Source: a phage. Taken from it: DNA of 64,000 nucleotides. Below the pieces are notes generated by a model. It saw only the letters and a list, made by a program, of their open reading frames with translations. It was not told the DNA's origin and made no database searches. How positions within the stretch are numbered: the first letter of the stretch is position 1; each line of letters starts with the position of its first letter. Of this stretch, positions 1-64,000 are shown piece after piece. The stretch lies in the sequence record PZ452609.1. One strand, 5' to 3'. Position numbers and translations under genes: made by a program.

Positions 1-777
1 CTCAAAAGTAGGTGCATGGAACTCTTCATTGTTCATCAGTTCATAAACCTGTTTCATATGGTTCTGATAAATCTGAGTATCTCCAAAGACACCTATCAAG
101 TACCGTGGAGTGTATCCAGTCATCTTACAAAGAACTTCTAAGATGAAACCATAAGACGCAATATTAAACGGAAGTCCTAAAAAGGTGTCTACTGAACGTT
201 GATACCACTGTAAGTCAACTTCACCCTCATTAGTGATATAAATCTGAAACAGAACATGACAAGGTGCTAAAGCCATTGAGTTTGCTGCAATATCTGCTGC
301 ATTCCAAGCATTAACAAGCATGTAACGGTCTGTGATATCACCCTTCATCTTCGTTACTAAGGCCTCTAGCTGGTCTACAACACAACCATTATGACCTTCA
401 AAGTTTCTCCACTGAACCCCATAGATTCTCCCACCTGCATCTTCTAACCAATCTTGTTCAGAAGAATAATTAGAACTTAACCAGCGTTTAAAATCATCTG
501 ACCAGATAGTCCAGCGTTCCCCATCATTTTCACCCCAAGTGCGATAACGGAGTTCACCAAGTTTATTCTCACCGTTCAGGAACCATAGAGCTTCCCCAAT
601 AACTTGCCGTGTAAACACCTGTTTAGATGTTAAAAGCGGGAAACCAGTTCGCATATCAAAACGAAACTTAGGTGGAGCAAATGCAGAGATAACATCTCCA
701 GTTCGTGTAGTACGCAGTTCACCGACTGATAAAACATGGTTCAGGATATTTTTATAACTTGAATCTGCTTGTGACAT
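1..777 (-). CDS. td: thymidylate synthase; truncated at window edge (C-terminal part missing)
   Basis: Minus-strand ORF starts MSQADSSYKNIL..., contains the ..MALAPCHVLFQ.. active-site Cys motif; runs off position 1. Confidence 0.85.
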   Translation of the reverse strand, partial: MSQADSSYKNILNHVLSVGELRTTRTGDVISAFAPPKFRFDMRTGFPLLTSKQVFTRQVIGEALWFLNGENKLGELRYRTWGENDGERWTIWSDDFKRWLSSNYSSEQDWLEDAGGRIYGVQWRNFEGHNGCVVDQLEALVTKMKGDITDRYMLVNAWNAADIAANSMALAPCHVLFQIYITNEGEVDLQWYQRSVDTFLGLPFNIASYGFILEVLCKMTGYTPRYLIGVFGDTQIYQNHMKQVYELMNNEEFHAPTFE

Positions 778-778
778 A

Positions 779-1324
779 TCAAAAGTGTCCTTTTACTTGT
801 GGAACATAAATCTCAAAGGTTGCTTTACCATCATCTGAGGGTCTTGACTGCACCTTTGCAAACACACGGCTATCATACAGTTTATCGAAGAAGTTTTCAA
901 AAGGTAAATACACAGTGGCCTCTTCAGTAACTTTATGGAAAACTGTATGGAAAACTACACCAGCATACGGCAAAGCATCGACAAGAACACCTGCACCACC
1001 AATTACAAAGACATCTTCATCAATAGAGCTATCAAGATACTTCAAAAATGCTCCAAAGGATTCTTTACTAGCCTTAGCATACATTACATCATCTTTGTCA
1101 AAGTCTATACCCAAATATGGAACAGAGTTCGTTAAGACGAGGTTTGTACGTTCTGGTAATGGTTTACTACCCAGAGTCTTAAAAGTTTCATTACCCATGA
1201 CTACCAAGTTGCCTTTAGTGAGTCTCTTAAACTCTTGCATATCCTGTTTATGTCGAGGCCACGGCATACCAGTTGGAGTACCGAACTCCCCATGTTCACC
1301 ACTTGCAAAGATTAATTTAATCAT
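779..1324 (-). CDS. frd: dihydrofolate reductase
   Basis: 181 aa; MIKLIFA..GMPWPRHKQDMQEF..VVMGNETFKTL DHFR-like pattern; directly upstream of td. Confidence 0.8.
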   Translation of the reverse strand: MIKLIFASGEHGEFGTPTGMPWPRHKQDMQEFKRLTKGNLVVMGNETFKTLGSKPLPERTNLVLTNSVPYLGIDFDKDDVMYAKASKESFGAFLKYLDSSIDEDVFVIGGAGVLVDALPYAGVVFHTVFHKVTEEATVYLPFENFFDKLYDSRVFAKVQSRPSDDGKATFEIYVPQVKGHF

Positions 1325-1581
1325 TTTGTAAATCCTTTCTTAATGAACCAGTTGATAACATTCTTCACAGCTTTATTGCTATGGTATATTAAGTGTGGTG
1401 TAGGTTGGTATGAACCATAAGCCCAGAAAGCAATGATTTCATTACACTCTGTACACCTTGTACTCTCTTCAGCGATATGACCGTTGACTATTTCACTTAC
1501 CTCGCCTTGCAAGTCTGTACACCCACAATGTGGACATCGGATAGGTGTTCCATCAGACTCATAGCAGTGTTCAATTTTCAT
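1321..1581 (-). CDS. small Cys-rich zinc-ribbon protein
   Basis: 86 aa, CPHCGC..CTEC motifs. Confidence 0.45.
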   Translation of the reverse strand: MKIEHCYESDGTPIRCPHCGCTDLQGEVSEIVNGHIAEESTRCTECNEIIAFWAYGSYQPTPHLIYHSNKAVKNVINWFIKKGFTK

Positions 1582-2097
1582 CTATTTAACCTCAAAAACT
1601 GGTTCAAGAACCAATATAAAGTCTACACAGTCATCTTCTTCATCCAGAATACCATCAAAGTTCTTAGGAACGAAGTCGAAGAGGCTCATCACAAAACAGT
1701 CAGAAGTAACCTTTATAGTTCCTCCCATGTTCTCTACAGTTAACACTGTACGACTTTCTTTTACCTCCCTCAGAAGATTACTCACAAAGTCATCTAAGAA
1801 GTACTTCATCAGTGACTTGAAACCTTTAGGGTAATCTGTACCAGAGTATGTTTCAATCTGAGGGACAAGCTTAACATTTATGCTAGTCTTTGTTAAGAAT
1901 GCACTAGAGAACATACTGTCAGGTAGTTTACAAACAATCTTTCCAGTACCTTCATGTTCAATCTCAACAAAACCAGCTTCATCGCCACATGTAACTATTT
2001 TAAAAGATGCTTCATTCTCATACTGTGAAGCCATAAACTTTTTAAGCATTTCTTTAAGGAAATCTGCATGAGCATCTTGTAAGTAGATATCAATCAT
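1582..2097 (-). CDS. hypothetical protein
   Basis: 171-aa ORF tightly packed with neighbours. Confidence 0.45.
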   Translation of the reverse strand: MIDIYLQDAHADFLKEMLKKFMASQYENEASFKIVTCGDEAGFVEIEHEGTGKIVCKLPDSMFSSAFLTKTSINVKLVPQIETYSGTDYPKGFKSLMKYFLDDFVSNLLREVKESRTVLTVENMGGTIKVTSDCFVMSLFDFVPKNFDGILDEEDDCVDFILVLEPVFEVK

Positions 2098-2110
2098 AGT
2101 TAATCACCTA

Positions 2111-2470
2111 TTAAGGGAACAAACACTTAATGTCATCGTTTTTGAAAACGAAACTTGTGTAGTTGTGACCGTCAACATCCAGCCAAACAGCCTGAACATC
2201 TACACCATCAAGATTTTGGTAAAGCTCTTTGATGAAGTGGTCTTTTACAATCTGACTGCTAGTTGTTTCCAGCTTAATGTTCGAGATTGCTGAACCTACA
2301 GCCATGTAGCCCATGACACGTTTCTTCTCAGTGTGCTTAATCTTACCATCTTTGTAAGCCATAATGAGATTGGAAAGAATTTTTACACCGTAGTACTTTT
2401 CAAGGTGAGTAGGTGCACCATAAAAGCCTAATGCGAAGTTTTCAGAGTGGATAATGTTTTCACGTTTCAT
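2111..2470 (-). CDS. hypothetical protein
   Basis: 119-aa ORF. Confidence 0.4.
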   Translation of the reverse strand: MKRENIIHSENFALGFYGAPTHLEKYYGVKILSNLIMAYKDGKIKHTEKKRVMGYMAVGSAISNIKLETTSSQIVKDHFIKELYQNLDGVDVQAVWLDVDGHNYTSFVFKNDDIKCLFP

Positions 2471-2471
2471 A

Positions 2472-2801
2472 TTAATCTGCCAACCTTAAATTGAAATTAA
2501 CACCAAATTTTTCACACACTTCCAACATATACTCAAGAGAGACATTCCCAGTGAGGTGGATTATGTTGGATACACGAGCTTGAGAGATACCACAAATTTT
2601 AGCGACTTGTTCTTGAGAAAGACCTCTGGATTTAATCTCTCTCTTAAAACGATGTGCAACGAAGTCTCTCATTTCGTCTACATCCATTGGACAAATATAA
2701 CTCTCCATTTCAGCCTCTCTATCAGCCTCCCAATCATCTTGTGGAGCATAAGGGTCAAAAACCTCATTCATCTTTCTTCTTCCGTTTACGTGAAGTATCA
2801 A
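2472..2801 (-). CDS. helix-turn-helix DNA-binding protein
   Basis: LSQEQVAKICGISQARVSNI resembles an XRE-type HTH; start may be an internal Met. Confidence 0.45.
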   Translation of the reverse strand: MILHVNGRRKMNEVFDPYAPQDDWEADREAEMESYICPMDVDEMRDFVAHRFKREIKSRGLSQEQVAKICGISQARVSNIIHLTGNVSLEYMLEVCEKFGVNFNLRLAD

Positions 2802-2976
2802 TTAATGAGTCTATGTTTGTAGCTCTGACCTTTTCACGTTCATCATTAAGATAATCATCAAGAGCCTTTTCAATCTGTGAATCATCTTGACAGATGACTG
2901 TAAAGACTGTAAAGCCGTCTGTATCGTCAATTATCTTACCATAACCGCTTCTGGGATGTAACTTTTTAAGAGCCAT
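2764..2976 (-). CDS. hypothetical small protein
   Basis: 70-aa ORF overlapping the 5' end of the HTH ORF. Confidence 0.3.
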   Translation of the reverse strand: MALKKLHPRSGYGKIIDDTDGFTVFTVICQDDSQIEKALDDYLNDEREKVRATNIDSLIDTSRKRKKKDE

Positions 2977-2977
2977 A

Positions 2978-3361
2978 TCAAATACCTGTGCAGCTTCTGT
3001 TTTCTAAGAAATACTCAACACCATACATAGCTTTTTGCATCAAATCTTCTTTAAACTGGATACGGTGGTTGAGCATCGCCTGTACATCAATATCATCATG
3101 GTGCTTCTCTTTAATATTTGCAGATTGCAGGAAATACTCTGCAAGAACGCGATATTGATAGTCAGTCACCTTATCAGTCATCTCTGTCAAAGACTCTTCA
3201 GAAATTGGTTTTAGTAGCTCACCATTAGCTAGAGCAACACCTTTTACAATCTGACAAGTATCCTCTGGGACACCTGATAAGTTCACATTTGGCAGTTCTG
3301 TTGCATTGACTGGTAAATTCATTGCCATAACCATTGCAGCAGCTAATAAAATCTTTTTCAT
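2978..3361 (-). CDS. secreted/periplasmic protein
   Basis: N-terminal signal-peptide-like MKKILLAAAMVMAMNLPVNA. Confidence 0.45.
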   Translation of the reverse strand: MKKILLAAAMVMAMNLPVNATELPNVNLSGVPEDTCQIVKGVALANGELLKPISEESLTEMTDKVTDYQYRVLAEYFLQSANIKEKHHDDIDVQAMLNHRIQFKEDLMQKAMYGVEYFLENRSCTGI

Positions 3362-3469
3362 AATGACCTCAAAGTTATATTAAATTTTGTATTACATTGA
3401 GTATAAAAATAAGCTATAACACCTGACTTGTCAACAGATTTTATAGCTTATTTGGCAGATTTTTTATAA

Positions 3470-3720
3470 GGCTACTGCCATCCTTCCATACCAAACCCGA
3501 CCTTACCTCACCTTATCTTACCTTACCCCACCCTACCAGACCTCATTAAAAGACCCTCTTCAAAGACCTTTTAAAAAGGTAAGTCTCATTTTAATGTAGC
3601 TGAGACTAACTACCCATACTGTACCGCACCTGACCCGACCTGACCAGACCTAACATTACCGTGCCACACCGTACCGAACAGAACACTGCCATACCTCACA
3701 TCACTTAAAAACCCTCTTAG
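3470..3720. repeat. strand-biased C/A-rich degenerate repeat tract (ccttacc/cctgacc/ccgtacc units)
   Basis: Noncoding region between the ligase stop and the upstream minus-strand gene; almost no G on the plus strand. Confidence 0.55.
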
Positions 3721-3952
3721 AAGACTCTTAAGTGATGCTGGTGAGTACCCGTTGGTTTATGCTGCTCAGTATACTCACCAAATTTTCTATGTCAACAACT
3801 TTTTATATAAAAGTCCTGATAGCTATATGTGTTACAAAACAGAATATTGTGAACAAAACACCCATTGCAAAAGATGTGTCCAAAAGCTTACTTGCAATGT
3901 ATGACAATACAAAGACAACCAGTATAAACAGAATGACTGTACTGAACATAGT

Positions 3953-5053
3953 TTACTCATAATCCCTAATAACTAGCCCTACAGGAAACTGTAAAGAACC
4001 CTTACGAGTCATCTTCTGGAACTGAACCGTTAAAGGTTTCCCGATAAACTCATCAGGATGCTCAGCAAGGTACTGTTTCTTCTCATGAGTAGTCTTCCAT
4101 GAGACATCTACAAAGACGTTAGGAAGAGTCTCTACAACGAACTTACCATGACCACGTTTATCAGTCTTTACACCAGTCACTTTAAACTCTTCAGTGTGCA
4201 TCTTCTTGTGCTTAATCAAGAAGTATGAACGGTGACAACACTCATAGAAGGAGTCTTCAGAGATTGAACGGTACATTGCACCTTCAAACTTAACTTCAAC
4301 CCACTTATCATGAGCTTCATCAAATTCTTCCCAAGAGTTTACACGACGAGACTTAACAGGGACAACTTTACAGCCATCTCCCAAGTCATTCAATGGTGAA
4401 GTCTCAATAATATCCCTACGTTCAGGCCACGTCTTAGTGCTATCACAGATGTCATACCAGTAAAACTTAAGAAGATGTCTGTCTGGGTTGTCTTCATTTT
4501 TAATCATGGAGACAATATCTTCTAAGTCCCACCCATGAGCATAAACCTCCCCGTCAAACTCATCAACGTCTGCATGGAGTCTTAACATAGTCATAATGTC
4601 AGGTGTTAGCTCAGTAGGTATTTTATAAACAGTATTCTCACGAGAATAAGCCGTGAAACTAACTGAATCATCACCTCTTGAAATTCTACAACGGACACCA
4701 TCAAGTTTTGGTTGAGCATCAGCAGGGAACTTCAGATACTTTGCATGGCTAACCTTTGCAGCATCATGAGCAAGCTGTACACCTACCTTCTCAGTATTCT
4801 GTGCAGACTCTTTTGTGTAAGCGTAACCTTTACGGTCTACTTGTTTCTTATACTTAGCAGAAACTTCAAAGAGAGCTTGCTGTTCAGCGTTACGCTCATT
4901 CTTTTTACCGATGTTCTTAGGCTCTGCTGTGTACTCTTCAAACATCATCTTGCCATTTTCTTTACCATAGGTTGTGATAACTTTGTCACCTACAGCAACA
5001 CATGACCAGACGTTGAAGGAACCATCTTTATTTTGTTTGTACAGAATTGTCAT
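3953..5053 (-). CDS. ATP-dependent DNA ligase
   Basis: KLDGVR adenylation motif; start moved to MTILYKQ with GAGG RBS upstream. Confidence 0.8.
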   Translation of the reverse strand: MTILYKQNKDGSFNVWSCVAVGDKVITTYGKENGKMMFEEYTAEPKNIGKKNERNAEQQALFEVSAKYKKQVDRKGYAYTKESAQNTEKVGVQLAHDAAKVSHAKYLKFPADAQPKLDGVRCRISRGDDSVSFTAYSRENTVYKIPTELTPDIMTMLRLHADVDEFDGEVYAHGWDLEDIVSMIKNEDNPDRHLLKFYWYDICDSTKTWPERRDIIETSPLNDLGDGCKVVPVKSRRVNSWEEFDEAHDKWVEVKFEGAMYRSISEDSFYECCHRSYFLIKHKKMHTEEFKVTGVKTDKRGHGKFVVETLPNVFVDVSWKTTHEKKQYLAEHPDEFIGKPLTVQFQKMTRKGSLQFPVGLVIRDYE

Positions 5054-5258
5054 TTTTAACCTCTGAGTGATACCAAGTGTCACAAGCATTACATGCGTAA
5101 AGCTCTAAGTCATTTTTATCTGGTTTATGGAAACAGTTTGACCCACAACGACACCGGAATAACTTACCATCAACACGAAGAATGAATGTTTCAAGCTCAC
5201 CCTCTTCTGTAAGGACGGCGTTATTATATTTGTTATCTTTATCCATTTGTACTCTCAC
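5028..5258 (-). CDS. small zinc-ribbon protein
   Basis: 76 aa, CRCGSNC..CNACD. Confidence 0.35.
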   Translation of the reverse strand: MRVQMDKDNKYNNAVLTEEGELETFILRVDGKLFRCRCGSNCFHKPDKNDLELYACNACDTWYHSEVKNDNSVQTK

Positions 5259-5402
5259 CTGTGTCAGATTTCATATAAGACCTGTCGCTAAACCTTTTAA
5301 TGAAATGTACAACGCATTTCGGTGTATCTTTTGCATCTTTGATGTGCAACCTTTCGAAACTGCGCACTGTGAAGGTTGCATCTGTCATTGTTTGCTTAGG
5401 TT

Positions 5403-5609
5403 TCATTTTCTCTTACCACCAATCTCTACGTCGATAACTTGAACATCACCAGCAACATCAAACTTATGAATGATGCTCTCAACAGTATAAGTCCAACCAT
5501 CAATGCGAACCAACTCACCTTCTCGTGGGACGATTGGATTACGTTGAGCTATGGTTGTAGTGGAGTGAACAACATCATAACGATAGGTATAGTTTACTAA
5601 TACTTCCAT
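5403..5609 (-). CDS. hypothetical protein
   Basis: Start moved to MEVLVNYT, which has a GAGG RBS. Confidence 0.35.
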   Translation of the reverse strand: MEVLVNYTYRYDVVHSTTTIAQRNPIVPREGELVRIDGWTYTVESIIHKFDVAGDVQVIDVEIGGKRK

Positions 5610-5619
5610 CGTGAAAACC

Positions 5620-5877
5620 TCACTCAATAACCGTAGTATGTGATTGACCATTTTTGCCATAGCTATAAGATGTTGTTGTTTGAGAGTTTGGGCATCTGAC
5701 AACAACAATATCTCTGCTTATAGCATCACCATTGAGTTTGTAGATTTTGCAGTCTTGCATCTCTGGAGGGAGGCTGTAAGAAGCATCTTTGTTTTCATAA
5801 GATGGGTTGCAGCCAGCCAGAAAAATTACTCCAAGTGCAACCATTGCTTTCACACAACTCTTAACCTTATTGTTCAC
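5620..5877 (-). CDS. putative lipoprotein
   Basis: Lipobox-like ..FLAGC.. after a hydrophobic N-terminus; GTG start with GAGAGG RBS. Confidence 0.45.
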   Translation of the reverse strand: MNNKVKSCVKAMVALGVIFLAGCNPSYENKDASYSLPPEMQDCKIYKLNGDAISRDIVVVRCPNSQTTTSYSYGKNGQSHTTVIE

Positions 5878-6009
5878 GATAGTCTACCTCTCTGTATGTT
5901 TTTAAATAGTGAGTGATGAGTTCTGGTAAGTCACTACGTTTAACGTTTGAACGAAGAAGTGTCCAGTCAAAACCTTTACCAACCCTTCCCCAGAGACTGT
6001 ACATTTTCT

Positions 6010-6243
6010 TCATAGCAACTCCAGAATATCAATACGTTCGCCTTTGAGTACTCCAGTACGGTCTTTTGCAATCTTACCGTCAACGATAAGGATGTGTGTA
6101 GACCTTAAAGCGTCGTTGTTAAAGGTTTTTACGAACTTGCTAGGCATGACTACAATGGACATCTCCTGAATTAACTCTGGAGTGTAGCAGTTATCATGAA
6201 GTTGCTGAATAACGTCTGCAAGTGTCATTTTTGATGTCTCCAA
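6010..6243 (-). CDS. hypothetical protein
   Basis: 77-aa ORF. Confidence 0.35.
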   Translation of the reverse strand: METSKMTLADVIQQLHDNCYTPELIQEMSIVVMPSKFVKTFNNDALRSTHILIVDGKIAKDRTGVLKGERIDILELL

Positions 6244-6434
6244 TATTCAATATCTACAAGTTCTTGTGCAATGCTTTTAAGGTTACTTTTAAGGAAAACT
6301 TTCTCACCACCAGACAGGGAAGTGTTATCAATGAGTCTACTCATTCTCTCAAACAACTTCTGCTTACGGTTCTTGATAGTTTCCTTTGAAGCACCTTTCA
6401 TCATCGCTGCGTGGGTTCTTCCACGATGGCTCAT
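6225..6434 (-). CDS. hypothetical protein
   Basis: 69-aa ORF. Confidence 0.3.
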   Translation of the reverse strand: MSHRGRTHAAMMKGASKETIKNRKQKLFERMSRLIDNTSLSGGEKVFLKSNLKSIAQELVDIEYWRHQK

Positions 6435-6495
6435 AAGCCCTCCTATATAAGATATAGTATAAGGTACTCTTCCATGAGAACCTTGTCAATACTAA

Positions 6496-9195
6496 TTAGT
6501 GAACCTCAAGCCAGCTTTTACCAACCTTACCAGTACCTGTAACAAGTGTTTCTTTCTTAAGACCTAAGTTTTTAGAAGCTTGTCCATAATACCAGTCAGT
6601 AACTGCTTTCACTTCTGCCGTCATACTTTCTGGACATTCCCAACTTGTTTCATCGTGATATGCGCAGAGCAAACGAGCACCAATAGCTGGTTGACGACCA
6701 TTCAATTTCATCAAACCTTCGTCAATCATACGACGACAAGCAAGGTTGATTGCCTCATTTTGAATCTGAGCCTCTGAACCCATCAAAAGGTAGTTCAACA
6801 GTTTGTGTGGAGATTTACACCACAACCAAGCTCCAGCAACCTTTACGAAGCCCCCTTTAGAGATTGCAGCGGTCTTACCAAACACCTCTTCAAGTGCCTT
6901 CTTAGTTGCTTTGTAGTCAGCTTCCAAGTTATCTAATAGTTTCTTAATCTTTGGCAAACGCACAAAGTAAGTCTGTTTAGTTAATGCACCTTCCTGAGTA
7001 GTGGCTGCCTTAATAGTTTTAGCAAACTTTTCATCACCTGCACCGAACAGTAGTGCATAGATACCATTCTTAGCTTTCTTACGACCTTTGCTAATCTCAT
7101 GAAGAAGATTCTCATCCTGAGTAGCTCGACAAGTCAAGATATCCTGCTCATCATTCAAGCTAAAGTAAATACTGTTCAGTGTATGTGCATCAGTCCCTGA
7201 ATAGACAACGTACAGGTCATTCTCAGAGTCATAGCGAAGGTACTTATCAATTTCTGGGTTTAGGTACTCATCAAAATGTTTGCAGTAATAGCGTCCATCT
7301 TCTTGACGAATAAACTCAATCTCTTCTTTACCTTGCGTTACCGCTTTGGTGAAGTCTTTGTCACCCATAAAGTTACAAAGGAGAACTAGCTGGGCTGAGT
7401 TCATGTCTACAGAGACAACATTAGTACCTTCTTCACAAATCCACACTGCCCTCATTGGTTCCCCATAGACAGCCGCACCAGACGGTACGTTTACAATACC
7501 ATATTGTGTCATACGTCCAGTTGAAGTACCAAATACCATTGCACCAGCACTAAGGCGACCATCTGGACGAATCTGGTTCAGCCAACCTTTCTCGTCATCC
7601 TTTGAGTTCTCAATAGTTCTGCGTCTGTGCATCAAAGTGTAGTACTTAGCAATCTTCTGTCCAAGCTCACCTTCAATCGTATCATAAGATGATTCAGTAA
7701 GTTTTGGTGAAGTACGGATTAAGCAAGGCTCAAGCAAATCTGTGTATTTCTTCACAGACCAGTTATGCTCAATGTACTGTACACCTTCATGCTCAACATA
7801 GCTCAAACCACACCGCTCAACCATTTCCTGCCACTTAGGATGCTTTGTAATCATCTTTTTATTGTCTTTGAAACGACAAACTTTGACAGGGCGACCATCT
7901 GAGTCTTTCTTGTAGTTCCAGTCATCTGGAATCCAACCAACTGATTTCAAGTAGTCTTTAACAACTGCTACCTGAGTCATACGAGAAACTTCAAACTCAA
8001 TTGGTGTATATGGTGCATCAATCAAACCTGTGTAGCGACTCGACTCAAGCTCAAAGTGGTTAACAACGTGGCTATTATAGTACTTCACAGTTTTGACTGT
8101 TTTTACTGGCTTCCAGTCTTTGCATTTCTTACCAATCTTTGCGTTCAACTCATTGCAAATTGCACGAGCATCCTTCATTGCTACAAAGCCTTCCTTGTAC
8201 TCTTCACCAGTTACAGAGTTGGTTGGTGTATAGCAATTTCTCTTTTCAATGTTAAAAATCTTTGTAGTTGGCTTACCAAATGGCTTGATTTCGTATGTCT
8301 GCATCTCACCGTTACGTACCTGTTGACGATACTTTGTTTTAGGGTACTTGGTAATTCTCTTCAGTCCATCTGCATGACCGAATGTTTCAACATACTCATT
8401 CCAAGCTTTTGCAAACTCTTCTCCAGTGACTTTACCTTTGGTCTTAATAGTTGGAGGTAGATGTGGTTCAACCTCTGAAGCAAGTTCATTAGTCAATTTG
8501 TCAAGCTCCTTTACATGGAACTCCATAAGCTCTTTATCAGCTTTCCAACCATTGATAGCCTGTTGGCTCATCCAGAAAGATGTCTCTTTAGCTCGCATGT
8601 AAGTTTCATAAGTGTCTATACCACACTTCTTAAGCTTGAGATACTCGTTATCAAGTGCCCGTTTAGTTTTGGCGTTAATACGGATATCTTCTACAACACG
8701 AGTGAAGATTTCTGCATTCCACACACCCCAATGCTCAATCTCTGGTTTACGAACACCAACACGAGCACCCCATGCAGCCAAACCATGAGCACCTTTATAA
8801 CCCTTTGGAGTTGGTCTATCCATCCACTGAACACGAGACTGGATAAGAGAGTCCTGAAAGAAATTACTCCACGGCTTACATTTTGGATTATCAAAGTTCC
8901 ATAAATCCGGTGCAATGTGATTGAAAACCCACCAGTCATAACCGAGACCATTATGGATACAAAGTCGTTTTGCCTTCAACGCAAACTCAATACCTTCACG
9001 TAATCCACCCTTGATGTACTTAGTGTACTTGTGACCGAGAATAGGCTCATCAGTAAAGACCCATACTGGTGGTTCTTCGTCGTCAGATTTGTAGTCTGCA
9101 AAAGCCATTACGTGAACTTTAGTGAACTCAAGGAGTAAACCATCAGTTTCTGTATCACCAACCAAATGTAAGTTTTTAAAATCTACGTTTTCCAT
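6496..9195 (-). CDS. DNA polymerase, family A (T7/PolI-like) with 3'-5' exonuclease domain
   Basis: Exo motifs GDTETDGL and HNGLGYDW; polymerase motifs K..KNGIYALLFGAG and YHDE; start placed at MENVDFKN with GAGGGA RBS. Confidence 0.85.
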   Translation of the reverse strand: MENVDFKNLHLVGDTETDGLLLEFTKVHVMAFADYKSDDEEPPVWVFTDEPILGHKYTKYIKGGLREGIEFALKAKRLCIHNGLGYDWWVFNHIAPDLWNFDNPKCKPWSNFFQDSLIQSRVQWMDRPTPKGYKGAHGLAAWGARVGVRKPEIEHWGVWNAEIFTRVVEDIRINAKTKRALDNEYLKLKKCGIDTYETYMRAKETSFWMSQQAINGWKADKELMEFHVKELDKLTNELASEVEPHLPPTIKTKGKVTGEEFAKAWNEYVETFGHADGLKRITKYPKTKYRQQVRNGEMQTYEIKPFGKPTTKIFNIEKRNCYTPTNSVTGEEYKEGFVAMKDARAICNELNAKIGKKCKDWKPVKTVKTVKYYNSHVVNHFELESSRYTGLIDAPYTPIEFEVSRMTQVAVVKDYLKSVGWIPDDWNYKKDSDGRPVKVCRFKDNKKMITKHPKWQEMVERCGLSYVEHEGVQYIEHNWSVKKYTDLLEPCLIRTSPKLTESSYDTIEGELGQKIAKYYTLMHRRRTIENSKDDEKGWLNQIRPDGRLSAGAMVFGTSTGRMTQYGIVNVPSGAAVYGEPMRAVWICEEGTNVVSVDMNSAQLVLLCNFMGDKDFTKAVTQGKEEIEFIRQEDGRYYCKHFDEYLNPEIDKYLRYDSENDLYVVYSGTDAHTLNSIYFSLNDEQDILTCRATQDENLLHEISKGRKKAKNGIYALLFGAGDEKFAKTIKAATTQEGALTKQTYFVRLPKIKKLLDNLEADYKATKKALEEVFGKTAAISKGGFVKVAGAWLWCKSPHKLLNYLLMGSEAQIQNEAINLACRRMIDEGLMKLNGRQPAIGARLLCAYHDETSWECPESMTAEVKAVTDWYYGQASKNLGLKKETLVTGTGKVGKSWLEVH

Positions 9196-9254
9196 TTTTA
9201 CTCCCTCTAAAATCATTAACCCCATACATTACTGCAAAAAATTATAAAAAGCAA

Positions 9255-9278
9255 GTTGACAATGTACTTGACAAGGTG
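9255..9278 (+). promoter_or_regulatory. conserved double TTGACA element (copy 1)
   Basis: gttgacaatgtacttgacaaggtg in the divergent region between the polymerase start and the plus-strand block. Confidence 0.5.
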
Positions 9279-9452
9279 TTAATCTTTGCGAAGTGGGTTT
9301 TTACTTAAAAGGTTACTTAACAGTTTAACTATACAGATACTTTAAAACTCTTAAAAGATTATTTAATAGCTTTTAAAAAGCTTTAAAGTATAACGTATAG
9401 AATACGTTAAGATAAAAGATTAAAACTTAATAGTTACTTAAAAGAGGCTTAC

Positions 9453-9875
9453 ATGCAGAAAATGTTTGTTCACCCAGACATAGCTGACTTTGTTAGAGCT
9501 TTGCAGAAGTTGGAAGAACTTGACATTGCTGCTCAACGGGAATATGCTCACCATCACAGGAGAATGGTTGATATACAACATGAAATAGAGTTATCAGAAG
9601 ACTATGAAGATGACTTAAAATGCTCTGTGTTCGAGCATATGAAAGACGTTGCTATAGCTAGACGTAAAGCTAAAGATACAGTTGCTTTACTAGATTCTCT
9701 TAAAAAGAGGTTGCAAAGTGGTACAGACCTGTGTAATCTAGCATCACTGATTAACGATGTTGAAACTTCTTGGGACAGGCATTACTATCCACGTTCTGAA
9801 AAGACACTTGACTTTTCTTCATCTGAAAACTTAAAATGCTCTAGAAAGAAACTTAACCAACTGAGAGAGAAATAA
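9453..9875 (+). CDS. hypothetical protein
   Basis: 140-aa ORF downstream of promoter-like element. Confidence 0.45.
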   Translation: MQKMFVHPDIADFVRALQKLEELDIAAQREYAHHHRRMVDIQHEIELSEDYEDDLKCSVFEHMKDVAIARRKAKDTVALLDSLKKRLQSGTDLCNLASLINDVETSWDRHYYPRSEKTLDFSSSENLKCSRKKLNQLREK

Positions 9876-9876
9876 T

Positions 9877-10677
9877 ATGAATACTACTGTAGACCAAATG
9901 CTTAAAGAAAAAGGTATTGATGAAGCATTTTTAATCAATGCTGTAGAAAGCATGGCTATGATTCTTCGTGGAAATAACTATACAGAACAGTTTATGCCAA
10001 AAAGCTATAACTTGCCTGAAGATAAAACTGATAACGGTGCTTTTGCAGAGCAGGTTAATATGATGTTGTCAGATACTACACTTGCCCTTGCATCTATTGC
10101 AGTCGGTGTTGATGCGCTTGCAGAGTTCATTTTTTATGAAATGCAAAAGAATGACTATATCAGGATGTCAGATGAAGAAAAGGAACTATTGCTGACTAAG
10201 GATACTGATTTCCTTATTGACACACTAATCTCATCAACAAGTGCTGTTATGGCAGTTCTTGAGAAGCGCATGGAAGAGAAACTTTCACGATATGAAAAAC
10301 TTGATTGGGGCGTAGAAGAGTTAAGCCCACGAATCAAAGAAATTATCCAGCAAACTAAAGAGTCTTTGGAAGAAGCTGTTGAAAATGACTCTGTAGCTAA
10401 TATAGAACCTCTTCAGGTGAAAGTTGCACTGATGATTCCAGCTATCTCTACGATGATGAATATCGTTGCACTAATCCAACTTTCACAGATGATGGGTGTA
10501 AGTATTGAGTTCATTGAAGAGATGACTGGTGGCGTTAGTATGCAAGCAATCAATGATGTTTTGGTGAACATCGGTGCTTCAATCATTGAAGAGAAACTAC
10601 GCATTAACTTCGGTGATGATTTTGTGAAGCAAATCTCAGCTATGGCTGAAAAAGAGTCTGCTGAGCAACTGCACTAA
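9877..10677 (+). CDS. hypothetical protein
   Basis: 266-aa ORF. Confidence 0.45.
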   Translation: MNTTVDQMLKEKGIDEAFLINAVESMAMILRGNNYTEQFMPKSYNLPEDKTDNGAFAEQVNMMLSDTTLALASIAVGVDALAEFIFYEMQKNDYIRMSDEEKELLLTKDTDFLIDTLISSTSAVMAVLEKRMEEKLSRYEKLDWGVEELSPRIKEIIQQTKESLEEAVENDSVANIEPLQVKVALMIPAISTMMNIVALIQLSQMMGVSIEFIEEMTGGVSMQAINDVLVNIGASIIEEKLRINFGDDFVKQISAMAEKESAEQLH

Positions 10678-10738
10678 GTCTTTATAAATCTTACAAGCCT
10701 CCTTAGTTGGGGGCTTTTTAGTAATTAAGGGAGATAAA

Positions 10739-11482
10739 ATGAGTAATATTATCGCATTTACTGGAAAGGCACGTTCTGGAAAAGACACCTCATGTTCTAT
10801 TGTGAAGAACATCTTAGAGGATGAGTACGGCTACAATGTTGCTGTAATGGCCTTTGCAGACAACCTTAAACTGTCTGCATCAAAGATATTTGACCTGACT
10901 TGGAATGACCTGTATGGTGAAACTAAAGAGACTCCACAAGTATTTGACTTATCATATCCTGAACTGATGTTTAAAGTTACGGAAGCTATGGAGTTCACCT
11001 TCAGAGATGAACGTTACCATATGGACTTCAAGCTTATGTCAGAGTTAACCGGACGATTAATCATGGAGCTTAAGAAGGTTGCTAAACCTACCCTATTAAC
11101 ACGTCTGGGATTTAGTAAAAAGTATAAATTCTCATCAAGACAAATTCAACAGATTTGGGGTACTGAAGTTGTCCGTAAAGTAATGGGCGACAAGTTCTGG
11201 TCTAAAGACCTTGAAAAAAGAATGGTTAGATTCCATGAAATGTGCTCACTTAGAAATCAATATGGTTTTGTCTTAATCAGTGATTTAAGATTTGACTCTG
11301 AAGCTGAATGGCTGAGTAGATTTGCACACCAAACTATTGAAGTAAAAAGAGACAATGTGGACAAGGTTTCATCACATGTTTCAGAAAATGGGATTTCTAC
11401 AAAATATGAGCGTGACATTATTCATAATAATGGTACTCTTGCAGACCTTGAGAACAAGCTAAGAGCCATCATTAAAGTTTAA
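10739..11482 (+). CDS. deoxynucleoside monophosphate kinase-like P-loop protein
   Basis: N-terminal FTGKARSGKDT resembles the T4 gp1 dNMP kinase P-loop GVKRSGKDT. Confidence 0.55.
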   Translation: MSNIIAFTGKARSGKDTSCSIVKNILEDEYGYNVAVMAFADNLKLSASKIFDLTWNDLYGETKETPQVFDLSYPELMFKVTEAMEFTFRDERYHMDFKLMSELTGRLIMELKKVAKPTLLTRLGFSKKYKFSSRQIQQIWGTEVVRKVMGDKFWSKDLEKRMVRFHEMCSLRNQYGFVLISDLRFDSEAEWLSRFAHQTIEVKRDNVDKVSSHVSENGISTKYERDIIHNNGTLADLENKLRAIIKV

Positions 11483-11490
11483 AAGAGATA

Positions 11491-11691
11491 ATGAAGATGA
11501 GAGTAAAAGACAATTTTAAAGTTATTGACCACCGTTTAGTGGAACTCTCATCTCTTTCCAATGAGGTAATGATTGAACGTCTTAAGAGAGTTGAATCACG
11601 AAGGAAAGAGATTGCAGATGAAATTCATGAACTGGACAAGATTGAAAATGGATTGAAGGCAGAACTACAACGAAGAGGTGCTAATGTCTAA
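11491..11691 (+). CDS. hypothetical small protein
   Basis: 66-aa ORF. Confidence 0.35.
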   Translation: MKMRVKDNFKVIDHRLVELSSLSNEVMIERLKRVESRRKEIADEIHELDKIENGLKAELQRRGANV

Positions 11692-13669
11692 AGGTCGTAA
11701 ATTGAAAGAGGCTGGTCAGTTTGTTGGTCATTGCGCATGTCCACGTTGTGGTTCATCAGATGCTGGTTCAATCTATCATCATGACGATGATTCTTATTCA
11801 ATGACTTGCTTTAGTTGTAACAAAGGTTTCCCAGAGTGGGATTTTGATAAAGGACAAATCGTGAGCACTTATTCTACTGGTTCAGACAATAAAAACCGTA
11901 CTTTCCGTGGAATGGATTTAGACGATGTAAAAGAAAACCTAGAAGCAATGGACTTGAAAGATAGGAAGATTCCTGCAAAAGTCCTTGAACGCTTAGGTAT
12001 CAAGGTTGACATTGACAGTGACGGTGAAATTGATGCGCACTTCTATCCAACTTACAAACGTAATGAAGATGGTAAGCTAGAACATGTTGGCTACCGTGTT
12101 CGTCACCGTTACCCAGAAGACCATCCAAAAGAGCACCTACGTGGTAAGCTAAAAGACTTTTCAGGTGGTGTTGGAGACATTAAAGGTGAACTGGCAATGT
12201 TCGGTTCATGGATTGCTCCAGAAGGTGGTAACCGTCTATTCATCTGGGAAGGTGAGATGGAATGTGCGACAGCAATCTATATGACCTCTCTTGCGATTAA
12301 AGACAAGTCTCGTCGTAAGAATTACTGTCATGTATCTGTTCCGTCAGGTGCAAACATTAAGTCTATCAAAGATAACTATCAGTACATCACATCATTTGAT
12401 GAAATTTACTTGTGCTTTGATAACGATGAAGCAGGTGCTAAAGCTACCAAAGAGGCTGCTGGTATCTTACCTATTGAGAAGGTTCGTTTATTCCAGTATC
12501 CAGAGGGTGTAAAAGACCTTAACGAATGGTGGACAAAGTTCTATAAAGAGAAAGACACAGTTCTGGAAGGATTTAAGCAGCGTATCTACAACGCACCTCG
12601 TTACTGTCCTGCTGGTATCAAGAACTTTGCAGATGGTTTTGAGGCAATGAAGAATCGTGGTCAGATTCCATTGATTCCTTTCCCAGAATCTTTCGGGGAT
12701 TTGAACAGACTGACTTACGGTGGTTATGGTTTGGGTGAGATTACAACTATTGCAGCACCATCTTCAGTAGGTAAGTCAGCTTACACTCGTGAGATGATTT
12801 ATTCAGCTTGGAAAGAAACTGATTACAATATCGGTGTAATTCCGGTTGAAGATACCTATGAAGAGTTGATGGAGATGCTCTGTGCAATCCACCTGAGCAA
12901 GCAGATTTCTGAGATTCCTTATGACGAACGTGATTGGGATGAATTGAAGGAGGCACACGCAGAACTGTCTAAAGGTCGTCGTATCCACATCGTTGACCAT
13001 CAAGGGGCAATTGACCAAGATAACTTGCTGGAATTTGTTGATTATCTGGTTAACAGTTTAGACTGCAAGATTATTATTCTTGACCCTATTACGTTGGCTC
13101 TGTCACGTTCAGATACGGATGAAGAGGAAGTTTTATCTGAGCTATTGCGTCGTTGCAAACGCTACCAGTATGCACAAGTGAACGTCTGTCACGTTCGTAA
13201 GAGTGCAGGTGGTCAGAAGGCTAACTCTGAAGGTGGGGATATCTCTGAAGAGGATATTAAAGGCTCTGGTGCGTATTTCCAGATTTCTATGAACAACATT
13301 CTGTTAATGCGTAACAAGGTTGACCCAGACCCTGTTAAGAAAAACTTGACAAAAATCAAGCTAACTAAATGTCGTCGTCATGGTAAGTCAACGGGTATTG
13401 CTGGTCATACTTGGTACAATCCAGATACAGGACGCCTCATCAAAGCATCTGGTTGCGGAGTTGACATTGATGGTGCAGCAGAAAATATTCGCCAACAGTT
13501 TGGTATTGGTGAAGCTGAAGACCATTATGATGACTCTTTGCCTCATTATGAGGATGAAGTGTTTGACCGTGAGACTGGTGAAGTCTATACTGAAGAGCAG
13601 CGTCAAAGCTCAACGATTCCACCTGTATTAAGTGAGGATGCAGATGACTGCCCATTCGAAACTGAGTGA
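11684..13669 (+). CDS. DNA primase-helicase (T7 gp4-like)
   Basis: N-terminal Cys4 zinc ribbon (CACPRCG..CFSCNKG), central primase-like region, Walker A AAPSSVGKSA; ATG start with GAGGTG RBS. Confidence 0.8.
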   Translation: MSKGRKLKEAGQFVGHCACPRCGSSDAGSIYHHDDDSYSMTCFSCNKGFPEWDFDKGQIVSTYSTGSDNKNRTFRGMDLDDVKENLEAMDLKDRKIPAKVLERLGIKVDIDSDGEIDAHFYPTYKRNEDGKLEHVGYRVRHRYPEDHPKEHLRGKLKDFSGGVGDIKGELAMFGSWIAPEGGNRLFIWEGEMECATAIYMTSLAIKDKSRRKNYCHVSVPSGANIKSIKDNYQYITSFDEIYLCFDNDEAGAKATKEAAGILPIEKVRLFQYPEGVKDLNEWWTKFYKEKDTVLEGFKQRIYNAPRYCPAGIKNFADGFEAMKNRGQIPLIPFPESFGDLNRLTYGGYGLGEITTIAAPSSVGKSAYTREMIYSAWKETDYNIGVIPVEDTYEELMEMLCAIHLSKQISEIPYDERDWDELKEAHAELSKGRRIHIVDHQGAIDQDNLLEFVDYLVNSLDCKIIILDPITLALSRSDTDEEEVLSELLRRCKRYQYAQVNVCHVRKSAGGQKANSEGGDISEEDIKGSGAYFQISMNNILLMRNKVDPDPVKKNLTKIKLTKCRRHGKSTGIAGHTWYNPDTGRLIKASGCGVDIDGAAENIRQQFGIGEAEDHYDDSLPHYEDEVFDRETGEVYTEEQRQSSTIPPVLSEDADDCPFETE

Positions 13670-14078
13670 TAGTTATAAAAGAGAGGGGTTCACACCCTTC
13701 TTTGAAGAAAAAAGTTTAAATAAATTTCAGGAAGAGTGTTTGACAAAGGTTGATAGGTTCTATAGAATGCTCTACATGAAATGTGATGGAGGTGTTGAGG
13801 TAGAAGAAAAGTTCCACCACAGTATTATCACAGTCACTATTACTATACCTCAGCATAATATTGGTTGGCTGTTTATAATGAAAGAAAATGTGTTTGAATA
13901 TCAAGTATATCGGAGAATATCATGAAACACTCTAAAGCATTTGAAAAAGTTTTTGGGGATTCCTTAAAAGCCACTGCTGGAAAACCAGCAAAGTACTATG
14001 AAGAGAAGCGTGTAAGAACTGGAAAAACTGCACGTAAAGCAGCTTCTAAAGATAAGCACAACTTCCAGTAATTAATCT

Positions 14079-14107
14079 TTGACAATAGAGTATCAACAAA
14101 TTAGAAT
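14079..14107 (+). promoter_or_regulatory. sigma70-like promoter upstream of the SSB-like gene
   Basis: TTGACA, 17-bp spacer, TAGAAT. Confidence 0.45.
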
Positions 14108-14143
14108 TGGTACTCTTCATAAATTGAGATAGAGGTTTAAATA

Positions 14144-15001
14144 ATGTCTAAAGTTGTTAAAATGAAAGCTCCGGTAGAGAAGTACAACGGTACTGAACGT
14201 CAAACTCTGCGTTACCTGCTGAAAGATGTATGGTTTTATTACCTGAATACTTCACCACGTCCGGGAAAAGGTAAGTCTATTGATAAGAAATTCCCAGGCA
14301 AAGACTGTAACTACAGCGTTTCAATTCTGGCAGAAGATGGTAACAAGCTGTTTAAAGAGTTTACTAAGTCTAAGAAAAACCCAGAAGGTTGGGATAAAGT
14401 TACTACTGAAGCAGTTGATGCAGATGACTTCGAAGAGAAGTTTGGTTGCAAACCACCATTTGAAGCAGACACTTACTACATCTTGAAAGTAAGTCGTGCA
14501 GCAGCTTATAAAGATGGTGCTGTATGGACAGCTAAACAGTCATTCCCTGTAATGCTGATTGAAGAAGTAAATGGTAAGCGTGTAGCTGTTAAGCAGCCGA
14601 TGAAGAAAATCAAAGCTCAAGCATCTGACAAACATGAAGATGATAAGAACTATGATGTAATTCATCCAGATATTGCAGTTGGTAACGGTTCTTTTGGTAG
14701 CGTGATTCTTTCTACTCACTTCTACACTTTTGAGAACAATGTTCTGACAAAACCTATTCAGGAACAGTTTATCATTGATACTCTTGTACCTTACACTGGT
14801 GGTAACGGTGCTAACGGTGAACCTGAACTGGATGAAGACGAACTGGCTATGCTTGGTCTTGATGGTGTCGAAGATAACGGTGAAATCACTGAAGAAGACG
14901 CAACAGACCATAAATCTTCGAATGATTCTGATGATGGCGATGACGAAGATTTGCCAGACCCAGATGACGAAGAAGATGAAGACTTCGATACAGAAGACTA
15001 A
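14144..15001 (+). CDS. single-stranded DNA-binding protein-like
   Basis: 285 aa with strongly acidic C-terminal tail (..DDGDDEDLPDPDDEEDEDFDTED) as in phage SSBs. Confidence 0.45.
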   Translation: MSKVVKMKAPVEKYNGTERQTLRYLLKDVWFYYLNTSPRPGKGKSIDKKFPGKDCNYSVSILAEDGNKLFKEFTKSKKNPEGWDKVTTEAVDADDFEEKFGCKPPFEADTYYILKVSRAAAYKDGAVWTAKQSFPVMLIEEVNGKRVAVKQPMKKIKAQASDKHEDDKNYDVIHPDIAVGNGSFGSVILSTHFYTFENNVLTKPIQEQFIIDTLVPYTGGNGANGEPELDEDELAMLGLDGVEDNGEITEEDATDHKSSNDSDDGDDEDLPDPDDEEDEDFDTED

Positions 15002-15063
15002 TCTCTAAAAGTTACTTTAAAGCCCTGTACTTAGTATGGGGCTTTTTCATATGGAGAGCCATA

Positions 15064-16104
15064 ATGGAGAAGTACACATTAACAAAGCTTCCCGATTCAG
15101 TTACACATGTCTTTATTGACTCTGACAGTATTGCCTATAAAGGTGCTTGTGTAGTTGAGAAAGCAAAGTATAAATACGTTAATAAACTCACAGCAGAAGA
15201 GTCTGAACCATTTGATAATGCGAAAGATGCTGCAAGATGGTTAGCAGACCAGAGAATCCTTGTGGAAGAGCTTGGCCTGACATTTGAGGAAGATGAATGG
15301 GAAAGACAAACTTGGAAAGAAGCTAAGAGTGAAAAAGAAGCTATCATGGCTACTCAACAGGTGCTTCAGGAATGGCTTAAGATTGTTGGTAAAGAAAGAA
15401 CTTGGGTAGGTTATTTAACAGAGAAGGGTGTGCATAAACATAAAGACATTAAAGGTCTTGAGCACCAATATCAAGGTAATCGTAAAGATGCTGTCACACC
15501 AACACACTTAGTCGCTTGTCGTGAATACCTTTTATCCAGACCAGAGTTCAAGCTCTTAAAGGGGGGCTTCGAAGCCGATTCAATCGTAATTGCTAAAGCT
15601 GAAAAGATGGGTAAGAAGGCTGCTCTTATGAGTATTGACAAAGACCTTCGACAAGCTGAAGGAACTTATTGTATTGATATGACTTATGAAAAATCACCAC
15701 TAATCTTTATTGCTGATAATAATGTTGGTGATATCTGGGATTGTCCTATCAAATCAAAACCAAAAGCTGCAAAAACAGTTGGTGTAGGTTTTAAATTCTT
15801 GTGCTATCAGGCTGTTGCTGGAGATAATGCAGACAACTACTTCGGACTTAAAGGTGCTGGTAAAGTGGCTGTGATGAATGCTTTAGATGGTAAAGAGACC
15901 TACAAAGAGTGTCTTGATGCTATCTATGAACTCTATGCTAAAAAAGACTCTTACACCTATGTATCATGGGATGGACAGACAGTTACAAAGACACCGTTAG
16001 AGCTAATGGAACAGCATTTCTGGATAGCTTATCAAGAAAGAAATCCAAAAGATAATTTCTCTTTTAAGAAATATAATTGGGAGCCGTGTATGAATGAAGA
16101 TTAA
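15064..16104 (+). CDS. 5'-3' exonuclease / flap endonuclease
   Basis: N-terminal VFIDSDSIAY and H3TH-like GLKGAGKVAV motifs. Confidence 0.5.
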   Translation: MEKYTLTKLPDSVTHVFIDSDSIAYKGACVVEKAKYKYVNKLTAEESEPFDNAKDAARWLADQRILVEELGLTFEEDEWERQTWKEAKSEKEAIMATQQVLQEWLKIVGKERTWVGYLTEKGVHKHKDIKGLEHQYQGNRKDAVTPTHLVACREYLLSRPEFKLLKGGFEADSIVIAKAEKMGKKAALMSIDKDLRQAEGTYCIDMTYEKSPLIFIADNNVGDIWDCPIKSKPKAAKTVGVGFKFLCYQAVAGDNADNYFGLKGAGKVAVMNALDGKETYKECLDAIYELYAKKDSYTYVSWDGQTVTKTPLELMEQHFWIAYQERNPKDNFSFKKYNWEPCMNED

Positions 16105-16591
16105 AGGATTTGGCAATTGCCCCACCTATGGTCATTGGGTGTCTTTATGTGGGGAAGTTGACCCCACTAAACATTTTGGTTTTGTCTATTTAGTACACTG
16201 TAAGAAAACCGGACAATATTATATCGGAAAGAAACAGCTTAATAGTGTGACTAAAAGAAAAGTTGCTGGCAAGACTCGGAAGAAGGTAGTCACTAAGGAG
16301 AGTGATTGGATGACTTATGAAACTTCTTCTGAGTATATTAAAAAAGATATTGAGAGCTTTGGAAAAGAATTTTTTGACTTTTACATTATTCAGACCTACT
16401 ACACAAAAGGTGGCCTAGTCTATGGTGAAGCAAATCTTCAACATAAATTCGATGTAATGACAAAAAGGATTGACTCTAAGCTCAGACTCTTCTACAATGC
16501 CAATATTGCAGCAATTAAGTTTATTACTAAAGAAACTTATGAAGATGCTGAAAAAAGAATCCATAAGGTAATGAAAGCAAACTGTGCTTGA
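16094..16591 (+). CDS. putative GIY-YIG endonuclease
   Basis: GFVYLV..GQYYIGKK matches GIY-(10 aa)-YIG spacing. Confidence 0.4.
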   Translation: MKIKGFGNCPTYGHWVSLCGEVDPTKHFGFVYLVHCKKTGQYYIGKKQLNSVTKRKVAGKTRKKVVTKESDWMTYETSSEYIKKDIESFGKEFFDFYIIQTYYTKGGLVYGEANLQHKFDVMTKRIDSKLRLFYNANIAAIKFITKETYEDAEKRIHKVMKANCA

Positions 16592-16597
16592 TAACTA

Positions 16598-16861
16598 TTG
16601 AGAGAGAATAAAATGTTTAATAAAAGCAAAGCTGTGAGTCATGTAGCAAAAGTTGACAGTAAGATTGAAGAACTTGAGCGCATTCTTGCAAATGCTAGAG
16701 AGTCGATAATTAAAGAAGTTGAAGCTGTTGAATCTCAAATGCAGCACCTAATGCTTAAACGCCAAGAGCTACGTGAACATCTGGAATATATTGAAACACG
16801 AGAGCTAAAGGTTAACAGATATTTTAAGGAGTCCAAATGTTTAACTCAAGAGAATCAGTAA
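16598..16861 (+). CDS. hypothetical coiled-coil protein
   Basis: 87-aa ORF. Confidence 0.3.
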   Translation: MRENKMFNKSKAVSHVAKVDSKIEELERILANARESIIKEVEAVESQMQHLMLKRQELREHLEYIETRELKVNRYFKESKCLTQENQ

Positions 16862-17592
16862 AAAACTGGAATCTTCGTTGCGGAAAAACTCAAAAACAAC
16901 CATACAGTAATGAGTATTGGGAGTCTTTGAAATCTCAATCTCTGTGTATGCTTGAAGAAGCAAAAGAGCTTGTAAAAGCGATTGAAGAGAAAGACCCCAT
17001 TGAGACACTGGATGCTCAGGCAGATTTGCAATATGTTCTTGACGGTTTGATTTACCTGTCACAACATGACCATAACGGTGCTATGAAAGCTGTTTGCCAT
17101 AATAATGACCTGAAATACACAGACGATTATGAAGAAGCTTTAAAACGTCTTGCAGATATTGAGAAGCGTACTGGTCAAGATTGTATTGTCAGAATGTCAG
17201 TAGTTGATGGTAAAGAGTGGTACGCAATTGTTCGTGTAGCCGATGGGAAGATTATGAAGCAATCGAATCTCCCAAAAGTACAGCTTGGTGAATACATTGT
17301 AGAACTTGAAAGCCAAGAACTTTTTGTGGTAGTATCTGAGACATGCGTTATCTGCAAAGGTATTGTAGGTAGCTTAAAGGATTTGGGTGTAGATGGTTTT
17401 GTAGAAGTTAATCCAATTACCTCTAAAGCAGATAAAGATTTCTGTAAAGAGAACGGACTATGGATTGCAGATATTGTCTACTATGATGGTGAGCAGTTCC
17501 ATGTAACCTCATACCCGAAACTGAATTATGATGCTAATAACCTGAAGTGCTGGTTAAAAGGGGTTGGTTATAATGGATTCACAGAACATTAA
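16837..17592 (+). CDS. hypothetical protein
   Basis: 251-aa ORF. Confidence 0.45.
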   Translation: MFNSRESVKNWNLRCGKTQKQPYSNEYWESLKSQSLCMLEEAKELVKAIEEKDPIETLDAQADLQYVLDGLIYLSQHDHNGAMKAVCHNNDLKYTDDYEEALKRLADIEKRTGQDCIVRMSVVDGKEWYAIVRVADGKIMKQSNLPKVQLGEYIVELESQELFVVVSETCVICKGIVGSLKDLGVDGFVEVNPITSKADKDFCKENGLWIADIVYYDGEQFHVTSYPKLNYDANNLKCWLKGVGYNGFTEH

Positions 17593-17896
17593 TAAAGAAG
17601 GTGTGGCTCAGAAGAGCCACTTCTCAAACTACAATATTTCTATGACGGTGTTTATGAATGACCCGTTACTAGAAAAATATGGTGAGACTCCAGATACACT
17701 TCTGGACAATGAACAAGTTTTAAAAGCAGTCCTGTACAAATACGGGATTGATATTGAGAAAGAATATTCTTTTGAAATCTGCCAACACAGGAATACTTTT
17801 GGTAAAGTTGTAATGGCTCCACTATTCATGGGTGTAGAAAGAACTGACTATGGTTGGTTATATCTAAAAAGAAACTTGGAGAAATACCGTGTCTAA
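17564..17896 (+). CDS. hypothetical protein
   Basis: 110-aa ORF. Confidence 0.35.
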   Translation: MVIMDSQNINKEGVAQKSHFSNYNISMTVFMNDPLLEKYGETPDTLLDNEQVLKAVLYKYGIDIEKEYSFEICQHRNTFGKVVMAPLFMGVERTDYGWLYLKRNLEKYRV

Positions 17897-18224
17897 AGCA
17901 AAAAAGCTATCTTATGATGACATTATCTCAGGTGCTAAATTAGGTGTTGATAGTATCGGACAAGATGTTAAGCACGGTGACACAGTTATGTACTGTGACG
18001 ACCGAAGAGGCAGAAGCGCAATCTTGTTTGGAAGAATTGTTTGCAAAATGCGAGGCAATTACGTTGTTGCAGACATGGATGTGAATGTCACACAAAAACT
18101 TGAAACAATTATGGATGATAGTACACCATCATGGTTCCTGAATTGTATGCACACCTCTTCAGTCACAAAGGTAAGTGATAAGTTTTACGATATGTGGCAG
18201 AATGAGCAAATTTTCAAGATTTAA
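17889..18224 (+). CDS. hypothetical protein
   Basis: 111-aa ORF. Confidence 0.35.
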   Translation: MSKAKKLSYDDIISGAKLGVDSIGQDVKHGDTVMYCDDRRGRSAILFGRIVCKMRGNYVVADMDVNVTQKLETIMDDSTPSWFLNCMHTSSVTKVSDKFYDMWQNEQIFKI

Positions 18225-18228
18225 ACTA

Positions 18229-18253
18229 GGGAGCCTCTTCGGAGGCTCTTTTC
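18229..18253 (+). terminator. rho-independent terminator (UUCG-type loop)
   Basis: gggagcctc-ttcg-gaggctc then ttttc. Confidence 0.55.
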
Positions 18254-18270
18254 ATCTGTAGGATTTAAAA

Positions 18271-20505
18271 ATGATTAAGACAATTAAAAAATCAAACGGC
18301 ACAGTAGTAAGCTTTGACCCAGAAAGACTGAATAAGTGGGCATCATGGGCAGACAAGCGTGGAATTATCTGGTCAGAAGTCACTATGGAAGCTATGAAAC
18401 GTGTCTATGAAGGTTGCACCACAAAAGAGATGCACCAAGCCATGATTGATGTTTGTGTTGATAAACAAACTCAAGAGTACTCAGATATGGCTGGACGGCT
18501 ACTTCTGGGTATTATCTACAAAGAAGCCTTTGGAGGCTTTACTAAGGTTCCTACGCTGATTACCTTCGTTAAAAATATGGAGAGAGCAGGACTTTGGGAG
18601 AAGATGGATTATTCACAGGAAGAGCTTGAATATCTGCAAGGTTACATCGTACACTCAAAAGATATCTCTTACGGCTATGCAGTATTGAAACAGTTCAGAG
18701 ACAAGTATGGTATCCGTGATATTAAAACTGGAAGACTTTTTGAGTCACCACAATTTATGTTTATGGGCATGGCTATGAAAGCCTTTGAGAAGCAACCAAA
18801 GCACCGTAGACTACAAGATGTTATCAAGCTGTACACTTACCTATCTGACCTGAAGATTAACGCTCCTACGCCTTATTTAAACGGTTTAAGAGCAACTAAA
18901 TCAGGCTATGCGTCATGCTGTTTGATTAAGGCAAATGATACTGCTGAATCACTTGGTATTGCTGCAAAGGTTGCTTATGATATGACTACAAAGCAAGCTG
19001 GTATTGGTATGCTGATGGAGACTCGCACTATTGGTGATGGTATCCGTCAAAATACGATTGAGCACATGGGTAAGCTACCTTATTACAAGCTTGTACGTTC
19101 ATCTGTAGAGGCAAACAAACAGAAGAGTCGTGGTGGTTCAGCTAATAACTTCTACACTGCTCTAGACCCGCAGATTGAAGATTTACTGCGTTTGAAGCAC
19201 CCTACAACGGTTCCTTCTAAACGTATTAATGAGATGGACTACTCATTCGGTACAAACGATTATTTCTGGCAGTGTGTTCAGTATGATACAGATTGGTTGC
19301 TATTCTCTTACAAAGATGCACCAAAACTCTATGACATGTTCTACACAGCATCTGCTGATGAGTTTGCTATGGCAGTTGGTCATGCAGTACATTCAGGTGT
19401 TAAACACAGACGAGTCAAGGCTCGTGAAATTGCTAAGCTGTTTATTCAACAGCGTTATGCTACAGGTCGTGTGTATCCATTCTTCACTAACAATGCAAAC
19501 ACACATACACCATTTAAAGAACCATTGAAGATGTCAAATCTTTGTATGGAAATTGTATTGCCAGTGTATGGTTTTGAGAAAGAGACAGACCTTTACAGAG
19601 ACGATGCTGTGAAAGAGGATGGTGAGGTAGCTCTTTGCTTCCTAGCTAGTTTGGTTGCAGGGAGAATTTCAGAAGATGAATACGCTGACGTTGCTTATTA
19701 TGCTCTTGCAATGGTTGACTCCGTTATTGACCTTATGGATTATCCGTATCCGTCGATGCGTAACCATGTTCAGAAGCGTCGTTCTGTTGGGATTGGCCTT
19801 ACAAATGTGGCTCATTACCTTGCGAAGAACTACGTGAACTATTCTTCAAGAGCAGGTAAGACGAAGCTTCATGAGCTTGCTGAAATGCACTCTTACTACT
19901 TACACGAAGCTTCTTTGAGACTTGCTAAAGAACGTGGTGTACCTGAGTATATGAAGTTCACTAAGTATCCTGAAGGGTGGGTTCCTCCAAAGACAGCTAA
20001 CAAGAAGATTGATGAAAAGCATGATGCGAAACTACGATATGATTGGGATGACTTAGCACAACGTATCAAAGAGAATGGTGGAATCCGAAACTCTGTATTA
20101 GAAGCTTACATGCCTAATGAGAGTTCTTCACTAGCAACTAATACGACAAATGGCTTGTACCCAATTCGTGACTTTATTTTAACTAAAAAGTCTGCAACTG
20201 GTAACGTACTGTTTATTGTTCCAGATTATGAAGAGTTGAAGTATGTCTATGAAATTGCTTGGGATATTGACACCTTTGATATGATTGATTGTTATGCAAT
20301 TGTTCAAAAGTTCACTGGTCAAGCTATCTCTTCAGACTTCTATGTTGACTATGCAAAGTCTAAGAAGGTATCATTGGCTCAAGCTCTGAAGTACATGATT
20401 TATGCCAACTCGGTAGGTATGAAAACCATGTACTACCTTAACAGTCGCATTGGTGTAGGTAAATCTGCACTGCAAGATGCTTATTGCGAGGGCTGCGGTG
20501 TTTAG
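18271..20505 (+). CDS. nrdA: ribonucleoside-diphosphate reductase alpha subunit (class Ia)
   Basis: 744 aa; N-terminal ATP-cone-like region; followed by nrdB and a redoxin. Confidence 0.85.
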   Translation: MIKTIKKSNGTVVSFDPERLNKWASWADKRGIIWSEVTMEAMKRVYEGCTTKEMHQAMIDVCVDKQTQEYSDMAGRLLLGIIYKEAFGGFTKVPTLITFVKNMERAGLWEKMDYSQEELEYLQGYIVHSKDISYGYAVLKQFRDKYGIRDIKTGRLFESPQFMFMGMAMKAFEKQPKHRRLQDVIKLYTYLSDLKINAPTPYLNGLRATKSGYASCCLIKANDTAESLGIAAKVAYDMTTKQAGIGMLMETRTIGDGIRQNTIEHMGKLPYYKLVRSSVEANKQKSRGGSANNFYTALDPQIEDLLRLKHPTTVPSKRINEMDYSFGTNDYFWQCVQYDTDWLLFSYKDAPKLYDMFYTASADEFAMAVGHAVHSGVKHRRVKAREIAKLFIQQRYATGRVYPFFTNNANTHTPFKEPLKMSNLCMEIVLPVYGFEKETDLYRDDAVKEDGEVALCFLASLVAGRISEDEYADVAYYALAMVDSVIDLMDYPYPSMRNHVQKRRSVGIGLTNVAHYLAKNYVNYSSRAGKTKLHELAEMHSYYLHEASLRLAKERGVPEYMKFTKYPEGWVPPKTANKKIDEKHDAKLRYDWDDLAQRIKENGGIRNSVLEAYMPNESSSLATNTTNGLYPIRDFILTKKSATGNVLFIVPDYEELKYVYEIAWDIDTFDMIDCYAIVQKFTGQAISSDFYVDYAKSKKVSLAQALKYMIYANSVGMKTMYYLNSRIGVGKSALQDAYCEGCGV

Positions 20506-20560
20506 TTTTAACAACTATGAGGGTCGTAAAAGACCCTCTAAAAATAACTTTGGAGAGAGT

Positions 20561-20818
20561 ATGAAGGACTTAATAGCAAATCATGAGTGGCCAATTTATC
20601 TGCTCTACAAACCTCGGAAAACGTTGTACTATGTAAGTAGCACAGATATGATGATAAAACAAAATGATGACTCATGGGTTGATGGTGTGTCATACATCTC
20701 TACAGCAGATGGTAAAATCTATGCAAGACCATATGAAATGTTCAATGAAGAAAATTGGGAAGTTCTAGACCGAAAACAAGCCTTAGAAATGATAAAGAAA
20801 GGAGAAATCACACTATGA
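20561..20818 (+). CDS. hypothetical protein
   Basis: Start moved to MKDLIANHEW with GGAGAG RBS. Confidence 0.35.
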   Translation: MKDLIANHEWPIYLLYKPRKTLYYVSSTDMMIKQNDDSWVDGVSYISTADGKIYARPYEMFNEENWEVLDRKQALEMIKKGEITL

Positions 20819-21888
20819 TTAACCAACACCCAATCTTTTTAGGTGGTGAGAGAAAGACATTTGACTCACTTAATAAGCACTACCCAAAAATCTTTGAGCT
20901 ATATAAACAACAAAAAGCGCAAGACTGGTCAGAAGATGAGTTTCCTTTTGAACAATCACGTCTTGATTTTGAGAGTGTGCCAGCATCAATGTCAGGTGTA
21001 ATGCTTGAGATTCTTAAGTGGCAGTGGGAAGCAGATACCCAAGTTGCTAAGAGCTTGGCATTCGCCTTTGCACCATTCATCTCTGATGACATCTATGCAA
21101 CTGCAATTATGAAGCAGTCTGAGATTGAAAACCTACATGCTCTTACTTACTCAGAGATTGTAAGGCAATGTATTAAAAACCCTGAAACAATCTTAGATGA
21201 GATTAACCAGAATGTTGCTGTACAAGACCGATTAAAAACTGTGAATCGTGTTCTTGAAGAATTACTGGATGAAGGTATAAACTATCGCCTGAGTTATGTC
21301 CGTGATTCACTTCTTGACAAAGACCCTTTACACTTCCATAAAGTGATTCTGAAAGGGCTGTTTGCAGTGACTGCACTTGAAGGTATATCTTTTATGGCAT
21401 CCTTTGCATGTACTTTTGCACTTGATGCTCAAGATAAATTTCAGGGTATTGCTCAAGCTGTCCAGAAAATTATGCTTGACGAAATCCTTCACACTAAAAT
21501 TGATATTGAAGTTTTAAAAGAAACTTTAAGAGATGATGAGTGGCAGAAAGCTTTTCAACAAATTCTTCCAGAGATTAAAGTAATCTTAGATGAAGTAGTT
21601 GAAAGTGAAGAGAAATGGTCGTATTATATCTTCTCTGAAGGACGTGCTGTAGTTGGGTTAAATACAAAACTTCTTCATGAGTGGGTTTACTATAATGCTG
21701 CCCCACTGTATGATATGTTTGGTATTCCCAGAGATTTTGTAGCTCCTAAAGAACCACCTTTGAAGTATATGATTAAGAAGATGGAAATTGATAAAGAGCA
21801 GAATGCTAATCAGGAGCAACAGAACGGTGCGTACCTGTTGAATACTGTTGTAGATGATTTGAATAGTGGATTTTTAGAGGTTCCTTAA
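20815..21888 (+). CDS. nrdB: ribonucleoside-diphosphate reductase beta subunit
   Basis: Ferritin-like ORF downstream of nrdA; start at MINQHPIF with AAAGGAG RBS. Confidence 0.8.
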   Translation: MINQHPIFLGGERKTFDSLNKHYPKIFELYKQQKAQDWSEDEFPFEQSRLDFESVPASMSGVMLEILKWQWEADTQVAKSLAFAFAPFISDDIYATAIMKQSEIENLHALTYSEIVRQCIKNPETILDEINQNVAVQDRLKTVNRVLEELLDEGINYRLSYVRDSLLDKDPLHFHKVILKGLFAVTALEGISFMASFACTFALDAQDKFQGIAQAVQKIMLDEILHTKIDIEVLKETLRDDEWQKAFQQILPEIKVILDEVVESEEKWSYYIFSEGRAVVGLNTKLLHEWVYYNAAPLYDMFGIPRDFVAPKEPPLKYMIKKMEIDKEQNANQEQQNGAYLLNTVVDDLNSGFLEVP

Positions 21889-22130
21889 TGACTTATGTGA
21901 TTTACTCCAAAACTGGATGCCCTCAGTGTGAGACTGCAAAGAATTTTGCAAAAACTCGTGGTATTGACCATGTTGTGAGAATGTTAGGGCAGGATTATGA
22001 ACTGTCAGACCTGATGGATATTGCACAGATGCCAGTTCGTCAGATGCCATTCATCATGAAAACTGATGGACAAAACCTAAAGCCTGTTGGGACGCTACAG
22101 AATTTTATGGCAGAGGTGAATAATGCTTAA
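21888..22130 (+). CDS. glutaredoxin/NrdH-like redoxin
   Basis: 80 aa with CPQC active-site motif near N-terminus, adjacent to RNR genes. Confidence 0.65.
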   Translation: MTYVIYSKTGCPQCETAKNFAKTRGIDHVVRMLGQDYELSDLMDIAQMPVRQMPFIMKTDGQNLKPVGTLQNFMAEVNNA

Positions 22131-22329
22131 ACGCATTTGGGAAGGTTTGGTTGTTGATGCACCAGCTATTGTGATTGGTATGCTGATTGTTAACCTATTT
22201 ACTGATTTTGAACAAGGTTCATTGTTTGGGGCCATGTTACTATGGGTTATCTTTGAAATATTAGAGATACAGTTAGGCATCACTGAAAAACTTAGAAAAC
22301 TCGTTTCTAAGTTTTCTAAAAAGATTTAA
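22123..22329 (+). CDS. small hydrophobic protein
   Basis: 68-aa hydrophobic ORF. Confidence 0.3.
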   Translation: MLKRIWEGLVVDAPAIVIGMLIVNLFTDFEQGSLFGAMLLWVIFEILEIQLGITEKLRKLVSKFSKKI

Positions 22330-22333
22330 AATG

Positions 22334-22359
22334 AAAGGGTCTCTTCGGAGACCTTTTTA
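22334..22359 (+). terminator. rho-independent terminator (UUCG-type loop)
   Basis: aagggtctc-ttcg-gagacc then ttttt. Confidence 0.6.
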
Positions 22360-22377
22360 GCATGTAAAGGGGCAATA

Positions 22378-24522
22378 ATGAACAAAGTACAGATTATTAA
22401 AAAGAACGGCTCACTTGAAGAACCCGATATCAAAAAAGTTTTAGCAGCAGTAGCTAAGTCAGCTAACAGGGTTGGATATAAAGAACTTCCACCAGATGTT
22501 ACCCAAGCTCTTGAGTCAGCATTTATGAGGATTTTGGTAAAGTCCACTAAGCAGAATAATTTGCTTATCTCGGTAAATGATATTCACAGTATTGTTGAAG
22601 GTGCTTTGGCAGAGGTCAATCACGAGATTTATGAGTCTTACTCAACATACAGAAATTACCGTAAAGAGGTTGCTCAAAATTGGGACGAACTCTACCAGAA
22701 GACTAAAGATACACTCTTCTTAGGTGACCGTGAAAATGCTAACTTTGACAGCAGTTTAATTTCTACGAAAGGTTCAATTATCCGTGGTTACCTGACTAAA
22801 GAAATCTTTAAACAGTATCATCTAACACCAGAGGAACTTGAAGCCATTGAGAAAGGCTTTATCTATATCCACGATTTGAGAGACCTGATTTTTGGTGGTA
22901 TTAACTGTTGCCTGTTTGACATTGGTAAAGTACTAAAAGGTGGCTTTGAAATGTCCGGCATTGAGTACTGTGAACCTAAATCTGTACTGTCAGCGTTGCA
23001 GGTTATTGGTGACGTAGTACTTTCAGCAACTGCACAGCAATTTGGTGGTTTTACTTTAGCAGAGATTGATAAGGTACTTGTACCGTATGCTAAGAAGTCT
23101 CTACGCTATCATGCTGAGAAAGCATCATCTTATGGTATTCCTAAAGAGCATTACCACAATTATGTAATGGAGCAGTTACAAATTGAACTGACTCAAGGTT
23201 TTCAGTCACTTGAGATGAAACTAAATACCGTACCTTGTAGCCGTGGTGATTTTGCATTCACAACTTTAACATTTGGTTTACTTGACTCAGATATGTCTAA
23301 TGAGGATAATCGACTACAATACATGATTGCAAGTACTCTCCTAGATGTTCGTATGAATGGACAAGGCAAGAGTAAAAAACCTGTTGTATTCCCTAAACTG
23401 GTTTATATTTATGACCAGAAGAGACATGATGAGAATATCTGTCAAGGTCACCTGTACAGTAAAGCTATTGAGTGTTGCTCTAAAGCAATGTACCCAGATT
23501 TCTTAAGTGTGTCTGGTCATGGTGCTGTAGCAGAGGCTTTTGAGCGTTCTGGTAAGGTAATTTCACCGATGGGTTGCAGAGCCTTCTTATCTCCATATTT
23601 TAATGAGGATGGGGAAGAGTTTTACGTTGGTCGTGCTAACATTGGTGCTGTATCTTTGAACTTGCCAATGATTTACCAGTACTCTAAAGAGAATGGTTTA
23701 GATTTCTGGAAAGAGCTTGATAAGTACCTAGAGATGATTCGCAACTTCCACAAGAAACGCTACGAAATGATTGCTAATATGCCAGCAAGTTCTAACCCTC
23801 TTGCGTTCACACAAGGTGGTCTGTACAAAGGAACTAAGAAACCTACTGACAAGGTTGGTTGGGATATTGTGAAGTCCTTCACAGCTTCTTTTGGTGTTAC
23901 TGCGCTTGATGAGTTGTCTGTTCTTGCTGAAGGTAAACGACTTCATGAAGTTGGAAGCTATAGTTTTGCATATGATGTTCTGGCATACATTAACATGAAA
24001 ACCGAAGAGTTTAAAAATGAAGATGGCTTCTTATATGCCGTCTATGGTACTCCAGCAGAATCACTATGTGGGACTCAGCTAAAACAGTTCAGAGATATGT
24101 TTGGGGTTATCAAAGGTGTTTCCGATAAGGAATACTTTACAAACAGTTTCCATATGAATGTTGCAGCAGACATCTCACCATTTGAGAAGCAGGACTTAGA
24201 AGAGCCATTCTTCCATATCTGTAGAGGCGGTAGAATCCAGTATGTAAGAGTAGCTAACCCAGAAAACTTATCAGCACTTAAGAGCTGTATTACAAGAGGG
24301 ATGTTGAAAGGTTTCTATCAGGGACTTAACTTTGACTTAGCAATCTGTGAACATTGTGGTAACAGGCCAAAGGCTGATGTTGAAGAATGTGAAGTTTGTC
24401 ACTCACATGATATCTCTGTGATTAACAGGGTGTGTGGGTATCTTGGATGGACTAAGATTAAAGGTGAATCCCGAATGAACGATGCAAAAATCGCTGAGAT
24501 TCGTGACAGAGTTTCTATGTAA
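22378..24522 (+). CDS. nrdD: anaerobic ribonucleoside-triphosphate reductase
   Basis: 714 aa; C-terminal Cys cluster and glycyl-radical motif RVCGYLG. Confidence 0.85.
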   Translation: MNKVQIIKKNGSLEEPDIKKVLAAVAKSANRVGYKELPPDVTQALESAFMRILVKSTKQNNLLISVNDIHSIVEGALAEVNHEIYESYSTYRNYRKEVAQNWDELYQKTKDTLFLGDRENANFDSSLISTKGSIIRGYLTKEIFKQYHLTPEELEAIEKGFIYIHDLRDLIFGGINCCLFDIGKVLKGGFEMSGIEYCEPKSVLSALQVIGDVVLSATAQQFGGFTLAEIDKVLVPYAKKSLRYHAEKASSYGIPKEHYHNYVMEQLQIELTQGFQSLEMKLNTVPCSRGDFAFTTLTFGLLDSDMSNEDNRLQYMIASTLLDVRMNGQGKSKKPVVFPKLVYIYDQKRHDENICQGHLYSKAIECCSKAMYPDFLSVSGHGAVAEAFERSGKVISPMGCRAFLSPYFNEDGEEFYVGRANIGAVSLNLPMIYQYSKENGLDFWKELDKYLEMIRNFHKKRYEMIANMPASSNPLAFTQGGLYKGTKKPTDKVGWDIVKSFTASFGVTALDELSVLAEGKRLHEVGSYSFAYDVLAYINMKTEEFKNEDGFLYAVYGTPAESLCGTQLKQFRDMFGVIKGVSDKEYFTNSFHMNVAADISPFEKQDLEEPFFHICRGGRIQYVRVANPENLSALKSCITRGMLKGFYQGLNFDLAICEHCGNRPKADVEECEVCHSHDISVINRVCGYLGWTKIKGESRMNDAKIAEIRDRVSM

Positions 24523-24676
24523 AACTTGACATGGTGGTGTGAGTCTTGATAGGCTTACATCACCTTTTTTATTGGATGTTAGATATGGCAGAGAGTATTA
24601 TTGGGTTGTTCATAGGTTCTGTCTTACTAGGGTTCTTTTTAGGACTCTCTTATTGTGAATTAAGAGGCAAGTTAAA

Positions 24677-24877
24677 ATGTTTAAAATATCAAAAGCGTTG
24701 ATATACATTCTCCACATTCTAATCTTCTTCTTTGGGGTTAGTGTTATGGTATGGGGTTTTTCAGACCCACAATGGAGTTTCGCATATCAGGGTCAGATGG
24801 ATTTATGGTCATGCTTCAAACCATTTTTAGGGTTAGTCATAGCATTCAGTGCATTGCCAACTAAGGTGAAATTATGA
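24677..24877 (+). CDS. small membrane protein
   Basis: 66-aa hydrophobic ORF. Confidence 0.3.
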   Translation: MFKISKALIYILHILIFFFGVSVMVWGFSDPQWSFAYQGQMDLWSCFKPFLGLVIAFSALPTKVKL

Positions 24878-25269
24878 TTAAGTTGAACAAAAAACAGTTA
24901 GAGTGGATTAAAGATTATGCCTCAGAGTGTGGCTCTTGCGAAAAGAATCACGTAAGATATTCAACATTCCATACGACCTTCACATTGTACATCAGCGACA
25001 ACGTTCTAAGTGATTCCGTAGAAGATGGCGTAGCGTTACCTAATGAATTGCTTGACAAATTAGCTGTAGTCTCTGGAACTTGGTCTGAAGAAGACGGTCA
25101 TGAATTATCTAACGATGTTGTCTTCTACACTCTTGAAAACATTATGAATCCAGAGTACATTATACTAATGACTTGTGCACAAGATTGTGTGCCATTACAA
25201 AACTTCATTAAAGAACACTGCGAAGAATTTATTACTAAACAGGTTCCTTGTCAGGTGGTGTTTGAATGA
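24874..25269 (+). CDS. hypothetical protein
   Basis: 131-aa ORF. Confidence 0.4.
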   Translation: MIKLNKKQLEWIKDYASECGSCEKNHVRYSTFHTTFTLYISDNVLSDSVEDGVALPNELLDKLAVVSGTWSEEDGHELSNDVVFYTLENIMNPEYIILMTCAQDCVPLQNFIKEHCEEFITKQVPCQVVFE

Positions 25270-25565
25270 GTAAAACAATTCGAAGAAAAGGTTTAAAGAA
25301 CGTTCATGGACTCTATGAGTGGAGAAATGAGGTACGTAACAGAGAAAATGCTTCAGATGTCTACTTCCATTCTGATATGATGTCCAGAAAAGGTGGCTCT
25401 TACGACTTCACAAGCCAGCCTTGTAGAGAGATTAAGAAGGCCACTAAACGTCTTACAAGAACACAAATAAGGCAGCTTTCTAAGACATCCTTCTTAGATG
25501 AAGATTTTGATATTGATAGCAAGTCTCCAAAGAAAGCCGCTAAGAACACTTATATGTATTGGTGA
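25266..25565 (+). CDS. hypothetical protein
   Basis: 99-aa ORF. Confidence 0.35.
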   Translation: MSKTIRRKGLKNVHGLYEWRNEVRNRENASDVYFHSDMMSRKGGSYDFTSQPCREIKKATKRLTRTQIRQLSKTSFLDEDFDIDSKSPKKAAKNTYMYW

Positions 25566-25574
25566 GGTAACTAG

Positions 25575-26060
25575 ATGAATTACATGGAGATTCGACCATT
25601 TGACACAGCTAATGGTGAAGGGGTTCGTGTAAGCCTCTTCGTAGCTGGTTGTAAGCATCACTGTGAAGGTTGCTTTAATAAGGAATCTTGGAAGTTTAAT
25701 GCTGGTAAAGAGTTCACTTATGCAAACCTTTATGGCATCATTAAGTTAATGGATGATAATGCCATCAGTGGGCTGTCAATACTTGGTGGAGAACCTCTAG
25801 ATGATAGAAATATTCAAGAGGTTACCAACATATGCAAACGTATTAAAACCGTTTACCCAGAAAAATCTATCTGGCTCTGGACAGGTTTTCAGTTACATGA
25901 AAAAATTCACCTTGATGTGATGAAATATGTTGACGTGGTGATTGATGGTAAGTATGATTCATCTAAACCAACAGTTAAACCGTATCGTGGTTCAGATAAC
26001 CAAAACCTCTGGAGAAAAGAGTACGGATGGCAAGGTGATTGTCAGTGGAGAGCAGAGTAA
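25575..26060 (+). CDS. nrdG: anaerobic RNR activating protein (radical SAM)
   Basis: N-terminal CKHHCEGC (CxxxCxxC) radical-SAM cluster motif. Confidence 0.8.
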   Translation: MNYMEIRPFDTANGEGVRVSLFVAGCKHHCEGCFNKESWKFNAGKEFTYANLYGIIKLMDDNAISGLSILGGEPLDDRNIQEVTNICKRIKTVYPEKSIWLWTGFQLHEKIHLDVMKYVDVVIDGKYDSSKPTVKPYRGSDNQNLWRKEYGWQGDCQWRAE

Positions 26061-26184
26061 ATCTCGTTATAAAGTAGGTTATCGGTAAAAGCCACTTTAC
26101 AATGTTCTACAGAACAAACTTAACCGTTGGTATCACTGAAGAAGAACTTAAAACATTTTGTGAAAAGATTGAGAGAGATATGAA

Positions 26185-26448
26185 ATGGGACTCTGGAATA
26201 GTTTTAAATCAAAAGTGAAAGCAGCACTAGCTTCATTAGGTATGCTCACTGGTGTTGATGTGACTCATCTTATGCAGAACTTCAAGATGGATGAGAAACT
26301 GGCTAATGAGATTATGAAAAGCATCTATGTAGGCCGTGGCAAAGGTGGTAAGAAGCAAGCCCATCGTCCGACTGGTGCAGCAGCAATTAAACGCGCAGCT
26401 AAGAAAGCTCGTAACCGTAACCGTAAACGTAATAAGAAGGCTAAATAA
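26185..26448 (+). CDS. small basic protein
   Basis: Lys/Arg-rich C-terminus (KRAAKKARNRNRKRNKKAK). Confidence 0.35.
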   Translation: MGLWNSFKSKVKAALASLGMLTGVDVTHLMQNFKMDEKLANEIMKSIYVGRGKGGKKQAHRPTGAAAIKRAAKKARNRNRKRNKKAK

Positions 26449-26450
26449 TC

Positions 26451-26771
26451 ATGAGCAAAGTTTATAACACTCGTAAATTACAGATTTTCTTACTGTGCCA
26501 GTTTATGGCTAGAGAACATAACTCCTACTATTGTGGTACAGGATTCATTAGTGATAATGATGGCTCATATCTCCCATTCAAAGAGGCTGTAAAACTCTTC
26601 AATGAAGAGAAAAGCTCTGAGAAAGATATTGAAAAGGTTAAATTAACCTATAGTAAGAAAGATAAGAAGATTATCTGCCTAGATAACTTTGTGAAAGTTA
26701 CCAAAGAAACTAAAGAGTTAATGGAAGAAAGTGAAATTCCATTCACAAGAATCTTGAAAGTAGCTCAGTAA
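26451..26771 (+). CDS. hypothetical protein
   Basis: 106-aa ORF. Confidence 0.35.
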   Translation: MSKVYNTRKLQIFLLCQFMAREHNSYYCGTGFISDNDGSYLPFKEAVKLFNEEKSSEKDIEKVKLTYSKKDKKIICLDNFVKVTKETKELMEESEIPFTRILKVAQ

Positions 26772-26822
26772 ACAGATACTATAAGGGGACTGTAAAGGTT
26801 CCCTTTTTATTTTGGAGGTAAA

Positions 26823-27338
26823 ATGTATCTGTCAAACCTGAAACGTTCGGTTGCAATGTCAGTTCTAAGACTCAGCTTTGATGAGCGTCAAGAGTTTATA
26901 GACTCCCACAAATATGACCCTTCAAATTCTAATCACATGGTTCTTTGGAATCGTGGTAACTTACGTGAAAGAGCACTTGTCCGTTATTACCCACACTACA
27001 CAATAGATAACCTGTATGAATGGTGTGTTGTGAAGAACACCATTGCAACACTGAACAATCTTTGCAGGTATACGGGTAAGCAAATATTTACATTAGGTCA
27101 TCACAAACCTGTTACAAAAGGTGGTGAACATCACTGTGCAAACTGGTTTATCCAAACTAAAGCTGATAACCAGAAGCAAGGAGATAGCCTCCTAAGTATC
27201 CCTAAGATGACCTATGAAGAGCAAGAGAAATATATCAAAAATAATATGCCAGATGTGCTTGACAACAACTATACAGATTTGGCAATATCTCTCCTGTTGA
27301 AGTTCGAGACAGTTTATAGGGCAACTTATAATGACTAA
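26823..27338 (+). CDS. putative HNH endonuclease
   Basis: GHHKPVTKGGEHHCANW..N HNH-like motif. Confidence 0.4.
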   Translation: MYLSNLKRSVAMSVLRLSFDERQEFIDSHKYDPSNSNHMVLWNRGNLRERALVRYYPHYTIDNLYEWCVVKNTIATLNNLCRYTGKQIFTLGHHKPVTKGGEHHCANWFIQTKADNQKQGDSLLSIPKMTYEEQEKYIKNNMPDVLDNNYTDLAISLLLKFETVYRATYND

Positions 27339-27609
27339 AGAAAAGTGGGAGATTTTACCATTAGTCAGTGAAGGAGGTAATGGTTGTGAAATGTACATGA
27401 TACGTGGTCATGTTCCAGAGCCAATTGCACTTGAGATGGTAAACAACTTTACAGATGGTTCTTACAAAGACTTAGGCGAACCAACTGTCAAGCAACAATG
27501 GGTTAAACCTGTACCAGACAGCACAGGTAACTGTAGTGTACTTTATCACGTTGTAGACCCTGCAAAATGCAAATCTGCAATGGCAGTAACAAACGTAACT
27601 TTTGATTGA
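27331..27609 (+). CDS. hypothetical protein
   Basis: 92-aa ORF. Confidence 0.35.
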   Translation: MTKEKWEILPLVSEGGNGCEMYMIRGHVPEPIALEMVNNFTDGSYKDLGEPTVKQQWVKPVPDSTGNCSVLYHVVDPAKCKSAMAVTNVTFD

Positions 27610-27620
27610 GAGAGAAAACT

Positions 27621-28502
27621 ATGAAAACATCTATCCGTGTTACAGTTCATTCACCAACTAAAGGGACTCATGAAGAAGAGTTTAACATCGTCCAATTCCC
27701 TTCTGGTGAGATTGGTGGACACTTTTCGCCAGAGTTTGTTGATTTTACTGCTTATGCAGCATCATCCATCAACAATGTGATTATGATTGTAAAAGGTTAT
27801 GACAAGGACACATTGTTTGCTGTGGCACTTGCTAAAGAAGCAATTGATGATTTAATTCCTCATGATTATGCTTTAAAGACTGTCATCTTTTACTACTTAC
27901 CAAATGCACGATATGACCGTCACATGTTTAAAGGTGACGCAGCAGCTTTAAAGGTTTTTGCTAAACAGATTAATGCAATGGGATTTGGCGCAGTCTGTGC
28001 AGTTGACCCTCACAGCTATGTACCAGATAACCTGTTTAACTGCTTCCAGAGTATTCCTCAAAAGGAGATTGCAGTCCACTATGCAAATGACCCACTGGTT
28101 GATTACTTAGTAGCCCCAGATGCAGGTGCTGCTAAGAAGGTTGCAGAGACCGCTAAAGAGGTGGATAAACCATATATCACAATGTCTAAGGTGCGTAACC
28201 TTAAGACTGGTGAAATTACTGGTATGCGAATCCTTGATGATGTTGATTTGACAGATAAAACCGTCATGATTCTGGATGATATCTGTGATGGTGGTCGAAC
28301 CTTCATAGAAGCAGCTAAGCATCTCCGTGAAGCAGGTACAAAACGTGTGGAACTCTATGTAACACATGGTATCTTCTCTAAAGATGTTGAAAACCTTCTT
28401 GACAATGGTATTGACCATATCTACACTACAAACTCTTTAGGGGAAGCTAAAGACCGTGGCTTAACACATTATGGTCAAGTTACTGTAGCAAACCTTGATT
28501 GA
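27621..28502 (+). CDS. ribose-phosphate pyrophosphokinase (Prs)-like enzyme; candidate ADP-ribose pyrophosphokinase
   Basis: PRPP-binding-loop-like ILDDICDGGRT; ATG start with GAGAGAG RBS; immediately upstream of the Nampt-like gene. Confidence 0.7.
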   Translation: MKTSIRVTVHSPTKGTHEEEFNIVQFPSGEIGGHFSPEFVDFTAYAASSINNVIMIVKGYDKDTLFAVALAKEAIDDLIPHDYALKTVIFYYLPNARYDRHMFKGDAAALKVFAKQINAMGFGAVCAVDPHSYVPDNLFNCFQSIPQKEIAVHYANDPLVDYLVAPDAGAAKKVAETAKEVDKPYITMSKVRNLKTGEITGMRILDDVDLTDKTVMILDDICDGGRTFIEAAKHLREAGTKRVELYVTHGIFSKDVENLLDNGIDHIYTTNSLGEAKDRGLTHYGQVTVANLD

Positions 28503-28511
28503 AACTTTATA

Positions 28512-28532
28512 GGGGCTTAAAAGCCCCATTTT
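28512..28532 (+). terminator. rho-independent terminator
   Basis: ggggcttaaaagcccc then atttt. Confidence 0.5.
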
Positions 28533-28547
28533 GAGAGAGATTAAAAG

Positions 28548-30329
28548 ATGACTAAATCACTTTATGCAGTACCAGCAGGTTTAAATGCAGATGCTTACAA
28601 ATCTGGTCATGTTTACCAGTATCCTAGTGCAACAGAATACTTGATGTTCAACCTGACACCACGTAGTGATAAATGGTTTAACAGCCCTTTAGCAATTGAC
28701 GGTGTAGTGGCTTTTGGTATTCAACGTTTTGTTAAAGATTACTTGATAGACCACTGGAATGCCACTTTCTTTGAACGTGATAAAAAAGAAGCCATTGATG
28801 AAATCTTAGAAGTCATGAATGGTGTTCTGGGTAAAGATGCTATCGGTCGAGAGCATTGGGAAGCACTTCACGACTTAGGTTATCTACCAGTTGAAGTATA
28901 CGCTGTAGAAGAAGGCACAGTTGTTCCAATGCGTGTCCCGATGATTGTCTTTCAGAACACTGTTTCAGGTTTTCATTGGGTAGCAGGTTATCTGGAAGAT
29001 GCTTTCTCTGCTGAAATTTGGAAGGCTTGCACCATTGCAACTATTGCATTGCATTACAAACGCATCTGTAAGAAGTGGGCTGACCTTACTTGTGACAATG
29101 ACTTACATTTACCTTATCAGTGCCATGATTTTGCTATGCGTGGTATGTCCGGCTTTACTGATGACGCATTTAACGCTGTAGGTCACTTAACCAGCTTTAA
29201 AGGGACTGATAGCTTCCCTGCTGTATACACGGCTAAACGAATCTATGGACAGTCCTACCCAATCTCTGATATTGGTAGCTCTGTACCAGCCACTGAGCAC
29301 TCTGTAATGTGTGCAAACATTGCTTGGGAAGGTGGTAATGAGTTGATTGAAGAAGAAAGACGCTTTAAAGGTGAGTTACAAACCTTCCGTCGTTTCTTAA
29401 CAGAAACTTACCCAACAGGTATTGCAAGTATTGTTTCAGATACTTATAACTTCTGGAGAACTGTGTCAGAAATCTTACCAGCACTTCGTAAAGAAATTAT
29501 GGAACGTGATGGCAAACTGGTAATTCGCCCTGACTCTGGAGACCCTGTACATATTGTCACAGGTTATAAAGCAATCCACTTAGAATGTGCTAAGAAGGCT
29601 TATTACGAGCACCTAAGCAAGCTGGAAGTCAGTGACACAATGTTGAATGCTGTTCTTAACATGAAGCTTGAAAACATCAACTATGGTATTGCTGGATGGC
29701 TACTGTCAGAAGGCTACGAAATGGTTGTTGACAGAGAAGACTTTGAAGTTGCTGATACAGTGATGTTGAAGAACGCTTATATGGTTGGTTCTGCAAACGT
29801 TGTAACACGCCCTGTAGCAGAGATTGATGGAGCTATTAAGACCTTGTATAACATCTTTGGAGGAACTATCAACTCTAAAGGTTTTAAGGTACTGGATGAG
29901 CACATTGGACTTATCTATGGCGACTCTATCACGTTGGAACGTGCAAACGAAATCCTGAAGCGTCTGTATGAAATGGGGTTTGCAAGCTCTAACGTGGTGT
30001 TTGGTGTAGGCTCTTACACTTACCAGTACATGACTCGTGACACCTTTGCATTTGCTGTCAAAGCAACTCTTGCAAGCATTGGTGGCAAAGAGATTATGCT
30101 TGCAAAAGACCCTAAAACAGATAGTGGTGTTAAGAAATCTGCCTTTGGTGGTGTAGCACCTATGTGGGATGGTGAGAATTTGAAAGCTGTAGATGGCTAT
30201 GGATTCCAGAGCTTTGCAGATGCACTTGAACATCCAGCTTGTGCTTTACGTTTAGTCTTTAGCGACTCTGAGCAGTACGGTTACACAACTCTTGGTGATA
30301 TTCGAAATAATATTGACAAGCAGCTTTAA
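28548..30329 (+). CDS. nicotinamide phosphoribosyltransferase (Nampt/NadV) family enzyme
   Basis: N-terminal NADAYKSGHVYQYP matches the Nampt DSYKxxHxxQYP signature; 593 aa. Confidence 0.8.
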   Translation: MTKSLYAVPAGLNADAYKSGHVYQYPSATEYLMFNLTPRSDKWFNSPLAIDGVVAFGIQRFVKDYLIDHWNATFFERDKKEAIDEILEVMNGVLGKDAIGREHWEALHDLGYLPVEVYAVEEGTVVPMRVPMIVFQNTVSGFHWVAGYLEDAFSAEIWKACTIATIALHYKRICKKWADLTCDNDLHLPYQCHDFAMRGMSGFTDDAFNAVGHLTSFKGTDSFPAVYTAKRIYGQSYPISDIGSSVPATEHSVMCANIAWEGGNELIEEERRFKGELQTFRRFLTETYPTGIASIVSDTYNFWRTVSEILPALRKEIMERDGKLVIRPDSGDPVHIVTGYKAIHLECAKKAYYEHLSKLEVSDTMLNAVLNMKLENINYGIAGWLLSEGYEMVVDREDFEVADTVMLKNAYMVGSANVVTRPVAEIDGAIKTLYNIFGGTINSKGFKVLDEHIGLIYGDSITLERANEILKRLYEMGFASSNVVFGVGSYTYQYMTRDTFAFAVKATLASIGGKEIMLAKDPKTDSGVKKSAFGGVAPMWDGENLKAVDGYGFQSFADALEHPACALRLVFSDSEQYGYTTLGDIRNNIDKQL

Positions 30330-30344
30330 AAGTATATGATAAGA

Positions 30345-30365
30345 GGCTCCTACGGGAGCCTTTTT
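30345..30365 (+). terminator. rho-independent terminator
   Basis: ggctcc-tacg-ggagcc then ttttt. Confidence 0.6.
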
Positions 30366-30382
30366 AATTTCTGGAGAATGCT

Positions 30383-30727
30383 ATGGACAACCTTTCCATA
30401 TGGTTTAACAATAAACCTGTACAACCGAAATACTTACAAGTTGCCTATACAGACATCCTTAAAGTTCTCGGTAAAGAAAAGTTTGAAAAGTTTTGTGAAG
30501 GTATCTACAATCACCACTGCCAATTTGCTACAAAAGAAGGTATGTTTGTCATAGAACAGTTCTTTGGCAGAGACCCAGATGACTACGAAGAGATTAGCTT
30601 TGTAATGAAATACATGATAGAGTATATTGAAAATCGTGGATTCGAAGTTAATCCTGAATTTTATGAACATGAGGGTGTACCTTTAGCAAAAGGTTTCGAT
30701 GGCATACTCATTAACTGGACTTGGTGA
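30383..30727 (+). CDS. hypothetical protein
   Basis: 114-aa ORF. Confidence 0.4.
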   Translation: MDNLSIWFNNKPVQPKYLQVAYTDILKVLGKEKFEKFCEGIYNHHCQFATKEGMFVIEQFFGRDPDDYEEISFVMKYMIEYIENRGFEVNPEFYEHEGVPLAKGFDGILINWTW

Positions 30728-31068
30728 AAACTATGAAAATCAAAGAGATGAACATCAACATTATCTTAGAAGAACGTTGGGAGAACATTAAGAAACCTGA
30801 AGATGGTAAAAAGTTCCTTAACAAAATTTTAGTAGCAGCTAAAGAAGAACTGACTGGCAAGATTGCAGCAGCAATCACAATAAAAGTTTGTGTAAAAGGT
30901 CTTCCAGACCATCACCAATTTGCACTTGACGAGTTTAAAAAAAGCTTCTACAATCCAAACAAACAGATGCTTGAAAGTAACTTTGCAGTATCTACAAGTA
31001 TCGTCCATGACAGAAGCTTTATCCTTTACAAAAACATGAGGGGTGAGTCATGCAAGCATATTGGGTAG
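30721..31068 (+). CDS. hypothetical protein
   Basis: 115-aa ORF. Confidence 0.4.
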   Translation: MVKTMKIKEMNINIILEERWENIKKPEDGKKFLNKILVAAKEELTGKIAAAITIKVCVKGLPDHHQFALDEFKKSFYNPNKQMLESNFAVSTSIVHDRSFILYKNMRGESCKHIG

Positions 31069-31226
31069 AAATTTTACTGTCACTTGGTAGTGTAGCAGTC
31101 CTTGTTTATCTTCTTTGTAAGTACTTTGCAGAACACAAGAAGTGTGACTACTGTAACGGAGAAGGGTATACAAGAGCAGGTTGTTGCCCTATGTGTGGTG
31201 GTTCTGGTAAAATGTTTAATAAGTAA
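31050..31226 (+). CDS. small membrane-anchored zinc-ribbon protein
   Basis: 58-aa ORF not in the track (MQAYWVEILLSLGSVAVLVYLL..CDYCNG..CPMCGG) with GAGGGGTG RBS. Confidence 0.4.
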   Translation: MQAYWVEILLSLGSVAVLVYLLCKYFAEHKKCDYCNGEGYTRAGCCPMCGGSGKMFNK

Positions 31227-31254
31227 TTTAACAGTAAACTAAGAGGAAAGTATT

Positions 31255-33621
31255 ATGCGCATGGTAAATGACCACGCAGAAGTGATTAAGAGTTCAACTT
31301 CTTTAGAGACGTCTCAAGCACAGATTACAATGACACCTGAGATGTTCAGCCTTTTGAGTTCTGGTGTATATACCTTTAAAGAAAGGGCAGTGATTCGTGA
31401 ACTGTCATGTAACGCAGTAGATGCTCAGAAAGAAGCTGGAAAAGAGAACATTCCGTTCCATGTGCATTTACCTACTCGTTTTGAGCCTTACTTTGAAGTT
31501 CGTGATTTTGGAACTGGATTGACTCATGATAAAGTTATGAGTTTGTACCTAAACTACGGGGCTTCTACGAAGAATGACTCTAATGACTACATTGGTGCAA
31601 TGGGTATCGGCTCAAAATCCCCATTTGCAATTGCTCAGTCATTCACAGTATCTAGCTATGTTGATGGTGTTGTTAATAAGTACTCTGTTTATCTTGAGAA
31701 TGGTATCCCTCAAGTAACTAAGCTGACCACTAACCCAACAAAAGAACCTAATGGTTTAGCTGTACGTGTGGCAGTTGCTGACCACCGTATCTCAAAGTTC
31801 TTTGAAGAAGCTGGAAATGTGTACTCATACTTCACTGTAAAACCAGAAAGTAATATTGAGTACGACGATGTATTAGCAGATATGAACGTCATTGCCCGTG
31901 AAGAAGGTGTTTATGATGCCATGATTCATAAGCAAAGCTGGCGTTCTAGTGGTAACAGGACAGAGTTTAATGTGGTGATGGGTAATATTGCCTATCCAGT
32001 GAACATGGAAGCATTACTTGGTGATGATTTCTTCAAAGTCTTGCCAGAGTTTTTCCGTAGGAGCGTAGACCTTGTAAACATCTACATGCCTATTGGTTCA
32101 GTTGCTATAGCAGCTTCTCGTGAAGCATTGCAGATGAATGATACGACAAAAAATGTTATCATCGAGGCTACCAAAAAGATAACTGAAGCAATTACAAAGG
32201 ATGTTATCAAGAAAGTTAATAGCCAACCTACACTCATGGATGCTGCACAGGCTTATGCAGAGCTACGTTTGAACTCACGAGAGATGTTTAATGCTGTGTG
32301 TCCAAAGCTAGAGTGGGGAGGCATTAAGCTTGATTCTCTGGAAGAAGAATTGTTAAACATTCGTCGTGGAATTATCTACGCAGAAGACGGCTCAGTCATT
32401 TATGAACGTGACGGTAAAGGCAATATTAAGGTTGATAGGAACGGGAACAATATCCCTAAAGTAGATTATCTTTATGACCCAGTTGCTTATGTCAAGTTCA
32501 ACTCTTTAGAGAGTAAGATTCGTGCAACAGCACTTTCCTACACTCAAGAGGCAAGCATGTTCAATATCTTTGGTGCAATGCGTAAAAGCCAAATTGAACA
32601 GTTTTTGTTCGTGATTAATGACCGTCGCAATAAAAACGGTACTGAGAAGACTGTAGGACGCAATCAAATTTTGCGTGGTGCATGTCGAGACTACGCCAGT
32701 GAGTCAAATCTGTTTCACAGATACAATGGTATTGTCTTTGTATTCTCGACTGAAAAAGAGTTAGATGATTTAATCAATCTACACAAACTTGATAAAAGCT
32801 TGTTAAAGATTGTGAAGATGTCTGATAAGGAACACCACTATCAGCGTAAAGAAGCTGTAAGGGGTGTTGTAAAACTCTGGAAAGCTGTTCCAGCAGAAAC
32901 TAAAGCTTCATACAAAGAGGTGTCAGAAGACTTAGACACAATTGAAGAGCCTCAGCTTTATATTAAGGCAGTAGGTGACACAGTTGATGGTAGATGTTTT
33001 TGCTCATCTCCAGAGGATGTAGCTAAGTCAGTTGCTAATGTTACAGGCAAGACAGTCTATGTTTTCCGAAAAGCAAATTGGAAAAAGATACCAGAAGACT
33101 GGATTGAAGTAGATGAGAAGCTCTTGAACGACAGCTTAACTGATGTTCATTGGATTAACCATAACAGGTATATGACACGCATCTACATGGATGGTGTCCT
33201 CGACCTTACAAGCAGTTGGATTATTGCCAGAAACTTTACGTTCAATAACAGGAAGATTTCTCGCGGGTATTGTTATTCAAGGGATACTATTAAGACAATC
33301 TTCTTAGAAGGGAATGAAGATGCTGTTGAGGCAATGTTCGGTAAGATTCAGTATGTGGCTGCACCGTTTGCATACACTTACACTATCAGTGTTCTTCAGG
33401 ATTTGAAGTCATGCCTTGATAATGACACAAAACTGTACAAAAAGATTAAAAAAGCAGGTGACCGCATGGTTATCAAGCTGACAAACTATCTTTCAAAAAG
33501 AAAACAAGAAAACTTCTTGCTTTCACACTTAGATTGGAATAAAGTATCACCTATCGAAGTGAGTAAGTTTTTAGGCTTTAATGTGAAATGTGTTCCAGAA
33601 GGTACAACAATTTACGATTAA
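31255..33621 (+). CDS. rIIA: rIIA-like protein (ATPase-fold)
   Basis: AVIRELSCNAVDAQ, RDFGTGL and NDYIGAMGIGSKSPF match T4 rIIA N-terminal motifs. Confidence 0.8.
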   Translation: MRMVNDHAEVIKSSTSLETSQAQITMTPEMFSLLSSGVYTFKERAVIRELSCNAVDAQKEAGKENIPFHVHLPTRFEPYFEVRDFGTGLTHDKVMSLYLNYGASTKNDSNDYIGAMGIGSKSPFAIAQSFTVSSYVDGVVNKYSVYLENGIPQVTKLTTNPTKEPNGLAVRVAVADHRISKFFEEAGNVYSYFTVKPESNIEYDDVLADMNVIAREEGVYDAMIHKQSWRSSGNRTEFNVVMGNIAYPVNMEALLGDDFFKVLPEFFRRSVDLVNIYMPIGSVAIAASREALQMNDTTKNVIIEATKKITEAITKDVIKKVNSQPTLMDAAQAYAELRLNSREMFNAVCPKLEWGGIKLDSLEEELLNIRRGIIYAEDGSVIYERDGKGNIKVDRNGNNIPKVDYLYDPVAYVKFNSLESKIRATALSYTQEASMFNIFGAMRKSQIEQFLFVINDRRNKNGTEKTVGRNQILRGACRDYASESNLFHRYNGIVFVFSTEKELDDLINLHKLDKSLLKIVKMSDKEHHYQRKEAVRGVVKLWKAVPAETKASYKEVSEDLDTIEEPQLYIKAVGDTVDGRCFCSSPEDVAKSVANVTGKTVYVFRKANWKKIPEDWIEVDEKLLNDSLTDVHWINHNRYMTRIYMDGVLDLTSSWIIARNFTFNNRKISRGYCYSRDTIKTIFLEGNEDAVEAMFGKIQYVAAPFAYTYTISVLQDLKSCLDNDTKLYKKIKKAGDRMVIKLTNYLSKRKQENFLLSHLDWNKVSPIEVSKFLGFNVKCVPEGTTIYD

Positions 33622-33700
33622 AGTGTTTGACAAGGGGCTTTGAAGCCCCTTAGAATAGCCTCACAAATTGATTGATTAACTAACAAGAGAGAGTAATAAG

Positions 33701-34810
33701 ATGACTACTAAAACTAAAGCACAGATTGACGCAGAAATTTACAAACTGGTTAAAGAAGGTAAGCTGACTAAAACAGCTATTGCACAGAAGTTCAATACTT
33801 CAACCCGTTCAGTTGGTCGTGCTGTAGAGCGTCATGAAGCAACCTTAAAAGGCAAGAAGAAGGCAACTTCTACACCAGCTACGAAGACTTTGAAACAATT
33901 TGCTAAGACTTTTAAAAAGAAAGCTGGCAAACCAGTTGAAAAGGTCGTTAAAGACACTGTACAGAAAGCTCCAGTAAATAAACTGCACGAAGCTATGCAG
34001 AAAGATGACAAGATTGAGTACATGATTACTGGTGATTCTGTAATTATGACTTATGGTTCAGAATCTGAAATTGTTGAGTCTACTCATCCGAACTATCAAG
34101 AGATTGTAGTTCATGTTGTGAAAGGTCAGTTCAAGAAAGCATTTGAACTGATGAACATTCGTAAGTCTATCGAAAACTTCACTCAGGGTGCTATCACAAT
34201 CAAAGGCGACAAGCTATTCTACGGTGCTGTTGAGATGCGTTCTACTCTGGTTGACCGTATTCTTCACATGATGAAAACTGGCGATAAAGGTTTTGAACGA
34301 CTTGTAATGTTCTTCGAAAAACTGATGGAAAACCCATCTAAAGATTCTGTAGAACAACTTTGGGGATTTGTATCTCACCTTGATGTTGAAATTGATGAAG
34401 AAGGCTACATCATTGGTTGGAAGAAAGTCTCTACTCGTGAAGGCAAGCTGGTTGACTCTCACACCTACAAAGTGCCTAATGATTTGGGTAACATTGTAGA
34501 AATGCCACGTTGGATGGTTGATAATAACCGTAACGTAACTTGCTCTCAAGGTCTTCATGTTGGTGCTTGGGATTATGTTCGTTGCTTCTCAGGTGATACA
34601 ATCCTGAAGGTTCGCGTACATCCACGAGATGTTGTATCTGTTCCAACTGATTACAATGATATGAAGATGCGTTCCTCTCGTTATGAAGTTGCAGCAATCG
34701 TTGATAATCAACGTAAAGTGCTGGAAGCATGGGACGGTAAGACTGAAGCTTTGCATGTCATCGTTGGCACTGCTGGTGAACTCATCTCTCAACGTAAACG
34801 TGAAATCTAA
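33701..34810 (+). CDS. rIIB: rIIB-like protein
   Basis: LFYGAVEMRSTLVDRIL, IVEMPRWMVD and VHPRDVVSVPTDYNDMKMRSSRYEV match T4 rIIB. Confidence 0.8.
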   Translation: MTTKTKAQIDAEIYKLVKEGKLTKTAIAQKFNTSTRSVGRAVERHEATLKGKKKATSTPATKTLKQFAKTFKKKAGKPVEKVVKDTVQKAPVNKLHEAMQKDDKIEYMITGDSVIMTYGSESEIVESTHPNYQEIVVHVVKGQFKKAFELMNIRKSIENFTQGAITIKGDKLFYGAVEMRSTLVDRILHMMKTGDKGFERLVMFFEKLMENPSKDSVEQLWGFVSHLDVEIDEEGYIIGWKKVSTREGKLVDSHTYKVPNDLGNIVEMPRWMVDNNRNVTCSQGLHVGAWDYVRCFSGDTILKVRVHPRDVVSVPTDYNDMKMRSSRYEVAAIVDNQRKVLEAWDGKTEALHVIVGTAGELISQRKREI

Positions 34811-34826
34811 TAAGTAATTTCTTAAA

Positions 34827-34849
34827 AGGCTGCTTCGGCGGCCTTTTTT
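34827..34849 (+). terminator. rho-independent terminator (UUCG-type loop)
   Basis: aggctgc-ttcg-gcggcct then tttttt, after rIIB. Confidence 0.6.
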
Positions 34850-34910
34850 ATTTGTATTTTGTGCAGAGTGCTGTATAATTGATGTCACGATAAACTAAAC
34901 AGGAGAACCA

Positions 34911-35459
34911 ATGAAGAAATTGATTCTAGGTTTGTGCTTAATGTTTACAGCACACTTATCTTATGCAGTTGACTGCCCAGAACTATCAATTAGCCAAAAA
35001 GTGAACATGTTAAAAGCTTACCAGTATGGTGAGAATAACATGGGTAAAGGTTGGGGTATCACTCTAGCAGCTATAGCCTTACAAGAGTCAGAGTTAGGTC
35101 TGAAGGTAGAAAATAAAAAGACCCATGACTATGGTATCTTCCAGAATCACTTGAAGACTGTTGTAAAGCGTAACAAAATTAGTCCTAATGTTGCTAAAAA
35201 GAAACTCTTAAAAGATTTTGACTATGCCGCAAAAGAAACACATAAAGAGCTTGAGTTTTGGACGAAGGTGCATGGTCACCCAAAGTCAAAGAAGACTTTA
35301 CAAAAAGTTTTAGCATCATATAATGCTGGGTATTCGTACAGAATCCCTAAAGCTAAGAAATATTCTCAAGATGTCTATAACAACATGAAAGTTATTGCTC
35401 AATGTGAATTTGCAACAAACATTTCTAAGGTAAACCATGAAAAAATTAAAAAAGTCTGA
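34911..35459 (+). CDS. secreted protein
   Basis: Signal-peptide-like MKKLILGLCLMFTAHLSYA. Confidence 0.45.
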   Translation: MKKLILGLCLMFTAHLSYAVDCPELSISQKVNMLKAYQYGENNMGKGWGITLAAIALQESELGLKVENKKTHDYGIFQNHLKTVVKRNKISPNVAKKKLLKDFDYAAKETHKELEFWTKVHGHPKSKKTLQKVLASYNAGYSYRIPKAKKYSQDVYNNMKVIAQCEFATNISKVNHEKIKKV

Positions 35460-36132
35460 TGAAGTCCTGTGCCACGCTTATGACTTACATCCTCATGAGT
35501 TAGGTCTTGATTCCTGTGTATGGACTCCAGAACAGTGTAGGGATTTTGAAGACACTGCAAGAGAAGTTGTATGTTCACTGGAAGAGTTCCACACATCAGA
35601 ACCAATTGTGAACGTTGTGGACAAAGAGACTGGACAAACTATAGGTGTAAGGCGCGATAGTTTAGTCATAGTCAATAAAGACCTTGTAGAAAAAGGTAAC
35701 CTCATCTTAGCAGATATTGATGGTGTTCTTACAAATTTTAATCACGAAGATTGCTCAACGGAATTGACTGATGGTTCATTCTCACAGTACACTAATCTTC
35801 TTGATTCTGTAAGAGCAAAGCCAACATATGTTTTCAACATTATTGATGCAATTGCAAATCATGCAGCAGTTGGACTCTTGACAGCAAGAGGTGAATCTCA
35901 GAGAATACCTACTGAGATGTTTTTAAGGCACAATATAGAGCATGATTACTTGCTTTTTATGCGTGGTTTTGGAACTAACTCTATAAGTGCAGAAAGTTTG
36001 AAAGTGAGGATGATTCAGTCTTGCATTCTTCCTTACTTTAATATAGTATGCTTTATAGAAGATACAGAGAATAATGTTCAGAAGGTAAACAGAATCCTTC
36101 CACACATTAAAACTATGTTAGTTAAACATTGA
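35437..36132 (+). CDS. hypothetical protein
   Basis: 231-aa ORF. Confidence 0.4.
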   Translation: MKKLKKSDEVLCHAYDLHPHELGLDSCVWTPEQCRDFEDTAREVVCSLEEFHTSEPIVNVVDKETGQTIGVRRDSLVIVNKDLVEKGNLILADIDGVLTNFNHEDCSTELTDGSFSQYTNLLDSVRAKPTYVFNIIDAIANHAAVGLLTARGESQRIPTEMFLRHNIEHDYLLFMRGFGTNSISAESLKVRMIQSCILPYFNIVCFIEDTENNVQKVNRILPHIKTMLVKH

Positions 36133-36143
36133 GAGAAGAACTT

Positions 36144-36608
36144 ATGAACAATATTATTACGGTAGCACTGGACGATACGGCAAACAAATCTGAAGTAGTT
36201 CGTAAAATGATTCAAGGTAACTTTGAAGGTAAAATTTTCCGTGCTGTTAATGTAAAAGCTGATGGTAGCATTCGTGAATATCGTGCATTGTTGAACGTTA
36301 AGAAGCACGTAAAAGGTGTTGGTTCAACGACTGCACACAAAGAAAACCTGATGACTATCTATGATATGGGTAAGGCTTCAGAGTTAGGTGCTGAAGGTAT
36401 CGTTAAAGAAGGTGCTCCGTATCGCTCTTTCAATCTGGAAACTACTCTTATGCTTTCCTTTACAAGTGGTTCCAAAACAATCACTTATCTCTTTACTGAT
36501 GCTGCAACGGTATCTGCTATTAAGGATAGCACTGTCAAAGCTGGCGTAGTTGCTGCTGCAAAAGCTTCTTCGATGGCTGCAAATATCCTTGCTAAAGTCC
36601 TCGGTTAA
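36144..36608 (+). CDS. hypothetical protein
   Basis: Start moved to MNNIITV with GAGAGAAG RBS; followed by terminator. Confidence 0.45.
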   Translation: MNNIITVALDDTANKSEVVRKMIQGNFEGKIFRAVNVKADGSIREYRALLNVKKHVKGVGSTTAHKENLMTIYDMGKASELGAEGIVKEGAPYRSFNLETTLMLSFTSGSKTITYLFTDAATVSAIKDSTVKAGVVAAAKASSMAANILAKVLG

Positions 36609-36620
36609 GGTTAAGATACA

Positions 36621-36641
36621 GGCTCCTTCGGGAGCCTTTTT
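36621..36641 (+). terminator. rho-independent terminator (UUCG-type loop)
   Basis: ggctcc-ttcg-ggagcc then ttttt. Confidence 0.6.
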
Positions 36642-36660
36642 CATTTCAGGAGATTGTTAA

Positions 36661-37008
36661 ATGACATTTAAAGAGTTCTGTCAAGCTACTTTCATAATTG
36701 TTTTCTTAGTTGGGGCAGGTGTCTGGGGAGGATACTCTTACAGAGACTACCAAGTTGCTGAAACTGAGCTAAACAACCAGAAGCTAATAAGTGTTGCTAA
36801 AGATGCTTATCAGGAAGGATTAGCTACACTGAGCACCAATTACAAAAATGATTTGAAAGACGTGCTTGCTAAGAATAAGCACACAAAAGAGGTACTGACA
36901 TATGAAAAGACTAAGCCAGAGTTTTATAATGTTTGTGTTACTGATAACTATGTCAGGGTGTTCAACGAACAAAGTGAGCAATACATTCAAAAACTCCCAA
37001 GTAAGTGA
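36661..37008 (+). CDS. membrane protein; possible i-spanin
   Basis: N-terminal TM segment FIIVFLVGAGVWGG, then coiled-coil-like region; 3' end overlaps the next ORF. Confidence 0.35.
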   Translation: MTFKEFCQATFIIVFLVGAGVWGGYSYRDYQVAETELNNQKLISVAKDAYQEGLATLSTNYKNDLKDVLAKNKHTKEVLTYEKTKPEFYNVCVTDNYVRVFNEQSEQYIQKLPSK

Positions 37009-37168
37009 AAGTGATAAGTACACTCAGGAAGATGTAAGATATGCTGTCAAAGGTAACACTGGTGCAGACTTATCAGAAGCCCTTGAGTTTTATCGTGACG
37101 GGTACTATCAGTGTACTATGAAAGCTAACAACTTGATTGATATGATTTTATTAGGGAATAAGCAGTAA
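36902..37168 (+). CDS. lipoprotein; possible o-spanin
   Basis: Signal + lipobox FVLLITMSGC; out-of-frame overlap with upstream membrane protein. Confidence 0.35.
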   Translation: MKRLSQSFIMFVLLITMSGCSTNKVSNTFKNSQVSESDKYTQEDVRYAVKGNTGADLSEALEFYRDGYYQCTMKANNLIDMILLGNKQ

Positions 37169-37440
37169 TGACACAAAGTAATGATGAAACTTTCTACACA
37201 GAAGGTTACTTACTTCTACCGAGACCGAAAGATACTTACATGAGGATTGATTTCTTACCTACGATTATGGATAATGTAATGTGTCACATCTTTATGCAAG
37301 GTATCACAGCACAGCTTAAGCATGTTGGTAAAGAGTGCAAAATAAAGGTTGACACTCATCCAGAAATCAAAGAGAATCACTACACATGGTTCCTACCAGA
37401 CTCTAAAGAAATCTTAGCAGTTCTTAAAACGAGGAAATGA
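37168..37440 (+). CDS. hypothetical protein
   Basis: 90-aa ORF. Confidence 0.35.
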   Translation: MTQSNDETFYTEGYLLLPRPKDTYMRIDFLPTIMDNVMCHIFMQGITAQLKHVGKECKIKVDTHPEIKENHYTWFLPDSKEILAVLKTRK

Positions 37441-37751
37441 TTATGCAATTCCAGCCAACAAATCGTGGATTTTCTTATGCAGAATTTAAAGATGCTAAAG
37501 GGGAAATTTGTACTTTACAAGAGAGTTCATCATACGAACCATGTATCTGGTTAGGTGCTAAAGAGGTCTCTGTTCAGTACCTAGATAATGGCTGGAAAAC
37601 ACTTGATATCCCAGCATTAGTTGGTAAAGATTTTATAGGTAATCAAAGAATGAAGCTCAATCAAGAACAGGTAAAAGAGTTGTTGCCGTACCTTCAATAC
37701 TTTGCTGAAAATGGTGAATTACCAACAGAGGAACTTACAAATGCAGATTAA
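37437..37751 (+). CDS. hypothetical protein
   Basis: 104-aa ORF. Confidence 0.35.
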   Translation: MIMQFQPTNRGFSYAEFKDAKGEICTLQESSSYEPCIWLGAKEVSVQYLDNGWKTLDIPALVGKDFIGNQRMKLNQEQVKELLPYLQYFAENGELPTEELTNAD

Positions 37752-38067
37752 TGGAAGAGACTTTGTAGCCGTTTACTACGAGAAAGGTAAAGAAGTTGGC
37801 GTAGCGCAAGTATCTTATGGCAATGGTGGGTGGCTATATGGAACAATCGCAGTAGTTGGAACGAGAAGTGATACAAAAACTTTTAAAGATTGTGTTGACC
37901 TTCTTGAAGAATCCATTCAGAATCATTGGTGTCTGATATGGATGACTGACAACGAAGTGATAGAACGCTTCAAAAAGATTGATATCAACATTGATAGTAT
38001 TGAGCATGTTGATTTATATGAGCTAACTGAGAAGGTAAACTATGAGAGTAATTCTAGCCAGAGATAA
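37741..38067 (+). CDS. hypothetical protein
   Basis: Start moved to MQINGRDF with GAGGA RBS. Confidence 0.35.
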   Translation: MQINGRDFVAVYYEKGKEVGVAQVSYGNGGWLYGTIAVVGTRSDTKTFKDCVDLLEESIQNHWCLIWMTDNEVIERFKKIDINIDSIEHVDLYELTEKVNYESNSSQR

Positions 38068-38269
38068 AAAGACACGGAAACTCATCCGGTCAGCAGTATT
38101 CATTGGAAGAAATGAAGTCATCCCGTTTACAGCAAACGATGTGATAGCCTACAGGAAAAACTTAGTGTTTAGTGATTGCTTGCGTGGCTTCATCTCCCAA
38201 CCGTTGGAAGATTTTAAAAGCCGTTGTGGTAAAGGTATCATCATTCAAGAGGCAATTATCAATGGCTGA
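38042..38269 (+). CDS. hypothetical protein
   Basis: 75-aa ORF. Confidence 0.3.
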   Translation: MRVILARDKKTRKLIRSAVFIGRNEVIPFTANDVIAYRKNLVFSDCLRGFISQPLEDFKSRCGKGIIIQEAIING

Positions 38270-38462
38270 CTTCTGCAAAGACTGTTCTATCGAAATGTTC
38301 GGACGTGATACAGGTGACTTAAAAGGTCTTATCACTGAAGATGACTTTAAAGCTGGTTATGCAATGCCAGTAATCTGTGAAGGTTGTGGGTGCATCTGGG
38401 TAGACCACGAAGGACAACGTGTAAAACCTTCAGAAGACAAAGAATCTTGGGAGAGATGTTAA
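38263..38462 (+). CDS. small zinc-ribbon protein
   Basis: Start at MADFCKDCS; CKDCS..CEGCGC. Confidence 0.3.
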
Positions 38463-39248
38463 ATGGGTATTGTAAAAATAATTAATGGTGATATCTTTGC
38501 CGCATTTGATAAAGGTAAGTTTGACATCATCGGTCACGGTTGCAACTGTATGAATTTAATGGGTGCAGGTATCGCTGACAAGATTTCTAAACTTTACCCA
38601 AAAGCATATGAGACCGATACAGAAGTTTATCTGTATGCAGGTGGTATAGGACACAAACCCTGTGAAAATTTACTGGGTAATTTCTCTGTAGCACGTTTAA
38701 AACAAGGTCGTATAGCTAACCTTTACACTCAGCTTAAGACTGGTAAAGATGCCCGATACAGTGCTTTAGAGTCATCTTTGAAACAGCTTAACAGATACTG
38801 TGAAGTTAATCAGTTGAAGAAGGTTGGTTTACCTATGATTGGTGCAGGTATCGGTGGACTTGACCCTCAAGCCGTCACAGTTATCATTAATCAGGTGATG
38901 AAGAGTGTAGATGTTTATCTGTATGTCTACGAAGGAGAGATGTACCACAAGTTACGCTCAGGTTGGAATAACTACTGTGAACCAGAATACTTTGCAGGTG
39001 TAGTAACGTTCAAAGATGATACAGTTACCCTCTTCAGACGAAGAAAAGGTAAGATACATCAAAGTAACCCTCCGGTTGAGAAGATGTCTCTAAGTAACGC
39101 TCTAGTTACCCACCTGTCGAAGAGCAATCACAGGATAGCCGTAACATTTGGCAGTGATGCAGATACATATATTTATGCAAGAACTGATGAGGATATCGAG
39201 ACGGTCTTCTCTTCACCAGAAGTTACCTTCTTAGACGCAAAGAACTAA
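38463..39248 (+). CDS. macro-domain protein (ADP-ribose binding/processing)
   Basis: GHGCNCMNLMGAGIA and a second GAGIGG glycine-rich motif typical of macro domains. Confidence 0.7.
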   Translation: MGIVKIINGDIFAAFDKGKFDIIGHGCNCMNLMGAGIADKISKLYPKAYETDTEVYLYAGGIGHKPCENLLGNFSVARLKQGRIANLYTQLKTGKDARYSALESSLKQLNRYCEVNQLKKVGLPMIGAGIGGLDPQAVTVIINQVMKSVDVYLYVYEGEMYHKLRSGWNNYCEPEYFAGVVTFKDDTVTLFRRRKGKIHQSNPPVEKMSLSNALVTHLSKSNHRIAVTFGSDADTYIYARTDEDIETVFSSPEVTFLDAKN

Positions 39249-39317
39249 GAAACTCTGTATAATATTCACAATAGACTAAGCCTTCTTTATCTGGTAAATT
39301 TTTCAGGTAAGGAGGGC

Positions 39318-39501
39318 TTTTTCATTTCAGGATTGTGCAGGTAGAGTTCTGTAGAGAAATCTGTAGAGAGAATTTTGAACTCCAAAGAGAAAATTCATTT
39401 TCAAACTGTGCAGGTAATCTCCAAAGAGCTTTTTCATTTTCAAAACGTGCAGACCCCGCTCAGGTCGGGCAAGAAAAATCATTTTAGAATCGTGCAGGTA
39501 G
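39318..39501. repeat. four direct repeats of about 22 bp (tcatttYcaNaaYYgtgcagg), iteron-like
   Basis: Copies near 39318, 39391, 39428 and 39474, followed by a polypyrimidine tract 39524-39553. Confidence 0.6.
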
Positions 39502-39676
39502 GTTTTTATAGAGAGCCAGACCAACCCCTCTCCCCCTCTTACTCCACCTCTCCCCAAAAGTCAAGAGAAAAATTTGTAGCGGGTTGAAAAATAATTCTTG
39601 ATTTGTGTTCTGTTTTGTGGTAGTCGTGCGCGCCCGTTCATTTCCCAACCTTACAAAAAATATTTAATAAAAACCG

Positions 39677-39705
39677 TTGACACGCCAAACAAGTTTACGT
39701 ACTAT
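39677..39705 (+). promoter_or_regulatory. sigma70-like promoter heading the small-ORF array
   Basis: TTGACA, 17-bp spacer, TACTAT. Confidence 0.5.
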
Positions 39706-39754
39706 TTGCATCAGACGGGCAAGCAAGCCCACTTCCTAAACTGGAGAATCGAAA

Positions 39755-39961
39755 ATGCTTTATAGTCGTGAATTGATGGTTACAACTAACGTTAACACAA
39801 AGGTAAAACGTTTTTACATGCAAGTATGTGGCGCATGGTCTAGAATATCAGAGGCTGACTATTGCAACTATGTAGAAACAGCTATAAACTCTAATTGCTA
39901 CCTTACAAGAAATACAAGAAAGTACATAAGACAGACAGCAGTTTATTACTACGATGCCTAA
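39755..39961 (+). CDS. small hypothetical protein (array member 1)
   Basis: Preceded by conserved leader ..ctaaactggagaatcgaaa-ATG. Confidence 0.5.
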   Translation: MLYSRELMVTTNVNTKVKRFYMQVCGAWSRISEADYCNYVETAINSNCYLTRNTRKYIRQTAVYYYDA

Positions 39962-40052
39962 TAAAGTACTTTACAAGGGGCTTAAAAGCTGATATCTTAA
40001 GCCCCAGATAAAGAGCTTTACCAAATCAACCCTTAAACTAGGAGATTCAAAA
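39962..40052 (+). promoter_or_regulatory. intergenic cassette type A (conserved-stem hairpin + conserved leader/RBS)
   Basis: taaagtactttacaaggggcttaa..ttaagccccagataaagagctttacc..ctaaactaggagattcaaaa. Confidence 0.6.
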
Positions 40053-40433
40053 ATGGCATATCGTGCACCTAAATTCATCAACAAAGACAACTTTCGCAAC
40101 GCACTGGAGAAGTCACTTGATGAGAATTTTAAAGGTAACGTTATTGTTGTTCACTCGTTTAATTTTAAGTATGATATCAATGGGAATAAAATTAACCATT
40201 ACACGGCGACAATGCTAGATGGTACTCTTTCAAGTGAAAAAGCCATTTTACATGCACTTGCTGGACGTGGTAAAAACCTGATAAGATGCGATAAGAGACG
40301 TTATCAGGGTGGCGCATATGGTTACGATGATGCTGTTTATCATCTTGAAAATATGGGCTATCAAGTAGAAAAAGCTGGAGTGTCTCAAATAATCGGTAGT
40401 GATGGTTATGTAACAATCTTCAAAATTAACTGA
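40053..40433 (+). CDS. small hypothetical protein (array member 2)
   Basis: Conserved leader with GGAG RBS. Confidence 0.5.
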   Translation: MAYRAPKFINKDNFRNALEKSLDENFKGNVIVVHSFNFKYDINGNKINHYTATMLDGTLSSEKAILHALAGRGKNLIRCDKRRYQGGAYGYDDAVYHLENMGYQVEKAGVSQIIGSDGYVTIFKIN

Positions 40434-40521
40434 TAAAGTACTTTACAAGGGGCTTATAGTTCGATAAAGTAAGCCCCAGATAAAGAGCTTTACCACTAAA
40501 TCCTAAATTGGAGATTCAAAA
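40434..40521 (+). promoter_or_regulatory. intergenic cassette type A
   Basis: Same stem as other type A copies, different loop sequence. Confidence 0.6.
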
Positions 40522-40812
40522 ATGGCTACTATCAAAAACGTTGTAATTCCTGTAAAAACTCGTGATGACGCTCGCATCATGGCGAAAAAGTTAGGCGGGA
40601 AAGTGGTTGACAACGGAAAACAATCTGCTGTAAGATGGGGTGTGAAGGCTGATAAACAGTTGAAGTTAAAAAATTCACCAATAAATCTTTTTACATGTGT
40701 AAACACTATCGGAAAGACAAATGTATACACGAAAAAGGCATATATTAGACGCGTAGCCTTAACATCTCCAATTCGTACAATGAGAGGTTATGCAAAGCTG
40801 AAAATTAACTGA
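40522..40812 (+). CDS. small hypothetical protein (array member 3)
   Basis: Conserved leader with GGAG RBS. Confidence 0.5.
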   Translation: MATIKNVVIPVKTRDDARIMAKKLGGKVVDNGKQSAVRWGVKADKQLKLKNSPINLFTCVNTIGKTNVYTKKAYIRRVALTSPIRTMRGYAKLKIN

Positions 40813-40900
40813 TAAAGTACTTTACAAGGGGCTTAAAAGTTGGTATCTTAAGCCCCAGATAAAGAGCTTTACCACTCAATCCTAAACTGGAGATTCAAAA
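40813..40900 (+). promoter_or_regulatory. intergenic cassette type A
   Basis: Same stem, different loop. Confidence 0.6.
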
Positions 40901-41197
40901 ATGAAATTATCAAATAAAGTTCGTGAAAATCTAAGCAAATTACTCAACAAAATTGATTTCATTGAAACATCAAGAAATAGCCATGATGTTATGGAATGGT
41001 TACACGGCAAAATAAAAGGTCGTCGTGTAGTGATTTGCTTATGGAATAGTTGCAGGGAGTATAAAAAACCTGTATTGCAAGTTAATATCTATGATGATAC
41101 TCTTAAAAGTCCTGTCAAATCTAAAAGCGATTTACTAGATTCTTATGAGATAACTGTAAATGGCAAAGTATCACGTAAAGAGGAAGCACCATGTTAA
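40901..41197 (+). CDS. small hypothetical protein (array member 4)
   Basis: Conserved leader with GGAG RBS. Confidence 0.5.
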   Translation: MKLSNKVRENLSKLLNKIDFIETSRNSHDVMEWLHGKIKGRRVVICLWNSCREYKKPVLQVNIYDDTLKSPVKSKSDLLDSYEITVNGKVSRKEEAPC

Positions 41198-41523
41198 TGA
41201 CTGGTATCACTGCAATCATTGCCATTTTCGCGCTCTATAAGGCATATAAAGCCTATAATCTAGCAAATAAGGCAATCACACAACAGGTTAGCAATAGCCT
41301 TGTAATGAGCTTTCTAGAGCGGTTGAGCGATGAACAATTAAAGCGGTTAGAAATGAGCTTCAGATTCAGGGCGAGAACTTATCAAATCAGCGACATTTTC
41401 AAAGATGATTTTCAATTAGTCGATGATTATAATTCTCTGATAAATGCTTTAAATATTAGTGACTTAAAAGACTATCATACTGTAATTGTTCAAGAGTTGA
41501 GCAAACGAAAACAAAACTGTTGA
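41191..41523 (+). CDS. small hypothetical protein (array member 5)
   Basis: Overlapping start with upstream ORF; N-terminal hydrophobic segment. Confidence 0.4.
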   Translation: MLMTGITAIIAIFALYKAYKAYNLANKAITQQVSNSLVMSFLERLSDEQLKRLEMSFRFRARTYQISDIFKDDFQLVDDYNSLINALNISDLKDYHTVIVQELSKRKQNC

Positions 41524-41612
41524 CACTGATTTTTAGATAGATTAAATTACACATCAACGGGGAGGCAATAAACACCCCACTAAATAAAGTCCTTAAACTA
41601 GGAGATTCTAAA
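41524..41612 (+). promoter_or_regulatory. intergenic cassette type B (TTGACA promoter-like box + GGGGAGG hairpin + conserved leader)
   Basis: ttgacactgatttttagatagattaaattacacatcaacggggagg..cccc..taaagtccttaaactaggagattc. Confidence 0.6.
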
Positions 41613-41885
41613 ATGTATACTACTAACAACGGTCGCACTTTAAATGTCACTCTACGTCACTATGTAGACGGTGTGATGCACTTTGAGGATTTACAGGCTG
41701 AGCAACATATCTTAGATTGGCAAGTCGCAGGACTCCAAAAAACTGCTACCGGATACGGCAAAAAGATTCCAACTAGCTGGAAAGTATACTATGAAGGACG
41801 TTTGCGCAGAATTTATCAGGATGTATGTAGCAATAGCACATCAAGTTACATCATAGTAAAAGGTAAAAAACTGCATTTAGTATAA
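41613..41885 (+). CDS. small hypothetical protein (array member 6)
   Basis: Conserved leader with GGAG RBS. Confidence 0.5.
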   Translation: MYTTNNGRTLNVTLRHYVDGVMHFEDLQAEQHILDWQVAGLQKTATGYGKKIPTSWKVYYEGRLRRIYQDVCSNSTSSYIIVKGKKLHLV

Positions 41886-41970
41886 AGTACTTTACAGGGG
41901 GCTTATTAGTCTGTACAGTAAGCCCCAGATAAAGAGCTTTACCACTCAATCCTAAATTGGAGATTCTAAA
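41886..41970 (+). promoter_or_regulatory. intergenic cassette type A
   Basis: Same stem, different loop. Confidence 0.6.
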
Positions 41971-42375
41971 ATGGCTATTAATAATCGTGAGTTGTCAATC
42001 TTAAAAGCACGTTTAACCGTTAATCGAATCAATGTTATTACATCATCAGCACCGGATGAAACATTGCACAACATTATCGGAAAGATTCAAAGCGTTATCT
42101 TAGACGTTGAAAACGTAAAAAACTCATTGGCTGACGTTGCAGCAGGTATCACGCTAGACGGTGCACAATATGAAATGGTCGACATGTTAGGCAAATCTAA
42201 GGTAATGAATAAAGAGTTAGACTTGAAAATGTTTAGATTTGCCGTGAAAGTGTGGCTATCTGTTGAGTATGATGCTAATTTTGCAATCGCTGATTTCTTT
42301 GCCACTTGGTTACAACGTAATTTGGCAAATCATGACTTTCGTGACATCTGCGACGCAATTTATGCAGAACTCTAA
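41971..42375 (+). CDS. small hypothetical protein (array member 7)
   Basis: Conserved leader with GGAG RBS. Confidence 0.5.
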   Translation: MAINNRELSILKARLTVNRINVITSSAPDETLHNIIGKIQSVILDVENVKNSLADVAAGITLDGAQYEMVDMLGKSKVMNKELDLKMFRFAVKVWLSVEYDANFAIADFFATWLQRNLANHDFRDICDAIYAEL

Positions 42376-42476
42376 AAATTTTATTGACACTGATTTTTAG
42401 ATAGATTAAATTACACATCAACGGGGAGGGAATGACCTTCCCCACTAAGTAAAGTCCTTAAACTAGGAGATTCAAA
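42376..42476 (+). promoter_or_regulatory. intergenic cassette type B
   Basis: Near-identical to the 41524 copy including the TTGACA box. Confidence 0.6.
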
Positions 42477-42674
42477 ATGGCTATTATCAACGGTTTAACC
42501 ATTGAAACCACGCACATCAAAGACATTAAAGTTGGTGATGTAGTTCTTTCCCACGGCGTAGAAAAAACAGTCACTGCAAAGGATATCAAAGATGATTCTT
42601 TCATGGGTAGAACTCTCTTCGGTGATTCTTATTGCTTAGGTTATCTTGCAGTTTTAAAAGTTGTCAAAAATTAA
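42477..42674 (+). CDS. small hypothetical protein (array member 8)
   Basis: Conserved leader with GGAG RBS. Confidence 0.45.
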   Translation: MAIINGLTIETTHIKDIKVGDVVLSHGVEKTVTAKDIKDDSFMGRTLFGDSYCLGYLAVLKVVKN

Positions 42675-42767
42675 CTGATAAAGTACTTTACAAGGGGCTT
42701 ATAGTTCGATAAAGTAAGCCCCAGATAAAGAGCTTTACCACTAAATCCTTAAACTAGGAGATTCAAA
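42675..42767 (+). promoter_or_regulatory. intergenic cassette type A
   Basis: Same stem, different loop. Confidence 0.6.
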
Positions 42768-43310
42768 ATGAAATGCTTTCACGGTACTACTCAAGAAAAC
42801 TTTATCAACCTGATTAATAACGGTGATAAACCATCAGGTGTATGGAATTGTTCGGATATGGACGGCAATTTTTACGTGTACCCAGAAAATAAACTCTATG
42901 GTGATGATGAGGAAGAGATAGCATCGGAAGGTATCCAGCAAGCTCTAGGAAATGCCACTATCACGGCAGCTTTTCAGATGAAAACTCAAAATATTGTTAT
43001 CTTAGAACTTGACATTCCAGAGGATGAGCTAAATGATGATTATTCTTGTGATAACATGTCAAATATAGCAAGCTTTACAGAGTACTTTGATGTAAATTGG
43101 ATTAAAAAGGTCTATACAACAGAGTTCAACGCTATGTATTCACCTTTTTGTCTCCCTTCACTGGATAACCCAAATTTAAATTATCTTGATGAAACATTGG
43201 AGCTACTTGCTAAAAGTATCCAACAATCCGACAGTATTCAGGTTTTTTGTGACATCATGGATACACTGACAGAAAACATTGTAGAGAGTGATTTAAAGGT
43301 CTTTTTCTAA
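42768..43310 (+). CDS. hypothetical protein (array member 9)
   Basis: Conserved leader with GGAG RBS. Confidence 0.5.
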   Translation: MKCFHGTTQENFINLINNGDKPSGVWNCSDMDGNFYVYPENKLYGDDEEEIASEGIQQALGNATITAAFQMKTQNIVILELDIPEDELNDDYSCDNMSNIASFTEYFDVNWIKKVYTTEFNAMYSPFCLPSLDNPNLNYLDETLELLAKSIQQSDSIQVFCDIMDTLTENIVESDLKVFF

Positions 43311-43376
43311 AAACCTATACATTCACCTTATAAACACTGATTAACCCCTTACAGGGGCTTTTAGAGGGCTTAAATC

Positions 43377-43610
43377 ATGCTTACAACCATTTATCTCATC
43401 CTTTCCATTTGTAACGGCCATTCATGTGACTTTAAAGGGCTTGAAGAGTTTACAGGAAGTAAAGAAAATGCTATTCAAGTTTGCCAGATAGCAAGACAAG
43501 ACTACCCCGCCAGTGATGATATACAATGTTACTTTAAGACAGAAGATGACGAAGGAATCTATTTCGACAGTGTCGATGGTCAATATGAAATTATCATTGA
43601 AAAAGACTAG
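43377..43610 (+). CDS. small hypothetical protein (array member 10)
   Basis: 77-aa ORF after a hairpin+T-run. Confidence 0.4.
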   Translation: MLTTIYLILSICNGHSCDFKGLEEFTGSKENAIQVCQIARQDYPASDDIQCYFKTEDDEGIYFDSVDGQYEIIIEKD

Positions 43611-43703
43611 ACAAGCCTGATAAAAGTCTGTAAATTATCAATCAACGGGGAGGGAATGACCTTCCCCACTAAGTAAAGTCCTTAAACTAGGAGATTCCAA
43701 AAA
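43611..43703 (+). promoter_or_regulatory. intergenic cassette type B
   Basis: caacggggagggaatgaccttccccactaagtaaagtccttaaactaggagattc. Confidence 0.6.
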
Positions 43704-43952
43704 ATGTATACTAAAACTCAACTAAAAAACATGGTTAGCAATGGCTTAATGGATGAAGTCTATAAAGAGTGTAGACGCTACGGGGAAATTAAGGATAAGA
43801 CTAGTTATGAGTATACCCACACAATAGACTTTAAAACCAATGAGAAGAGGACTGACCTTGTTACTGTAGTAGTGATTGAGTATAAACGAATTATTTGGAC
43901 CTTTGAGCTAGTAAAAGGTGAGTGCACAGAGATAGAATATAAAGACGCTTAA
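43704..43952 (+). CDS. small hypothetical protein (array member 11)
   Basis: Conserved leader with GGAG RBS. Confidence 0.5.
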   Translation: MYTKTQLKNMVSNGLMDEVYKECRRYGEIKDKTSYEYTHTIDFKTNEKRTDLVTVVVIEYKRIIWTFELVKGECTEIEYKDA

Positions 43953-44037
43953 AGTACTTTACATGGGGCTTATTAGTCTGTATAGTAAGCCCCAGATAAA
44001 GAGCTTTACCACTCAATCCTAAACTGGAGATTCTAAA
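43953..44037 (+). promoter_or_regulatory. intergenic cassette type A
   Basis: Same stem, different loop. Confidence 0.6.
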
Positions 44038-44379
44038 ATGGCTTATGTAACCGTAATTACCGATAAAGCTGGCTCATCTTGGTCAACTCAAGTAAGTGAT
44101 AAGATGTCACCTATGCAGTGCCTAAAATACTTTGAACAGTGGAACAAAGGCGAGGGTGTAAGCCCCTTTCAAGTGATGCAAATCATCCATACAGATAACG
44201 AAGGGAATAAAACGACCTTGAACAGTGAATACTACGCAAGCCGTTTTGAAACGAGAAGTAAAACAATGAAGCTTTTACGTGAATCCGGTTATGCACATAT
44301 TGCCGCTTTAATCTGGGATGACCTGCTAAAAAGTCAGCGTATCAGCTATGTAAAGCCTGAAAAAATCTTCATAAGTTAA
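44038..44379 (+). CDS. small hypothetical protein (array member 12)
   Basis: Conserved leader with GGAG RBS. Confidence 0.5.
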   Translation: MAYVTVITDKAGSSWSTQVSDKMSPMQCLKYFEQWNKGEGVSPFQVMQIIHTDNEGNKTTLNSEYYASRFETRSKTMKLLRESGYAHIAALIWDDLLKSQRISYVKPEKIFIS

Positions 44380-44519
44380 TCAATAACTTACAAAAAACTT
44401 TTAAAAAAGTGTTGACAATACCCATTGACATTGGTAACTTTGTTCGAGGGGGTTATCTAAAAGGGATTCACTTAATAGATTCTTTATAGATAAACTTAAA
44501 AAATTGCTTGCAAAGGCAA

Positions 44520-44600
44520 ATCAAAACAAGTATAGTACTAAACAACGGGGAGGGAATGACCTTCCCCACTAAGTAAAGTCCTTAAACTAGGAGATTCAAA
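44520..44600 (+). promoter_or_regulatory. intergenic cassette type B
   Basis: Same core; preceded by a double-TTGACA region at about 44410-44440. Confidence 0.55.
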
Positions 44601-45131
44601 ATGAACAAGTTTCAAGCTATCAACTACATTCGCTCATCTAACGTTATGACTAAACCCGTTAAAGATACCTTCGAATTTCGTTGCAACGGTGTACACTTTG
44701 CAACTATCACTAAATCAGAAAACGGGGCTTATTATATACATCGTCGTAATGTTTCTACTGTTGTAGTATCTCACTTTATGCAAGCTGTAGCAGAACTGTT
44801 ACCGCTATTCTTAGGTATTTACTTAGATGAGTGTAAAAACGTTCGCAACCACGTTAAAGACCTTTTAAATGGTTATAAAATGGCTTATGAACGTTCTATC
44901 AAGAATCTTAACAAGTTCTATAAAGCCCCTGAAAACACCGTATCAATAGCTTATGATGTAAGCGGTGAAATGGTCAACCTCTCCAATGTAGAACAAATTG
45001 GCCTTTATGATTTACGTCCTAGCGGTTATTCTAAGACTCTCGGTGAAGGCTTATCCTTCAATATCAAGAACTTAGAAAAAACTTTAAAAGATATTGAAAA
45101 AGATATTGACGAGACAATCAAAAGTCTGTAA
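44601..45131 (+). CDS. hypothetical protein (array member 13)
   Basis: Conserved leader with GGAG RBS. Confidence 0.5.
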   Translation: MNKFQAINYIRSSNVMTKPVKDTFEFRCNGVHFATITKSENGAYYIHRRNVSTVVVSHFMQAVAELLPLFLGIYLDECKNVRNHVKDLLNGYKMAYERSIKNLNKFYKAPENTVSIAYDVSGEMVNLSNVEQIGLYDLRPSGYSKTLGEGLSFNIKNLEKTLKDIEKDIDETIKSL

Positions 45132-45198
45132 ATTGTCAATCAACGGGGAGGGATTAACCTTCCCACTAAGTAAAGTCCTTAAACTAGGAGATTCAAAA
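45132..45198 (+). promoter_or_regulatory. intergenic cassette type B
   Basis: Same core hairpin and leader. Confidence 0.6.
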
Positions 45199-45462
45199 AT
45201 GGAACACGTAGAATTAACCACACTATTGCAGATTGCAACTGACAAAGAAGACGTAGCGTTGTTTCACCGTATCGAAAGTGATTTGTTCAATGGTGAAATC
45301 ATTAAAGAATCTTACGAAGTTGTCGGATTCAAAGATGGTAAAGCATTTGGCTTTTTTGACCTCGACAAAAGCAAAGCGGTTACAATGTACGATGTTCTAT
45401 CTTGTGAAATTCTGACAAAATACAACGAAAAAAGGCTTGCAACCTACGCCAATATGCAGTAA
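45199..45462 (+). CDS. small hypothetical protein (array member 14)
   Basis: Start moved to MEHVELTT directly after the conserved leader; the track ORF begins upstream inside the cassette. Confidence 0.45.
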   Translation: MEHVELTTLLQIATDKEDVALFHRIESDLFNGEIIKESYEVVGFKDGKAFGFFDLDKSKAVTMYDVLSCEILTKYNEKRLATYANMQ

Positions 45463-45530
45463 ATTACTAAACAACGGGGAGGGAATGACCTTCCCCACTA
45501 AATAAAGTCCTAAACTGGAGATTCTAAATT
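45463..45530 (+). promoter_or_regulatory. intergenic cassette type B
   Basis: Same core hairpin and leader. Confidence 0.6.
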
Positions 45531-45779
45531 ATGTCAACTATCCGCGTAACTGTTAATGCTTATGGCTGCCACCAACTTGATGCAAAATTCGATATCGGTG
45601 GAACAGATAACACCTTTGACCTTATCAAAATGCTGATTCAGCAGGTGATACCAGATTATAACCCTACTGATGACTTCTGGAAAGATGCCGTAAAAGAAGC
45701 CATAAACGAGGAATCTCACTACCATTATTGGGGTGACTTGATTGTCTCTCTGTACTACAGCAAACAAGGTTACAACTAA
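45531..45779 (+). CDS. small hypothetical protein (array member 15)
   Basis: Conserved leader with GGAG RBS; followed by terminator hairpins. Confidence 0.5.
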   Translation: MSTIRVTVNAYGCHQLDAKFDIGGTDNTFDLIKMLIQQVIPDYNPTDDFWKDAVKEAINEESHYHYWGDLIVSLYYSKQGYN

Positions 45780-46478
45780 TCGACGCAGCGGGGCTAAATA
45801 GCCCCAGATACCTGAAAAGCTCCTTCTCATAGGGGCTTTTTTACGTCTATAAAGAGACTCTATACAATCCCTTTCCTTTCCTTCCTAGAATCTATCCCGT
45901 ACCTTAAAAGCAATAACTCTATAGCTTACTCTATAACCCCTTATCAAATCAACTTAAATATAAGCCCATAACCCGAAAGGGAAGGGCAACCATTTAAACG
46001 CTCTATAAAGCCCTATAACAGCCTTATCAACCTAACTTAAGCAATCATATTAACCCACTCTAAAAAGCCCTTTATAGAGCTTTCTAGAGCCTTAAAAGAA
46101 TCTTATAAGGGTGTGAGCTTTATCATCTCGTTAGCTATCTTGTGAACTACTAAAAAGGGCTTGTTAGTGTCTTAAAAGTATGTTATAGGGGCTATAAAGT
46201 TACTTTGAAGTAGCTTAAAAGTTACGTAAATGCTAGCCCCCTTAACATTTTCTTAACAATTTCTTAACAATCCCTACATAGTTATGCTTTTAAGGCACTT
46301 GTTAGCAACTTGTTAGCCCCTTGTTAAATCTCTGTTAAGACCACGTAAAAGCCTTGTAAGAACCTTTGACATAGCCTTAAAAGCTCCTGTAAAGCCCTAT
46401 AAAGAGCTATCCATACAGTTGAGGGGTAGATACTAGGAAGAGGCTTAAAAGAGCTTACAAGGAGCTATAGAGAGCTTT

Positions 46479-46599
46479 TAAAAGGTATGTTTAGAGAATC
46501 ACTAAGAGAGAAAGGGAACGATAAGAAAAGAGATAGTGACCATGTTAATAGCTTGTTAAAAAGATTAAACACTTGTTAGGAACTTGTTAATTATCTTAA
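46479..46599. repeat. direct repeat copy 1 flanking the N gap
   Basis: About 120 bp identical to 46700-46818. Confidence 0.8.
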
Positions 46600-46699
46600 N
46601 NNNNNNNNNNNNNNNNNNNNNNNNNNNNNNNNNNNNNNNNNNNNNNNNNNNNNNNNNNNNNNNNNNNNNNNNNNNNNNNNNNNNNNNNNNNNNNNNNNN
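46600..46699. other. assembly gap (100 N)
   Basis: Run of exactly 100 n. Confidence 0.95.
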
Positions 46700-46818
46700 T
46701 AAAAGGTATGTTTAGAGAATCACTAAGAGAGAAAGGGAACGATAAGAAAAGAGATAGTGACCATGTTAATAGCTTGTTAAAAAGATTAAACACTTGTTAG
46801 GAACTTGTTAATTATCTT
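46700..46818. repeat. direct repeat copy 2 flanking the N gap
   Basis: Identical to 46479-46599. Confidence 0.8.
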
Positions 46819-47652
46819 AACAAAATAACTCTTTAAAATTAACTTGTTAGCTCTTGTTAGTTATCTGTTAAGATTCTGTAAAGCCCTACCAAAGCTTGTT
46901 AGAAAACTGTTAAGTTCTTGTTAGTTCTGTTAAGAAACTGTTAAGACCTTTGAAGAGATGTTAAGAGCTTGAGAGAGTTGTTAAGATGTTGTTAAGGATA
47001 TTTTAAAATTTTGCAAAGTACTTGTAAGGGAGCTGTTAAGGGCTACCAAGCAGATATACATCTTCTACAGATATTTTTGAGTTCCTTCAAAGACCCTAAA
47101 AAATGACTTGACAGTCTTATTTTATAAAAATTTTAAAATTCTGAATAATTACTTATACAGTCTTTTAAAAATACAGGTAGAAACAGGCTTATAAGATACC
47201 TTGTTAGTACCGTGTTAGACCTTGTGAGATAAGGTCTGTAAAGATATTCCTGTTAAGTTTGTTAAAACAGTCTATATAGAGGCTTAGTAGTGCCTAGTGA
47301 ACACCTATAGAGAGTATCATAGCTGACATAGAGATTAAGGGGTGTATAGAGGCTTCTAAGAGCGTATAGAGAGATGGTTAAGGTGATTGTATAGGTTGTT
47401 AAGAAGGCTTGTTAGAAGAGTGTTTAGAGGGCTATTTAGAAGGGTTATACAGAGGGGCTATTAAGACCACTAGATAGTTACTAAGACACTATATAGTACT
47501 ATATAACTATATATAGAGAGTAAGATTAAGAAGGTTGTTAAGAAGGATAGATATTTTATTCACATATGATGGTGACCCAGAGGTTGGAACAACCGATAAA
47601 ATTTTTATAAAAATTAAAAAAAGCCCCCAATTAAGGAGGCTCTTAAGATATT

Positions 47653-48276
47653 TTAAATCAGTGTTTCCAGAACTGTTTTTAGTGATGACTTGGTTGTCTG
47701 ATAAAAATGAGTAAAGCCGTTGTTATTATCGAATACCTGCATCATGATATCATCTCCCTTGATTGGGTACACTCGGATATCATAGTGAAAACCATTAAAG
47801 ACACAAGAGCCATTACAGAATGCACTAAAGTCATCCACTGAGATATACTCTTCATGTCCTGTGATTTTTATACAGATACCTTTACTCGGTCTCTTAGGAT
47901 TAATATCTTCCATCACAGACATATTCTGTCCACCAAGAGATACCATAGTGACCACTTTACGGTTCTTCTGTCTAAAGTACATCTTAACTTTCTGCAAAGT
48001 GTCTTCATAGAATGGATAAGACCTATCTACAAAGATTCCTTCAAGTGGCTCTTTACCATTTTCAACTTCTCGGTTATGCCGTACTGCAAAGATAATTTGT
48101 TCGAACCAGTCAAGATTTTCTTCGGAGAGTGCTTCCCGAACATCCTTCCAGTCAAGGACTAGATAGTTACCTTCAACATCTTTTAAGTTATCTTTTTCCA
48201 TATCTATCACACCATTATCGTAAAACTTGATATTCTGGTACTGCGAATTTATTACTATTGTTCTTGATGAGGTCAT
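47653..48276 (-). CDS. hypothetical protein
   Basis: 207-aa ORF. Confidence 0.45.
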   Translation of the reverse strand: MTSSRTIVINSQYQNIKFYDNGVIDMEKDNLKDVEGNYLVLDWKDVREALSEENLDWFEQIIFAVRHNREVENGKEPLEGIFVDRSYPFYEDTLQKVKMYFRQKNRKVVTMVSLGGQNMSVMEDINPKRPSKGICIKITGHEEYISVDDFSAFCNGSCVFNGFHYDIRVYPIKGDDIMMQVFDNNNGFTHFYQTTKSSLKTVLETLI

Positions 48277-48679
48277 CCTCTGAAACTAAAAATGTAATAC
48301 CACATAAGTGTCTGTAACGACTATCATACTCGAATATCTTAAACAGATATTTACCATCATGATAAACCTGTTGCACTTCACCTTCTGCAACAATCTCGCC
48401 TGTAATAAAATTTTTTAGTTTATACACATTACCGACCTTAGGTACTGTTTTCATCTCAGGCTCTTTTAGTGCTACACCTATTTTTACATCACCGAGTAAA
48501 TGAGAACTCTCAAAAGCTACGTGTTTCATATAGGCTTCTGAGCATTCCCAAATAAAACAATGTACAAGAACCTTAGCAGCATGTCTTGAGCAGTTCAACT
48601 TATCACAAATTTCTGTGTACATCTCATCTTTAGTAGAATTATCAAGCATTGCTCTTTGCACTACTTCTTTAATTTTCAT
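48215..48679 (-). CDS. hypothetical protein
   Basis: 154-aa ORF; 3' end overlaps downstream ORF. Confidence 0.4.
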   Translation of the reverse strand: MKIKEVVQRAMLDNSTKDEMYTEICDKLNCSRHAAKVLVHCFIWECSEAYMKHVAFESSHLLGDVKIGVALKEPEMKTVPKVGNVYKLKNFITGEIVAEGEVQQVYHDGKYLFKIFEYDSRYRHLCGITFLVSEDDLIKNNSNKFAVPEYQVLR

Positions 48680-49091
48680 AAGCTCTCCGAATAATCCTAT
48701 TAAGCATCTCTAAAGTCAGCTTTCCAGATTCTAAATGCGGCATAACAAGCTTTAAAGCTTTTTCAACATCATGCACAATATCAATTATACCTTCTTCATA
48801 GGCTTCTACGAGGATATCTTTTACACCGATATAGCCTTCATTGATAATGATTTGCATATCAAAATCTTCTGATTGCTTGTTTAACTTACCTCTCCAATAC
48901 CCATCAGCATTAAAAGATATCACTTCACACTCTTTAAAATCCATATCATCTGCATGGAATGGAGTAATTATTGTGCATTGGATTGGGTACTCTACACCAG
49001 TGGTGTCAACATCAAAGACCTTCACAGAAGTAAGTGGTTTCTTTGTTTTAGAGCAGTAAACTGTCAATCTTTTACCAATAAGCTCTTTCAT
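48669..49091 (-). CDS. hypothetical protein
   Basis: 140-aa ORF. Confidence 0.45.
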   Translation of the reverse strand: MKELIGKRLTVYCSKTKKPLTSVKVFDVDTTGVEYPIQCTIITPFHADDMDFKECEVISFNADGYWRGKLNKQSEDFDMQIIINEGYIGVKDILVEAYEEGIIDIVHDVEKALKLVMPHLESGKLTLEMLNRIIRRAYEN

Positions 49092-49143
49092 TTCGCTACC
49101 TTCTAAGTTCTACAAAGGGGCTATCAAGTAACCCCTCAAGCTA

Positions 49144-49368
49144 CTACTCAGACTTTTCAGTCTTCTTATCGGATTTCTTACTAGTCTTCTTCTCAGCTTT
49201 CTGTTCAGGTTCCTTCTCAGAAGTTGCCTTGATAACCATATCAAGAAGCTCTGATAAGTCACTCTTCAGCAAAGTAACAGGTTGCTCGTTGTAGAAGTTT
49301 TTGTCAAGGTAAACTTTGAACTCTTCTATAGAAGGAAATCCAAAAATTGGTACAGGCGTCTTAATCAT
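49144..49368 (-). CDS. hypothetical protein
   Basis: 74 aa with Lys/Glu-rich C-terminus. Confidence 0.35.
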   Translation of the reverse strand: MIKTPVPIFGFPSIEEFKVYLDKNFYNEQPVTLLKSDLSELLDMVIKATSEKEPEQKAEKKTSKKSDKKTEKSE

Positions 49369-49444
49369 TACTTAGTCTCTCCATAGGCATCTTTTAAGAT
49401 TGCCTTGTTAATCATTTCAGCGATTGCAAAACGAACACATACAG

Positions 49445-49978
49445 CTATAATTGTAGGTTGCATTCTTTACTTACCTCTTCAAGTTTAACCTCGGAATCCT
49501 TAAGTCGTTTCTTATGAACTCTGAATCTTATTAGTGAGATGATAATACCAGCTAAAGGAACAGTATACAAGTACCAGATATCATGTAGCTTTGCAGTAAT
49601 CTGTGTAATTGTCAAATCTTGAGCTATGCAGCTAATTGCTGATACTGCCAGTAACATTGCTAAGAAGAAAGCCAGTATCATAACAATATTCAGACAACCT
49701 CTGGCATGGTATTCATGCTTAATGCACTTATTCTTTTCGTCAACAACCCTGTTGTAGTCGTTTGTAAAGTCTCTGTAGAAAGCTTTCAAGTATTCTTGAG
49801 TGTAGCCTTCAAAGCAACCTGTACCATACCAATAATCACCACCAAAATGTGCTATGATACCGGTATCTCCATTTGGTTTGGTTACTCTTAAAGAGACATG
49901 ATGACCAGTCTTCTGGTAATCTATCTTATATCTTTCTTCGTAAATCATTTTCCAACCCCTCTCAATCTCTTGTTCCAT
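49445..49978 (-). CDS. membrane protein
   Basis: Internal hydrophobic segments (NIVMILAFFLAMLLAVSAISCIA). Confidence 0.45.
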   Translation of the reverse strand: MEQEIERGWKMIYEERYKIDYQKTGHHVSLRVTKPNGDTGIIAHFGGDYWYGTGCFEGYTQEYLKAFYRDFTNDYNRVVDEKNKCIKHEYHARGCLNIVMILAFFLAMLLAVSAISCIAQDLTITQITAKLHDIWYLYTVPLAGIIISLIRFRVHKKRLKDSEVKLEEVSKECNLQL

Positions 49979-50163
49979 TCAAGGTCAACAAATCTTTGCA
50001 GAACTTTTCCTCTAGGTGTTACACCTTTTAAATCTGCATCGTAACAATGGTAAAAGTCACCTTCAGCGTGTTTACCATAGCATTTTCTGATATTCTGGCT
50101 TCTGCGATACTGTTCTAACAAGGACAGTTTGTAGTAATCTTCAACTGTAGTTAGTTTTTTCAT
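49945..50163 (-). CDS. hypothetical protein
   Basis: 72-aa ORF. Confidence 0.35.
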   Translation of the reverse strand: MKKLTTVEDYYKLSLLEQYRRSQNIRKCYGKHAEGDFYHCYDADLKGVTPRGKVLQRFVDLEWNKRLRGVGK

Positions 50164-50705
50164 TCTTTCACCATAGCGTTTCTGAACTGGCGTTGTGTTT
50201 CTCTTGTAATTTCGTTTGGGGTAAACCCTGCTTTTAGCATATCTCTGAAAAGAACTTCTAAGTGGTCCCTCTCAATGATGTAAATAGCATTCTGAATAGC
50301 TGTTTTACGCTCCTTCAGGTCGCTGCTAATCTCTTCGCACTTGCTTGTAAGTTCTGTGTCAACTTTCTTATAGACTGGCATAACATGTGCATAACAGCCT
50401 TTATTGGTCTCCATGAAGAATTTAAAAGATTCCTCAGAGTCCTTTAAAGCAATCCCTATAAAGTTTTTGTAAGCACCTGTGAAAGATAAGGACTCAATCT
50501 CAGCAGTCGAGTATACAGTTCCAGCACACAGTCTTGCAGAAGTACTAAATGTGTGGTTTGGTGTTGTGTCAAAGTCTAAGTTCTTCAGTGGTTGAAAATA
50601 AACTGTTCCATTGTGTGAGATGTGTGTTACAACAGCCTCAACACTCTTTGAAGGATTCTGTTTAACATACAAAATAATTTTATCGTGTTCTTTCACTTTA
50701 GCCAT
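50160..50705 (-). CDS. hypothetical protein
   Basis: 181-aa ORF. Confidence 0.45.
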   Translation of the reverse strand: MAKVKEHDKIILYVKQNPSKSVEAVVTHISHNGTVYFQPLKNLDFDTTPNHTFSTSARLCAGTVYSTAEIESLSFTGAYKNFIGIALKDSEESFKFFMETNKGCYAHVMPVYKKVDTELTSKCEEISSDLKERKTAIQNAIYIIERDHLEVLFRDMLKAGFTPNEITRETQRQFRNAMVKE

Positions 50706-50777
50706 ATCTATTCTCCAGAAACTAAAAAGGGAACTACCTCTCGATAGCTCCCATCATAATCAATATTGTATACTCGG

Positions 50778-51359
50778 TCAAGAGTATTTTTTAGGCAGTA
50801 ATGCACTGCGCTTGTTACTCTCTTCACTCAACAGTGCGATAAATTCATCACCTTTACCCTTCCACGGACTAAATGTAGGGATGTGTTCTCTGATAGCATC
50901 AATCACTGTTTTCAGGGCGTTATTTTTTAACCACCAATCAGACACTGCCGAAGCTACAATATAATAAGCACCATCATCTGTGAAGATTGGCTCAGAGATA
51001 CATGGTGAAATCATAGTGGTAATGATAGAGCCATTATTCATGTAGTATGTTCTTTTTTCAACCTTATCAAGAAGCTTATGTAGGTCTGCAAAGAGACTCA
51101 CAACCTCTTTATGGTCAATATCTTTTTCAAGATTTGCTCTGTATTTCAGTAGTGCAGCATCAACCTCTTTATCATTGAATTTGAAGTATTGTACTTCTTC
51201 ATTCACGCATACACTGATGTTGTTAGTGTTTATCGTCAATTTGCACAGTTTGACTGGAGAATTGATGTTAGTCTGAAAAAGTGCTACACAGCCTTCTACA
51301 TTTCCGAAATGTTTTACTAATGTAACTTCTGGTTGGATATGCTCATGTTCTTCTGACAT
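50778..51359 (-). CDS. hypothetical protein
   Basis: 193-aa ORF. Confidence 0.45.
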   Translation of the reverse strand: MSEEHEHIQPEVTLVKHFGNVEGCVALFQTNINSPVKLCKLTINTNNISVCVNEEVQYFKFNDKEVDAALLKYRANLEKDIDHKEVVSLFADLHKLLDKVEKRTYYMNNGSIITTMISPCISEPIFTDDGAYYIVASAVSDWWLKNNALKTVIDAIREHIPTFSPWKGKGDEFIALLSEESNKRSALLPKKYS

Positions 51360-51703
51360 TACAGTTTCCTCATTAAATACTTTTTAAGTTGTGTGTTAGG
51401 TTTCTCAAAAACTTCTATAGAAGATATCTTAACAGATTCACCACGCATACCAGTATGTTTGAATATGTAGTACTCTAACATCCCTATATACTTTGCTGGT
51501 AAGTCATGCTTGACATACACCGTCACAGAATCTTCAAACTCAACAACCTTTGTACCATCTTTGTAGTTAAACTCTTTAGGATGGTTGTAGTTGTCTATGT
51601 CATACATTAAAAAGAGTCTTTTACGTTGTAAGTCAAGCTTATTTGTTAAAGACTCTTTGATATCTGAGAAGTTTTTGTAAACTGTGACATGGAGCTTACT
51701 CAT
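51359..51703 (-). CDS. hypothetical protein
   Basis: 114-aa ORF. Confidence 0.4.
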   Translation of the reverse strand: MSKLHVTVYKNFSDIKESLTNKLDLQRKRLFLMYDIDNYNHPKEFNYKDGTKVVEFEDSVTVYVKHDLPAKYIGMLEYYIFKHTGMRGESVKISSIEVFEKPNTQLKKYLMRKL

Positions 51704-51989
51704 CGTTAAACTCTCTGACGAAGAAATAGTTGACTTTGTTATTACCTACCATAAGGTCAAAGCAGGTATTTTCAAAAGGCTTGTTGTAGGCATCGTATGA
51801 AACATATGGGTCAGCTACTTGCTTAGTGCTTAACTTCTTACTTGATGGATTTAAGAGGCCACCATACAGCTTCTTGATAGCCTCTTCTACAACAGACCAG
51901 ATAATTTCGTCAGTAATTTCTTCGTACAGGTCAAGTTCACGCTCTAGTGAGAAGTCACAAATAGGGAAAACAACCTGTACTTTACTCAT
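51696..51989 (-). CDS. hypothetical protein
   Basis: 97-aa ORF. Confidence 0.4.
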   Translation of the reverse strand: MSKVQVVFPICDFSLERELDLYEEITDEIIWSVVEEAIKKLYGGLLNPSSKKLSTKQVADPYVSYDAYNKPFENTCFDLMVGNNKVNYFFVREFNDE

Positions 51990-52378
51990 TAACGAATAAC
52001 CTGTGAGACTTGAATTGCTTCAGTTACAGACAAATCACCAACTTTCTCTTCTTTGATAAAAGTGAATGTGAGTTCAACAGGCTCTTGCTCTTCTTGCTCA
52101 ACTGGAATGCCATTAAGCTCATCGCGGATTGATTGAGTTGTCCAGTCTTCTCCACCATCTGGATAATGGATGGCGTAAAGAGGAAACTCCATGTCATACC
52201 AGCCAAATACAGGGCAACCATCTGCATCATCTCGCATTCTGCGAAGGGTGCTACCTGAGCCTGTAAAGCGAAGACTAATATTTCCATTACACTCAAAAAT
52301 CACTGCGTCAGCAAGTCCAGCATCTTCTCGACCATCATGGCCAAAGGTGTCAACTTTTACTTGAATCTCTTTATTCAT
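51989..52378 (-). CDS. hypothetical protein
   Basis: 129-aa ORF. Confidence 0.4.
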   Translation of the reverse strand: MNKEIQVKVDTFGHDGREDAGLADAVIFECNGNISLRFTGSGSTLRRMRDDADGCPVFGWYDMEFPLYAIHYPDGGEDWTTQSIRDELNGIPVEQEEQEPVELTFTFIKEEKVGDLSVTEAIQVSQVIR

Positions 52379-52769
52379 AAAAACCTCTCTCTGCTTGTTC
52401 TATTTTTGCTCTTAAAGCTTCGCAATGTTGTAAATGATAGTTAGCTTCTTGTTCATGTGTTGCTAACTGCCTTTCCAGAACAGTTTTATAATAACTTGCG
52501 AGTTGCTCTTTTGTCAATGGGTGCTCTGAAATAATATCAAGTCCACTTTCACCAAGAGGGTTGAATTGTCCATGTTCGTTGACATTGTAAGTCTCAAACT
52601 TGAACAGGCCATTGTTCACAGACTCAATAGGTGACAGCTCAACAAGCTCTACAGTAAACCGTGTATATACCTTGTCACCTCTTGAAACCACATTGTTCCC
52701 GACAATGCGTACAAGCGAGCCATTACGAGTGTACTTAAAAGTTCCAAAGTCACTAGCCCAAAGTTTCAT
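52371..52769 (-). CDS. hypothetical protein
   Basis: 132-aa ORF. Confidence 0.4.
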   Translation of the reverse strand: MKLWASDFGTFKYTRNGSLVRIVGNNVVSRGDKVYTRFTVELVELSPIESVNNGLFKFETYNVNEHGQFNPLGESGLDIISEHPLTKEQLASYYKTVLERQLATHEQEANYHLQHCEALRAKIEQAERGFYE

Positions 52770-52783
52770 AGCTTTCTCCTTAG

Positions 52784-52810
52784 AAAATAAAAAAGGCTCC
52801 CGAAGGAGCC
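52784..52810 (-). terminator. rho-independent terminator on the minus strand downstream of lysozyme
   Basis: Minus-strand reading ggctcc-ttcg-ggagcc then tttttt. Confidence 0.55.
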
Positions 52811-52820
52811 TATGAAGATA

Positions 52821-53285
52821 TTACTTTGGGTATACACTGTCAAGATAAATGTCAGCTTCCATTCTACGTCTGTTTTTCAGACCGTTTGAAGTGACCTTCT
52901 TACCTTTGACTGTAACCTTGTTCCACCACTGCATAGCTTCTGCACAACCTACCTTATTACCAGCATTGTGGCGCTTGATAAATGTGGAATCCTGCATAGC
53001 TGTGATACCGATGTTGTATGTTTCACTTACAAGTGCATCGAACTCATTCTGAGTAGTTGGAACCTTGATAGCTTTGTTCACTGCTGCAACAAACTTCTCA
53101 ACATCCGCGAGAAGATACTGTTCAGCTTGTTCAGCAGTAATTTTCATACCCATCTTAACAGGTTTTCCGTCAATACGGATTGTCCCATACCCGATTGTTG
53201 GGATTCCGGCAGAATCTTCGTAAGCCTCTAACTCCAGACCTTCGAAGAACTTAATAGCATCTAAACCTTTTCTTGAGAGTTGCAT
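52821..53285 (-). CDS. endolysin, T4-type lysozyme (GH24)
   Basis: N-terminal FEGLELEAYEDSAGIPTIGYG..T contains the catalytic E-(8 aa)-D-(5 aa)-T spacing of GH24 lysozymes. Confidence 0.75.
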   Translation of the reverse strand: MQLSRKGLDAIKFFEGLELEAYEDSAGIPTIGYGTIRIDGKPVKMGMKITAEQAEQYLLADVEKFVAAVNKAIKVPTTQNEFDALVSETYNIGITAMQDSTFIKRHNAGNKVGCAEAMQWWNKVTVKGKKVTSNGLKNRRRMEADIYLDSVYPK

Positions 53286-54166
53286 TACGCCTCCCCTGCT
53301 GGGTTAACTGTAACTGTTGCTGCATTGGATGTTACAGAGCCACCTGCACCAGTAACTACACAGGTGTAGCTTCCTGCATCAGCAGCGGTCGCACCTTCTT
53401 TGGTGTAAGTTGCAGTAGTTGCATCAAGGATGTCTTCCTCACCTTTCTTCCACTGGTAACCTGTCGCACCTGTTGCCACAACATTCAGCGTTAAGGTCTC
53501 ACCTTCATTGATTTCTTGATTGGTTGGCTGTTGAGTGATTACCGGAAGTGCGTTAACAGTAACCGTTGCAGGGCTAGAAGTGACAGAACCACCTGCACCT
53601 GTTACAACGCAAGTGTATGAACCTGCATCAGAAGGTTCTACAGACTGTTTTGTGTAGGTTGCAGATGTGGCGCTAGTGATATCCTCACCATCCTTTTTCC
53701 ATTGATATCCAGTGGCATTAGTTGCAATAACGCTTAGGGTAAGTGTACCACCTTCATTTACTGTTTGATTGGTTGGTTGCTGAGTGATTGATGGTGGCTT
53801 GATAGCGTCCTTCAACTTAGCATTCAACATTGAGAATGGTTTAACTCTTGCCAGCCATTCACAATAAACTGTATCAACGTCTTTACCATTGATAATTGCA
53901 TATTGTAAGTCCATGAAGAAGTCAGAAGTTCTCATTTGAGCACCAACACTGTAAAGCAACTCATCACTAAATGGGACTTTATAGTCTGGTTTATAGTCAA
54001 ACTTCTCAACTTCTGCAATATCAGCTTCAGGCCAATACGAGCTATAGGTAAGTGGTAAAATAGCCTCTTGATATGTTCTAAAATCATACCTCTTACCAGC
54101 CTTTACGTTTGCAATGAAGCCCTTCACAAACTCTTTGAAGTCTGGGTAAGTCTTTGCTTTAATCAT
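53285..54166 (-). CDS. protein with two tandem Ig-like domains fused to a paralog-type N-terminal domain
   Basis: Two about 88-aa repeats (PxITQQPTNQ..NEG.TLTL.V.ATGATGYQWKK..GSYTCVVTGAGGSVTS); N-terminal 120 aa resemble the adjacent 123-aa ORF. Confidence 0.55.
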   Translation of the reverse strand: MIKAKTYPDFKEFVKGFIANVKAGKRYDFRTYQEAILPLTYSSYWPEADIAEVEKFDYKPDYKVPFSDELLYSVGAQMRTSDFFMDLQYAIINGKDVDTVYCEWLARVKPFSMLNAKLKDAIKPPSITQQPTNQTVNEGGTLTLSVIATNATGYQWKKDGEDITSATSATYTKQSVEPSDAGSYTCVVTGAGGSVTSSPATVTVNALPVITQQPTNQEINEGETLTLNVVATGATGYQWKKGEEDILDATTATYTKEGATAADAGSYTCVVTGAGGSVTSNAATVTVNPAGEA

Positions 54167-54534
54167 TTCTTTTCAGCCTCTAAATGTGCGTTTAGCCTAA
54201 AATAACCTTTGTGATTCGGAGATACATCACCAACAACAATACCTTTAACCTTATAACCTTTACCAATTATATACTGGATATCCATAAGGAATCTTCCAAG
54301 ACCAACAATATGGAACATTGGATATAATAGATTCTCAGAGTCTGGAATATTGATTTCGGGTTTGTAGGTGCATTGTTCGATTGTTGGTGTAATATCTTCT
54401 TCAGGCCATTTACTGAGTCTCCATGTCAAAGGTGTTGGGATAACATCATTAAGGTTGTACCTTTCACCATTTTGCACGGAATTGATATAGGATTGTAGGA
54501 AGCAATAAAAGTCTTTTGCACTCTTAGCTTTCAT
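54163..54534 (-). CDS. paralog of the N-terminal domain of the Ig-like protein
   Basis: MKAKSAKDF..NGERYNL..FLMDIQYII..LNAHLE parallels MIKAKTYPDF..AGKRYDF..FFMDLQYAI..LNAKLK. Confidence 0.5.
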   Translation of the reverse strand: MKAKSAKDFYCFLQSYINSVQNGERYNLNDVIPTPLTWRLSKWPEEDITPTIEQCTYKPEINIPDSENLLYPMFHIVGLGRFLMDIQYIIGKGYKVKGIVVGDVSPNHKGYFRLNAHLEAEKK

Positions 54535-54581
54535 TAAATATCCTTATAAATAGTTAAAGGGGCATCAGCCCCTATTCACAC

Positions 54582-55172
54582 TTAAGCTTTGGTCTTAAGT
54601 AGGTTCTTAAGTTTTTTAAGATTCATACTCTCATCAAACTTAAAACCAAATCCATTGACATAATCAATGAACTCGGATTTCTTACTAAGTGACAATGCGT
54701 AACTCATATCAAAGTTCTTACTTGTTTCTGCGTCTGGACTAGAGTTCACATCAAATGAAATTTCCGTAGGCTCTTGCTTACTTTTTCTCATATTATCAAC
54801 CAACAAACATGTATAGTTTGCTGGATAGAAATTTACACTACCATCAACGTAGCTGTACTTATTATTATGGATAAGGTTGGAAAAGACCTTAAGGAATGTT
54901 TCTGAGTCGTGGCAAACAAGTTTGAATTGGCTGCTCTCTCCAAGCGCAACTAATGAGTACGGACTTTCACTATCAAAGTCATAATTTGGATTCGATGCCG
55001 TTACTGTTACACGCATCAAGTTATTAGCAATAGTCTTCTGTTTAAAAGAATTTTGAACATAGTGAAGACCTCTATCACACTGATTGACTAGCTCTTTAAG
55101 TAGGTCATTTGCATATGGTGAATTAATTGATACAGAGCCATCACTATTGTAATTAAAACTTACTGTTAGCAT
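54582..55172 (-). CDS. hypothetical protein
   Basis: 196-aa ORF. Confidence 0.45.
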   Translation of the reverse strand: MLTVSFNYNSDGSVSINSPYANDLLKELVNQCDRGLHYVQNSFKQKTIANNLMRVTVTASNPNYDFDSESPYSLVALGESSQFKLVCHDSETFLKVFSNLIHNNKYSYVDGSVNFYPANYTCLLVDNMRKSKQEPTEISFDVNSSPDAETSKNFDMSYALSLSKKSEFIDYVNGFGFKFDESMNLKKLKNLLKTKA

Positions 55173-55399
55173 TTTTCAGTTCTCCTGCGATTTATAATTT
55201 TGCTGCAATAGAGAAACGAAGTAAACTCACTGGAAGAAACCATTAAGTGTTGTTCACTAGATTGAGCCATTGCCCTGAAATACATTCCAGTCAAAGCATC
55301 ATAGTGACTATTCTTTCCAATTGAGGTTATATAGCCATGACTCTTTGCAGTTTGATATAAATCTATAATATCTGCGATTTCTAATTGGGAACTACACAT
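55166..55399 (-). CDS. hypothetical protein
   Basis: 77-aa ORF. Confidence 0.35.
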   Translation of the reverse strand: MCSSQLEIADIIDLYQTAKSHGYITSIGKNSHYDALTGMYFRAMAQSSEQHLMVSSSEFTSFLYCSKIINRRRTEKC

Positions 55400-55563
55400 A
55401 GATAATCCTCTTGTCTTCTGTAATTTTGAAAGAACAGGTACAGACCAATTTCAGAGGATGAATAGTAGATTAACTCTACCCTTTTGGATTCCTTACAGTG
55501 ATTGGTATTCTTACCTTTCTTCGGTTTATTTGATTTTCTCATTAAGTCTCCTTTGTAGAACAA
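55381..55563 (-). CDS. small basic protein
   Basis: 60-aa ORF; first gene of the minus-strand block. Confidence 0.3.
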   Translation of the reverse strand: MFYKGDLMRKSNKPKKGKNTNHCKESKRVELIYYSSSEIGLYLFFQNYRRQEDYLCVVPN

Positions 55564-55640
55564 GGCAGACCTACAGCTTTAAGTAAGATGGTACAGTAAT
55601 CCATACAACAAGTCAAGAACTATTGCAAGTTAAAAAAGTT

Positions 55641-55664
55641 GTTGACAAAGTACTTGACAAGGTG
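55641..55664 (+). promoter_or_regulatory. conserved double TTGACA element (copy 2)
   Basis: gttgacaaagtacttgacaaggtg, 23 of 24 identical to copy 1, in the second divergent region. Confidence 0.5.
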
Positions 55665-55791
55665 TAGGCTTATAAATACTTAGAAGATAACTTAAAAGGT
55701 TCCTCTAAAAAGGCTATTTAAACAGATATCTTTCTGGATATCTATCTTTTATCTTAAAAGCCTTTTAAGAGGTCTTATAAGAGGCATACCA

Positions 55792-56163
55792 ATGAAAAAC
55801 AGAACAAACAAAGGCCAGTTTAAAAAAGGCCAGTCTGGAAACCCATCTGGAAGACCAAAAGGCTCTCGTAACAAAAGCTCACTTGTAAAAGCTCAACTGA
55901 CCATTGATAATTCTGCTGAGTTTGCTGCAAAGTTGTTTGAGGCGATTGTTACAAGGGACGCTGCTAAGCTTGCAGAGTTCGGGTTAAACACAGACGATGT
56001 AACCATCAAGAGCATGATTGAAGTCGGTAAAACTATCATGACCCACTCAGCAGGTGAGATGAAAGCAATTGCAGCAGACACTAAGAAGACTCCTGATAAC
56101 GGTGGTCAGTCTCAGACAGATAACAAACCAACGTTCTCTGCTGTTGCAACCCTTAAAAAATAA
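55792..56163 (+). CDS. hypothetical protein with basic GNPxGRPKG-type N-terminus
   Basis: KKGQSGNPSGRPKGSRNK motif. Confidence 0.45.
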   Translation: MKNRTNKGQFKKGQSGNPSGRPKGSRNKSSLVKAQLTIDNSAEFAAKLFEAIVTRDAAKLAEFGLNTDDVTIKSMIEVGKTIMTHSAGEMKAIAADTKKTPDNGGQSQTDNKPTFSAVATLKK

Positions 56164-56244
56164 TTTTAAAAGATGTTGACAGACTCTATAAAGTTGCTCT
56201 AAAGTCTGTCACATCAAACAACAAATGAGAGAAGAGAGTAAAAT

Positions 56245-57660
56245 ATGAGCGAGTTATTTAAACATGCGCACCTTCATGCAGGTCGAACTGAAAATGGTGC
56301 TGTAAACCATACTTCATCAATGTCTGCTCTTGTAGACTTTTACAAAGCTGCTGGTTCAAGCCGTAGCAATGTAGAAATCTTACCAGACCTGTTCTACAAA
56401 GCTTTGCGTGAGGATGTTGATGTTGCAGTTCGTATTTTACTGCATATGCGAGATGTACGAGAAGGTATGGGTGAGCGTAAAGCCTTCAGAGCTGTTTTAC
56501 TTCAAGCGATTGAAGACAAAGTTTTAGAGTCTACGCAGGTTCTTCGCATTATGGATAAGATTGCAGAACTTGGTCGTTTTGATGACTTCAAAATCTTCGT
56601 AGGTACTCGTTTCGAGACAGATGCCTTCAAACATTTAGAAGCAGCATTACTAGACCCTGCAACAGCAGGTTTGGCGGCTAAGTGGTTACCACGAGTCAAA
56701 CCACGTCATAAGCAGTTTGTAAAACGTTTCTGCAAGTTTGCCAACTTGAGTGAGAAAGAGTACCGCACACTGTTGTCTGCACTATCTGATACAGTTGAGC
56801 AAAAAATCTCTGCTAATGAGTTTGGTAAGATTGACTACAGTAAGATTCCTTCACTTGCTGCTGCACGTTACCAAAAACTGTTTAACCGTAAAGATGGAGA
56901 GCGTTACAAAGCTTACATCGAGTCCTTATCAAAAGGTGAGACTAAGATTAACGCTGGTGCTGTTTACCCATACGATGTGATTAAATCTGTCAAGTATGGT
57001 AATGCAGATGTTGCTAATGAGCAGTGGAAAGCACTACCAAACTGGATGGCAGAAGGTGAAAACATCTTGTGTATGTCTGATGTATCAAGTTCAATGTCTT
57101 GGGTGAATTTTGGCTCCATTACTGCTCTGGATATTGGTGTATCACTTGCCTTGTATGTAGCAGAACGCAATACAGGTTGCTTTAAGAATGAGTTGATGGT
57201 TTATTCAACAAACCCTCACTTCATCGAACTGAGTGGTGATTTACGAAACCGTCATCGTCAGGTGATGCGACACGTTGAATATGGCTCAACTAACTTACAA
57301 GCAGCTTTTGACCGCATTCTTGAAACAGGTAAAAGAAACAACTTGACTCAGAAAGATATGCCAAGTAAGCTTATCATCTTCTCCGATATGGAGTTTAATC
57401 AGGTTGATGGAGCTAACGGTCGTACAAACTTTGAAGCAATTCAGAGTAAGTACAAAAAAGCTGGATATGAGATGCCACAACTGGTATTCTGGTACTTAGC
57501 AAACCGTAATGGTACTTGCGAAGTATCTGTTAAGGATAACGGTGTAGCAATGGTATCAGGGTTCTCTCCAGCCACTTTAAAAGCTCTGCTTGGTGGTGAG
57601 AAGTTTGACCCAATCAGTGTAATGCTCAAAGCAGTAATGATTGACCGTTATATCTGGTAA
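56245..57660 (+). CDS. Ro60-like protein (TROVE-like N-terminal region + von Willebrand A domain)
   Basis: C-terminal MIDAS-like DVSSSM..STNLQ..FSDMEF (vWA); N-terminal NGAVNHTSSMSALVDFYKAAGSS follows the Ro60 TROVE pattern G.V...T....L..F...GS; immediately upstream of the tRNA cluster. Confidence 0.5.
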   Translation: MSELFKHAHLHAGRTENGAVNHTSSMSALVDFYKAAGSSRSNVEILPDLFYKALREDVDVAVRILLHMRDVREGMGERKAFRAVLLQAIEDKVLESTQVLRIMDKIAELGRFDDFKIFVGTRFETDAFKHLEAALLDPATAGLAAKWLPRVKPRHKQFVKRFCKFANLSEKEYRTLLSALSDTVEQKISANEFGKIDYSKIPSLAAARYQKLFNRKDGERYKAYIESLSKGETKINAGAVYPYDVIKSVKYGNADVANEQWKALPNWMAEGENILCMSDVSSSMSWVNFGSITALDIGVSLALYVAERNTGCFKNELMVYSTNPHFIELSGDLRNRHRQVMRHVEYGSTNLQAAFDRILETGKRNNLTQKDMPSKLIIFSDMEFNQVDGANGRTNFEAIQSKYKKAGYEMPQLVFWYLANRNGTCEVSVKDNGVAMVSGFSPATLKALLGGEKFDPISVMLKAVMIDRYIW

Positions 57661-57678
57661 AAAGTTTTAAAAAGGGTA

Positions 57679-57707
57679 TTGACAATGTGTTTAATACCCT
57701 TTAATAT
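57679..57707 (+). promoter_or_regulatory. sigma70-like promoter upstream of the tRNA cluster
   Basis: TTGACA, 17-bp spacer, TAATAT. Confidence 0.45.
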
Positions 57708-57825
57708 GTTCTACATAGAAACGAAATGAGAGCTTTTCTAAGATGCTGAAAAATATTTTAAAAAAGTTCTTGACAACCACTAAAAAATAATGTTAAAGTG
57801 GTTACATAAAGTTTGAAAAGTTTAT

Positions 57826-57905
57826 CTCCGTTTAGCTCAGTCTGGTTTAGCAGCACTTGCTTTGGGAGCAAGGGGTCGAGGGTTCAAATCCTTCAACGGA
57901 GACCA
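57826..57905 (+). tRNA. tRNA-Pro (anticodon TGG)
   Basis: Hand-folded cloverleaf, anticodon loop ttTGGga, T-loop ggttcaaatcc, 3' CCA encoded. Confidence 0.7.
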
Positions 57906-57912
57906 AATTAAT

Positions 57913-57990
57913 GTTCCAGTAGACAAAATGGTAAAGTCACCACTCTTTCAAAGTGGATATTTGAGGGTTCAAATCCCTTCTGGAACGCCA
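57913..57990 (+). tRNA. tRNA-Glu (anticodon TTC)
   Basis: Anticodon loop ctTTCaa; acceptor gttccag/ctggaac. Confidence 0.7.
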
Positions 57991-58080
57991 GTTTTGACAG
58001 AAGACCAATTACAGCAAACTTAATCTACTCATCTGAAAGTTAATCGGACAAAGAAGATATTTGGTCTGGTCATTAAGAAT

Positions 58081-58157
58081 TGCGGGTATAGAGAAAGGGC
58101 GTCTCACATGTCTCATTAGCATGGTATCGGCAGGTTCGACTCCTGCACCCGCCTCCA
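58081..58157 (+). tRNA. tRNA-Met (anticodon CAT); possible 1:72 mismatch (initiator-like) or register ambiguity
   Basis: Anticodon loop ctCATta; T-arm gcagg-ttcgact-cctgc. Confidence 0.6.
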
Positions 58158-58241
58158 AATTTACAGAAGACCGTTTACAGCAATATTTATTAAATTTTTA
58201 GCGGAAAAAATTGAAATATACGGTCTGGTAATACTAAACAT

Positions 58242-58318
58242 GGTTAGGAAGCACATAAGGTATGTGCGGTCGCCTGTTAAGCGAATGGCACAGGGTTCGA
58301 ATCCCTGACTAACCGCCA
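58242..58318 (+). tRNA. tRNA-Asn (anticodon GTT)
   Basis: Anticodon loop ctGTTaa. Confidence 0.65.
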
Positions 58319-58387
58319 AATTTAGGAGAGAAGCGATTGCTCACCGATTTGTAAGGTACAAGTCCTTAGCCTGAATAGAAATTAAAT

Positions 58388-58475
58388 GTGTCGTTATCCC
58401 GTAGATGGTAGCGGTGGGGACTGTAAATCCCTTGTCATTGAGACTCGGTAGGTTCGACTCCTACACGGCACACCA
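58388..58475 (+). tRNA. tRNA-Tyr (anticodon GTA), long variable arm
   Basis: Anticodon loop ctGTAaa; about 14-nt variable arm. Confidence 0.7.
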
Positions 58476-58480
58476 ATAAA

Positions 58481-58558
58481 GGTTATGTAGTTTAATTTGG
58501 TTAAAATACTCCCCTGTCACGGGAGATGATGAGGGTTCAAATCCCTTCGTAACCGCCA
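58481..58558 (+). tRNA. tRNA-Asp (anticodon GTC)
   Basis: Anticodon loop ctGTCac. Confidence 0.65.
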
Positions 58559-58705
58559 ATTTTGAGAGGGCTATTTAGCCCCTCCCTTAAAGGGTTCTTA
58601 CGAGTATTCTTTAAAGGAGCAGAAGACCAAATACAGCAAGTTATTTAAAATTTCAAGCCAATTTAATTTTGAAAAATTTAAAACTTGGTCTGGCTCAACA
58701 AATTT

Positions 58706-58838
58706 ACAGAAGACCGTTTACAGCAAAACTTAAACAATCTATTTCTCCGGTAAAGAAAAGGCGAAGGTTCGATTCCTTCACTCGGCAGATGTCGAGTTGG
58801 TGTAATGGTAGCACTTAAGATGATAAACAACGGTCTGG
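58706..58838 (+). ncRNA. permuted tRNA-like element, candidate Y RNA-like (YrlA-type) RNA
   Basis: Order is anticodon-like stem-loop, T-arm gaagg-ttcgatt-ccttc, acceptor 3' strand actcggc, short loop, acceptor 5' strand gtcgagt, D-arm tggtgtaatggtagcac; enclosed by an 8-bp helix agaccgtt/aacggtct. Confidence 0.45.
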
Positions 58839-58840
58839 TA

Positions 58841-58982
58841 ATTATCTTTGTAGATAAGTTATTAAGCTTACCTGTGAGTATGCGACCACAAAGGGTGAAA
58901 GGGTAAATTCTAGATTTAAACCCAAAAAGGCACATCGCTACAGACCTTAAGCAAGTCTGGGTAGCTTATCTACAAAGATAAT
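58841..58982. repeat. 19-bp perfect inverted repeat enclosing about 100 nt
   Basis: attatctttgtagataag at 58841 and cttatctacaaagataat at 58963. Confidence 0.7.
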
Positions 58983-58987
58983 TTAAT

Positions 58988-59063
58988 GGAAGTGTAGCAG
59001 AATGGTGATGCGGCAGACTTTTAATCTGACAGGCGATGGGTTCGAATCCCTCCACTTCTACCA
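58988..59063 (+). tRNA. tRNA-Lys (anticodon TTT)
   Basis: Anticodon loop ctTTTaa. Confidence 0.65.
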
Positions 59064-59141
59064 AATTCACCCTTAACTAAGAAACACCTGCGCGGCTGGA
59101 AACACCCACTCAACAGTTTCTCTAACTAGGGTACTTATTCT

Positions 59142-59218
59142 GGTTCAGTCGCAGATAAGGTAATGCAAGGGTCTCATAAGCCCTATGAATGTGGGTTCGA
59201 TTCCCATCTGAACCTCCA
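59142..59218 (+). tRNA. tRNA with CAT anticodon (Met or lysidine-type Ile2)
   Basis: Anticodon loop ctCATaa. Confidence 0.65.
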
Positions 59219-59219
59219 A

Positions 59220-59295
59220 GCTGGTATAGTTAAGAAGGTTATAACACTCCCCTGATAAGGGAACATCGGTGGTTCGATTCCACCTACCAGTACCA
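59220..59295 (+). tRNA. tRNA-Ile (anticodon GAT)
   Basis: Anticodon loop ctGATaa. Confidence 0.65.
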
Positions 59296-59310
59296 ATTTC
59301 AATAAAGTTG

Positions 59311-59339
59311 TTGACATTGAGATGTGACTACTTTATAGT
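59311..59339 (+). promoter_or_regulatory. strong sigma70-like promoter inside the tRNA cluster
   Basis: TTGACA, 17-bp spacer, TATAGT. Confidence 0.55.
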
Positions 59340-59570
59340 AACCTTAGTTTTCGTTGCGTAGCGTCTATTTTGCAAATTTAAAATAAATGCAAACGACAAT
59401 GTTTTTCTGGCAGTAGCTTGATAGGCTAAACACCAGTGAGGTCTTCCAATCCCTCATCAAAGAATTTGGCGTACTAGCCCACGGTATGATTAATAAGGTG
59501 GGCAACATTCTAAAGGGTATCCCTTATGGGGCTTGGCTTAAATGCAATGAGTACCCTTTAAAATGTTAAT

Positions 59571-59647
59571 GCACCCTTAGTTCAATTGGATAGAGCAACG
59601 GTCTTCTAAATCGTTAGTTACAGGTTCGAATCCTGTAGGGTGTGCCA
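59571..59647 (+). tRNA. tRNA-Arg (anticodon TCT)
   Basis: Anticodon loop ctTCTaa. Confidence 0.7.
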
Positions 59648-59795
59648 ATTAGTTAGCAGATTACTTAGACGACCTAAGCGGGTCTTCCTGTAGGGAGGTG
59701 GTCTGTATCTCATGTTTTCCAGAACATGTAAATAATCTGAGAAGGGGCTTTACAGTGTTGAGATAATACGGTAAGCTTCGAATTATAGTTTTAAT

Positions 59796-59866
59796 AGGGG
59801 TGAGCTATGGCAGCAATAGAGTCTCCAAAATTCTTGATTAGAGTTCGAATCTCTACACCCCTGCCA
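59796..59866 (+). tRNA. tRNA-Trp (anticodon CCA) with shortened D-arm
   Basis: Anticodon loop ctCCAaa; T-arm tagag-ttcgaat-ctcta; only about 71 nt. Confidence 0.5.
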
Positions 59867-59880
59867 GAAAAGGTGCTTGT

Positions 59881-60285
59881 ATGAAACTTTGTAGAAAATG
59901 TTCTCAAGAGAAGCCTTTAAGTTGCTTTCATAAAAGAGGGAATGGCTATCAGTCTGCTTGCAAAGATTGTAAAGCTAAGTACTCAGCAAAGAGATACAAA
60001 GAAGACCCTACTTATAAAGCAAAAAGGAAAGTTAGAGCAAAATATGACAAAAAGAGAAACAGAGAGTTCCTTAGTAGATATAAAAAGTTTTGCAAATGCA
60101 GAATATGTGGTGAATCCGAGCCAGTAGCTTTAGATTTTCATCACTTAGACCCTAAAGAGAAAGATTTTGCTCCAAGCAATCTTAAGACTTACTCTAGGGG
60201 AACTATTAAGCGTGAAGTTCGTAAGTGTGTTGTGCTTTGCTCAAACTGTCATAGGAAAGTTCATGCAGGACTGTTAAGTATTTAG
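59881..60285 (+). CDS. HNH endonuclease embedded in the tRNA cluster
   Basis: Cys-rich N-terminus plus FHHLDPKEKDF..CSNCHRKVH HNH motif. Confidence 0.7.
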   Translation: MKLCRKCSQEKPLSCFHKRGNGYQSACKDCKAKYSAKRYKEDPTYKAKRKVRAKYDKKRNREFLSRYKKFCKCRICGESEPVALDFHHLDPKEKDFAPSNLKTYSRGTIKREVRKCVVLCSNCHRKVHAGLLSI

Positions 60286-60298
60286 CAGTCTTATTAGG

Positions 60299-60388
60299 GG
60301 TAGGTAGCGGCTAATGGTAGCCAAACTGTCTTGAAAACAGTTGCCACTGTAGAGATACGGTGAGGGTTCGACTCCTTTACTTACCGCC
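60299..60388 (+). tRNA. tRNA-Ser (anticodon TGA), long variable arm
   Basis: Anticodon loop ctTGAaa; variable stem-loop gccactgtagagatacggt. Confidence 0.7.
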
Positions 60389-60642
60389 TAATAAGATTTA
60401 AAGCCAAGCTTCATTCGGATGTTGCTTTGGTATACCGCGTGTATTGTTGTACACACTGATAAAACACCTAGTAGGTGTCACGGAGAAGAGATAATATCAA
60501 GCTCTCCAAAGGTTCTAGTCACCGGATTAAACAAGACTATGCAAAGGCCTTTTTAGGTCTTTTAGAGGGCTTCTAAGGTCATTACAGCTTGTTGTGGAAC
60601 CTTGTTGCTTAGGTTCTTAGAAGTTCTCTAAAAAGGTTTAAT

Positions 60643-60721
60643 GGGAGATTGACGGCAACTTGGTAGACCTATCTCGCTTAGAACGAGATGCTTGAGGGTT
60701 CGAATCCCTTGTCTCCTACCA
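60643..60721 (+). tRNA. tRNA with TAG anticodon (Leu-type) but short variable arm
   Basis: Anticodon loop ctTAGaa; T-arm gaggg-ttcgaat-ccctt; irregular D-arm. Confidence 0.5.
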
Positions 60722-60728
60722 AATTAAT

Positions 60729-60804
60729 GCAGGTGTAGCAAAATGGTTATGCGGCTGACTCTTAATCAGTAAGACGATGGGTTCAATTCCCTCCACCTGT
60801 ACCA
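60729..60804 (+). tRNA. tRNA-Lys (anticodon CTT)
   Basis: Anticodon loop ctCTTaa. Confidence 0.65.
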
Positions 60805-60810
60805 AACAAT

Positions 60811-60886
60811 GGGGTCATAGTTTATATGGTTAAAATTCGAGTTTTGCAAACTTGGGAACTGAGTTCAATTCTCAGTGACTCCACCA
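60811..60886 (+). tRNA. tRNA-Ala (anticodon TGC)
   Basis: Anticodon loop ttTGCaa; G3:U70 wobble pair in acceptor stem. Confidence 0.75.
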
Positions 60887-60892
60887 ATTAGT

Positions 60893-60967
60893 GCATCCAT
60901 AGTTTAAACGGGAAAATTACAGTCTTCCAAACTGAGGTTGAGGGTTCGATTCCCTCTGGATGCTCCA
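60893..60967 (+). tRNA. tRNA-Gly (anticodon TCC)
   Basis: Anticodon loop ctTCCaa; discriminator U. Confidence 0.65.
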
Positions 60968-60974
60968 AATTAAT

Positions 60975-61050
60975 GCTCCTATCGTATAATTGGTTATTAC
61001 GGTTGCCTTGTAAGCAACTTATCAGGGTTCGAGTCCTTGTGGGAGCACCA
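60975..61050 (+). tRNA. tRNA-Thr (anticodon TGT)
   Basis: Anticodon loop ctTGTaa with perfect 5-bp anticodon stem. Confidence 0.7.
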
Positions 61051-61146
61051 ATTCAGAGGTCAAGTGAAAGACCGCTTTGAGTCAACTGAAGACCGTAACA
61101 AATTCCACGAAGTTGAGTTAGCGGCACAACTTCAGACCTCTTTCAT

Positions 61147-61221
61147 ACTCGCTTAGTTTATATGGTAAAACATCACCCTTACAAGATGAAGAAAAAGGTT
61201 CAAGTCCTTTAGTGAGTACCA
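61147..61221 (+). tRNA. tRNA-Val (anticodon TAC)
   Basis: Anticodon loop ctTACaa. Confidence 0.6.
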
Positions 61222-61222
61222 T

Positions 61223-61300
61223 GTTCCAGTATCCCAATTGGCAGAGGATGCAAGCTCAAACCTTGTATTAGTGACGGTTCGAATCCGTCTTGGAACACCA
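61223..61300 (+). tRNA. tRNA with CAA anticodon (Leu-type) but short variable arm
   Basis: Anticodon loop ctCAAac; T-arm gacgg-ttcgaat-ccgtc. Confidence 0.5.
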
Positions 61301-61305
61301 ATTTT

Positions 61306-61381
61306 GCAGGATTAGTTCAAATGGAAAGAGCAACAGTCTACGAAGCTGTTAATAGGGGTTCGAATCCCTTATCCTGCGCCA
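61306..61381 (+). tRNA. tRNA-Arg (anticodon ACG)
   Basis: Anticodon loop ctACGaa. Confidence 0.7.
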
Positions 61382-61398
61382 GATAAAAAGGTGATACT

Positions 61399-61641
61399 AT
61401 GCAAACATTAACAGTAGTTGAACATGAAAACTGTGAGAGTATTGAGTTTGTCAGGGTCATTGGTGTTGAACACCACATTTTCTTAAAAGTGGGATACTTA
61501 TGTGACCCCGCTAGAGTAGAAAGCTTTATACGTGATTGTTTTGGTGGTAGACATCTGAAGAGTGTTATTTTTGAGACAGTTTTACCAGAAGGTTTAGAAA
61601 CGAATAATAACATTTACCTCCTTACGAGGATTAGACAATGA
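61399..61641 (+). CDS. hypothetical protein (inside tRNA cluster)
   Basis: 80-aa ORF with AAGGTGA RBS. Confidence 0.45.
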   Translation: MQTLTVVEHENCESIEFVRVIGVEHHIFLKVGYLCDPARVESFIRDCFGGRHLKSVIFETVLPEGLETNNNIYLLTRIRQ

Positions 61642-62195
61642 GATACTTAAAGTATGCTTCATGGATTTTCTTAGCTTTGTTAGAGCCATTTGCAGCAATC
61701 TTAGCAGTTATCTTAGCACCTTTTGTAGTTCCATTCTACAGTGAGAAGAAAGGACACTTACCTTTCGGGTTCAGATGGATGGAGACTTATGACAACCCAA
61801 TTGATGGTGATGCAGGTCATATCAAACGATGGGCTAAGATTAGAAAGATTGGTAAGCTTGGTGTCTACATGCAGAGAGTTGGATGGCTCTGGAGAAACAA
61901 AGCTTATAACTTCTCTTACCATGTATTAGGAAGAGATGTAAAAGATGTTACTAAGTGGAAAGGTAATATCAACGTAAGTTCTAACCCTGAAGATAATCAG
62001 ACTGGTTATCTCCTAATGTGGAACAGTAATGCTTGGGGATTATTCGCTTTTGTGCCGTCAATCAAAATCTTTGGTAAACAATTTTACTGGAGAATTTATG
62101 TTGGGTGGAAACTTAAAAGTGTTGTCCCAGAAGAAAGAGCATTTTCAAGGGAAAGAGTTATGTTGGCATTCTTTATTCATCCACTAAGAAAGTAA
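61638..62195 (+). CDS. membrane protein (inside tRNA cluster)
   Basis: 185 aa with N-terminal TM segment. Confidence 0.45.
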   Translation: MRYLKYASWIFLALLEPFAAILAVILAPFVVPFYSEKKGHLPFGFRWMETYDNPIDGDAGHIKRWAKIRKIGKLGVYMQRVGWLWRNKAYNFSYHVLGRDVKDVTKWKGNINVSSNPEDNQTGYLLMWNSNAWGLFAFVPSIKIFGKQFYWRIYVGWKLKSVVPEERAFSRERVMLAFFIHPLRK

Positions 62196-62203
62196 AGATT
62201 TAA

Positions 62204-62279
62204 AGGGGATTAGTTTACAAGGTTAAAACCTCGGTCTTTGAAATCGAAGAAGTTGGTTCAATTCCAACATCCCCCGCCA
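62204..62279 (+). tRNA. tRNA-Gln (anticodon TTG)
   Basis: Anticodon loop ctTTGaa. Confidence 0.6.
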
Positions 62280-62281
62280 AT

Positions 62282-62360
62282 GCTCCATTACTCCAATTGG
62301 CAGAGAGGCCAGACTTAAAATCTGTGTTATGTATCGGTTCGAATCCGATATGGAGTACCA
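62282..62360 (+). tRNA. tRNA with TAA anticodon (Leu-type) but short variable arm
   Basis: Anticodon loop ctTAAaa; T-arm atcgg-ttcgaat-ccgat. Confidence 0.5.
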
Positions 62361-62365
62361 AATTT

Positions 62366-62441
62366 AGCGGTATAGCATAACTGGCAATGCAGCAGTCTCT
62401 GAAGCTGTCCTATTAAGGTTCAAATCCTTATGCCGCTGCCA
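62366..62441 (+). tRNA. tRNA-Gln (anticodon CTG)
   Basis: Anticodon loop ctCTGaa. Confidence 0.55.
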
Positions 62442-62472
62442 CTTCTAAGGATTCTTACGAGAGTCCTTAAAT

Positions 62473-62548
62473 GTGGCCTTATCATAAATGGTAATGACCC
62501 ATGCTGTGAACATGGTCTATACGGGTTCAAATCCCGTAGGTCACCCCA
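62473..62548 (+). tRNA. tRNA-His (anticodon GTG)
   Basis: Anticodon loop ctGTGaa with perfect anticodon stem. Confidence 0.7.
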
Positions 62549-62553
62549 ATTTA

Positions 62554-62630
62554 TAGTCCAAGTAGCTTATATGGTTAAAGCGCGTGTCTGAAAAACATGA
62601 GAAGAGGGTTCAAATCCCACTGGACTACCA
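62554..62630 (+). tRNA. tRNA-Phe (anticodon GAA), irregular acceptor register
   Basis: Anticodon loop ctGAAaa; D-stem gctt/aagc. Confidence 0.55.
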
Positions 62631-62646
62631 ATTTCAAAGGTGCTTA

Positions 62647-63381
62647 ATGAAAGAGATGACAGAACAAGGTAAGGAGATTTTCAATCTCTTAAAAACCGGT
62701 AAAGGGTTTTCTAACCCCCTTATTACTGGTGCAGCAGTTCTCGGTGGAACCGTAGCTGCCTCTACATCACTTGTAAGCTCTATTAGTTCTGTATCAGACC
62801 CTACAGTAAAGGATAAGATTGTTGCTGCTGGACTTACAACAGTTCTGCTTAACAGCTTTACCACGAGTCTGACAAGCACTACATCAACTACCAAAACACT
62901 AACAGATTACGGTCAAAAGTCCATTGATGAGTTTTCATCACGTATGCAGGTAGCAAAAGGTTACTCTAATGTTATGGGTGCAGCAGGTGAACAAGTTGGC
63001 TGTACACCATTTAGTGGTATTATGGGTGTTGCTACAGAGTATGGTCAAAAAGCTATTGATACGATTAACAGTGCACTAGATAGTGTTAATGGTGTGTTAA
63101 GTGACTTACAAGATGCTATTGACAAAGGTCTTGATACTATTTCTGATTTAGCTGAGCAAGCTGTTAGTAAGATTAATGAAGGTATTTCAAAAATTACAGC
63201 TTATGCAGATGAAGTTGTGCAGATGATTGAAGAAGAAGCTGCTCTTATTGCAGAGTACCTTAAAACGAATATCAATGGGTTCTTAGCAGGTATCTTACCA
63301 GACTGGTTTGATGATGCTTGTAAAACTGGTGTAATTGACACTATTGCAACACCAGAAATGAAGAACGCATTACAGAAATAA
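62647..63381 (+). CDS. hypothetical protein, Ser/Thr/Ala-rich
   Basis: Start moved to MKEMTEQ (AAAGGTG RBS) because the track start overlaps tRNA-Phe. Confidence 0.5.
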   Translation: MKEMTEQGKEIFNLLKTGKGFSNPLITGAAVLGGTVAASTSLVSSISSVSDPTVKDKIVAAGLTTVLLNSFTTSLTSTTSTTKTLTDYGQKSIDEFSSRMQVAKGYSNVMGAAGEQVGCTPFSGIMGVATEYGQKAIDTINSALDSVNGVLSDLQDAIDKGLDTISDLAEQAVSKINEGISKITAYADEVVQMIEEEAALIAEYLKTNINGFLAGILPDWFDDACKTGVIDTIATPEMKNALQK

Positions 63382-63383
63382 AT

Positions 63384-63476
63384 GGAAGATTAACCCTAAA
63401 AGGTAAGGGAGCAGTTTGCTAAACTGCCAGTAGCTGAGAAATCGGTGTACCAGTTCAAGTCTGGTATCTTCCTCCA
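63384..63476 (+). tRNA. tRNA-Ser (anticodon GCT), long variable arm
   Basis: Anticodon loop ttGCTaa; long variable stem-loop. Confidence 0.7.
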
Positions 63477-63480
63477 ATTT

Positions 63481-63556
63481 GAATCCGTGACAGAAACGGC
63501 TATGTGCCTGTCTGCAAAACAGGTTTATAAGGGTTCGAGTCCCTTCGGATTCTCCA
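63481..63556 (+). tRNA. tRNA-Cys (anticodon GCA)
   Basis: Anticodon loop ctGCAaa; discriminator U. Confidence 0.7.
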
Positions 63557-63593
63557 AGTTATTTTACTCTCTCTCAATTAAAATAATAATAAT

Positions 63594-63654
63594 GCCCTGC
63601 TATAAGTATTCTTCCTTTCGCTACCGAAGAGTATTTTTAGACAGGGCTTTTTTA
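63594..63654 (+). terminator. rho-independent terminator closing the tRNA cluster
   Basis: Long imperfect hairpin gccctg...cagggc followed by tttttt. Confidence 0.6.
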
Positions 63655-63778
63655 CAGAGTTATACTTTATAGGAAGACTTATACAGTATGTCTCTGACGT
63701 ACATTGTGGTTTCTCCTTGACGGTCTCTGTGCCGTCTTTTTTAAGGGGAAACATGGTTAACTATTTGGAGAAAACATA

Positions 63779-63979
63779 ATGAGCGAGACCGTTTATAAAG
63801 AACTTTATGAAGCTAATAAAAAGCTAGAATTTATGCAGAATACTATCATGGCAATTGCAGACAGATTGTCTGTAGCAACAGGTATTGATATTAAAGAAGC
63901 ATCTATGGATGCACTTCTTGATGCTGTTGATGCAAAGTTCGAAGTTAAGAAAGAAGAGACTGCTACAGACTCTGAATAA
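63779..63979 (+). CDS. hypothetical small protein
   Basis: 66-aa ORF. Confidence 0.4.
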   Translation: MSETVYKELYEANKKLEFMQNTIMAIADRLSVATGIDIKEASMDALLDAVDAKFEVKKEETATDSE

Positions 63980-64000
63980 TTCTATTTGCGGAGGTGCTTA

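Follow-up and report, generated by a model that had tools for sequence, protein, structure and literature searches.

The gene-free tract of a Felixounavirus genome as a predicted concatemer junction with phased arrays of short motifs

What does a phage genome keep in a long tract that holds no gene and is filled with copies of a few short motifs? The tract considered here occupies positions 45831-47652 of a 64,000-nucleotide stretch of phage DNA (record PZ452609.1), which we call the window. A preliminary description, made from the letters of the sequence, had reported a noncoding region of 1.9 kb saturated with degenerate motifs, and had suggested that it might be a genome end, a packaging site, an origin or a multi-site regulator-binding region. 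As that description stated, the tract lies between an array of plus-strand genes and a block of minus-strand genes; the adjoining genes end at 45779 and 47653. GC skew across the window tracks gene orientation.

The tract indeed lacks a convincing open reading frame, as its longest stop-free stretch is 49 amino acids. The only ORF that others have annotated within it (30 amino acids, 46487-46579) carries an in-frame stop in five of nine related genomes and has no ATG start in two of the nine, and a search across relatives found no conserved ORF in the tract. Each edge is formed by a Rho-independent terminator, and the two converge. The left one comprises a hairpin (45814-45841) followed by a U run, with an RNA folding energy of -28.5 kcal/mol (z = -4.1), and the Mijalis record has an annotated terminator at the corresponding position. 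The right one, found by a terminator scan, has a 10-bp stem with five GC pairs and then a T run. A search of the tract against Rfam gave no match at the gathering score of any family; the sole match, over the right-hand terminator, is a sub-threshold Phe_leader (27.9 bits versus 55, E = 0.068). Seven flanking proteins matched no known family or function in PHROGs and Pfam. For the syntenic neighbour of 82 amino acids, an AlphaFold2 model (pLDDT 81) had no significant Foldseek match in the PDB, and this search therefore yielded no candidate for a DNA-binding protein. The window does not include the terminase genes.

Part of the apparent length of the tract is artificial. A run of 100 N (46600-46699) is followed, at 46700-46820, by an exact copy of the preceding 121 bp. 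This 121-bp segment is single-copy in TP1, the closest genome, which is contiguous, and therefore 221 bp of the tract represent a scaffolding artefact. Thus, the gene-free tract itself stands, and the 1.9 kb originally given for it shrinks to about 1.6 kb. In the homologous tract of a sister assembly, TP15, there are four 100-N runs and a mis-join.

By blastn, the window belongs to Felixounavirus (Felix O1-like phages), and a T5-like injection-stop region, which was our first guess, was dropped once this result was obtained. More than 230 Felixounavirus records match the tract at 80-100% identity, and nearly all of them leave it unannotated. When it is compared by blastn with 50,697 phage records, matches come almost only from Ounavirinae, besides one record labelled Staphylococcus; none come from Autographiviridae.

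Genome ends that were determined independently in close relatives map inside this tract, at sequences conserved in the window. The Ro111lw (vB_EcoM-Ro111lw) record has an exact 613-bp terminal repeat, which was called by PhageTerm (PMC6454146). The E9 record has an exact 580-bp terminal repeat, and PhageTerm indicated direct terminal repeats (DTRs) for a phage set that includes E9 (PMC11737134). Both repeats are homologous to the DTR segment of the window. Both records open with GCCCCCTTAACA, and both DTRs, like the ECP2307 record, close at ...GGGCTACC. In the window, these two repeats and the ECP2307 end correspond to 46236 and 47047, where the boundaries TA/GCCCCCTTAACA and GGGCTACC/AAGCAGATATACA fall (the slash marks the cut). 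Each boundary word is unique in the window and identical to the word of relatives with determined termini. Moreover, among 60 sampled records, about 10 have an end at the left cut or close to it, and the homologous segment is also an exact end repeat, of 439 bp, in the record of the Kolesnikvirus phage SPARTY.

A further relative, UAB_Phi87, has a DTR that was measured as 608 bp by Bal31 digestion and run-off sequencing (PMC4837284); from the conserved words, 614 bp is expected. End fragments calculated from the flanking SpeI sites are 4431 and 2751 bp, compared with reported sizes of 4322 and 2819 bp; this is agreement to within 68-109 bp, and the figures in the paper are not self-consistent with a repeat of 608 bp. 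The large terminase subunit of the genus clusters with DTR-type terminases (PMC4837284). The ends of the UAB_Phi87 record (JN225449.1) were also considered as physical ends, and were rejected: they predict a SpeI end fragment of 1134 bp, not of 2819 or 4322 bp. That record has an exact end overlap of 542 bp located in the tRNA region, and its ends are an arbitrary opening point with an assembly overlap.

The DTR boundaries of relatives are thus located within the tract, which identifies it, by homology, as the predicted concatemer junction of a Felixounavirus, with a left flank, the DTR and a right flank between convergent terminators (Table 1). Homology to relatives with determined termini makes it very probable that the tract contains the DTR and the genome ends of this phage, one of the functions first suggested for it. 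The data contradict both conditions named at the outset as refuting, termini located elsewhere and a motif density no higher than base composition would give. The genome in the window would then start with GCCCCCTTAACA and end with GGGCTACC. The assembly collapsed the DTR to one copy and broke within it, and such a repeat would explain the assembly breaks and N runs seen here in phages that are widely used for typing and therapy. The two conserved words also allow hundreds of Felixounavirus records, now opened arbitrarily, to be oriented and annotated.

Table 1. Components of the tract, in window coordinates; a slash within a word marks the predicted cut
Feature	Position	Strand	Remarks
Rho-independent terminator, left edge of tract	45814..45843	+	Closes upstream plus-strand gene block
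Left flank array, outside terminal repeat	45847..46235	+	Mostly octamers of CTTAAAAG, CTATAAAG and CTAAAAAG type, spacing about 11 bp
Left cut-site word GTTACGTAAATGCTA/GCCCCCTTAACA	46221..46247	+	Predicted left virion-DNA end, base 46236
Predicted DTR, one copy in collapsed assembly	46236..47047	+	591 bp without the artefact; bounded by both cut-site words
Three inverted TGTTAAG units (CTTAACA on plus strand), 11-bp spacing	46241..46269	-	Extreme left end of DTR
Left array within DTR	46274..46472	+	CTTGTTAG, CTGTTAAG, CTTAAAAG, CTGTAAAG and CTATAAAG units, all in plus orientation
Purine-rich, repeat-poor DTR centre	46473..46599, resuming 46821-46842	.	107-bp gap between motifs
Scaffolding artefact	46600..46820	.	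100 N and exact second copy of 46479-46599
Right array within DTR	46843..47040	+	Densest run of CTTGTTAG and CTGTTAAG, spacing 10-12 bp
Right cut-site word GGGCTACC/AAGCAGATATACATC	47040..47062	+	Predicted right virion-DNA end, base 47047
Most AT-rich block of tract, 15-20% G+C	47092..47180	.	Lowest-GC 60-bp windows; 45-130 bp outside right cut
Right flank array, outside DTR	47188..47560	+	More degenerate CTTGTTAG, CTGTTAAG, CTGTAAAG and TATAGAG units
Rho-independent terminator, right edge of tract	47619..47644	-	Closes minus-strand gene block

The motifs that fill the tract are octamers of the form CT-N4-AG with the cores TGTTAAG, TTGTTAG and TAAAAG. About 60 such units, roughly 11 bp apart, run through the terminal repeat and both flanks, and both cut sites are embedded in units spaced 10-12 bp. 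The saturation with short motifs reported at the outset is borne out, in that the motifs named there are strongly enriched and strand-biased, at a density that exceeds the expectation from base composition. Octamers matching CTNNNNAG occur 62 times in 1601 bp, or 38.7 per kb compared with 9.8 per kb elsewhere, about a fourfold excess. CTTGTTAG is present in 10 copies (0.05 expected), CTGTTAAG in 7 (0.18 expected) and CTTAAAAG in 6 (0.35 expected). YTGTTAG is found ten times on the plus strand and never on the minus strand of the tract, and unit polarity is strict, the only exception being three units that are inverted at the left DTR end.

A periodicity analysis, as had been proposed, reveals a phased 11-bp array that had escaped the first reading. 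Successive CTNNNNAG copies are 10-12 bp apart in 28 cases, whereas 1000 Markov simulations averaged 0.26 such cases and never exceeded 3. A motif-free test based on 5-mer self-matches peaks at a lag of 11, with 52 matches versus 3-9 in coding controls. The Fourier peak of motif starts over the whole tract lies within the null range and not above the null maximum, and the claim of periodicity rests on the local spacing and lag tests. Long-range phase coherence is modest, which makes several local arrays more likely than one rigid superhelix.

The local arrays differ in detail. The left flank array contains 17 CTNNNNAG copies with 8 spacings of 10-12 bp and a best period of 11.1, and spacings in the left DTR array are 10-13 or 21-23 bp. 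The right flank array also has 17 CTNNNNAG copies, with TATAGAG present five times. TP1 lacks exactly one 11-bp unit of the inverted block, at which the garuso record has an annotated repeat_region. TGTTAAGGG occurs 3-5 bp inside each cut, in opposite orientations. Tentatively, the two cut sites appear symmetric, with TGTTAAGGG common to the inside of the cut and AGCA to the outside.

Cut-site words and arrays are conserved well beyond the genus. The words are near-invariant in Felixounavirus, Suspvirus and Mooglevirus and recognisable in Kolesnikvirus: the left word is kept in nine genomes of the first three genera and appears in Kolesnikvirus as TA/GCCACTTTTACA, while the right word forms a block of 24 invariant columns across three genera, with AAGCAGATATACA also retained in SPARTY and BoyaciRG1. 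The 11-bp array is found in all four genera. Conservation is 0.86-0.94 at motif positions versus 0.75-0.83 in spacers, and 0.69-0.85 versus 0.52-0.66 in distant genera. Suspvirus and Mooglevirus each keep 38 of the 62 units as CTNNNNAG at aligned positions. The right array within the DTR is the only stretch that still matches the Kolesnikvirus phages of Erwinia and Hafnia by blastn, and the left flank in Kolesnikvirus contains a different unit (TTCTAAR) with the same period. The commonest indels in the tract are of 11 and 22 bp, and the DTR lengths predicted among relatives (569, 570, 580, 591 and 613/614 bp) differ in steps of about 11 bp. We consider it likely that the arrays are under selection.

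It is possible to sketch how such a junction might work. From the homology to relatives with determined termini, packaged genomes are very probably cut at two fixed, conserved sites, before 46236 and after 47047, so that the intervening 591 bp would form each end of the virion DNA, as a short DTR without permutation. The octamers may be sites on the same face of the helix that bend DNA, bind many copies of a phage packaging protein, or both; candidates for this protein are the small terminase subunit and an accessory factor. DNA and protein would thereby form a wrapped nucleoprotein platform, which would mark the junction and direct the terminase nuclease to both cut sites. Duplication of the repeat would follow, as in T7, through staggered nicks and strand-displacement synthesis. 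That the arrays act in packaging or terminase recognition has about an even chance in our estimation, and the reading as a whole, a concatemer junction with phased arrays that guide the terminase, is the best explanation and somewhat better than even. A bolder version, which we regard as rather unlikely, is that the approximately 60 phased units bind a putative dedicated Ounavirinae protein that coats about 1.6 kb into a wrapped filament, an "end complex" that defines both terminase cuts and has a second role. If so, this role might be in origin firing, end protection or control of DNA ejection, and the packaging signal would far exceed in size all pac and cos sites characterised so far.

Other explanations account for some of these observations. 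Perhaps the tract is a replication origin, in which the phased repeats are initiator iterons, the AT-rich block is an unwinding element, and the terminal repeat merely overlaps. Dense direct repeats do adjoin the block of 15-20% G+C at 47092-47180, a consensus DnaA box is present at 47556, and the tract carries no genes and is conserved throughout the subfamily. However, the units are 8-bp cores at 11-bp spacing rather than the usual iterons of 17-22 bp, and some 60 copies over 1.6 kb are far above known origins. The DnaA box is the only one in the tract, searches there found neither IHF nor Chi sites, and a search near the tract for an initiator gene or a DnaA/IHF cluster revealed none that is recognisable. 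The layout of the arrays follows the two cut sites, the inverted units sit precisely at the left end, and the GC skew simply follows the genes. Repeats and a low-GC block are present in the tract, and the unit size and copy number are atypical of iteron origins; we judge an origin improbable. A functionless minisatellite, in which an 11-bp unit expanded by slippage in a gene desert tolerated for its cut sites, is given the same low probability. It would fit the degeneracy of the units and the 11- and 22-bp steps seen in indels, as well as the 11-bp steps in DTR length. Yet the array persists at 75-80% identity, and also in a genus with little sequence that can still be aligned; spacers are less conserved than motif positions; and the units shared with Suspvirus and Mooglevirus (38 of 62 each), the strict polarity outside the three inverted units and the change of unit at constant period in Kolesnikvirus also speak against this reading. 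Furthermore, phage genomes rarely retain a useless 1.6 kb.

A multi-site array for a transcriptional regulator or silencer, which might also act at the divergent promoter regions 9300-9450 and 55680-55790, is less probable still. The motif link to those regions that was noted initially is real, in that CTTAAAAG occurs about three times in each and no further 500-bp bin outside the tract reaches four motifs of the family, and it is weak, since bins of the tract contain 18-23. Moreover, some copies of family motifs there overlap ribosome-binding sites, including CTTAAAAG copies that are part of such sites, and neither the dominant units TGTTAAG and TTGTTAG nor the 11-bp phasing is present in these regions. 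Convergent terminators enclose the tract, no gene starts within it, and a promoter scan of the tract found no excess of promoter-like sites (10 versus 7.6 +/- 2.8), so the proposed regulator function is unlikely. The possibility that assembly of a repeat-rich region with double coverage produced the entire feature as an artefact is suggested by the N run and 121-bp duplicate, and by the four N runs and mis-join of TP15. However, the tract is free of gaps in more than 230 independently assembled genomes, and an artefact accounts for only 221 bp; outside 46600-46820 this explanation is refuted, and it has almost no weight. The concatemer junction with phased arrays remains the reading that we prefer.

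The closest known systems are the DTRs of other Felix O1-like phages. The tract in the window is orthologous to those of UAB_Phi87 and Ro111lw, with the same locus, sequence (86-94% identity) and boundary words. The predicted DTR is 591 bp in the window, in a collapsed and gapped assembly, compared with 608 bp in UAB_Phi87 and 613 bp in Ro111lw. Genome ends are therefore already published for close relatives. The papers on these two phages give the existence and length of the repeat, but not its flanks, the cut-site words or the phased array. Within the literature that was searched, there is no description of the Ounavirinae array, nor of the function of the T7 repeats; the array seems to be undescribed so far, and it resembles the arrays at T7 ends.

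Type II plasmid centromeres, such as parC of R1 and of pSK41, consist of tandem iterons of 10-11 bp that ParR coats as a helical filament. The window shares with parC tandem units of about 11 bp, on which bound proteins would lie on a slowly rotating face of the helix. However, no parR- or parM-like genes were found among the flanking proteins, the array is far longer and more degenerate, and a lytic phage, unlike these plasmids, has no need for partition.

In SPP1 (pacL and pacR) and lambda (cosB, with R sites and IHF), short boxes in helical phase are bound by the small terminase subunit, which wraps or bends the DNA. The window has the same layout of a predicted nuclease cut flanked by short repeats about one helical turn apart, which is a likeness in DNA layout, as no small terminase subunit was identified in the window. 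SPP1 and lambda have only a few boxes, within 100-250 bp, and are cut in one region, whereas the window has tens of units and two predicted cuts 591 bp apart, and lambda cosB uses IHF, for which the tract has no site.

The T7 junction is also similar. It has a short, exact, non-permuted DTR (160 bp in T7) in a gene-poor junction, and a short A/T-rich motif ending in AAG that occurs in one orientation inside and beside the repeat. The T7 heptamers CCTAAAG, CATAAAG and CTTAAAG are found four times in the terminal repeat, 12 times in the 250 bp rightward of it and five times in the right arm; these arrays were reportedly named SRL and SRR by Dunn and Studier in 1983. SP6 has CCTTAGT units at 12 bp beside its DTR, with a lag peak of 12, and the lag peak in T7 is 13, compared with 11 in the window. 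The same test for short-motif arrays was positive for T7 and SP6 and negative for N4. The window likewise contains a motif of 7-8 bp in many copies (62 CTNNNNAG units) and one orientation, inside and beside the repeat, and its predicted ends appear fixed, sequence-defined and non-permuted, as in the T7-type class of Casjens and Gilcrease.

There are also differences from T7. The window does not have the 12-13 bp spacing of T7 and SP6 with the main array outside the repeat; its densest arrays lie inside. T7 has about 20 copies over about 0.6 kb, compared with about 60 over 1.6 kb, and its region contains promoters A0, phiOL and A1-A3, whereas none are evident in the tract. T7, a podovirus, and the window phage, a myovirus, belong to unrelated families without sequence homology here, and blastn against the 50,697 phage records gave no sign of common descent with the T7 or SP6 junctions.

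Short-motif arrays at DTRs are not limited to T7-like podoviruses, and are larger and helically phased in an unrelated myovirus subfamily, which implies that such arrays are a more general, still unexplained feature of DTR packaging. An "end complex", if one does form, might likewise account for the T7 end repeats, which have been a puzzle for 40 years. Bas63 and other Felix O1-like phages are open to genetic manipulation, and could serve to probe the role of the array.

The gene-free tract of this Felixounavirus genome (45831-47652) is bordered by a plus-strand gene ending at 45779 and a minus-strand gene ending at 47653, and its G+C content drops to 30-34%. The tract includes a run of Ns at 46600-46699, on the other side of which the 121 bp at 46479-46599 recur exactly at 46700-46820. 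Because the two tract halves overlap by exactly those 121 bp in Escherichia typing phage 1 (TP1), the contiguous closest genome, both the N run and the repeated copy after it are a scaffolding artefact. Judged from this alignment, the artefact comprises 221 bp (46600-46820) and the true tract length is 1601 bp; the preliminary description of a motif-rich 1.9-kb noncoding tract had the motif saturation right and the length wrong. The 100-N spacer and the exact duplicate sit within the direct terminal repeat (DTR), so the window assembly is a scaffold interrupted within the DTR. The sister assembly, TP15 (KP869113), has four 100-N runs in the equivalent region. Its right flank directly adjoins tRNA-Val/Leu/Arg, a join that is probably a mis-scaffold.

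More than 230 Felixounavirus records share 80-100% identity with the tract, almost all of them without annotation there, and several of these records begin inside it. The record of phage Ro111lw begins and ends with an exact 613-bp repeat, called as a DTR by its authors with PhageTerm (PMC6454146). An exact 580-bp repeat is present in E9, one of a group of phages for which DTRs were indicated by PhageTerm (PMC11737134). When placed on the window, the two repeats and the end of the ECP2307 record fall at identical positions, 46236 (GCCCCCTTAACA...) and 47047 (...GGGCTACC). Comparison with the termini of related phages thus places genome ends inside the tract, and genome end or packaging is the correct one among the preliminary suggestions. 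For UAB_Phi87, a 608-bp DTR was reported from Bal31 digestion and run-off sequencing (PMC4837284), and 614 bp separate the same two cut words in its genome. From the SpeI sites on either side of its copy of the tract, end fragments of 4431 and 2751 bp are expected, compared with the reported 4322 and 2819 bp. If the ends of the deposited record were physical ends, a 1134-bp SpeI fragment would be predicted instead; those ends are arbitrary. In that record (JN225449.1, 87,603 bp), the two ends overlap exactly over 542 bp within the tRNA region; this overlap differs from the published 608-bp DTR, and the two versions imply an identical unique length of 87,061 bp. Short terminal repeats had already been inferred for Felix O1 from its PFGE size (PMC3185647).

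Homology to these relatives shows an arrangement in which terminase would cut at two fixed sites, so that each packaged genome would start and end with a 591-bp segment, and concatemers would carry one copy of this segment per junction.

Features of the tract in plus-strand order, opened and closed by the two terminators
Feature	Position	Strand	Remarks
Rho-independent terminator, hairpin	45814-45841	+	faces tract; -28.5 kcal/mol, z = -4.1
Left flank array	45847-46235		CTTAAAAG and CTATAAAG types
Left cut	46236
Three TGTTAAG units, inverted	46241-46269
Direct array	46274-46472
Repeat-poor, purine-rich centre	46473-46599 and 46821-46842
Densest array	46843-47040		CTTGTTAG/CTGTTAAG
Right cut	after 47047
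Conserved AAGCAGATATACATC	directly beyond right cut
15-20% G+C block	47092-47180
Right flank array	47188-47560		degenerate
Single consensus DnaA box	47556		TTATTCACA; right flank, ~60 bp from terminator of minus-strand block
Rho-independent terminator	47619-47644	-	faces tract

Motifs were counted on the de-duplicated tract, with expectations derived from the remainder of the window. CTTGTTAG is present in 10 copies (0.05 expected), CTGTTAAG in 7 (0.18) and CTTAAAAG in 6 (0.35), nearly all on the plus strand. The tract motifs share the frame CT-N4-AG, which occurs 62 times (38.7 per kb, compared with 9.8 per kb elsewhere in the window). Their spacing is a feature that the preliminary description overlooked: 28 successive spacings are 10-12 bp, where Markov simulations average 0.26 and never exceed 3, and most of the remainder are 21-23 bp. 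In a motif-free test, 5-mer self-matches peak at a lag of 11 (52 matches, where coding controls give 3-9) and show harmonics at 20-22 and 31-33. The phased units may set recognition elements on a single, slowly rotating helix face, an arrangement found at sites where many copies of a protein assemble cooperatively to wrap the DNA or bend it. They could form a nucleoprotein platform marking the junction and holding the nuclease in position, and the 591-bp repeat would then be duplicated in the manner of T7.

A gene-free gap of 1.45-1.75 kb lies between the same convergent genes in all four sampled Ounavirinae genera, and the 11-bp array is found in every one. Felixounavirus, Suspvirus and Mooglevirus show almost no variation in the words at the left cut (GTTACGTAAATGCTA|GCCCCCTTAACA) and the right cut (GGGCTACC|AAGCAGATATACATC), the latter word lying within 24 identical columns. 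In Kolesnikvirus, the majority of the tract is no longer alignable; even so, an exact repeat of 439 bp is found at the ends of SPARTY, delimited by TA|GCCACTTTTACA and ...CCACT|AAGCAGATATACA, and the same words occur 439 bp apart in BoyaciRG1. The left flank in this genus uses another unit, TTCTAAR, at an unchanged period, and the repeat and right flank retain TGTTAAGA. Among longer indels, 11 and 22 bp are commonest; predicted DTR lengths (569, 570, 580, 591 and 613/614 bp) mostly differ by 11 or 22 bp, and TP1 lacks a single 11-bp unit (CTTAACATTTT), no more and no less, where the DTR begins on the left (window 46236-46270). In each of the four genera, the gene directly upstream of the tract (phrog_4559; 45531-45779, plus strand) encodes an 82-amino-acid protein, for which a confident model (pLDDT 81) with a beta-alpha-alpha-beta fold gave no significant match in the PDB.

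That the array is a functionless minisatellite is unlikely, as the conservation pattern speaks against it. Motif positions are more conserved than spacers both overall (0.86-0.94 versus 0.75-0.83) and in distant genera (0.69-0.85 versus 0.52-0.66). A replication origin, which the AT-rich block suggests, is similarly improbable, because there is only one DnaA box, and an IHF site and an initiator gene were not found. The proposal of a regulator-binding array is very improbable, given that convergent terminators bound the tract and promoter-like sites within it show no excess. As the preliminary description held, the tract has no convincing ORF: none is conserved, and a 30-amino-acid ORF annotated by one depositor has, among nine genomes compared, an in-frame stop in five and no ATG start in two. 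An Rfam search of the tract returned no families at gathering score, and the sole match was a sub-threshold Phe_leader over the right-hand terminator.

Elsewhere in the window, the reported recurrence of motifs in the two divergent promoter regions (9268-9445 and 55654-55770) holds to the extent that each has about three CTTAAAAG copies, but some of these extend into ribosome-binding sites (TAAAAGAGG...ATG). Both regions also contain the word TTGACAAGGTGT, and a common regulatory element is possible. GATC is absent from window positions 1-64000 (~230 expected), as are many 6-bp palindromes, including CTGCAG (22.7 expected), ATGCAT (14.7), CAGCTG (11.4) and CCATGG (9.4); this avoidance of restriction and Dam sites far exceeds what low G+C content would explain. 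A cluster of 27 plus-strand tRNA genes with short gaps occupies 57826-63556.

The DTR of Felixounavirus is already published. No description of the array or the cut-site words was found in the literature searched, and the conserved cut sites, flanks and phased array seem not to have been described before; they are details analogous to those of T7. When T7, SP6 and N4 were put through the same tests as the tract, N4 showed no such units. In T7, CCTAAAG-type heptamers accompany a 160-bp repeat: four lie within it, 12 in the next 250 bp on its right side and five in the right arm, and the lag peak is at 13 bp. The units of SP6, CCTTAGT, are spaced at 12 bp. In contrast, the Ounavirinae tract has a period of 11 bp and comprises about 60 units, its arrays extend through the terminal repeat, and it has no sequence homology to T7, SP6 or N4. 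Because the T7 and SP6 arrays are positive in the same tests, the Ounavirinae tract is, by analogy, a further and much larger example of this kind of array.

What the first reader, a model, noticed from the sequence alone, without database searches (positions are those of the whole stretch)
46479..46818. 100-N gap flanked by identical 120-bp sequence: probable assembly join
The sequence on both sides of the N run is identical, which is what results when overlapping contig ends, terminal repeats or a collapsed tandem repeat are joined artificially. The true copy number and junction here are unknown, so any biological reading of this locus is provisional.
Basis: seen in the sequence. Interest (0 to 1): 0.4.

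Follow-up and report, generated by a model that had tools for sequence, protein, structure and literature searches.

The report
Scaffold gap inside phage terminal repeat
The 100-N run flanked by identical sequence is an assembly join where two contig ends overlapping by 121 bases were glued together. Nothing is missing, and the spot happens to lie inside the short terminal repeat of a Felix O1-like coliphage genome.

Summary
The only N run in the window is 46600-46699 (100 N). It is abutted on both sides by an exact 121-bp sequence (not 120): 46479-46599 equals 46700-46820.

The window is a Felixounavirus (Felix O1-like myovirus), 99-100% identical to E. coli O157 typing phages 1 and 15. Deleting the gap plus one copy (221 bp) gives a sequence collinear with the gapless typing phage 1 genome. 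Over 3,080 bp there are no mismatches and a single 11-bp indel 230 bp away.

About 255 related phage records carry the 121-mer homologue. The roughly 20 extra matching places come from records with two copies; in the three such records checked, the two copies are the record's own terminal repeats.

A sister record (typing phage 15) is built the same way, as de Bruijn contigs joined by 100 N, and its genome-adjacent contigs overlap by exactly 77 nt.

So this is an artefact: overlapping contig ends joined by a placeholder gap. It disrupts no gene.

The join lies inside the predicted 591-bp direct terminal repeat (46236-47047 minus the artefact). That repeat is packed with conserved, 11-bp-phased TGTTAR motifs. 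Interest is low.

The parts
46479..46599 (.). Left copy of the 121-bp overlap: the last 121 bases of the contig to the left of the gap.
   Evidence: Identical to 46700-46820. Maps to KP869100.1 26346-26466, the same bases as the right copy.
46600..46699 (.). Placeholder scaffold gap of 100 N. No real sequence corresponds to it.
   Evidence: It is the only N run in the window. The flanks overlap instead of being separated in typing phage 1. The same 100-N convention is used between contigs in the sister record KP869113.1.
46700..46820 (.). Right copy of the 121-bp overlap: the first 121 bases of the contig to the right of the gap. It is redundant. Removing 46600-46820 (221 bp) restores the true sequence.
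   Evidence: The merged sequence aligns to typing phage 1 over 3,080 bp with 0 mismatches and one 11-bp indel.
46236..47047 (+). Predicted direct terminal repeat (DTR) of this phage. It is 591 bp once the 221-bp artefact is removed, and the overlap occupies DTR positions 244-364.
   Evidence: The exact terminal repeats of Pr103Blw (581 bp), ZX4221 (591 bp) and CRP22 (579 bp) all map end to end onto 46236..47047. The boundary sequences GCCCCCTTAACAT... and ...GTTAAGGGCTACC are conserved. PhageTerm DTRs are reported in PMC8303462 (581 bp) and PMC6454146 (613 bp).
45780..47652 (.). Non-coding region between two convergent gene blocks (+ strand genes end at 45779; - strand genes end at 47653). It contains the DTR.
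   Evidence: ORF list. No CDS is annotated in the homologous stretch of typing phage 1, wV8 or Pr103Blw. No Rfam family reaches its threshold.
46241..46271 (-). Three tandem 11-bp units CTTAACAnTTn (TGTTAAG on the - strand) at the very left edge of the predicted DTR. Typing phage 1 has one unit fewer.
   Evidence: TRF: period 11, 2.8 copies. The 11-bp indel against typing phage 1 is at 46241-46251.
46300..47039 (+). Array of 20 + strand TGTTAR hexamers inside the DTR, mostly 11 bp apart. Four of them lie in the 121-mer.
   Evidence: Positions and spacings. 0.66 copies are expected in shuffles, with a maximum of 4 in 2,000. CTTGTTAG occurs 10 times in this non-coding region and 0 times in the other 62 kb. 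Motif columns are 93% invariant against 64% elsewhere across 10 phages.

Best explanation
This is a scaffolding artefact, not a biological duplication.

**What happened.** The genome was assembled with a de Bruijn-graph assembler. Neighbouring contigs, or the two ends of one circular-path contig, share exactly one k-mer, here 121 nt. Those ends were then concatenated with the conventional 100-N 'gap of unknown length' instead of being merged. The true sequence has one copy of the 121-mer and no gap, so deleting 46600-46820 (221 bp) corrects it.

**What the locus is.** It is the non-coding end region of a Felixounavirus genome. The join sits at positions 244-364 of a predicted 591-bp direct terminal repeat. 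That repeat is present once in a circularly collapsed assembly and twice, about 88 kb apart, in virion DNA.

**What is shown and what is inferred.**
- Shown: the exact overlap, a single copy in relatives, collinearity after collapse, and homology to defined terminal repeats.
- Inferred: the assembler type and k value, and that this particular phage has the same termini as its relatives.
For: - The 121-bp identity abuts both edges of the only N run.
- In KP869100.1 the left flank maps to 26346-27934 and the right flank to 24866-26466. They overlap by exactly the 121-mer.
- The merged model aligns to KP869100.1 over 3,080 bp with 0 mismatches and one 11-bp indel at 46241-46251.
- The whole window is collinear with that genome, and the only break is at the gap.
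- Contig B of KP869113.1 (382 bp) crosses the junction with one copy.
- 255 related records hold the 121-mer homologue in 275 places. The two-place records that were listed, and the three checked in sequence, carry it 233-364 nt from the record start and again at the record end.
- KP869113.1 is made of contigs joined by 100 N, and its genome-adjacent contigs overlap by exactly 77 nt at every junction. This is the same signature at a different k. Its paper states it was assembled with SPAdes into 15 contigs (PMC4429339).
- No tandem repeat with a period above 24 bp exists in the gapless homologue.
Against: - No reads are available, so the single copy rests on comparison with relatives, not on this sample.
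- 121 is not a default k of the common assemblers, and the source record was not found. The assembler story is therefore an inference.
- A randomly placed break would fall in the 591-bp terminal repeat only about 0.7% of the time, so something about this region may have provoked the break.
- The right edge of the overlap (46599|46600) coincides to the base with the site of a 22-bp insertion in wV8/TP15-type relatives. This hints at possible within-sample heterogeneity.
Confidence: 0.9

Rival explanations
1. The join is still an artefact, but the break was provoked by real heterogeneity in the sequenced phage stock. A sub-population carrying (or lacking) the 22-bp palindromic insert ATTGGTATTGTTACCAATCCCT at 46599|46600 made the assembly graph branch at the k-mer that ends at 46599. 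The left contig therefore stops there.
For: - The overlap ends exactly at the last base shared between the insert-free type (this window, typing phage 1) and the insert-bearing type (wV8, TP15, two metagenome contigs).
- The typing phage 15 stock is reported to have been a mixed DNA preparation, because propagation induced temperate phages (PMC4429339).
- Its assembly is also fragmented in this same region.
Against: - An unresolved bubble should also break the right contig at the re-convergence k-mer, which starts at 46820. It does not.
- TP15 itself has a mismatch at 46482, inside the 121-mer, so a TP15-type contaminant would not share this k-mer.
- The coincidence has a chance of a few percent, given several indel sites in about 600 bp.
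Confidence: 0.12
2. The N run marks the place where the two physical ends of the linear virion genome were joined, and the 121 bp is this phage's own terminal repeat.
For: - The join lies in the terminal-repeat region of relatives.
- Felix O1-like phages are reported to have short terminal repeats (PMC3185647, PMC8303462, PMC6454146).
Against: - Relatives' repeats are 579-613 bp, with conserved boundaries at window 46236 and 47047, and those boundary sequences are intact here.
- The left contig carries repeat positions 1-364 and the right contig positions 244-591, so neither contig ends at a repeat boundary.
- The 121-mer is internal to the repeat and has no boundary-like feature.
Confidence: 0.04
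3. The duplication is genuine, or is a collapsed larger tandem repeat: the genome really holds two or more copies of a unit that contains the 121-mer, and the assembler could not resolve the intervening sequence.
For: - The region is repeat-rich and variable in length among relatives. For example, wV8 spans 2,071 bp where the query spans 1,600 bp.
- It contains several short-period arrays.
Against: - No related record examined has two nearby copies.
- The length differences among relatives are accounted for by 11-bp units and 21-22-bp inserts, not by units of 121 bp or more.
- Typing phage 1, with no mismatch across the 3-kb junction region (one 11-bp indel), is gapless with one copy.
- TRF finds no long-period repeat.
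Confidence: 0.03

Closest known systems
k-mer overlap between neighbouring de Bruijn-graph contigs (or the ends of a circular-path contig) joined with a 100-N gap of unknown length
   Same: - The overlap is exact and of odd length.
- It abuts the N run on both sides.
- Collapsing it restores the sequence seen in a gapless relative.
- The sister record KP869113.1 shows the same construction with 77-nt overlaps.
   Different: - In KP869113.1 the overlapping contigs were not placed next to each other; here they were.
- 121 is not a default k, and the assembler used is unknown.
Short direct terminal repeats of Felixounavirus: Pr103Blw 581 bp and Ro111lw 613 bp by PhageTerm; Felix O1 inferred
   Same: The region 46236-47047 (591 bp after correction) aligns end to end with the exact terminal repeats of three relatives, with conserved boundary sequences.
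   Different: - The termini of this particular phage were not determined.
- The 121-bp duplication is not the terminal repeat itself but an internal piece of it, duplicated by the join.
Arrays of short phased repeats next to or within phage genome ends (for example the repeat arrays beside the T7 terminal repeats) and 11-bp iteron arrays bound by DNA-binding proteins (for example plasmid R1 parC). Both are cited from general knowledge.
   Same: There are many copies of one short motif on one strand at helical-repeat spacing, in a non-coding region at the genome end, and they are conserved across relatives.
   Different: No binding protein is known here. The role in packaging or end recognition is an inference, and the motif (TGTTAR) has no sequence relation to those systems.

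Membership tests
Scaffold gap with overlapping contig ends (assembly artefact) | N run of a conventional placeholder length | tested here: met
   Exactly 100 N, and it is the only N run in 64 kb.
Scaffold gap with overlapping contig ends (assembly artefact) | The sequence ending at the gap is identical to the sequence starting after it, with no offset | tested here: met
   46479-46599 equals 46700-46820, 121/121.
Scaffold gap with overlapping contig ends (assembly artefact) | Gapless relatives carry one copy, and collapsing restores collinearity | tested here: met
   KP869100.1 aligns over 3,080 bp with 0 mismatches and one unrelated 11-bp indel. Contig B of KP869113.1 spans the junction.
Scaffold gap with overlapping contig ends (assembly artefact) | Reads or read pairs of the same sample span the collapsed junction | not testable with these tools
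   No reads are available, and the source record was not identified.
Genuine tandem or nearby duplication | Two nearby copies present in independent assemblies of close relatives | tested here: not met
   There are 255 records and 275 places. The second places that were checked are the record-end terminal repeats. TRF finds no long-period repeat.
Felixounavirus short direct terminal repeat | Homology over the full length to terminal repeats defined in relatives, with conserved boundaries | tested here: met
   Three exact terminal repeats of 579-591 bp map to 46236..47047 at 87-91% identity, and the boundary sequences are conserved.
Felixounavirus short direct terminal repeat | Double read coverage and read-start pile-ups at the repeat boundaries in this phage | not testable with these tools
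   This needs raw reads and PhageTerm.
Protein-binding repeat array (iteron-like) | Multiple copies of one short motif at helical phasing, over-represented and conserved | tested here: met
   There are 20 copies in 591 bp against 0.66 expected, the spacing is mostly 11 bp, the strand split is 28:4 in the non-coding region, and motif columns are 93% invariant against 64% elsewhere.
Protein-binding repeat array (iteron-like) | A protein that binds the motif | not testable with these tools

The most novel reading that the evidence does not exclude
The gap happens to sit in a functionally interesting element. The roughly 590-bp Felixounavirus terminal repeat is essentially a conserved, strand-specific array of 11-bp-phased TGTTAR sites, with three inverted copies at its left boundary. 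This array could be the recognition scaffold for the packaging or end-generating machinery. It is also a landing pad for a 22-bp palindromic mini-insert, found at four or more different positions and orientations in different phages, one of them exactly at the edge of the overlap. As far as my literature searches went, neither the array nor the mini-insert has been described as such.
Probability: 0.3. Interest if true: 0.35.

Novelty: not a real feature. Interest (0 to 1): 0.08.

Why it matters
- **Data hygiene.** The record overstates the genome by 221 bp and marks as 'unknown' a junction that is in fact known. Removing 46600-46820 gives a closed sequence.
- **No effect on genes.** No gene is affected, because the region is non-coding.
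- **Repeat and end calls.** Anyone scanning this locus for repeats, terminal repeats or genome ends (for example, tools that read direct repeats at contig ends as proof of completeness) would be misled by the 121-bp duplicate.
- **The real feature.** The true biological feature here is the 591-bp terminal repeat that surrounds it.

Tried and rejected
- **Looking for the source record.** An exact 49-nt pattern specific to this genome found only six known Felixounavirus contigs of other lengths in IMG/VR. Exact-protein look-ups for two window proteins found nothing. The 701-bp region has no match in complete E. coli genomes, so it is not a prophage.
- **Is the window the KP869113.1 (TP15) record?** No. 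It differs from that record by scattered mismatches and has a different contig order.
- **Is the window a simple TP1/TP15 chimera from a mixed sample?** No. Several bins differ equally from both.
- **Do the 'repeat_region' features of the Danish wastewater phages annotate the terminal repeat?** No. They mark only 30-45-bp repeats.
- **Is there a known RNA family in the non-coding region?** Nothing reached a gathering threshold.
- **Promoter and terminator scan.** Promoter-like sites are not above the shuffled expectation. The only clear feature is one strong terminator downstream of the - strand gene.
- **Velvet with k 90-120 (as used for most typing phages, PMC4429339) as the source of a 121-nt overlap.** Velvet overlaps are k-1, and k must be odd, so 121 does not fit. 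A SPAdes-type K=121 would fit, but this remains unproven.

Full report
**1. The observation**

The window has a single N run, 46600-46699, exactly 100 bases. The 121 bases before it (46479-46599) are identical to the 121 bases after it (46700-46820). 121 is the maximal overlap. The 121-mer occurs nowhere else in the window and has no reverse-complement copy.

An exact 121-bp match that abuts both edges of a gap is not a chance event.

**2. What genome this is**

Both flanks match about 255 phage records, all Felix O1-like myoviruses of the genus Felixounavirus. The closest are E. coli O157 typing phage 1 (KP869100.1, 88,531 bp, no Ns) and typing phage 15 (KP869113.1, a partial genome).

The whole window is collinear with KP869100.1 on its reverse strand. 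The only break in the alignment is at the gap. The window differs from both typing phages by scattered substitutions, so it is a third, very close genome rather than either record. It has no match in complete E. coli genomes.

**3. Copy number**

- In KP869100.1 the left flank ends at 26346 and the right flank starts at 26466. The two flanks overlap by exactly the 121-mer instead of being separated.
- A model with the Ns and one copy removed aligns to KP869100.1 over 3,080 bp with no mismatch and a single 11-bp indel. That indel is at 46241-46251, about 230 bp from the join, and is one unit of an 11-bp tandem repeat.
- A 382-bp contig of the independently assembled typing phage 15 also crosses the junction with one copy.
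- Among 255 related records the 121-mer homologue occupies 275 places. In the records with two places that I examined (Pr103Blw, ZX4221, CRP22), the two copies are the record's own terminal repeats at its two ends.
- Tandem Repeats Finder sees nothing with a period above 24 bp in the gapless homologue.

There is therefore no support for a genuine nearby duplication or for a collapsed long tandem repeat.

**4. How the artefact arose (inference)**

The sister record KP869113.1 is a set of contigs joined by 100-N runs. Contigs that are neighbours in the genome overlap by exactly 77 nt at every junction I could map. Its paper says it was assembled with SPAdes into 15 contigs (PMC4429339). This is the textbook signature of de Bruijn-graph contigs, which share one k-mer at each graph vertex.

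The 121-nt overlap here is the same signature at another k. There are two possible routes. Either two neighbouring contigs were concatenated with a placeholder gap, or a single circular-path contig was re-cut elsewhere and its overlapping ends were joined with a placeholder gap. I could not find the source record, so the assembler and k are not established. Velvet with k 90-120, used for the other typing phages, would not give 121.

**5. What the locus really is**

The gap lies in a 1.9-kb non-coding region (45780-47652) between two convergent gene blocks.

Three relatives whose records carry exact terminal repeats are Pr103Blw (581 bp, determined with PhageTerm, PMC8303462), ZX4221 (591 bp) and CRP22 (579 bp). 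Their repeats all map end to end onto window 46236..47047, with conserved boundary sequences GCCCCCTTAACAT... and ...GTTAAGGGCTACC. A 613-bp repeat is reported for Ro111lw (PMC6454146), and short terminal repeats were inferred for Felix O1 itself (PMC3185647).

After correction, this phage's predicted terminal repeat is 591 bp, and the 121-mer is positions 244-364 of it. The left contig carries repeat positions 1-364 and the right contig positions 244-591. Neither contig ends at a repeat boundary, which argues against the Ns marking a join of the physical genome ends.

**6. An unexplained coincidence**

A random break would hit the 591-bp repeat only about 0.7% of the time.

In addition, the right edge of the overlap (46599|46600) is, to the base, the site where wV8, typing phage 15 and two metagenome contigs carry a 22-bp palindromic insert, ATTGGTATTGTTACCAATCCCT.

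A sub-population with that insert could have made the graph branch there. Two points count against this. An unresolved bubble should also have broken the right contig at 46820. And typing phage 15 itself differs inside the 121-mer, at 46482. I keep this as a minor rival (0.12). It changes why the break occurred, not the conclusion that the duplicate and the Ns are artificial.

**7. Side observation on the terminal repeat**

The repeat holds 20 + strand TGTTAR hexamers, mostly 11 bp apart. Shuffles give 0.66 on average and at most 4. Three inverted copies in an 11-bp tandem lie at its left edge.

CTTGTTAG occurs 10 times in the non-coding region and never in the other 62 kb. In a 10-phage alignment, motif columns are 93% invariant against 64% for the rest (Fisher p = 7e-13).

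This looks like a protein-binding array at the genome end, plausibly for packaging or end formation, but that role is inferred. No Rfam family reaches threshold in the region.

**8. Verdict**

This is an ordinary assembly join. The fix is to delete 46600-46820.

It is not a biological feature, so interest is low (0.08). The most novel reading left open concerns the surrounding terminal repeat, not the gap.

Noticed in passing
window 46236-47047: This is the predicted 591-bp direct terminal repeat of the phage (after removing the 221-bp artefact). Its boundaries are conserved with the exact terminal repeats of Pr103Blw, ZX4221 and CRP22.
   Followed up: yes
window 46300-47039 (+ strand); also 46162 and 47202-47541: There is a dense, strand-specific array of TGTTAR hexamers, mostly at 11-bp spacing: 20 in the terminal repeat against 0.66 expected. 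The motif cores are nearly invariant across 10 phages while the spacers vary. It may be a protein-binding array at the genome end.
   Followed up: partly
window 46241-46271: An 11-bp tandem CTTAACAnTTn (the inverted form of the motif) sits at the left edge of the terminal repeat. This genome has 3 units and typing phage 1 has 2. This is the only difference between the two over 3 kb.
   Followed up: yes
relatives at sites homologous to window 46598|46599, ~46845, ~46903 and ~46502 (L011, L014, L015, L019-L022; TP15 contig B in L005 1526-1907): A 22-bp palindromic mini-insert ATTGGTATTGTTACCAATCCCT (stem ATTGGTA/TACCAAT) occurs at four or more different positions in the terminal repeat of different Felixounaviruses. 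In VpaE1 it is in reverse orientation, and one metagenome contig has two copies. It is absent from this window. In IMG/VR it was found only in seven contigs of 87-94 kb.
   Followed up: partly
alignment A1 columns 334-354 (homologous to window ~46530): A second insert of about 21 bp, AAGTTGTGTTTGTTAACAACC, which also contains an inverted repeat and a TGTTAA core, is present in three relatives (IMGVR 87510, VpaE1, IMGVR 87609). It explains the 142-bp matches to the 121-mer.
   Followed up: no
L005/L006 (KP869113.1, typing phage 15): The public record is a scrambled concatenation of contigs joined by N runs of 100-972 bases, and neighbouring contigs overlap by 77 nt. The three small contigs that cover this same non-coding region sit at the start of the record, far from their true neighbours.
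   Followed up: yes
window 2001-10000 and 56000-62000: The window is a mosaic relative to typing phages 1 and 15. For example, 3957-6228 is only 86.6% identical to TP1. 56-60 kb is identical to TP15 but diverged from TP1, while 34-36 kb is identical to TP1 but not to TP15. This suggests recombination among these stocks.
   Followed up: partly
window ~47619-47644 (- strand): A strong intrinsic-terminator-like hairpin (10-bp stem followed by a T run) lies just downstream of the last - strand gene (47653-48201). It is also the source of the weak sub-threshold Rfam hits.
   Followed up: no

Follow-up and report, generated by a model that had tools for sequence, protein, structure and literature searches.

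Two adjacent genes on the minus strand of a Felixounavirus genome very probably form a pair in which the longer one (gene B) encodes a Hoc-like hexamer decoration protein of the Felix O1-type phages, and the shorter one (gene A) is an old duplicate carrying only its capsid-binding domain (CapBD). The main feature of gene B is already known, as it is a structurally characterised decoration protein, and its confirmation here chiefly corrects a widespread mis-annotation as 'tail protein'. The CapBD-only paralogue has so far gone unremarked; in nearly all phages of the Felix O1 type it lies, conserved and under selection, beside the decoration gene.

The pair lies in a window of 64,000 nt from sequence record PZ452609.1, and the 2.4-kb region considered here is 100% identical to the corresponding region of E. 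coli O157 typing phages 1 and 15. Gene A (54163..54534, minus strand) is an ORF of 123 aa (14.2 kDa), and gene B (53285..54166, minus strand) an ORF of 293 aa (31.5 kDa). The stop codon of the former and the start codon of the latter overlap in an ATGA (54163..54166, minus strand), an arrangement which, as read from the sequence, suggests translational coupling; overlaps of the same kind occur in Moogle, SUSP2, UAB_Phi87, Sf13, Felix O1, and a distant metagenomic relative. The endolysin gene (52821..53285, minus strand; Pfam Phage_lysozyme, E = 4.5e-41; phrog_7, endolysin) follows directly downstream, its ATG sharing one base with the stop codon of gene B, so that the pair does adjoin the endolysin, as the original prediction had stated. 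This is the last gene of an A-B-endolysin unit, closed by a terminator-like hairpin (AGGCTCC-TTCG-GGAGCCT followed by a T-run; 52794..52811, minus strand). At the other end, the 47-nt gap upstream of gene A contains a G+C-rich terminator-like hairpin (GGGGC-TGAT-GCCCC followed by TTT; 54559..54572, minus strand), which was not picked up by a simple terminator scan and is listed as a rho-independent terminator in Table 2 of the Felix O1 genome paper. A shared late-promoter motif was sought with the sequence between this hairpin and gene A (CTATTTATAAGG, one mismatch allowed), but none was recognised, since only two matches were obtained and the same number arose in 9 of 100 shuffles; a sigma-70 scan of the region likewise remained at background level.

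The identity of gene B was established by comparison with solved structures. In a phmmer search against the PDB, residues 1-289 matched Hex-Dec of phage Bas63 (9ncf_S, E = 0) and gp20 of phage Sf14 (9c2d_S, E = 3.6e-191), and phrog_3995 was matched along the full length (E = 1e-169). Gene B is orthologous to both of these and to Felix O1 gp36. Its CapBD (aa 1-120; 53807..54166, minus strand) is 98% identical to that of Bas63 and 88% identical to that of Sf14. Both orthologues have been located on the capsid by cryo-EM, Bas63 Hex-Dec as PDB 9NCF chain S (PMC12609058) and Sf14 gp20 as chain S of PDB 9C2D and 9C3A (PMC11821841), where they bind as monomers at the centres of the pentamer-proximal hexamers of a T=9 capsid (PMC11821841; PMC12609058), by our own count one per asymmetric unit and about 60 per capsid. 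In Sf14, salt bridges link Arg79 and Arg107 to Asp221 in three subunits of the capsid protein (PMC11821841). Both arginines are present in the window protein and are invariant in an alignment of 15 gene B orthologues. The capsid protein gene lies outside the window, so the identical record of typing phage 1 served as the source of its sequence; the protein matched the Bas63 capsid protein (E = 2.8e-248) with a handful of substitutions, Asp221 being retained. Within the window, a 369-aa ORF at 33701-34810 was considered as a capsid protein and discarded, having no PDB match. The CapBD identities, the two arginines, and the conserved capsid Asp221 were together counted in favour of the identity of gene B with the solved decoration proteins, and no result of the analysis spoke against it.

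Gene B orthologues have also been recovered from virions by mass spectrometry, namely Sf14 gp20 (PMC11821841) and the 31.6-kDa Felix O1 gp36 (14 peptides, 44% coverage). Together with the cryo-EM localisation, this upholds the proposal that the Ig-like domains decorate the virion surface and refines it on two points: the decoration is on the head, not the tail, and the N-terminal region shared by the two genes is the capsid-binding domain. That gene B might instead encode a tail protein is scarcely credible, even though this is how it is labelled in RefSeq ('tail protein'), in GenBank AF320576 ('HK97 major tail subunit'), in PHROG 3995 ('tail'), and in the 2010 Felix O1 paper ('major tail protein'), and even though three PHROG 'major tail protein' families (phrog_158, phrog_853, and phrog_3575) match it. 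These matches cover the Ig region only, being confined to the Ig-like repeats, a module that occurs promiscuously in structural proteins of phages, whereas the N-terminal domain of the 98%- and 88%-identical orthologues was modelled in capsid hexamer centres by two independent cryo-EM studies. The database label 'tail protein' is wrong.

Downstream of the CapBD, gene B carries two Ig-like domains, the first at aa 125-207 (53546..53794, minus strand) and the second at aa 208-290 (53297..53545, minus strand). The repeats scored well above the Pfam curated gathering thresholds, given here in brackets, for Ig_3 (83.4 bits [30]), Ig_2 (67.3 bits [27]), and I-set (64.6 bits [23.7]), with two matching stretches each for Ig_3 (PF13927) and I-set (PF07679). 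AlphaFold2 modelled them as beta-sandwiches (pLDDT about 94-96), and a Foldseek search with this model retrieved the tandem I-set domains of Robo, titin, and MuSK at probability 1.00. The Ig-like character proposed from the sequence pattern is thus confirmed, with the YQWKK and GSYTCVVTGAGGSVTS motifs found in both units. Each unit has a single cysteine, which precludes a canonical intradomain disulfide, and the Ig part of the protein is acidic (pI 4.2, net charge about -9).

The two appended repeats are indeed in tandem, as described in the original prediction, but their period is 249 nt, i.e., 83 aa instead of about 88, and the term 'near-identical' overstated their similarity: they share 61 of 83 residues (73%) and 170 of 249 nucleotides (68%), with 46 of the 79 nucleotide differences falling at third codon positions. 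A repeat search returned blocks of 70-76% identity spaced 249 nt apart, and the 249-nt repeat was not reported by Tandem Repeats Finder at a minimum score of 30. Judged from this divergence, the repeat pair stems from an old duplication, and selection acts on both copies.

Variation between one and four Ig domains among orthologues has already been published; the gene B of the window has two units, that of Sf14 three, and that of Bas63 four. For the comparison of copy number, megablast matches were sampled at even spacing and the lengths of their aligned stretches were used, as a word-indexed search of proteins with the CapBD yielded one-Ig (210-aa) forms almost exclusively and was unfit for copy-number statistics. 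The two-domain allele corresponds to a three-domain allele from which exactly one 252-nt unit is missing, and the crossover falls within a repeat. Against the closest three-domain allele, that of phage LMP33, 862 of 879 nt matched across one 252-nt gap with a single breakpoint, at nt 537-542 of the gene (aa 180-181), the left part matching at 533 of 537 and the right part at 324 of 337 positions. The inferred crossover zone for this one-unit difference (53624..53629, minus strand) falls within the DAGSYTCVV codons. Relative to three-domain alleles, Ig unit 1 is a chimera, of Ig1 type in its N-terminal two thirds and of Ig2 type in its C-terminal third, and Ig unit 2 is of the 'last domain' type, its counterpart being Ig3 in three-domain alleles and Ig4 in Bas63.

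Gaps were also found for the alleles of Felix O1 (249 nt, crossover at aa 232-235) and JH2 (501 nt, crossover at aa 127). From the alignments, these two alleles appear to have lost units at crossover points other than that of the window allele, a deletion being indistinguishable from the reciprocal duplication. The number of Ig units would change by in-register homologous recombination between repeats, and the two-unit allele of the window may have arisen from a three-unit allele by removal of one 252-nt unit, or the two may be related by the reciprocal duplication. The search for recombination between the repeats in related phages, suggested along with the original prediction, was thus positive in the LMP33 comparison, where one 252-nt unit and an in-repeat crossover were found. 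The crossover points indicate that the published variation of one to four Ig domains arises by repeated in-register recombination, which matters to users of these proteins as display scaffolds.

Gene A is homologous to the N-terminus of gene B, as had been proposed: the two share 37% identity over 101 aa (BLASTP, E = 1e-16), and each also matches the PHROG family of the other (phrog_4463 and phrog_3995). Gene A itself matches phrog_4463, labelled 'unknown function' (E = 7e-79), and had no match to a Pfam or NCBIfam family, NCBIfam giving none for its neighbours either. It has no Ig domain, the protein ending at aa 123. Its AlphaFold2 model, of moderate confidence (mean pLDDT 75), matched 9c2d_S and 9ncf_S in Foldseek (TM 0.65-0.67, probability 1.00), and no other PDB entry was matched with E < 0.001. 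Gene A is an old duplicate of the decoration gene in which nothing but the CapBD fold was retained. The CapBD comprises two lobes, described in the Bas63 paper as related by a pseudo-two-fold; in a local alignment of one half against the other, both A and B scored below the shuffle mean.

The counterparts of gene A are Felix O1 gp37 (identified through its coordinates and its place in the gene order, not through an accession), Sf14 gp21, and bas63_0125; the gene is intact in both Bas63 and Sf14, and neither structure paper mentions an adjacent CapBD-only paralogue (PMC12609058; PMC11821841). The A-B order is kept in Felixounavirus, Mooglevirus, Suspvirus, and a distant 87-kb metagenomic contig, and the frame is intact, at 122-124 aa, in about 233 of 253 phage records; an orthologue with only 44% identity is still intact. 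The dN/dS ratio of gene A ranged from 0.08 to 0.25 (dS up to 1.9), indicating sustained purifying selection, versus 0.01-0.06 for the CapBD of gene B, and its non-synonymous rate was about two- to twenty-fold that of the latter domain, depending on the pair compared. The capsid-contacting residues differ: in all full-length gene A orthologues of the alignment, the Arg79 position is occupied by glycine within a GLG motif, and Arg107 is in most cases replaced by Asn, Gln, or His. Charge gave no functional hint, since pI varies from 5.2 to 9.1 among orthologues and net charge varies as well. In phages REP11 and Z31 gene A is a pseudogene, with ATG changed to ATA and an internal deletion of about 220 nt, and the same remnant pattern recurs in about 19 of the 253 records (about 7%), from which it follows that the gene is dispensable.

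On these grounds we tentatively infer that gene A encodes a dispensable accessory protein which acts inside the infected cell, in head assembly or in the loading of Hex-Dec, by way of contacts, weak or transient, to capsid hexamers or Hex-Dec itself, and which is no stable component of the virion. Somewhat doubtful is the alternative that the CapBD fold has acquired a new function directed at a non-capsid target, such as a host protein, or serves to mislead, as a decoy, a host defence which senses the decoration protein. The loss of the capsid-contact arginines, the raised non-synonymous rate, and the lack of reports of the gene A product in virions would all fit such a function; however, the conserved overlap with gene B and the shared late timing, ORFs 36 and 37 of Felix O1 both being maximally transcribed at 60 min (Felix O1 genome paper), argue for a role linked to gene B.

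It is unlikely that gene A encodes a second, Ig-less decoration protein, plugging the 20 hexamers on the true three-fold axes, which B does not use, or competing with B for the same sites. Several observations would agree with it, including the fold shared with the solved CapBDs, the late expression together with B, the overlap of the A stop with the B start, the three-fold hexamers left empty by B orthologues (PMC12609058; PMC11821841), and the precedent of some T4-like phages which encode two Hoc paralogues sharing one capsid-binding domain (PMC10385173). Such a protein could have been missed so far if it were small, low-copy, loosely bound, or averaged out. Against this, no density was seen on the other hexamers of Bas63 (PMC12609058), a phage which, like Sf14, carries an intact gene A, although symmetry averaging would smear a monomer on a three-fold axis. 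Felix O1 gp37 is missing from the list of 17 virion proteins of that phage, which comes from one shotgun dataset with only coverage of at least 25% reported and which does include proteins of 9.7-13.7 kDa; the gene A product is also absent from the Sf14 table of assigned structural proteins (PMC11821841) and does not appear in the published cryo-EM maps. Finally, the arginines anchoring B to Asp221 are not conserved in A.

A related and similarly improbable proposal sees in gene A a functional 'bare plug', which would compete with or gate the Ig-bearing protein at hexamer centres, for instance as a transient cap during head assembly or at low occupancy on the 20 three-fold hexamers. If true, gene A would set the number of display fibres per virion, a previously undescribed regulation of capsid decoration. 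That gene A is a decaying, functionless remnant of the tandem duplication is very improbable, since the pseudogenes of REP11, Z31, and the other records with their pattern are outweighed by a frame that stays intact at constant length in three genera (about 233 of 253 records) as well as in the 44%-identical relative, and by the low dN/dS at dS up to 1.9.

As for the decoration protein itself, its acidic I-set Ig-like domains would project outward from the head. By analogy with T4 Hoc, whose functions are described in PMC10385173, they may form a flexible fibre that adheres weakly to surfaces or mucus and keeps virions dispersed, with the protein probably dispensable for capsid stability. The Ig domains are unresolved in both cryo-EM maps, of Bas63 and of Sf14 (PMC12609058; PMC11821841).

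Among known decoration systems, T5 pb10 (PDB 5LXK and 8ZVI) resembles gene B in sequence only within the Ig domain (8zvi_a residues 81-159; 5lxk_A), and no pb10 chain appeared among the best 50 Foldseek matches of the gene A model; membership of gene B in the pb10 family was rejected, as it does not have a pb10-type capsid-binding domain at its N-terminus. The likeness to T4 Hoc is broader. Like gene B, Hoc is a dispensable monomer at hexamer centres with a string of acidic Ig-like domains projecting from the head; the number of its Ig domains varies among relatives, and some phages encode two paralogues with a common capsid-binding domain, as in the A/B pair. However, the capsid-binding domain of Hoc is C-terminal and that of gene B N-terminal, and the two domains have no sequence similarity and, according to the Bas63 paper, a distinct topology (PMC12609058). 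The PHROG Hoc-like families phrog_2973 and phrog_4069 match only aa 121-291 of gene B, i.e., the Ig region, and no Hoc chain was found among the best 50 Foldseek matches of the gene A model. With the matches thus restricted and the domain order reversed, gene B was rejected as a member of the Hoc family and is regarded as a Hoc analogue. Its closest equivalents are Bas63 Hex-Dec and Sf14 gp20, which occupy the same locus, beside the endolysin and not within the structural module, and which likewise carry I-set Ig-like repeats after a CapBD with Arg79 and Arg107; only the number of Ig units differs, and in the window the first of these is the Ig1/Ig2 chimera.

Gene B, a 293-aa ORF on the minus strand (53285..54166), almost certainly encodes an orthologue of a capsid decoration protein that is already known and has a solved structure. 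In a phmmer search of all PDB chains, its product matched chain S of 9NCF with E=0 and chain S of 9C2D and 9C3A with E=3.6e-191, corresponding to the "Hex-Dec" protein of phage Bas63 (PMC12609058) and gp20 of Shigella phage Sf14 (PMC11821841), respectively. Within a T=9 capsid, both proteins are placed as monomers in the middle of pentamer-proximal (facet-edge) hexamers, bound through a CapBD (capsid-binding domain) of ~118 residues at the N-terminus and carrying flexible Ig-like domains that are unresolved by cryo-EM (PMC12609058, PMC11821841). The CapBD of B (aa 1-120) shares 98% identity with its Bas63 counterpart and 88% with the Sf14 one. In Sf14 gp20, salt bridges connect Arg79 and Arg107 with Asp221 in three subunits of the capsid protein (PMC11821841); both arginines are present in B and invariant in an alignment of 15 orthologues. 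The capsid protein gene lies outside the window, and the comparison was made with the record of E. coli O157 typing phage 1, whose capsid protein matches that of Bas63 (E=2.8e-248), differs from it by no more than a few substitutions and retains Asp221. Sf14 gp20 was found by virion mass spectrometry (PMC11821841), as was the orthologous Felix O1 gp36 (31.6 kDa, 14 peptides, 44% coverage), the calculated mass of B being 31.5 kDa. The original prediction of display on the virion surface is thus borne out by these orthologues, the location being the capsid rather than the tail and the domain common to genes A and B being the capsid anchor. As the main feature, B is already known; the modest additions made here are the mapping of crossovers among its repeats and an unreported CapBD-only paralogue, gene A.

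Downstream of the CapBD, B carries two Ig-like units at aa 125-207 (53546-53794, minus) and aa 208-290 (53297-53545, minus). They form a real tandem repeat, as first proposed, with units of 83 aa rather than about 88, and they are clearly diverged rather than near-identical (73% identity in protein and 68% in DNA, with 79 nucleotide differences, 46 of them at third codon positions). The 249-nt period was picked up by a repeat search and went unreported by Tandem Repeats Finder. The repeats are Ig-like: Pfam assigned two stretches each to Ig_3 (83.4 bits), Ig_2 (67.3) and I-set (64.6), all exceeding the curated cut-offs; AlphaFold2 modelled aa 125-290 as two beta-sandwiches (pLDDT ~94-96), the CapBD being poorly modelled in the same run; and Foldseek retrieved tandem I-set domains of Robo, titin and MuSK (probability 1.00). 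Each unit holds a single Cys, which precludes a canonical disulfide.

Felixounavirus Hex-Dec proteins were already known to have 1-4 predicted Ig domains (PMC12609058). Among 53 evenly spaced records covering the whole query, one, two, three and four units were inferred from the lengths of the aligned stretches in 7, 24, 18 and 4 records, respectively; copy numbers checked on ORFs were one in JH2, two in six phages, three in four phages and four in Bas63. When the proteins were split into units, unit 1 of the window proved chimeric, its first two thirds being of Ig1 type and its last third (TGAGGSVTSSPATVTVNAL) of Ig2 type. In nucleotide sequence, each of three short alleles is set apart from a longer one by an integral number of units, and the crossover points are distinct. 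The two-unit window allele differs from the three-unit LMP33 allele by 252 nt (862/879 nt match), with the crossover at gene nt 537-542 (aa 180-181, in DAGSYTCVV; window about 53624-53629) and matches of 533/537 to its left and 324/337 to its right. The two-unit Felix O1 allele differs from LMP33 by 249 nt, with the crossover at aa 232-235, between units 2 and 3, and the one-unit JH2 allele differs from the three-unit UAB_Phi87 allele by 501 nt, with the crossover at aa 127. Judged from the alignments, these differences would represent independent in-register recombination events between repeats, with either loss or gain of units; a test for such recombination in related isolates had been proposed at the outset. 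In Shigella phage Z31 (L003, 2305-3070), a stop codon shortly after the start of Ig unit 1 cuts B short, leaving a 134-aa CapBD-only product; barring sequencing error, this would be a natural zero-Ig allele.

Gene A, a 123-aa ORF (54163..54534, minus), is homologous to the N-terminus of B, as had been noticed, with 37% identity over the first ~100 residues of B (BLASTP E=1e-16) and each protein also matching the other's PHROG family. A belongs to phrog_4463 ("unknown function"), with no family in Pfam or NCBIfam. Among PDB structures, the two solved CapBDs were the only significant matches of its AlphaFold2 model (pLDDT 75; TM 0.65-0.67, probability 1.00), the next-best matches having E ~1. 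A profile of A and CapBD sequences found only 13 proteins among 1.84 billion representatives, indicating a very small fold family. Its distant members (P0101, P0102, P0104, P0105, P0106) carry Big_2-like Ig domains, another Ig type or a lysine-rich tail C-terminal to the CapBD. These display-type modules suggest, at the level of domain organisation, that CapBD plus display domain is the older arrangement, and their variety gives the anchor the appearance of a display platform with exchangeable modules.

The order 196-aa ORF, A, B, endolysin is constant in Felixounavirus, Mooglevirus and Suspvirus and also holds in a metagenomic contig of 87 kb, in which A has just 44% identity; A corresponds to gp21 in Sf14 (Mooglevirus) and bas63_0125 in Bas63. 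The adjacency to the endolysin, noticed at the outset, was evident, the endolysin being a 154-aa phage lysozyme ORF (PF00959, E=4.5e-41; 52821..53285, minus) whose start has one base in common with the B stop (TAATG). The A stop and B start overlap (ATGA), and this overlap is kept across relatives. The end of the unit holding the three genes is marked by a strong hairpin that resembles a terminator (52794-52811, minus; 7 base pairs, 5 G-C, then a T-run), 10 nt past the endolysin stop. A second hairpin, GGGGC-TGAT-GCCCC followed by TTT (54559-54572, minus), lies between the 196-aa ORF and A and is listed as a rho-independent terminator in the Felix O1 paper. RT-PCR in Felix O1 placed the maxima of ORFs 36 and 37 at 60 min, along with morphogenesis genes, and those of ORFs 35 (lysin) and 38 at 25 min. 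Given the middle-period peak of ORF 38 and the late peaks of ORFs 36 and 37, late transcription may start within the 25 nt preceding A; a promoter motif search near the hairpin and A found no recurring motif.

E. coli O157 typing phages 1 and 15 share the 2.4-kb region with 100% identity, and many Felixounavirus genomes match it at 87-97%, with 242 matching phage records (including Felix O1, wV8 and Bas63). Farther along, tRNA positions deviate from those of the typing phage 1 record, by up to ~590 nt, so the window does not correspond to that record over its full length. B occupies the non-structural genome arm, with the tRNA array between it and the head genes, as in Bas63. The array (57826-63556) comprises 27 tRNA genes by ARAGORN, 24 of which reach the Rfam gathering score; a 71-nt tRNA-Trp call (59796-59866), below the Rfam threshold, is unannotated in typing phage 1. 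Directly upstream, a 471-aa ORF (56245-57660, plus), labelled "RNA-binding protein" or DUF2828 in relatives, had no NCBIfam match.

Gene A is an old, selected yet dispensable CapBD-only duplicate. It is full-length in ~233/253 phage records, and its pairwise dN/dS (0.08-0.25, against 0.01-0.06 for the CapBD of B) indicates purifying selection, weaker than that on the latter domain. Its dispensability follows from REP11 and Z31, in which it is a pseudogene (ATG to ATA, frameshifts, a ~220-nt internal deletion), a pattern found in ~19/253 records. We tentatively favour a role inside the cell, as an accessory in head assembly or in the loading of Hex-Dec, with the protein not retained in virions: Felix O1 gp37, to which A is assigned by gene order, is expressed late and is absent from the Felix O1 list of 17 virion proteins, though proteins of 9.7-13.7 kDa are included. 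A new function with no relation to the capsid is somewhat less probable; the position of Arg79 is Gly in all aligned full-length A orthologues and that of Arg107 mostly Asn, Gln or His, set against the conserved overlap with B and the late timing common to both genes. It is rather improbable that A is a second decoration protein, missed so far: the Sf14 and Bas63 cryo-EM papers do not mention it (PMC11821841, PMC12609058), the other hexamers of Bas63 are without density (PMC12609058), and the virion list lacks it. That A is a functionless relic, as the pseudogenes might imply, is very hard to reconcile with its purifying selection.

Public records describe B as "tail protein" (RefSeq NC_041979; PHROG 3995) or "HK97 major tail subunit" (AF320576), and the Felix O1 paper as "major tail protein"; these labels derive from Ig-domain similarity alone and are contradicted by the cryo-EM structures. 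Only a few records (EF202P1, CHB7, Silverhawkium) use "decoration protein". Both structural papers liken the decoration protein to T4 Hoc (PMC12609058, PMC11821841). The Ig part of B has a strongly acidic composition (pI 4.2, charge about -9), as does the Hoc fibre, and by analogy with Hoc its biological role would be in adhesion, dispersion or environmental sensing.
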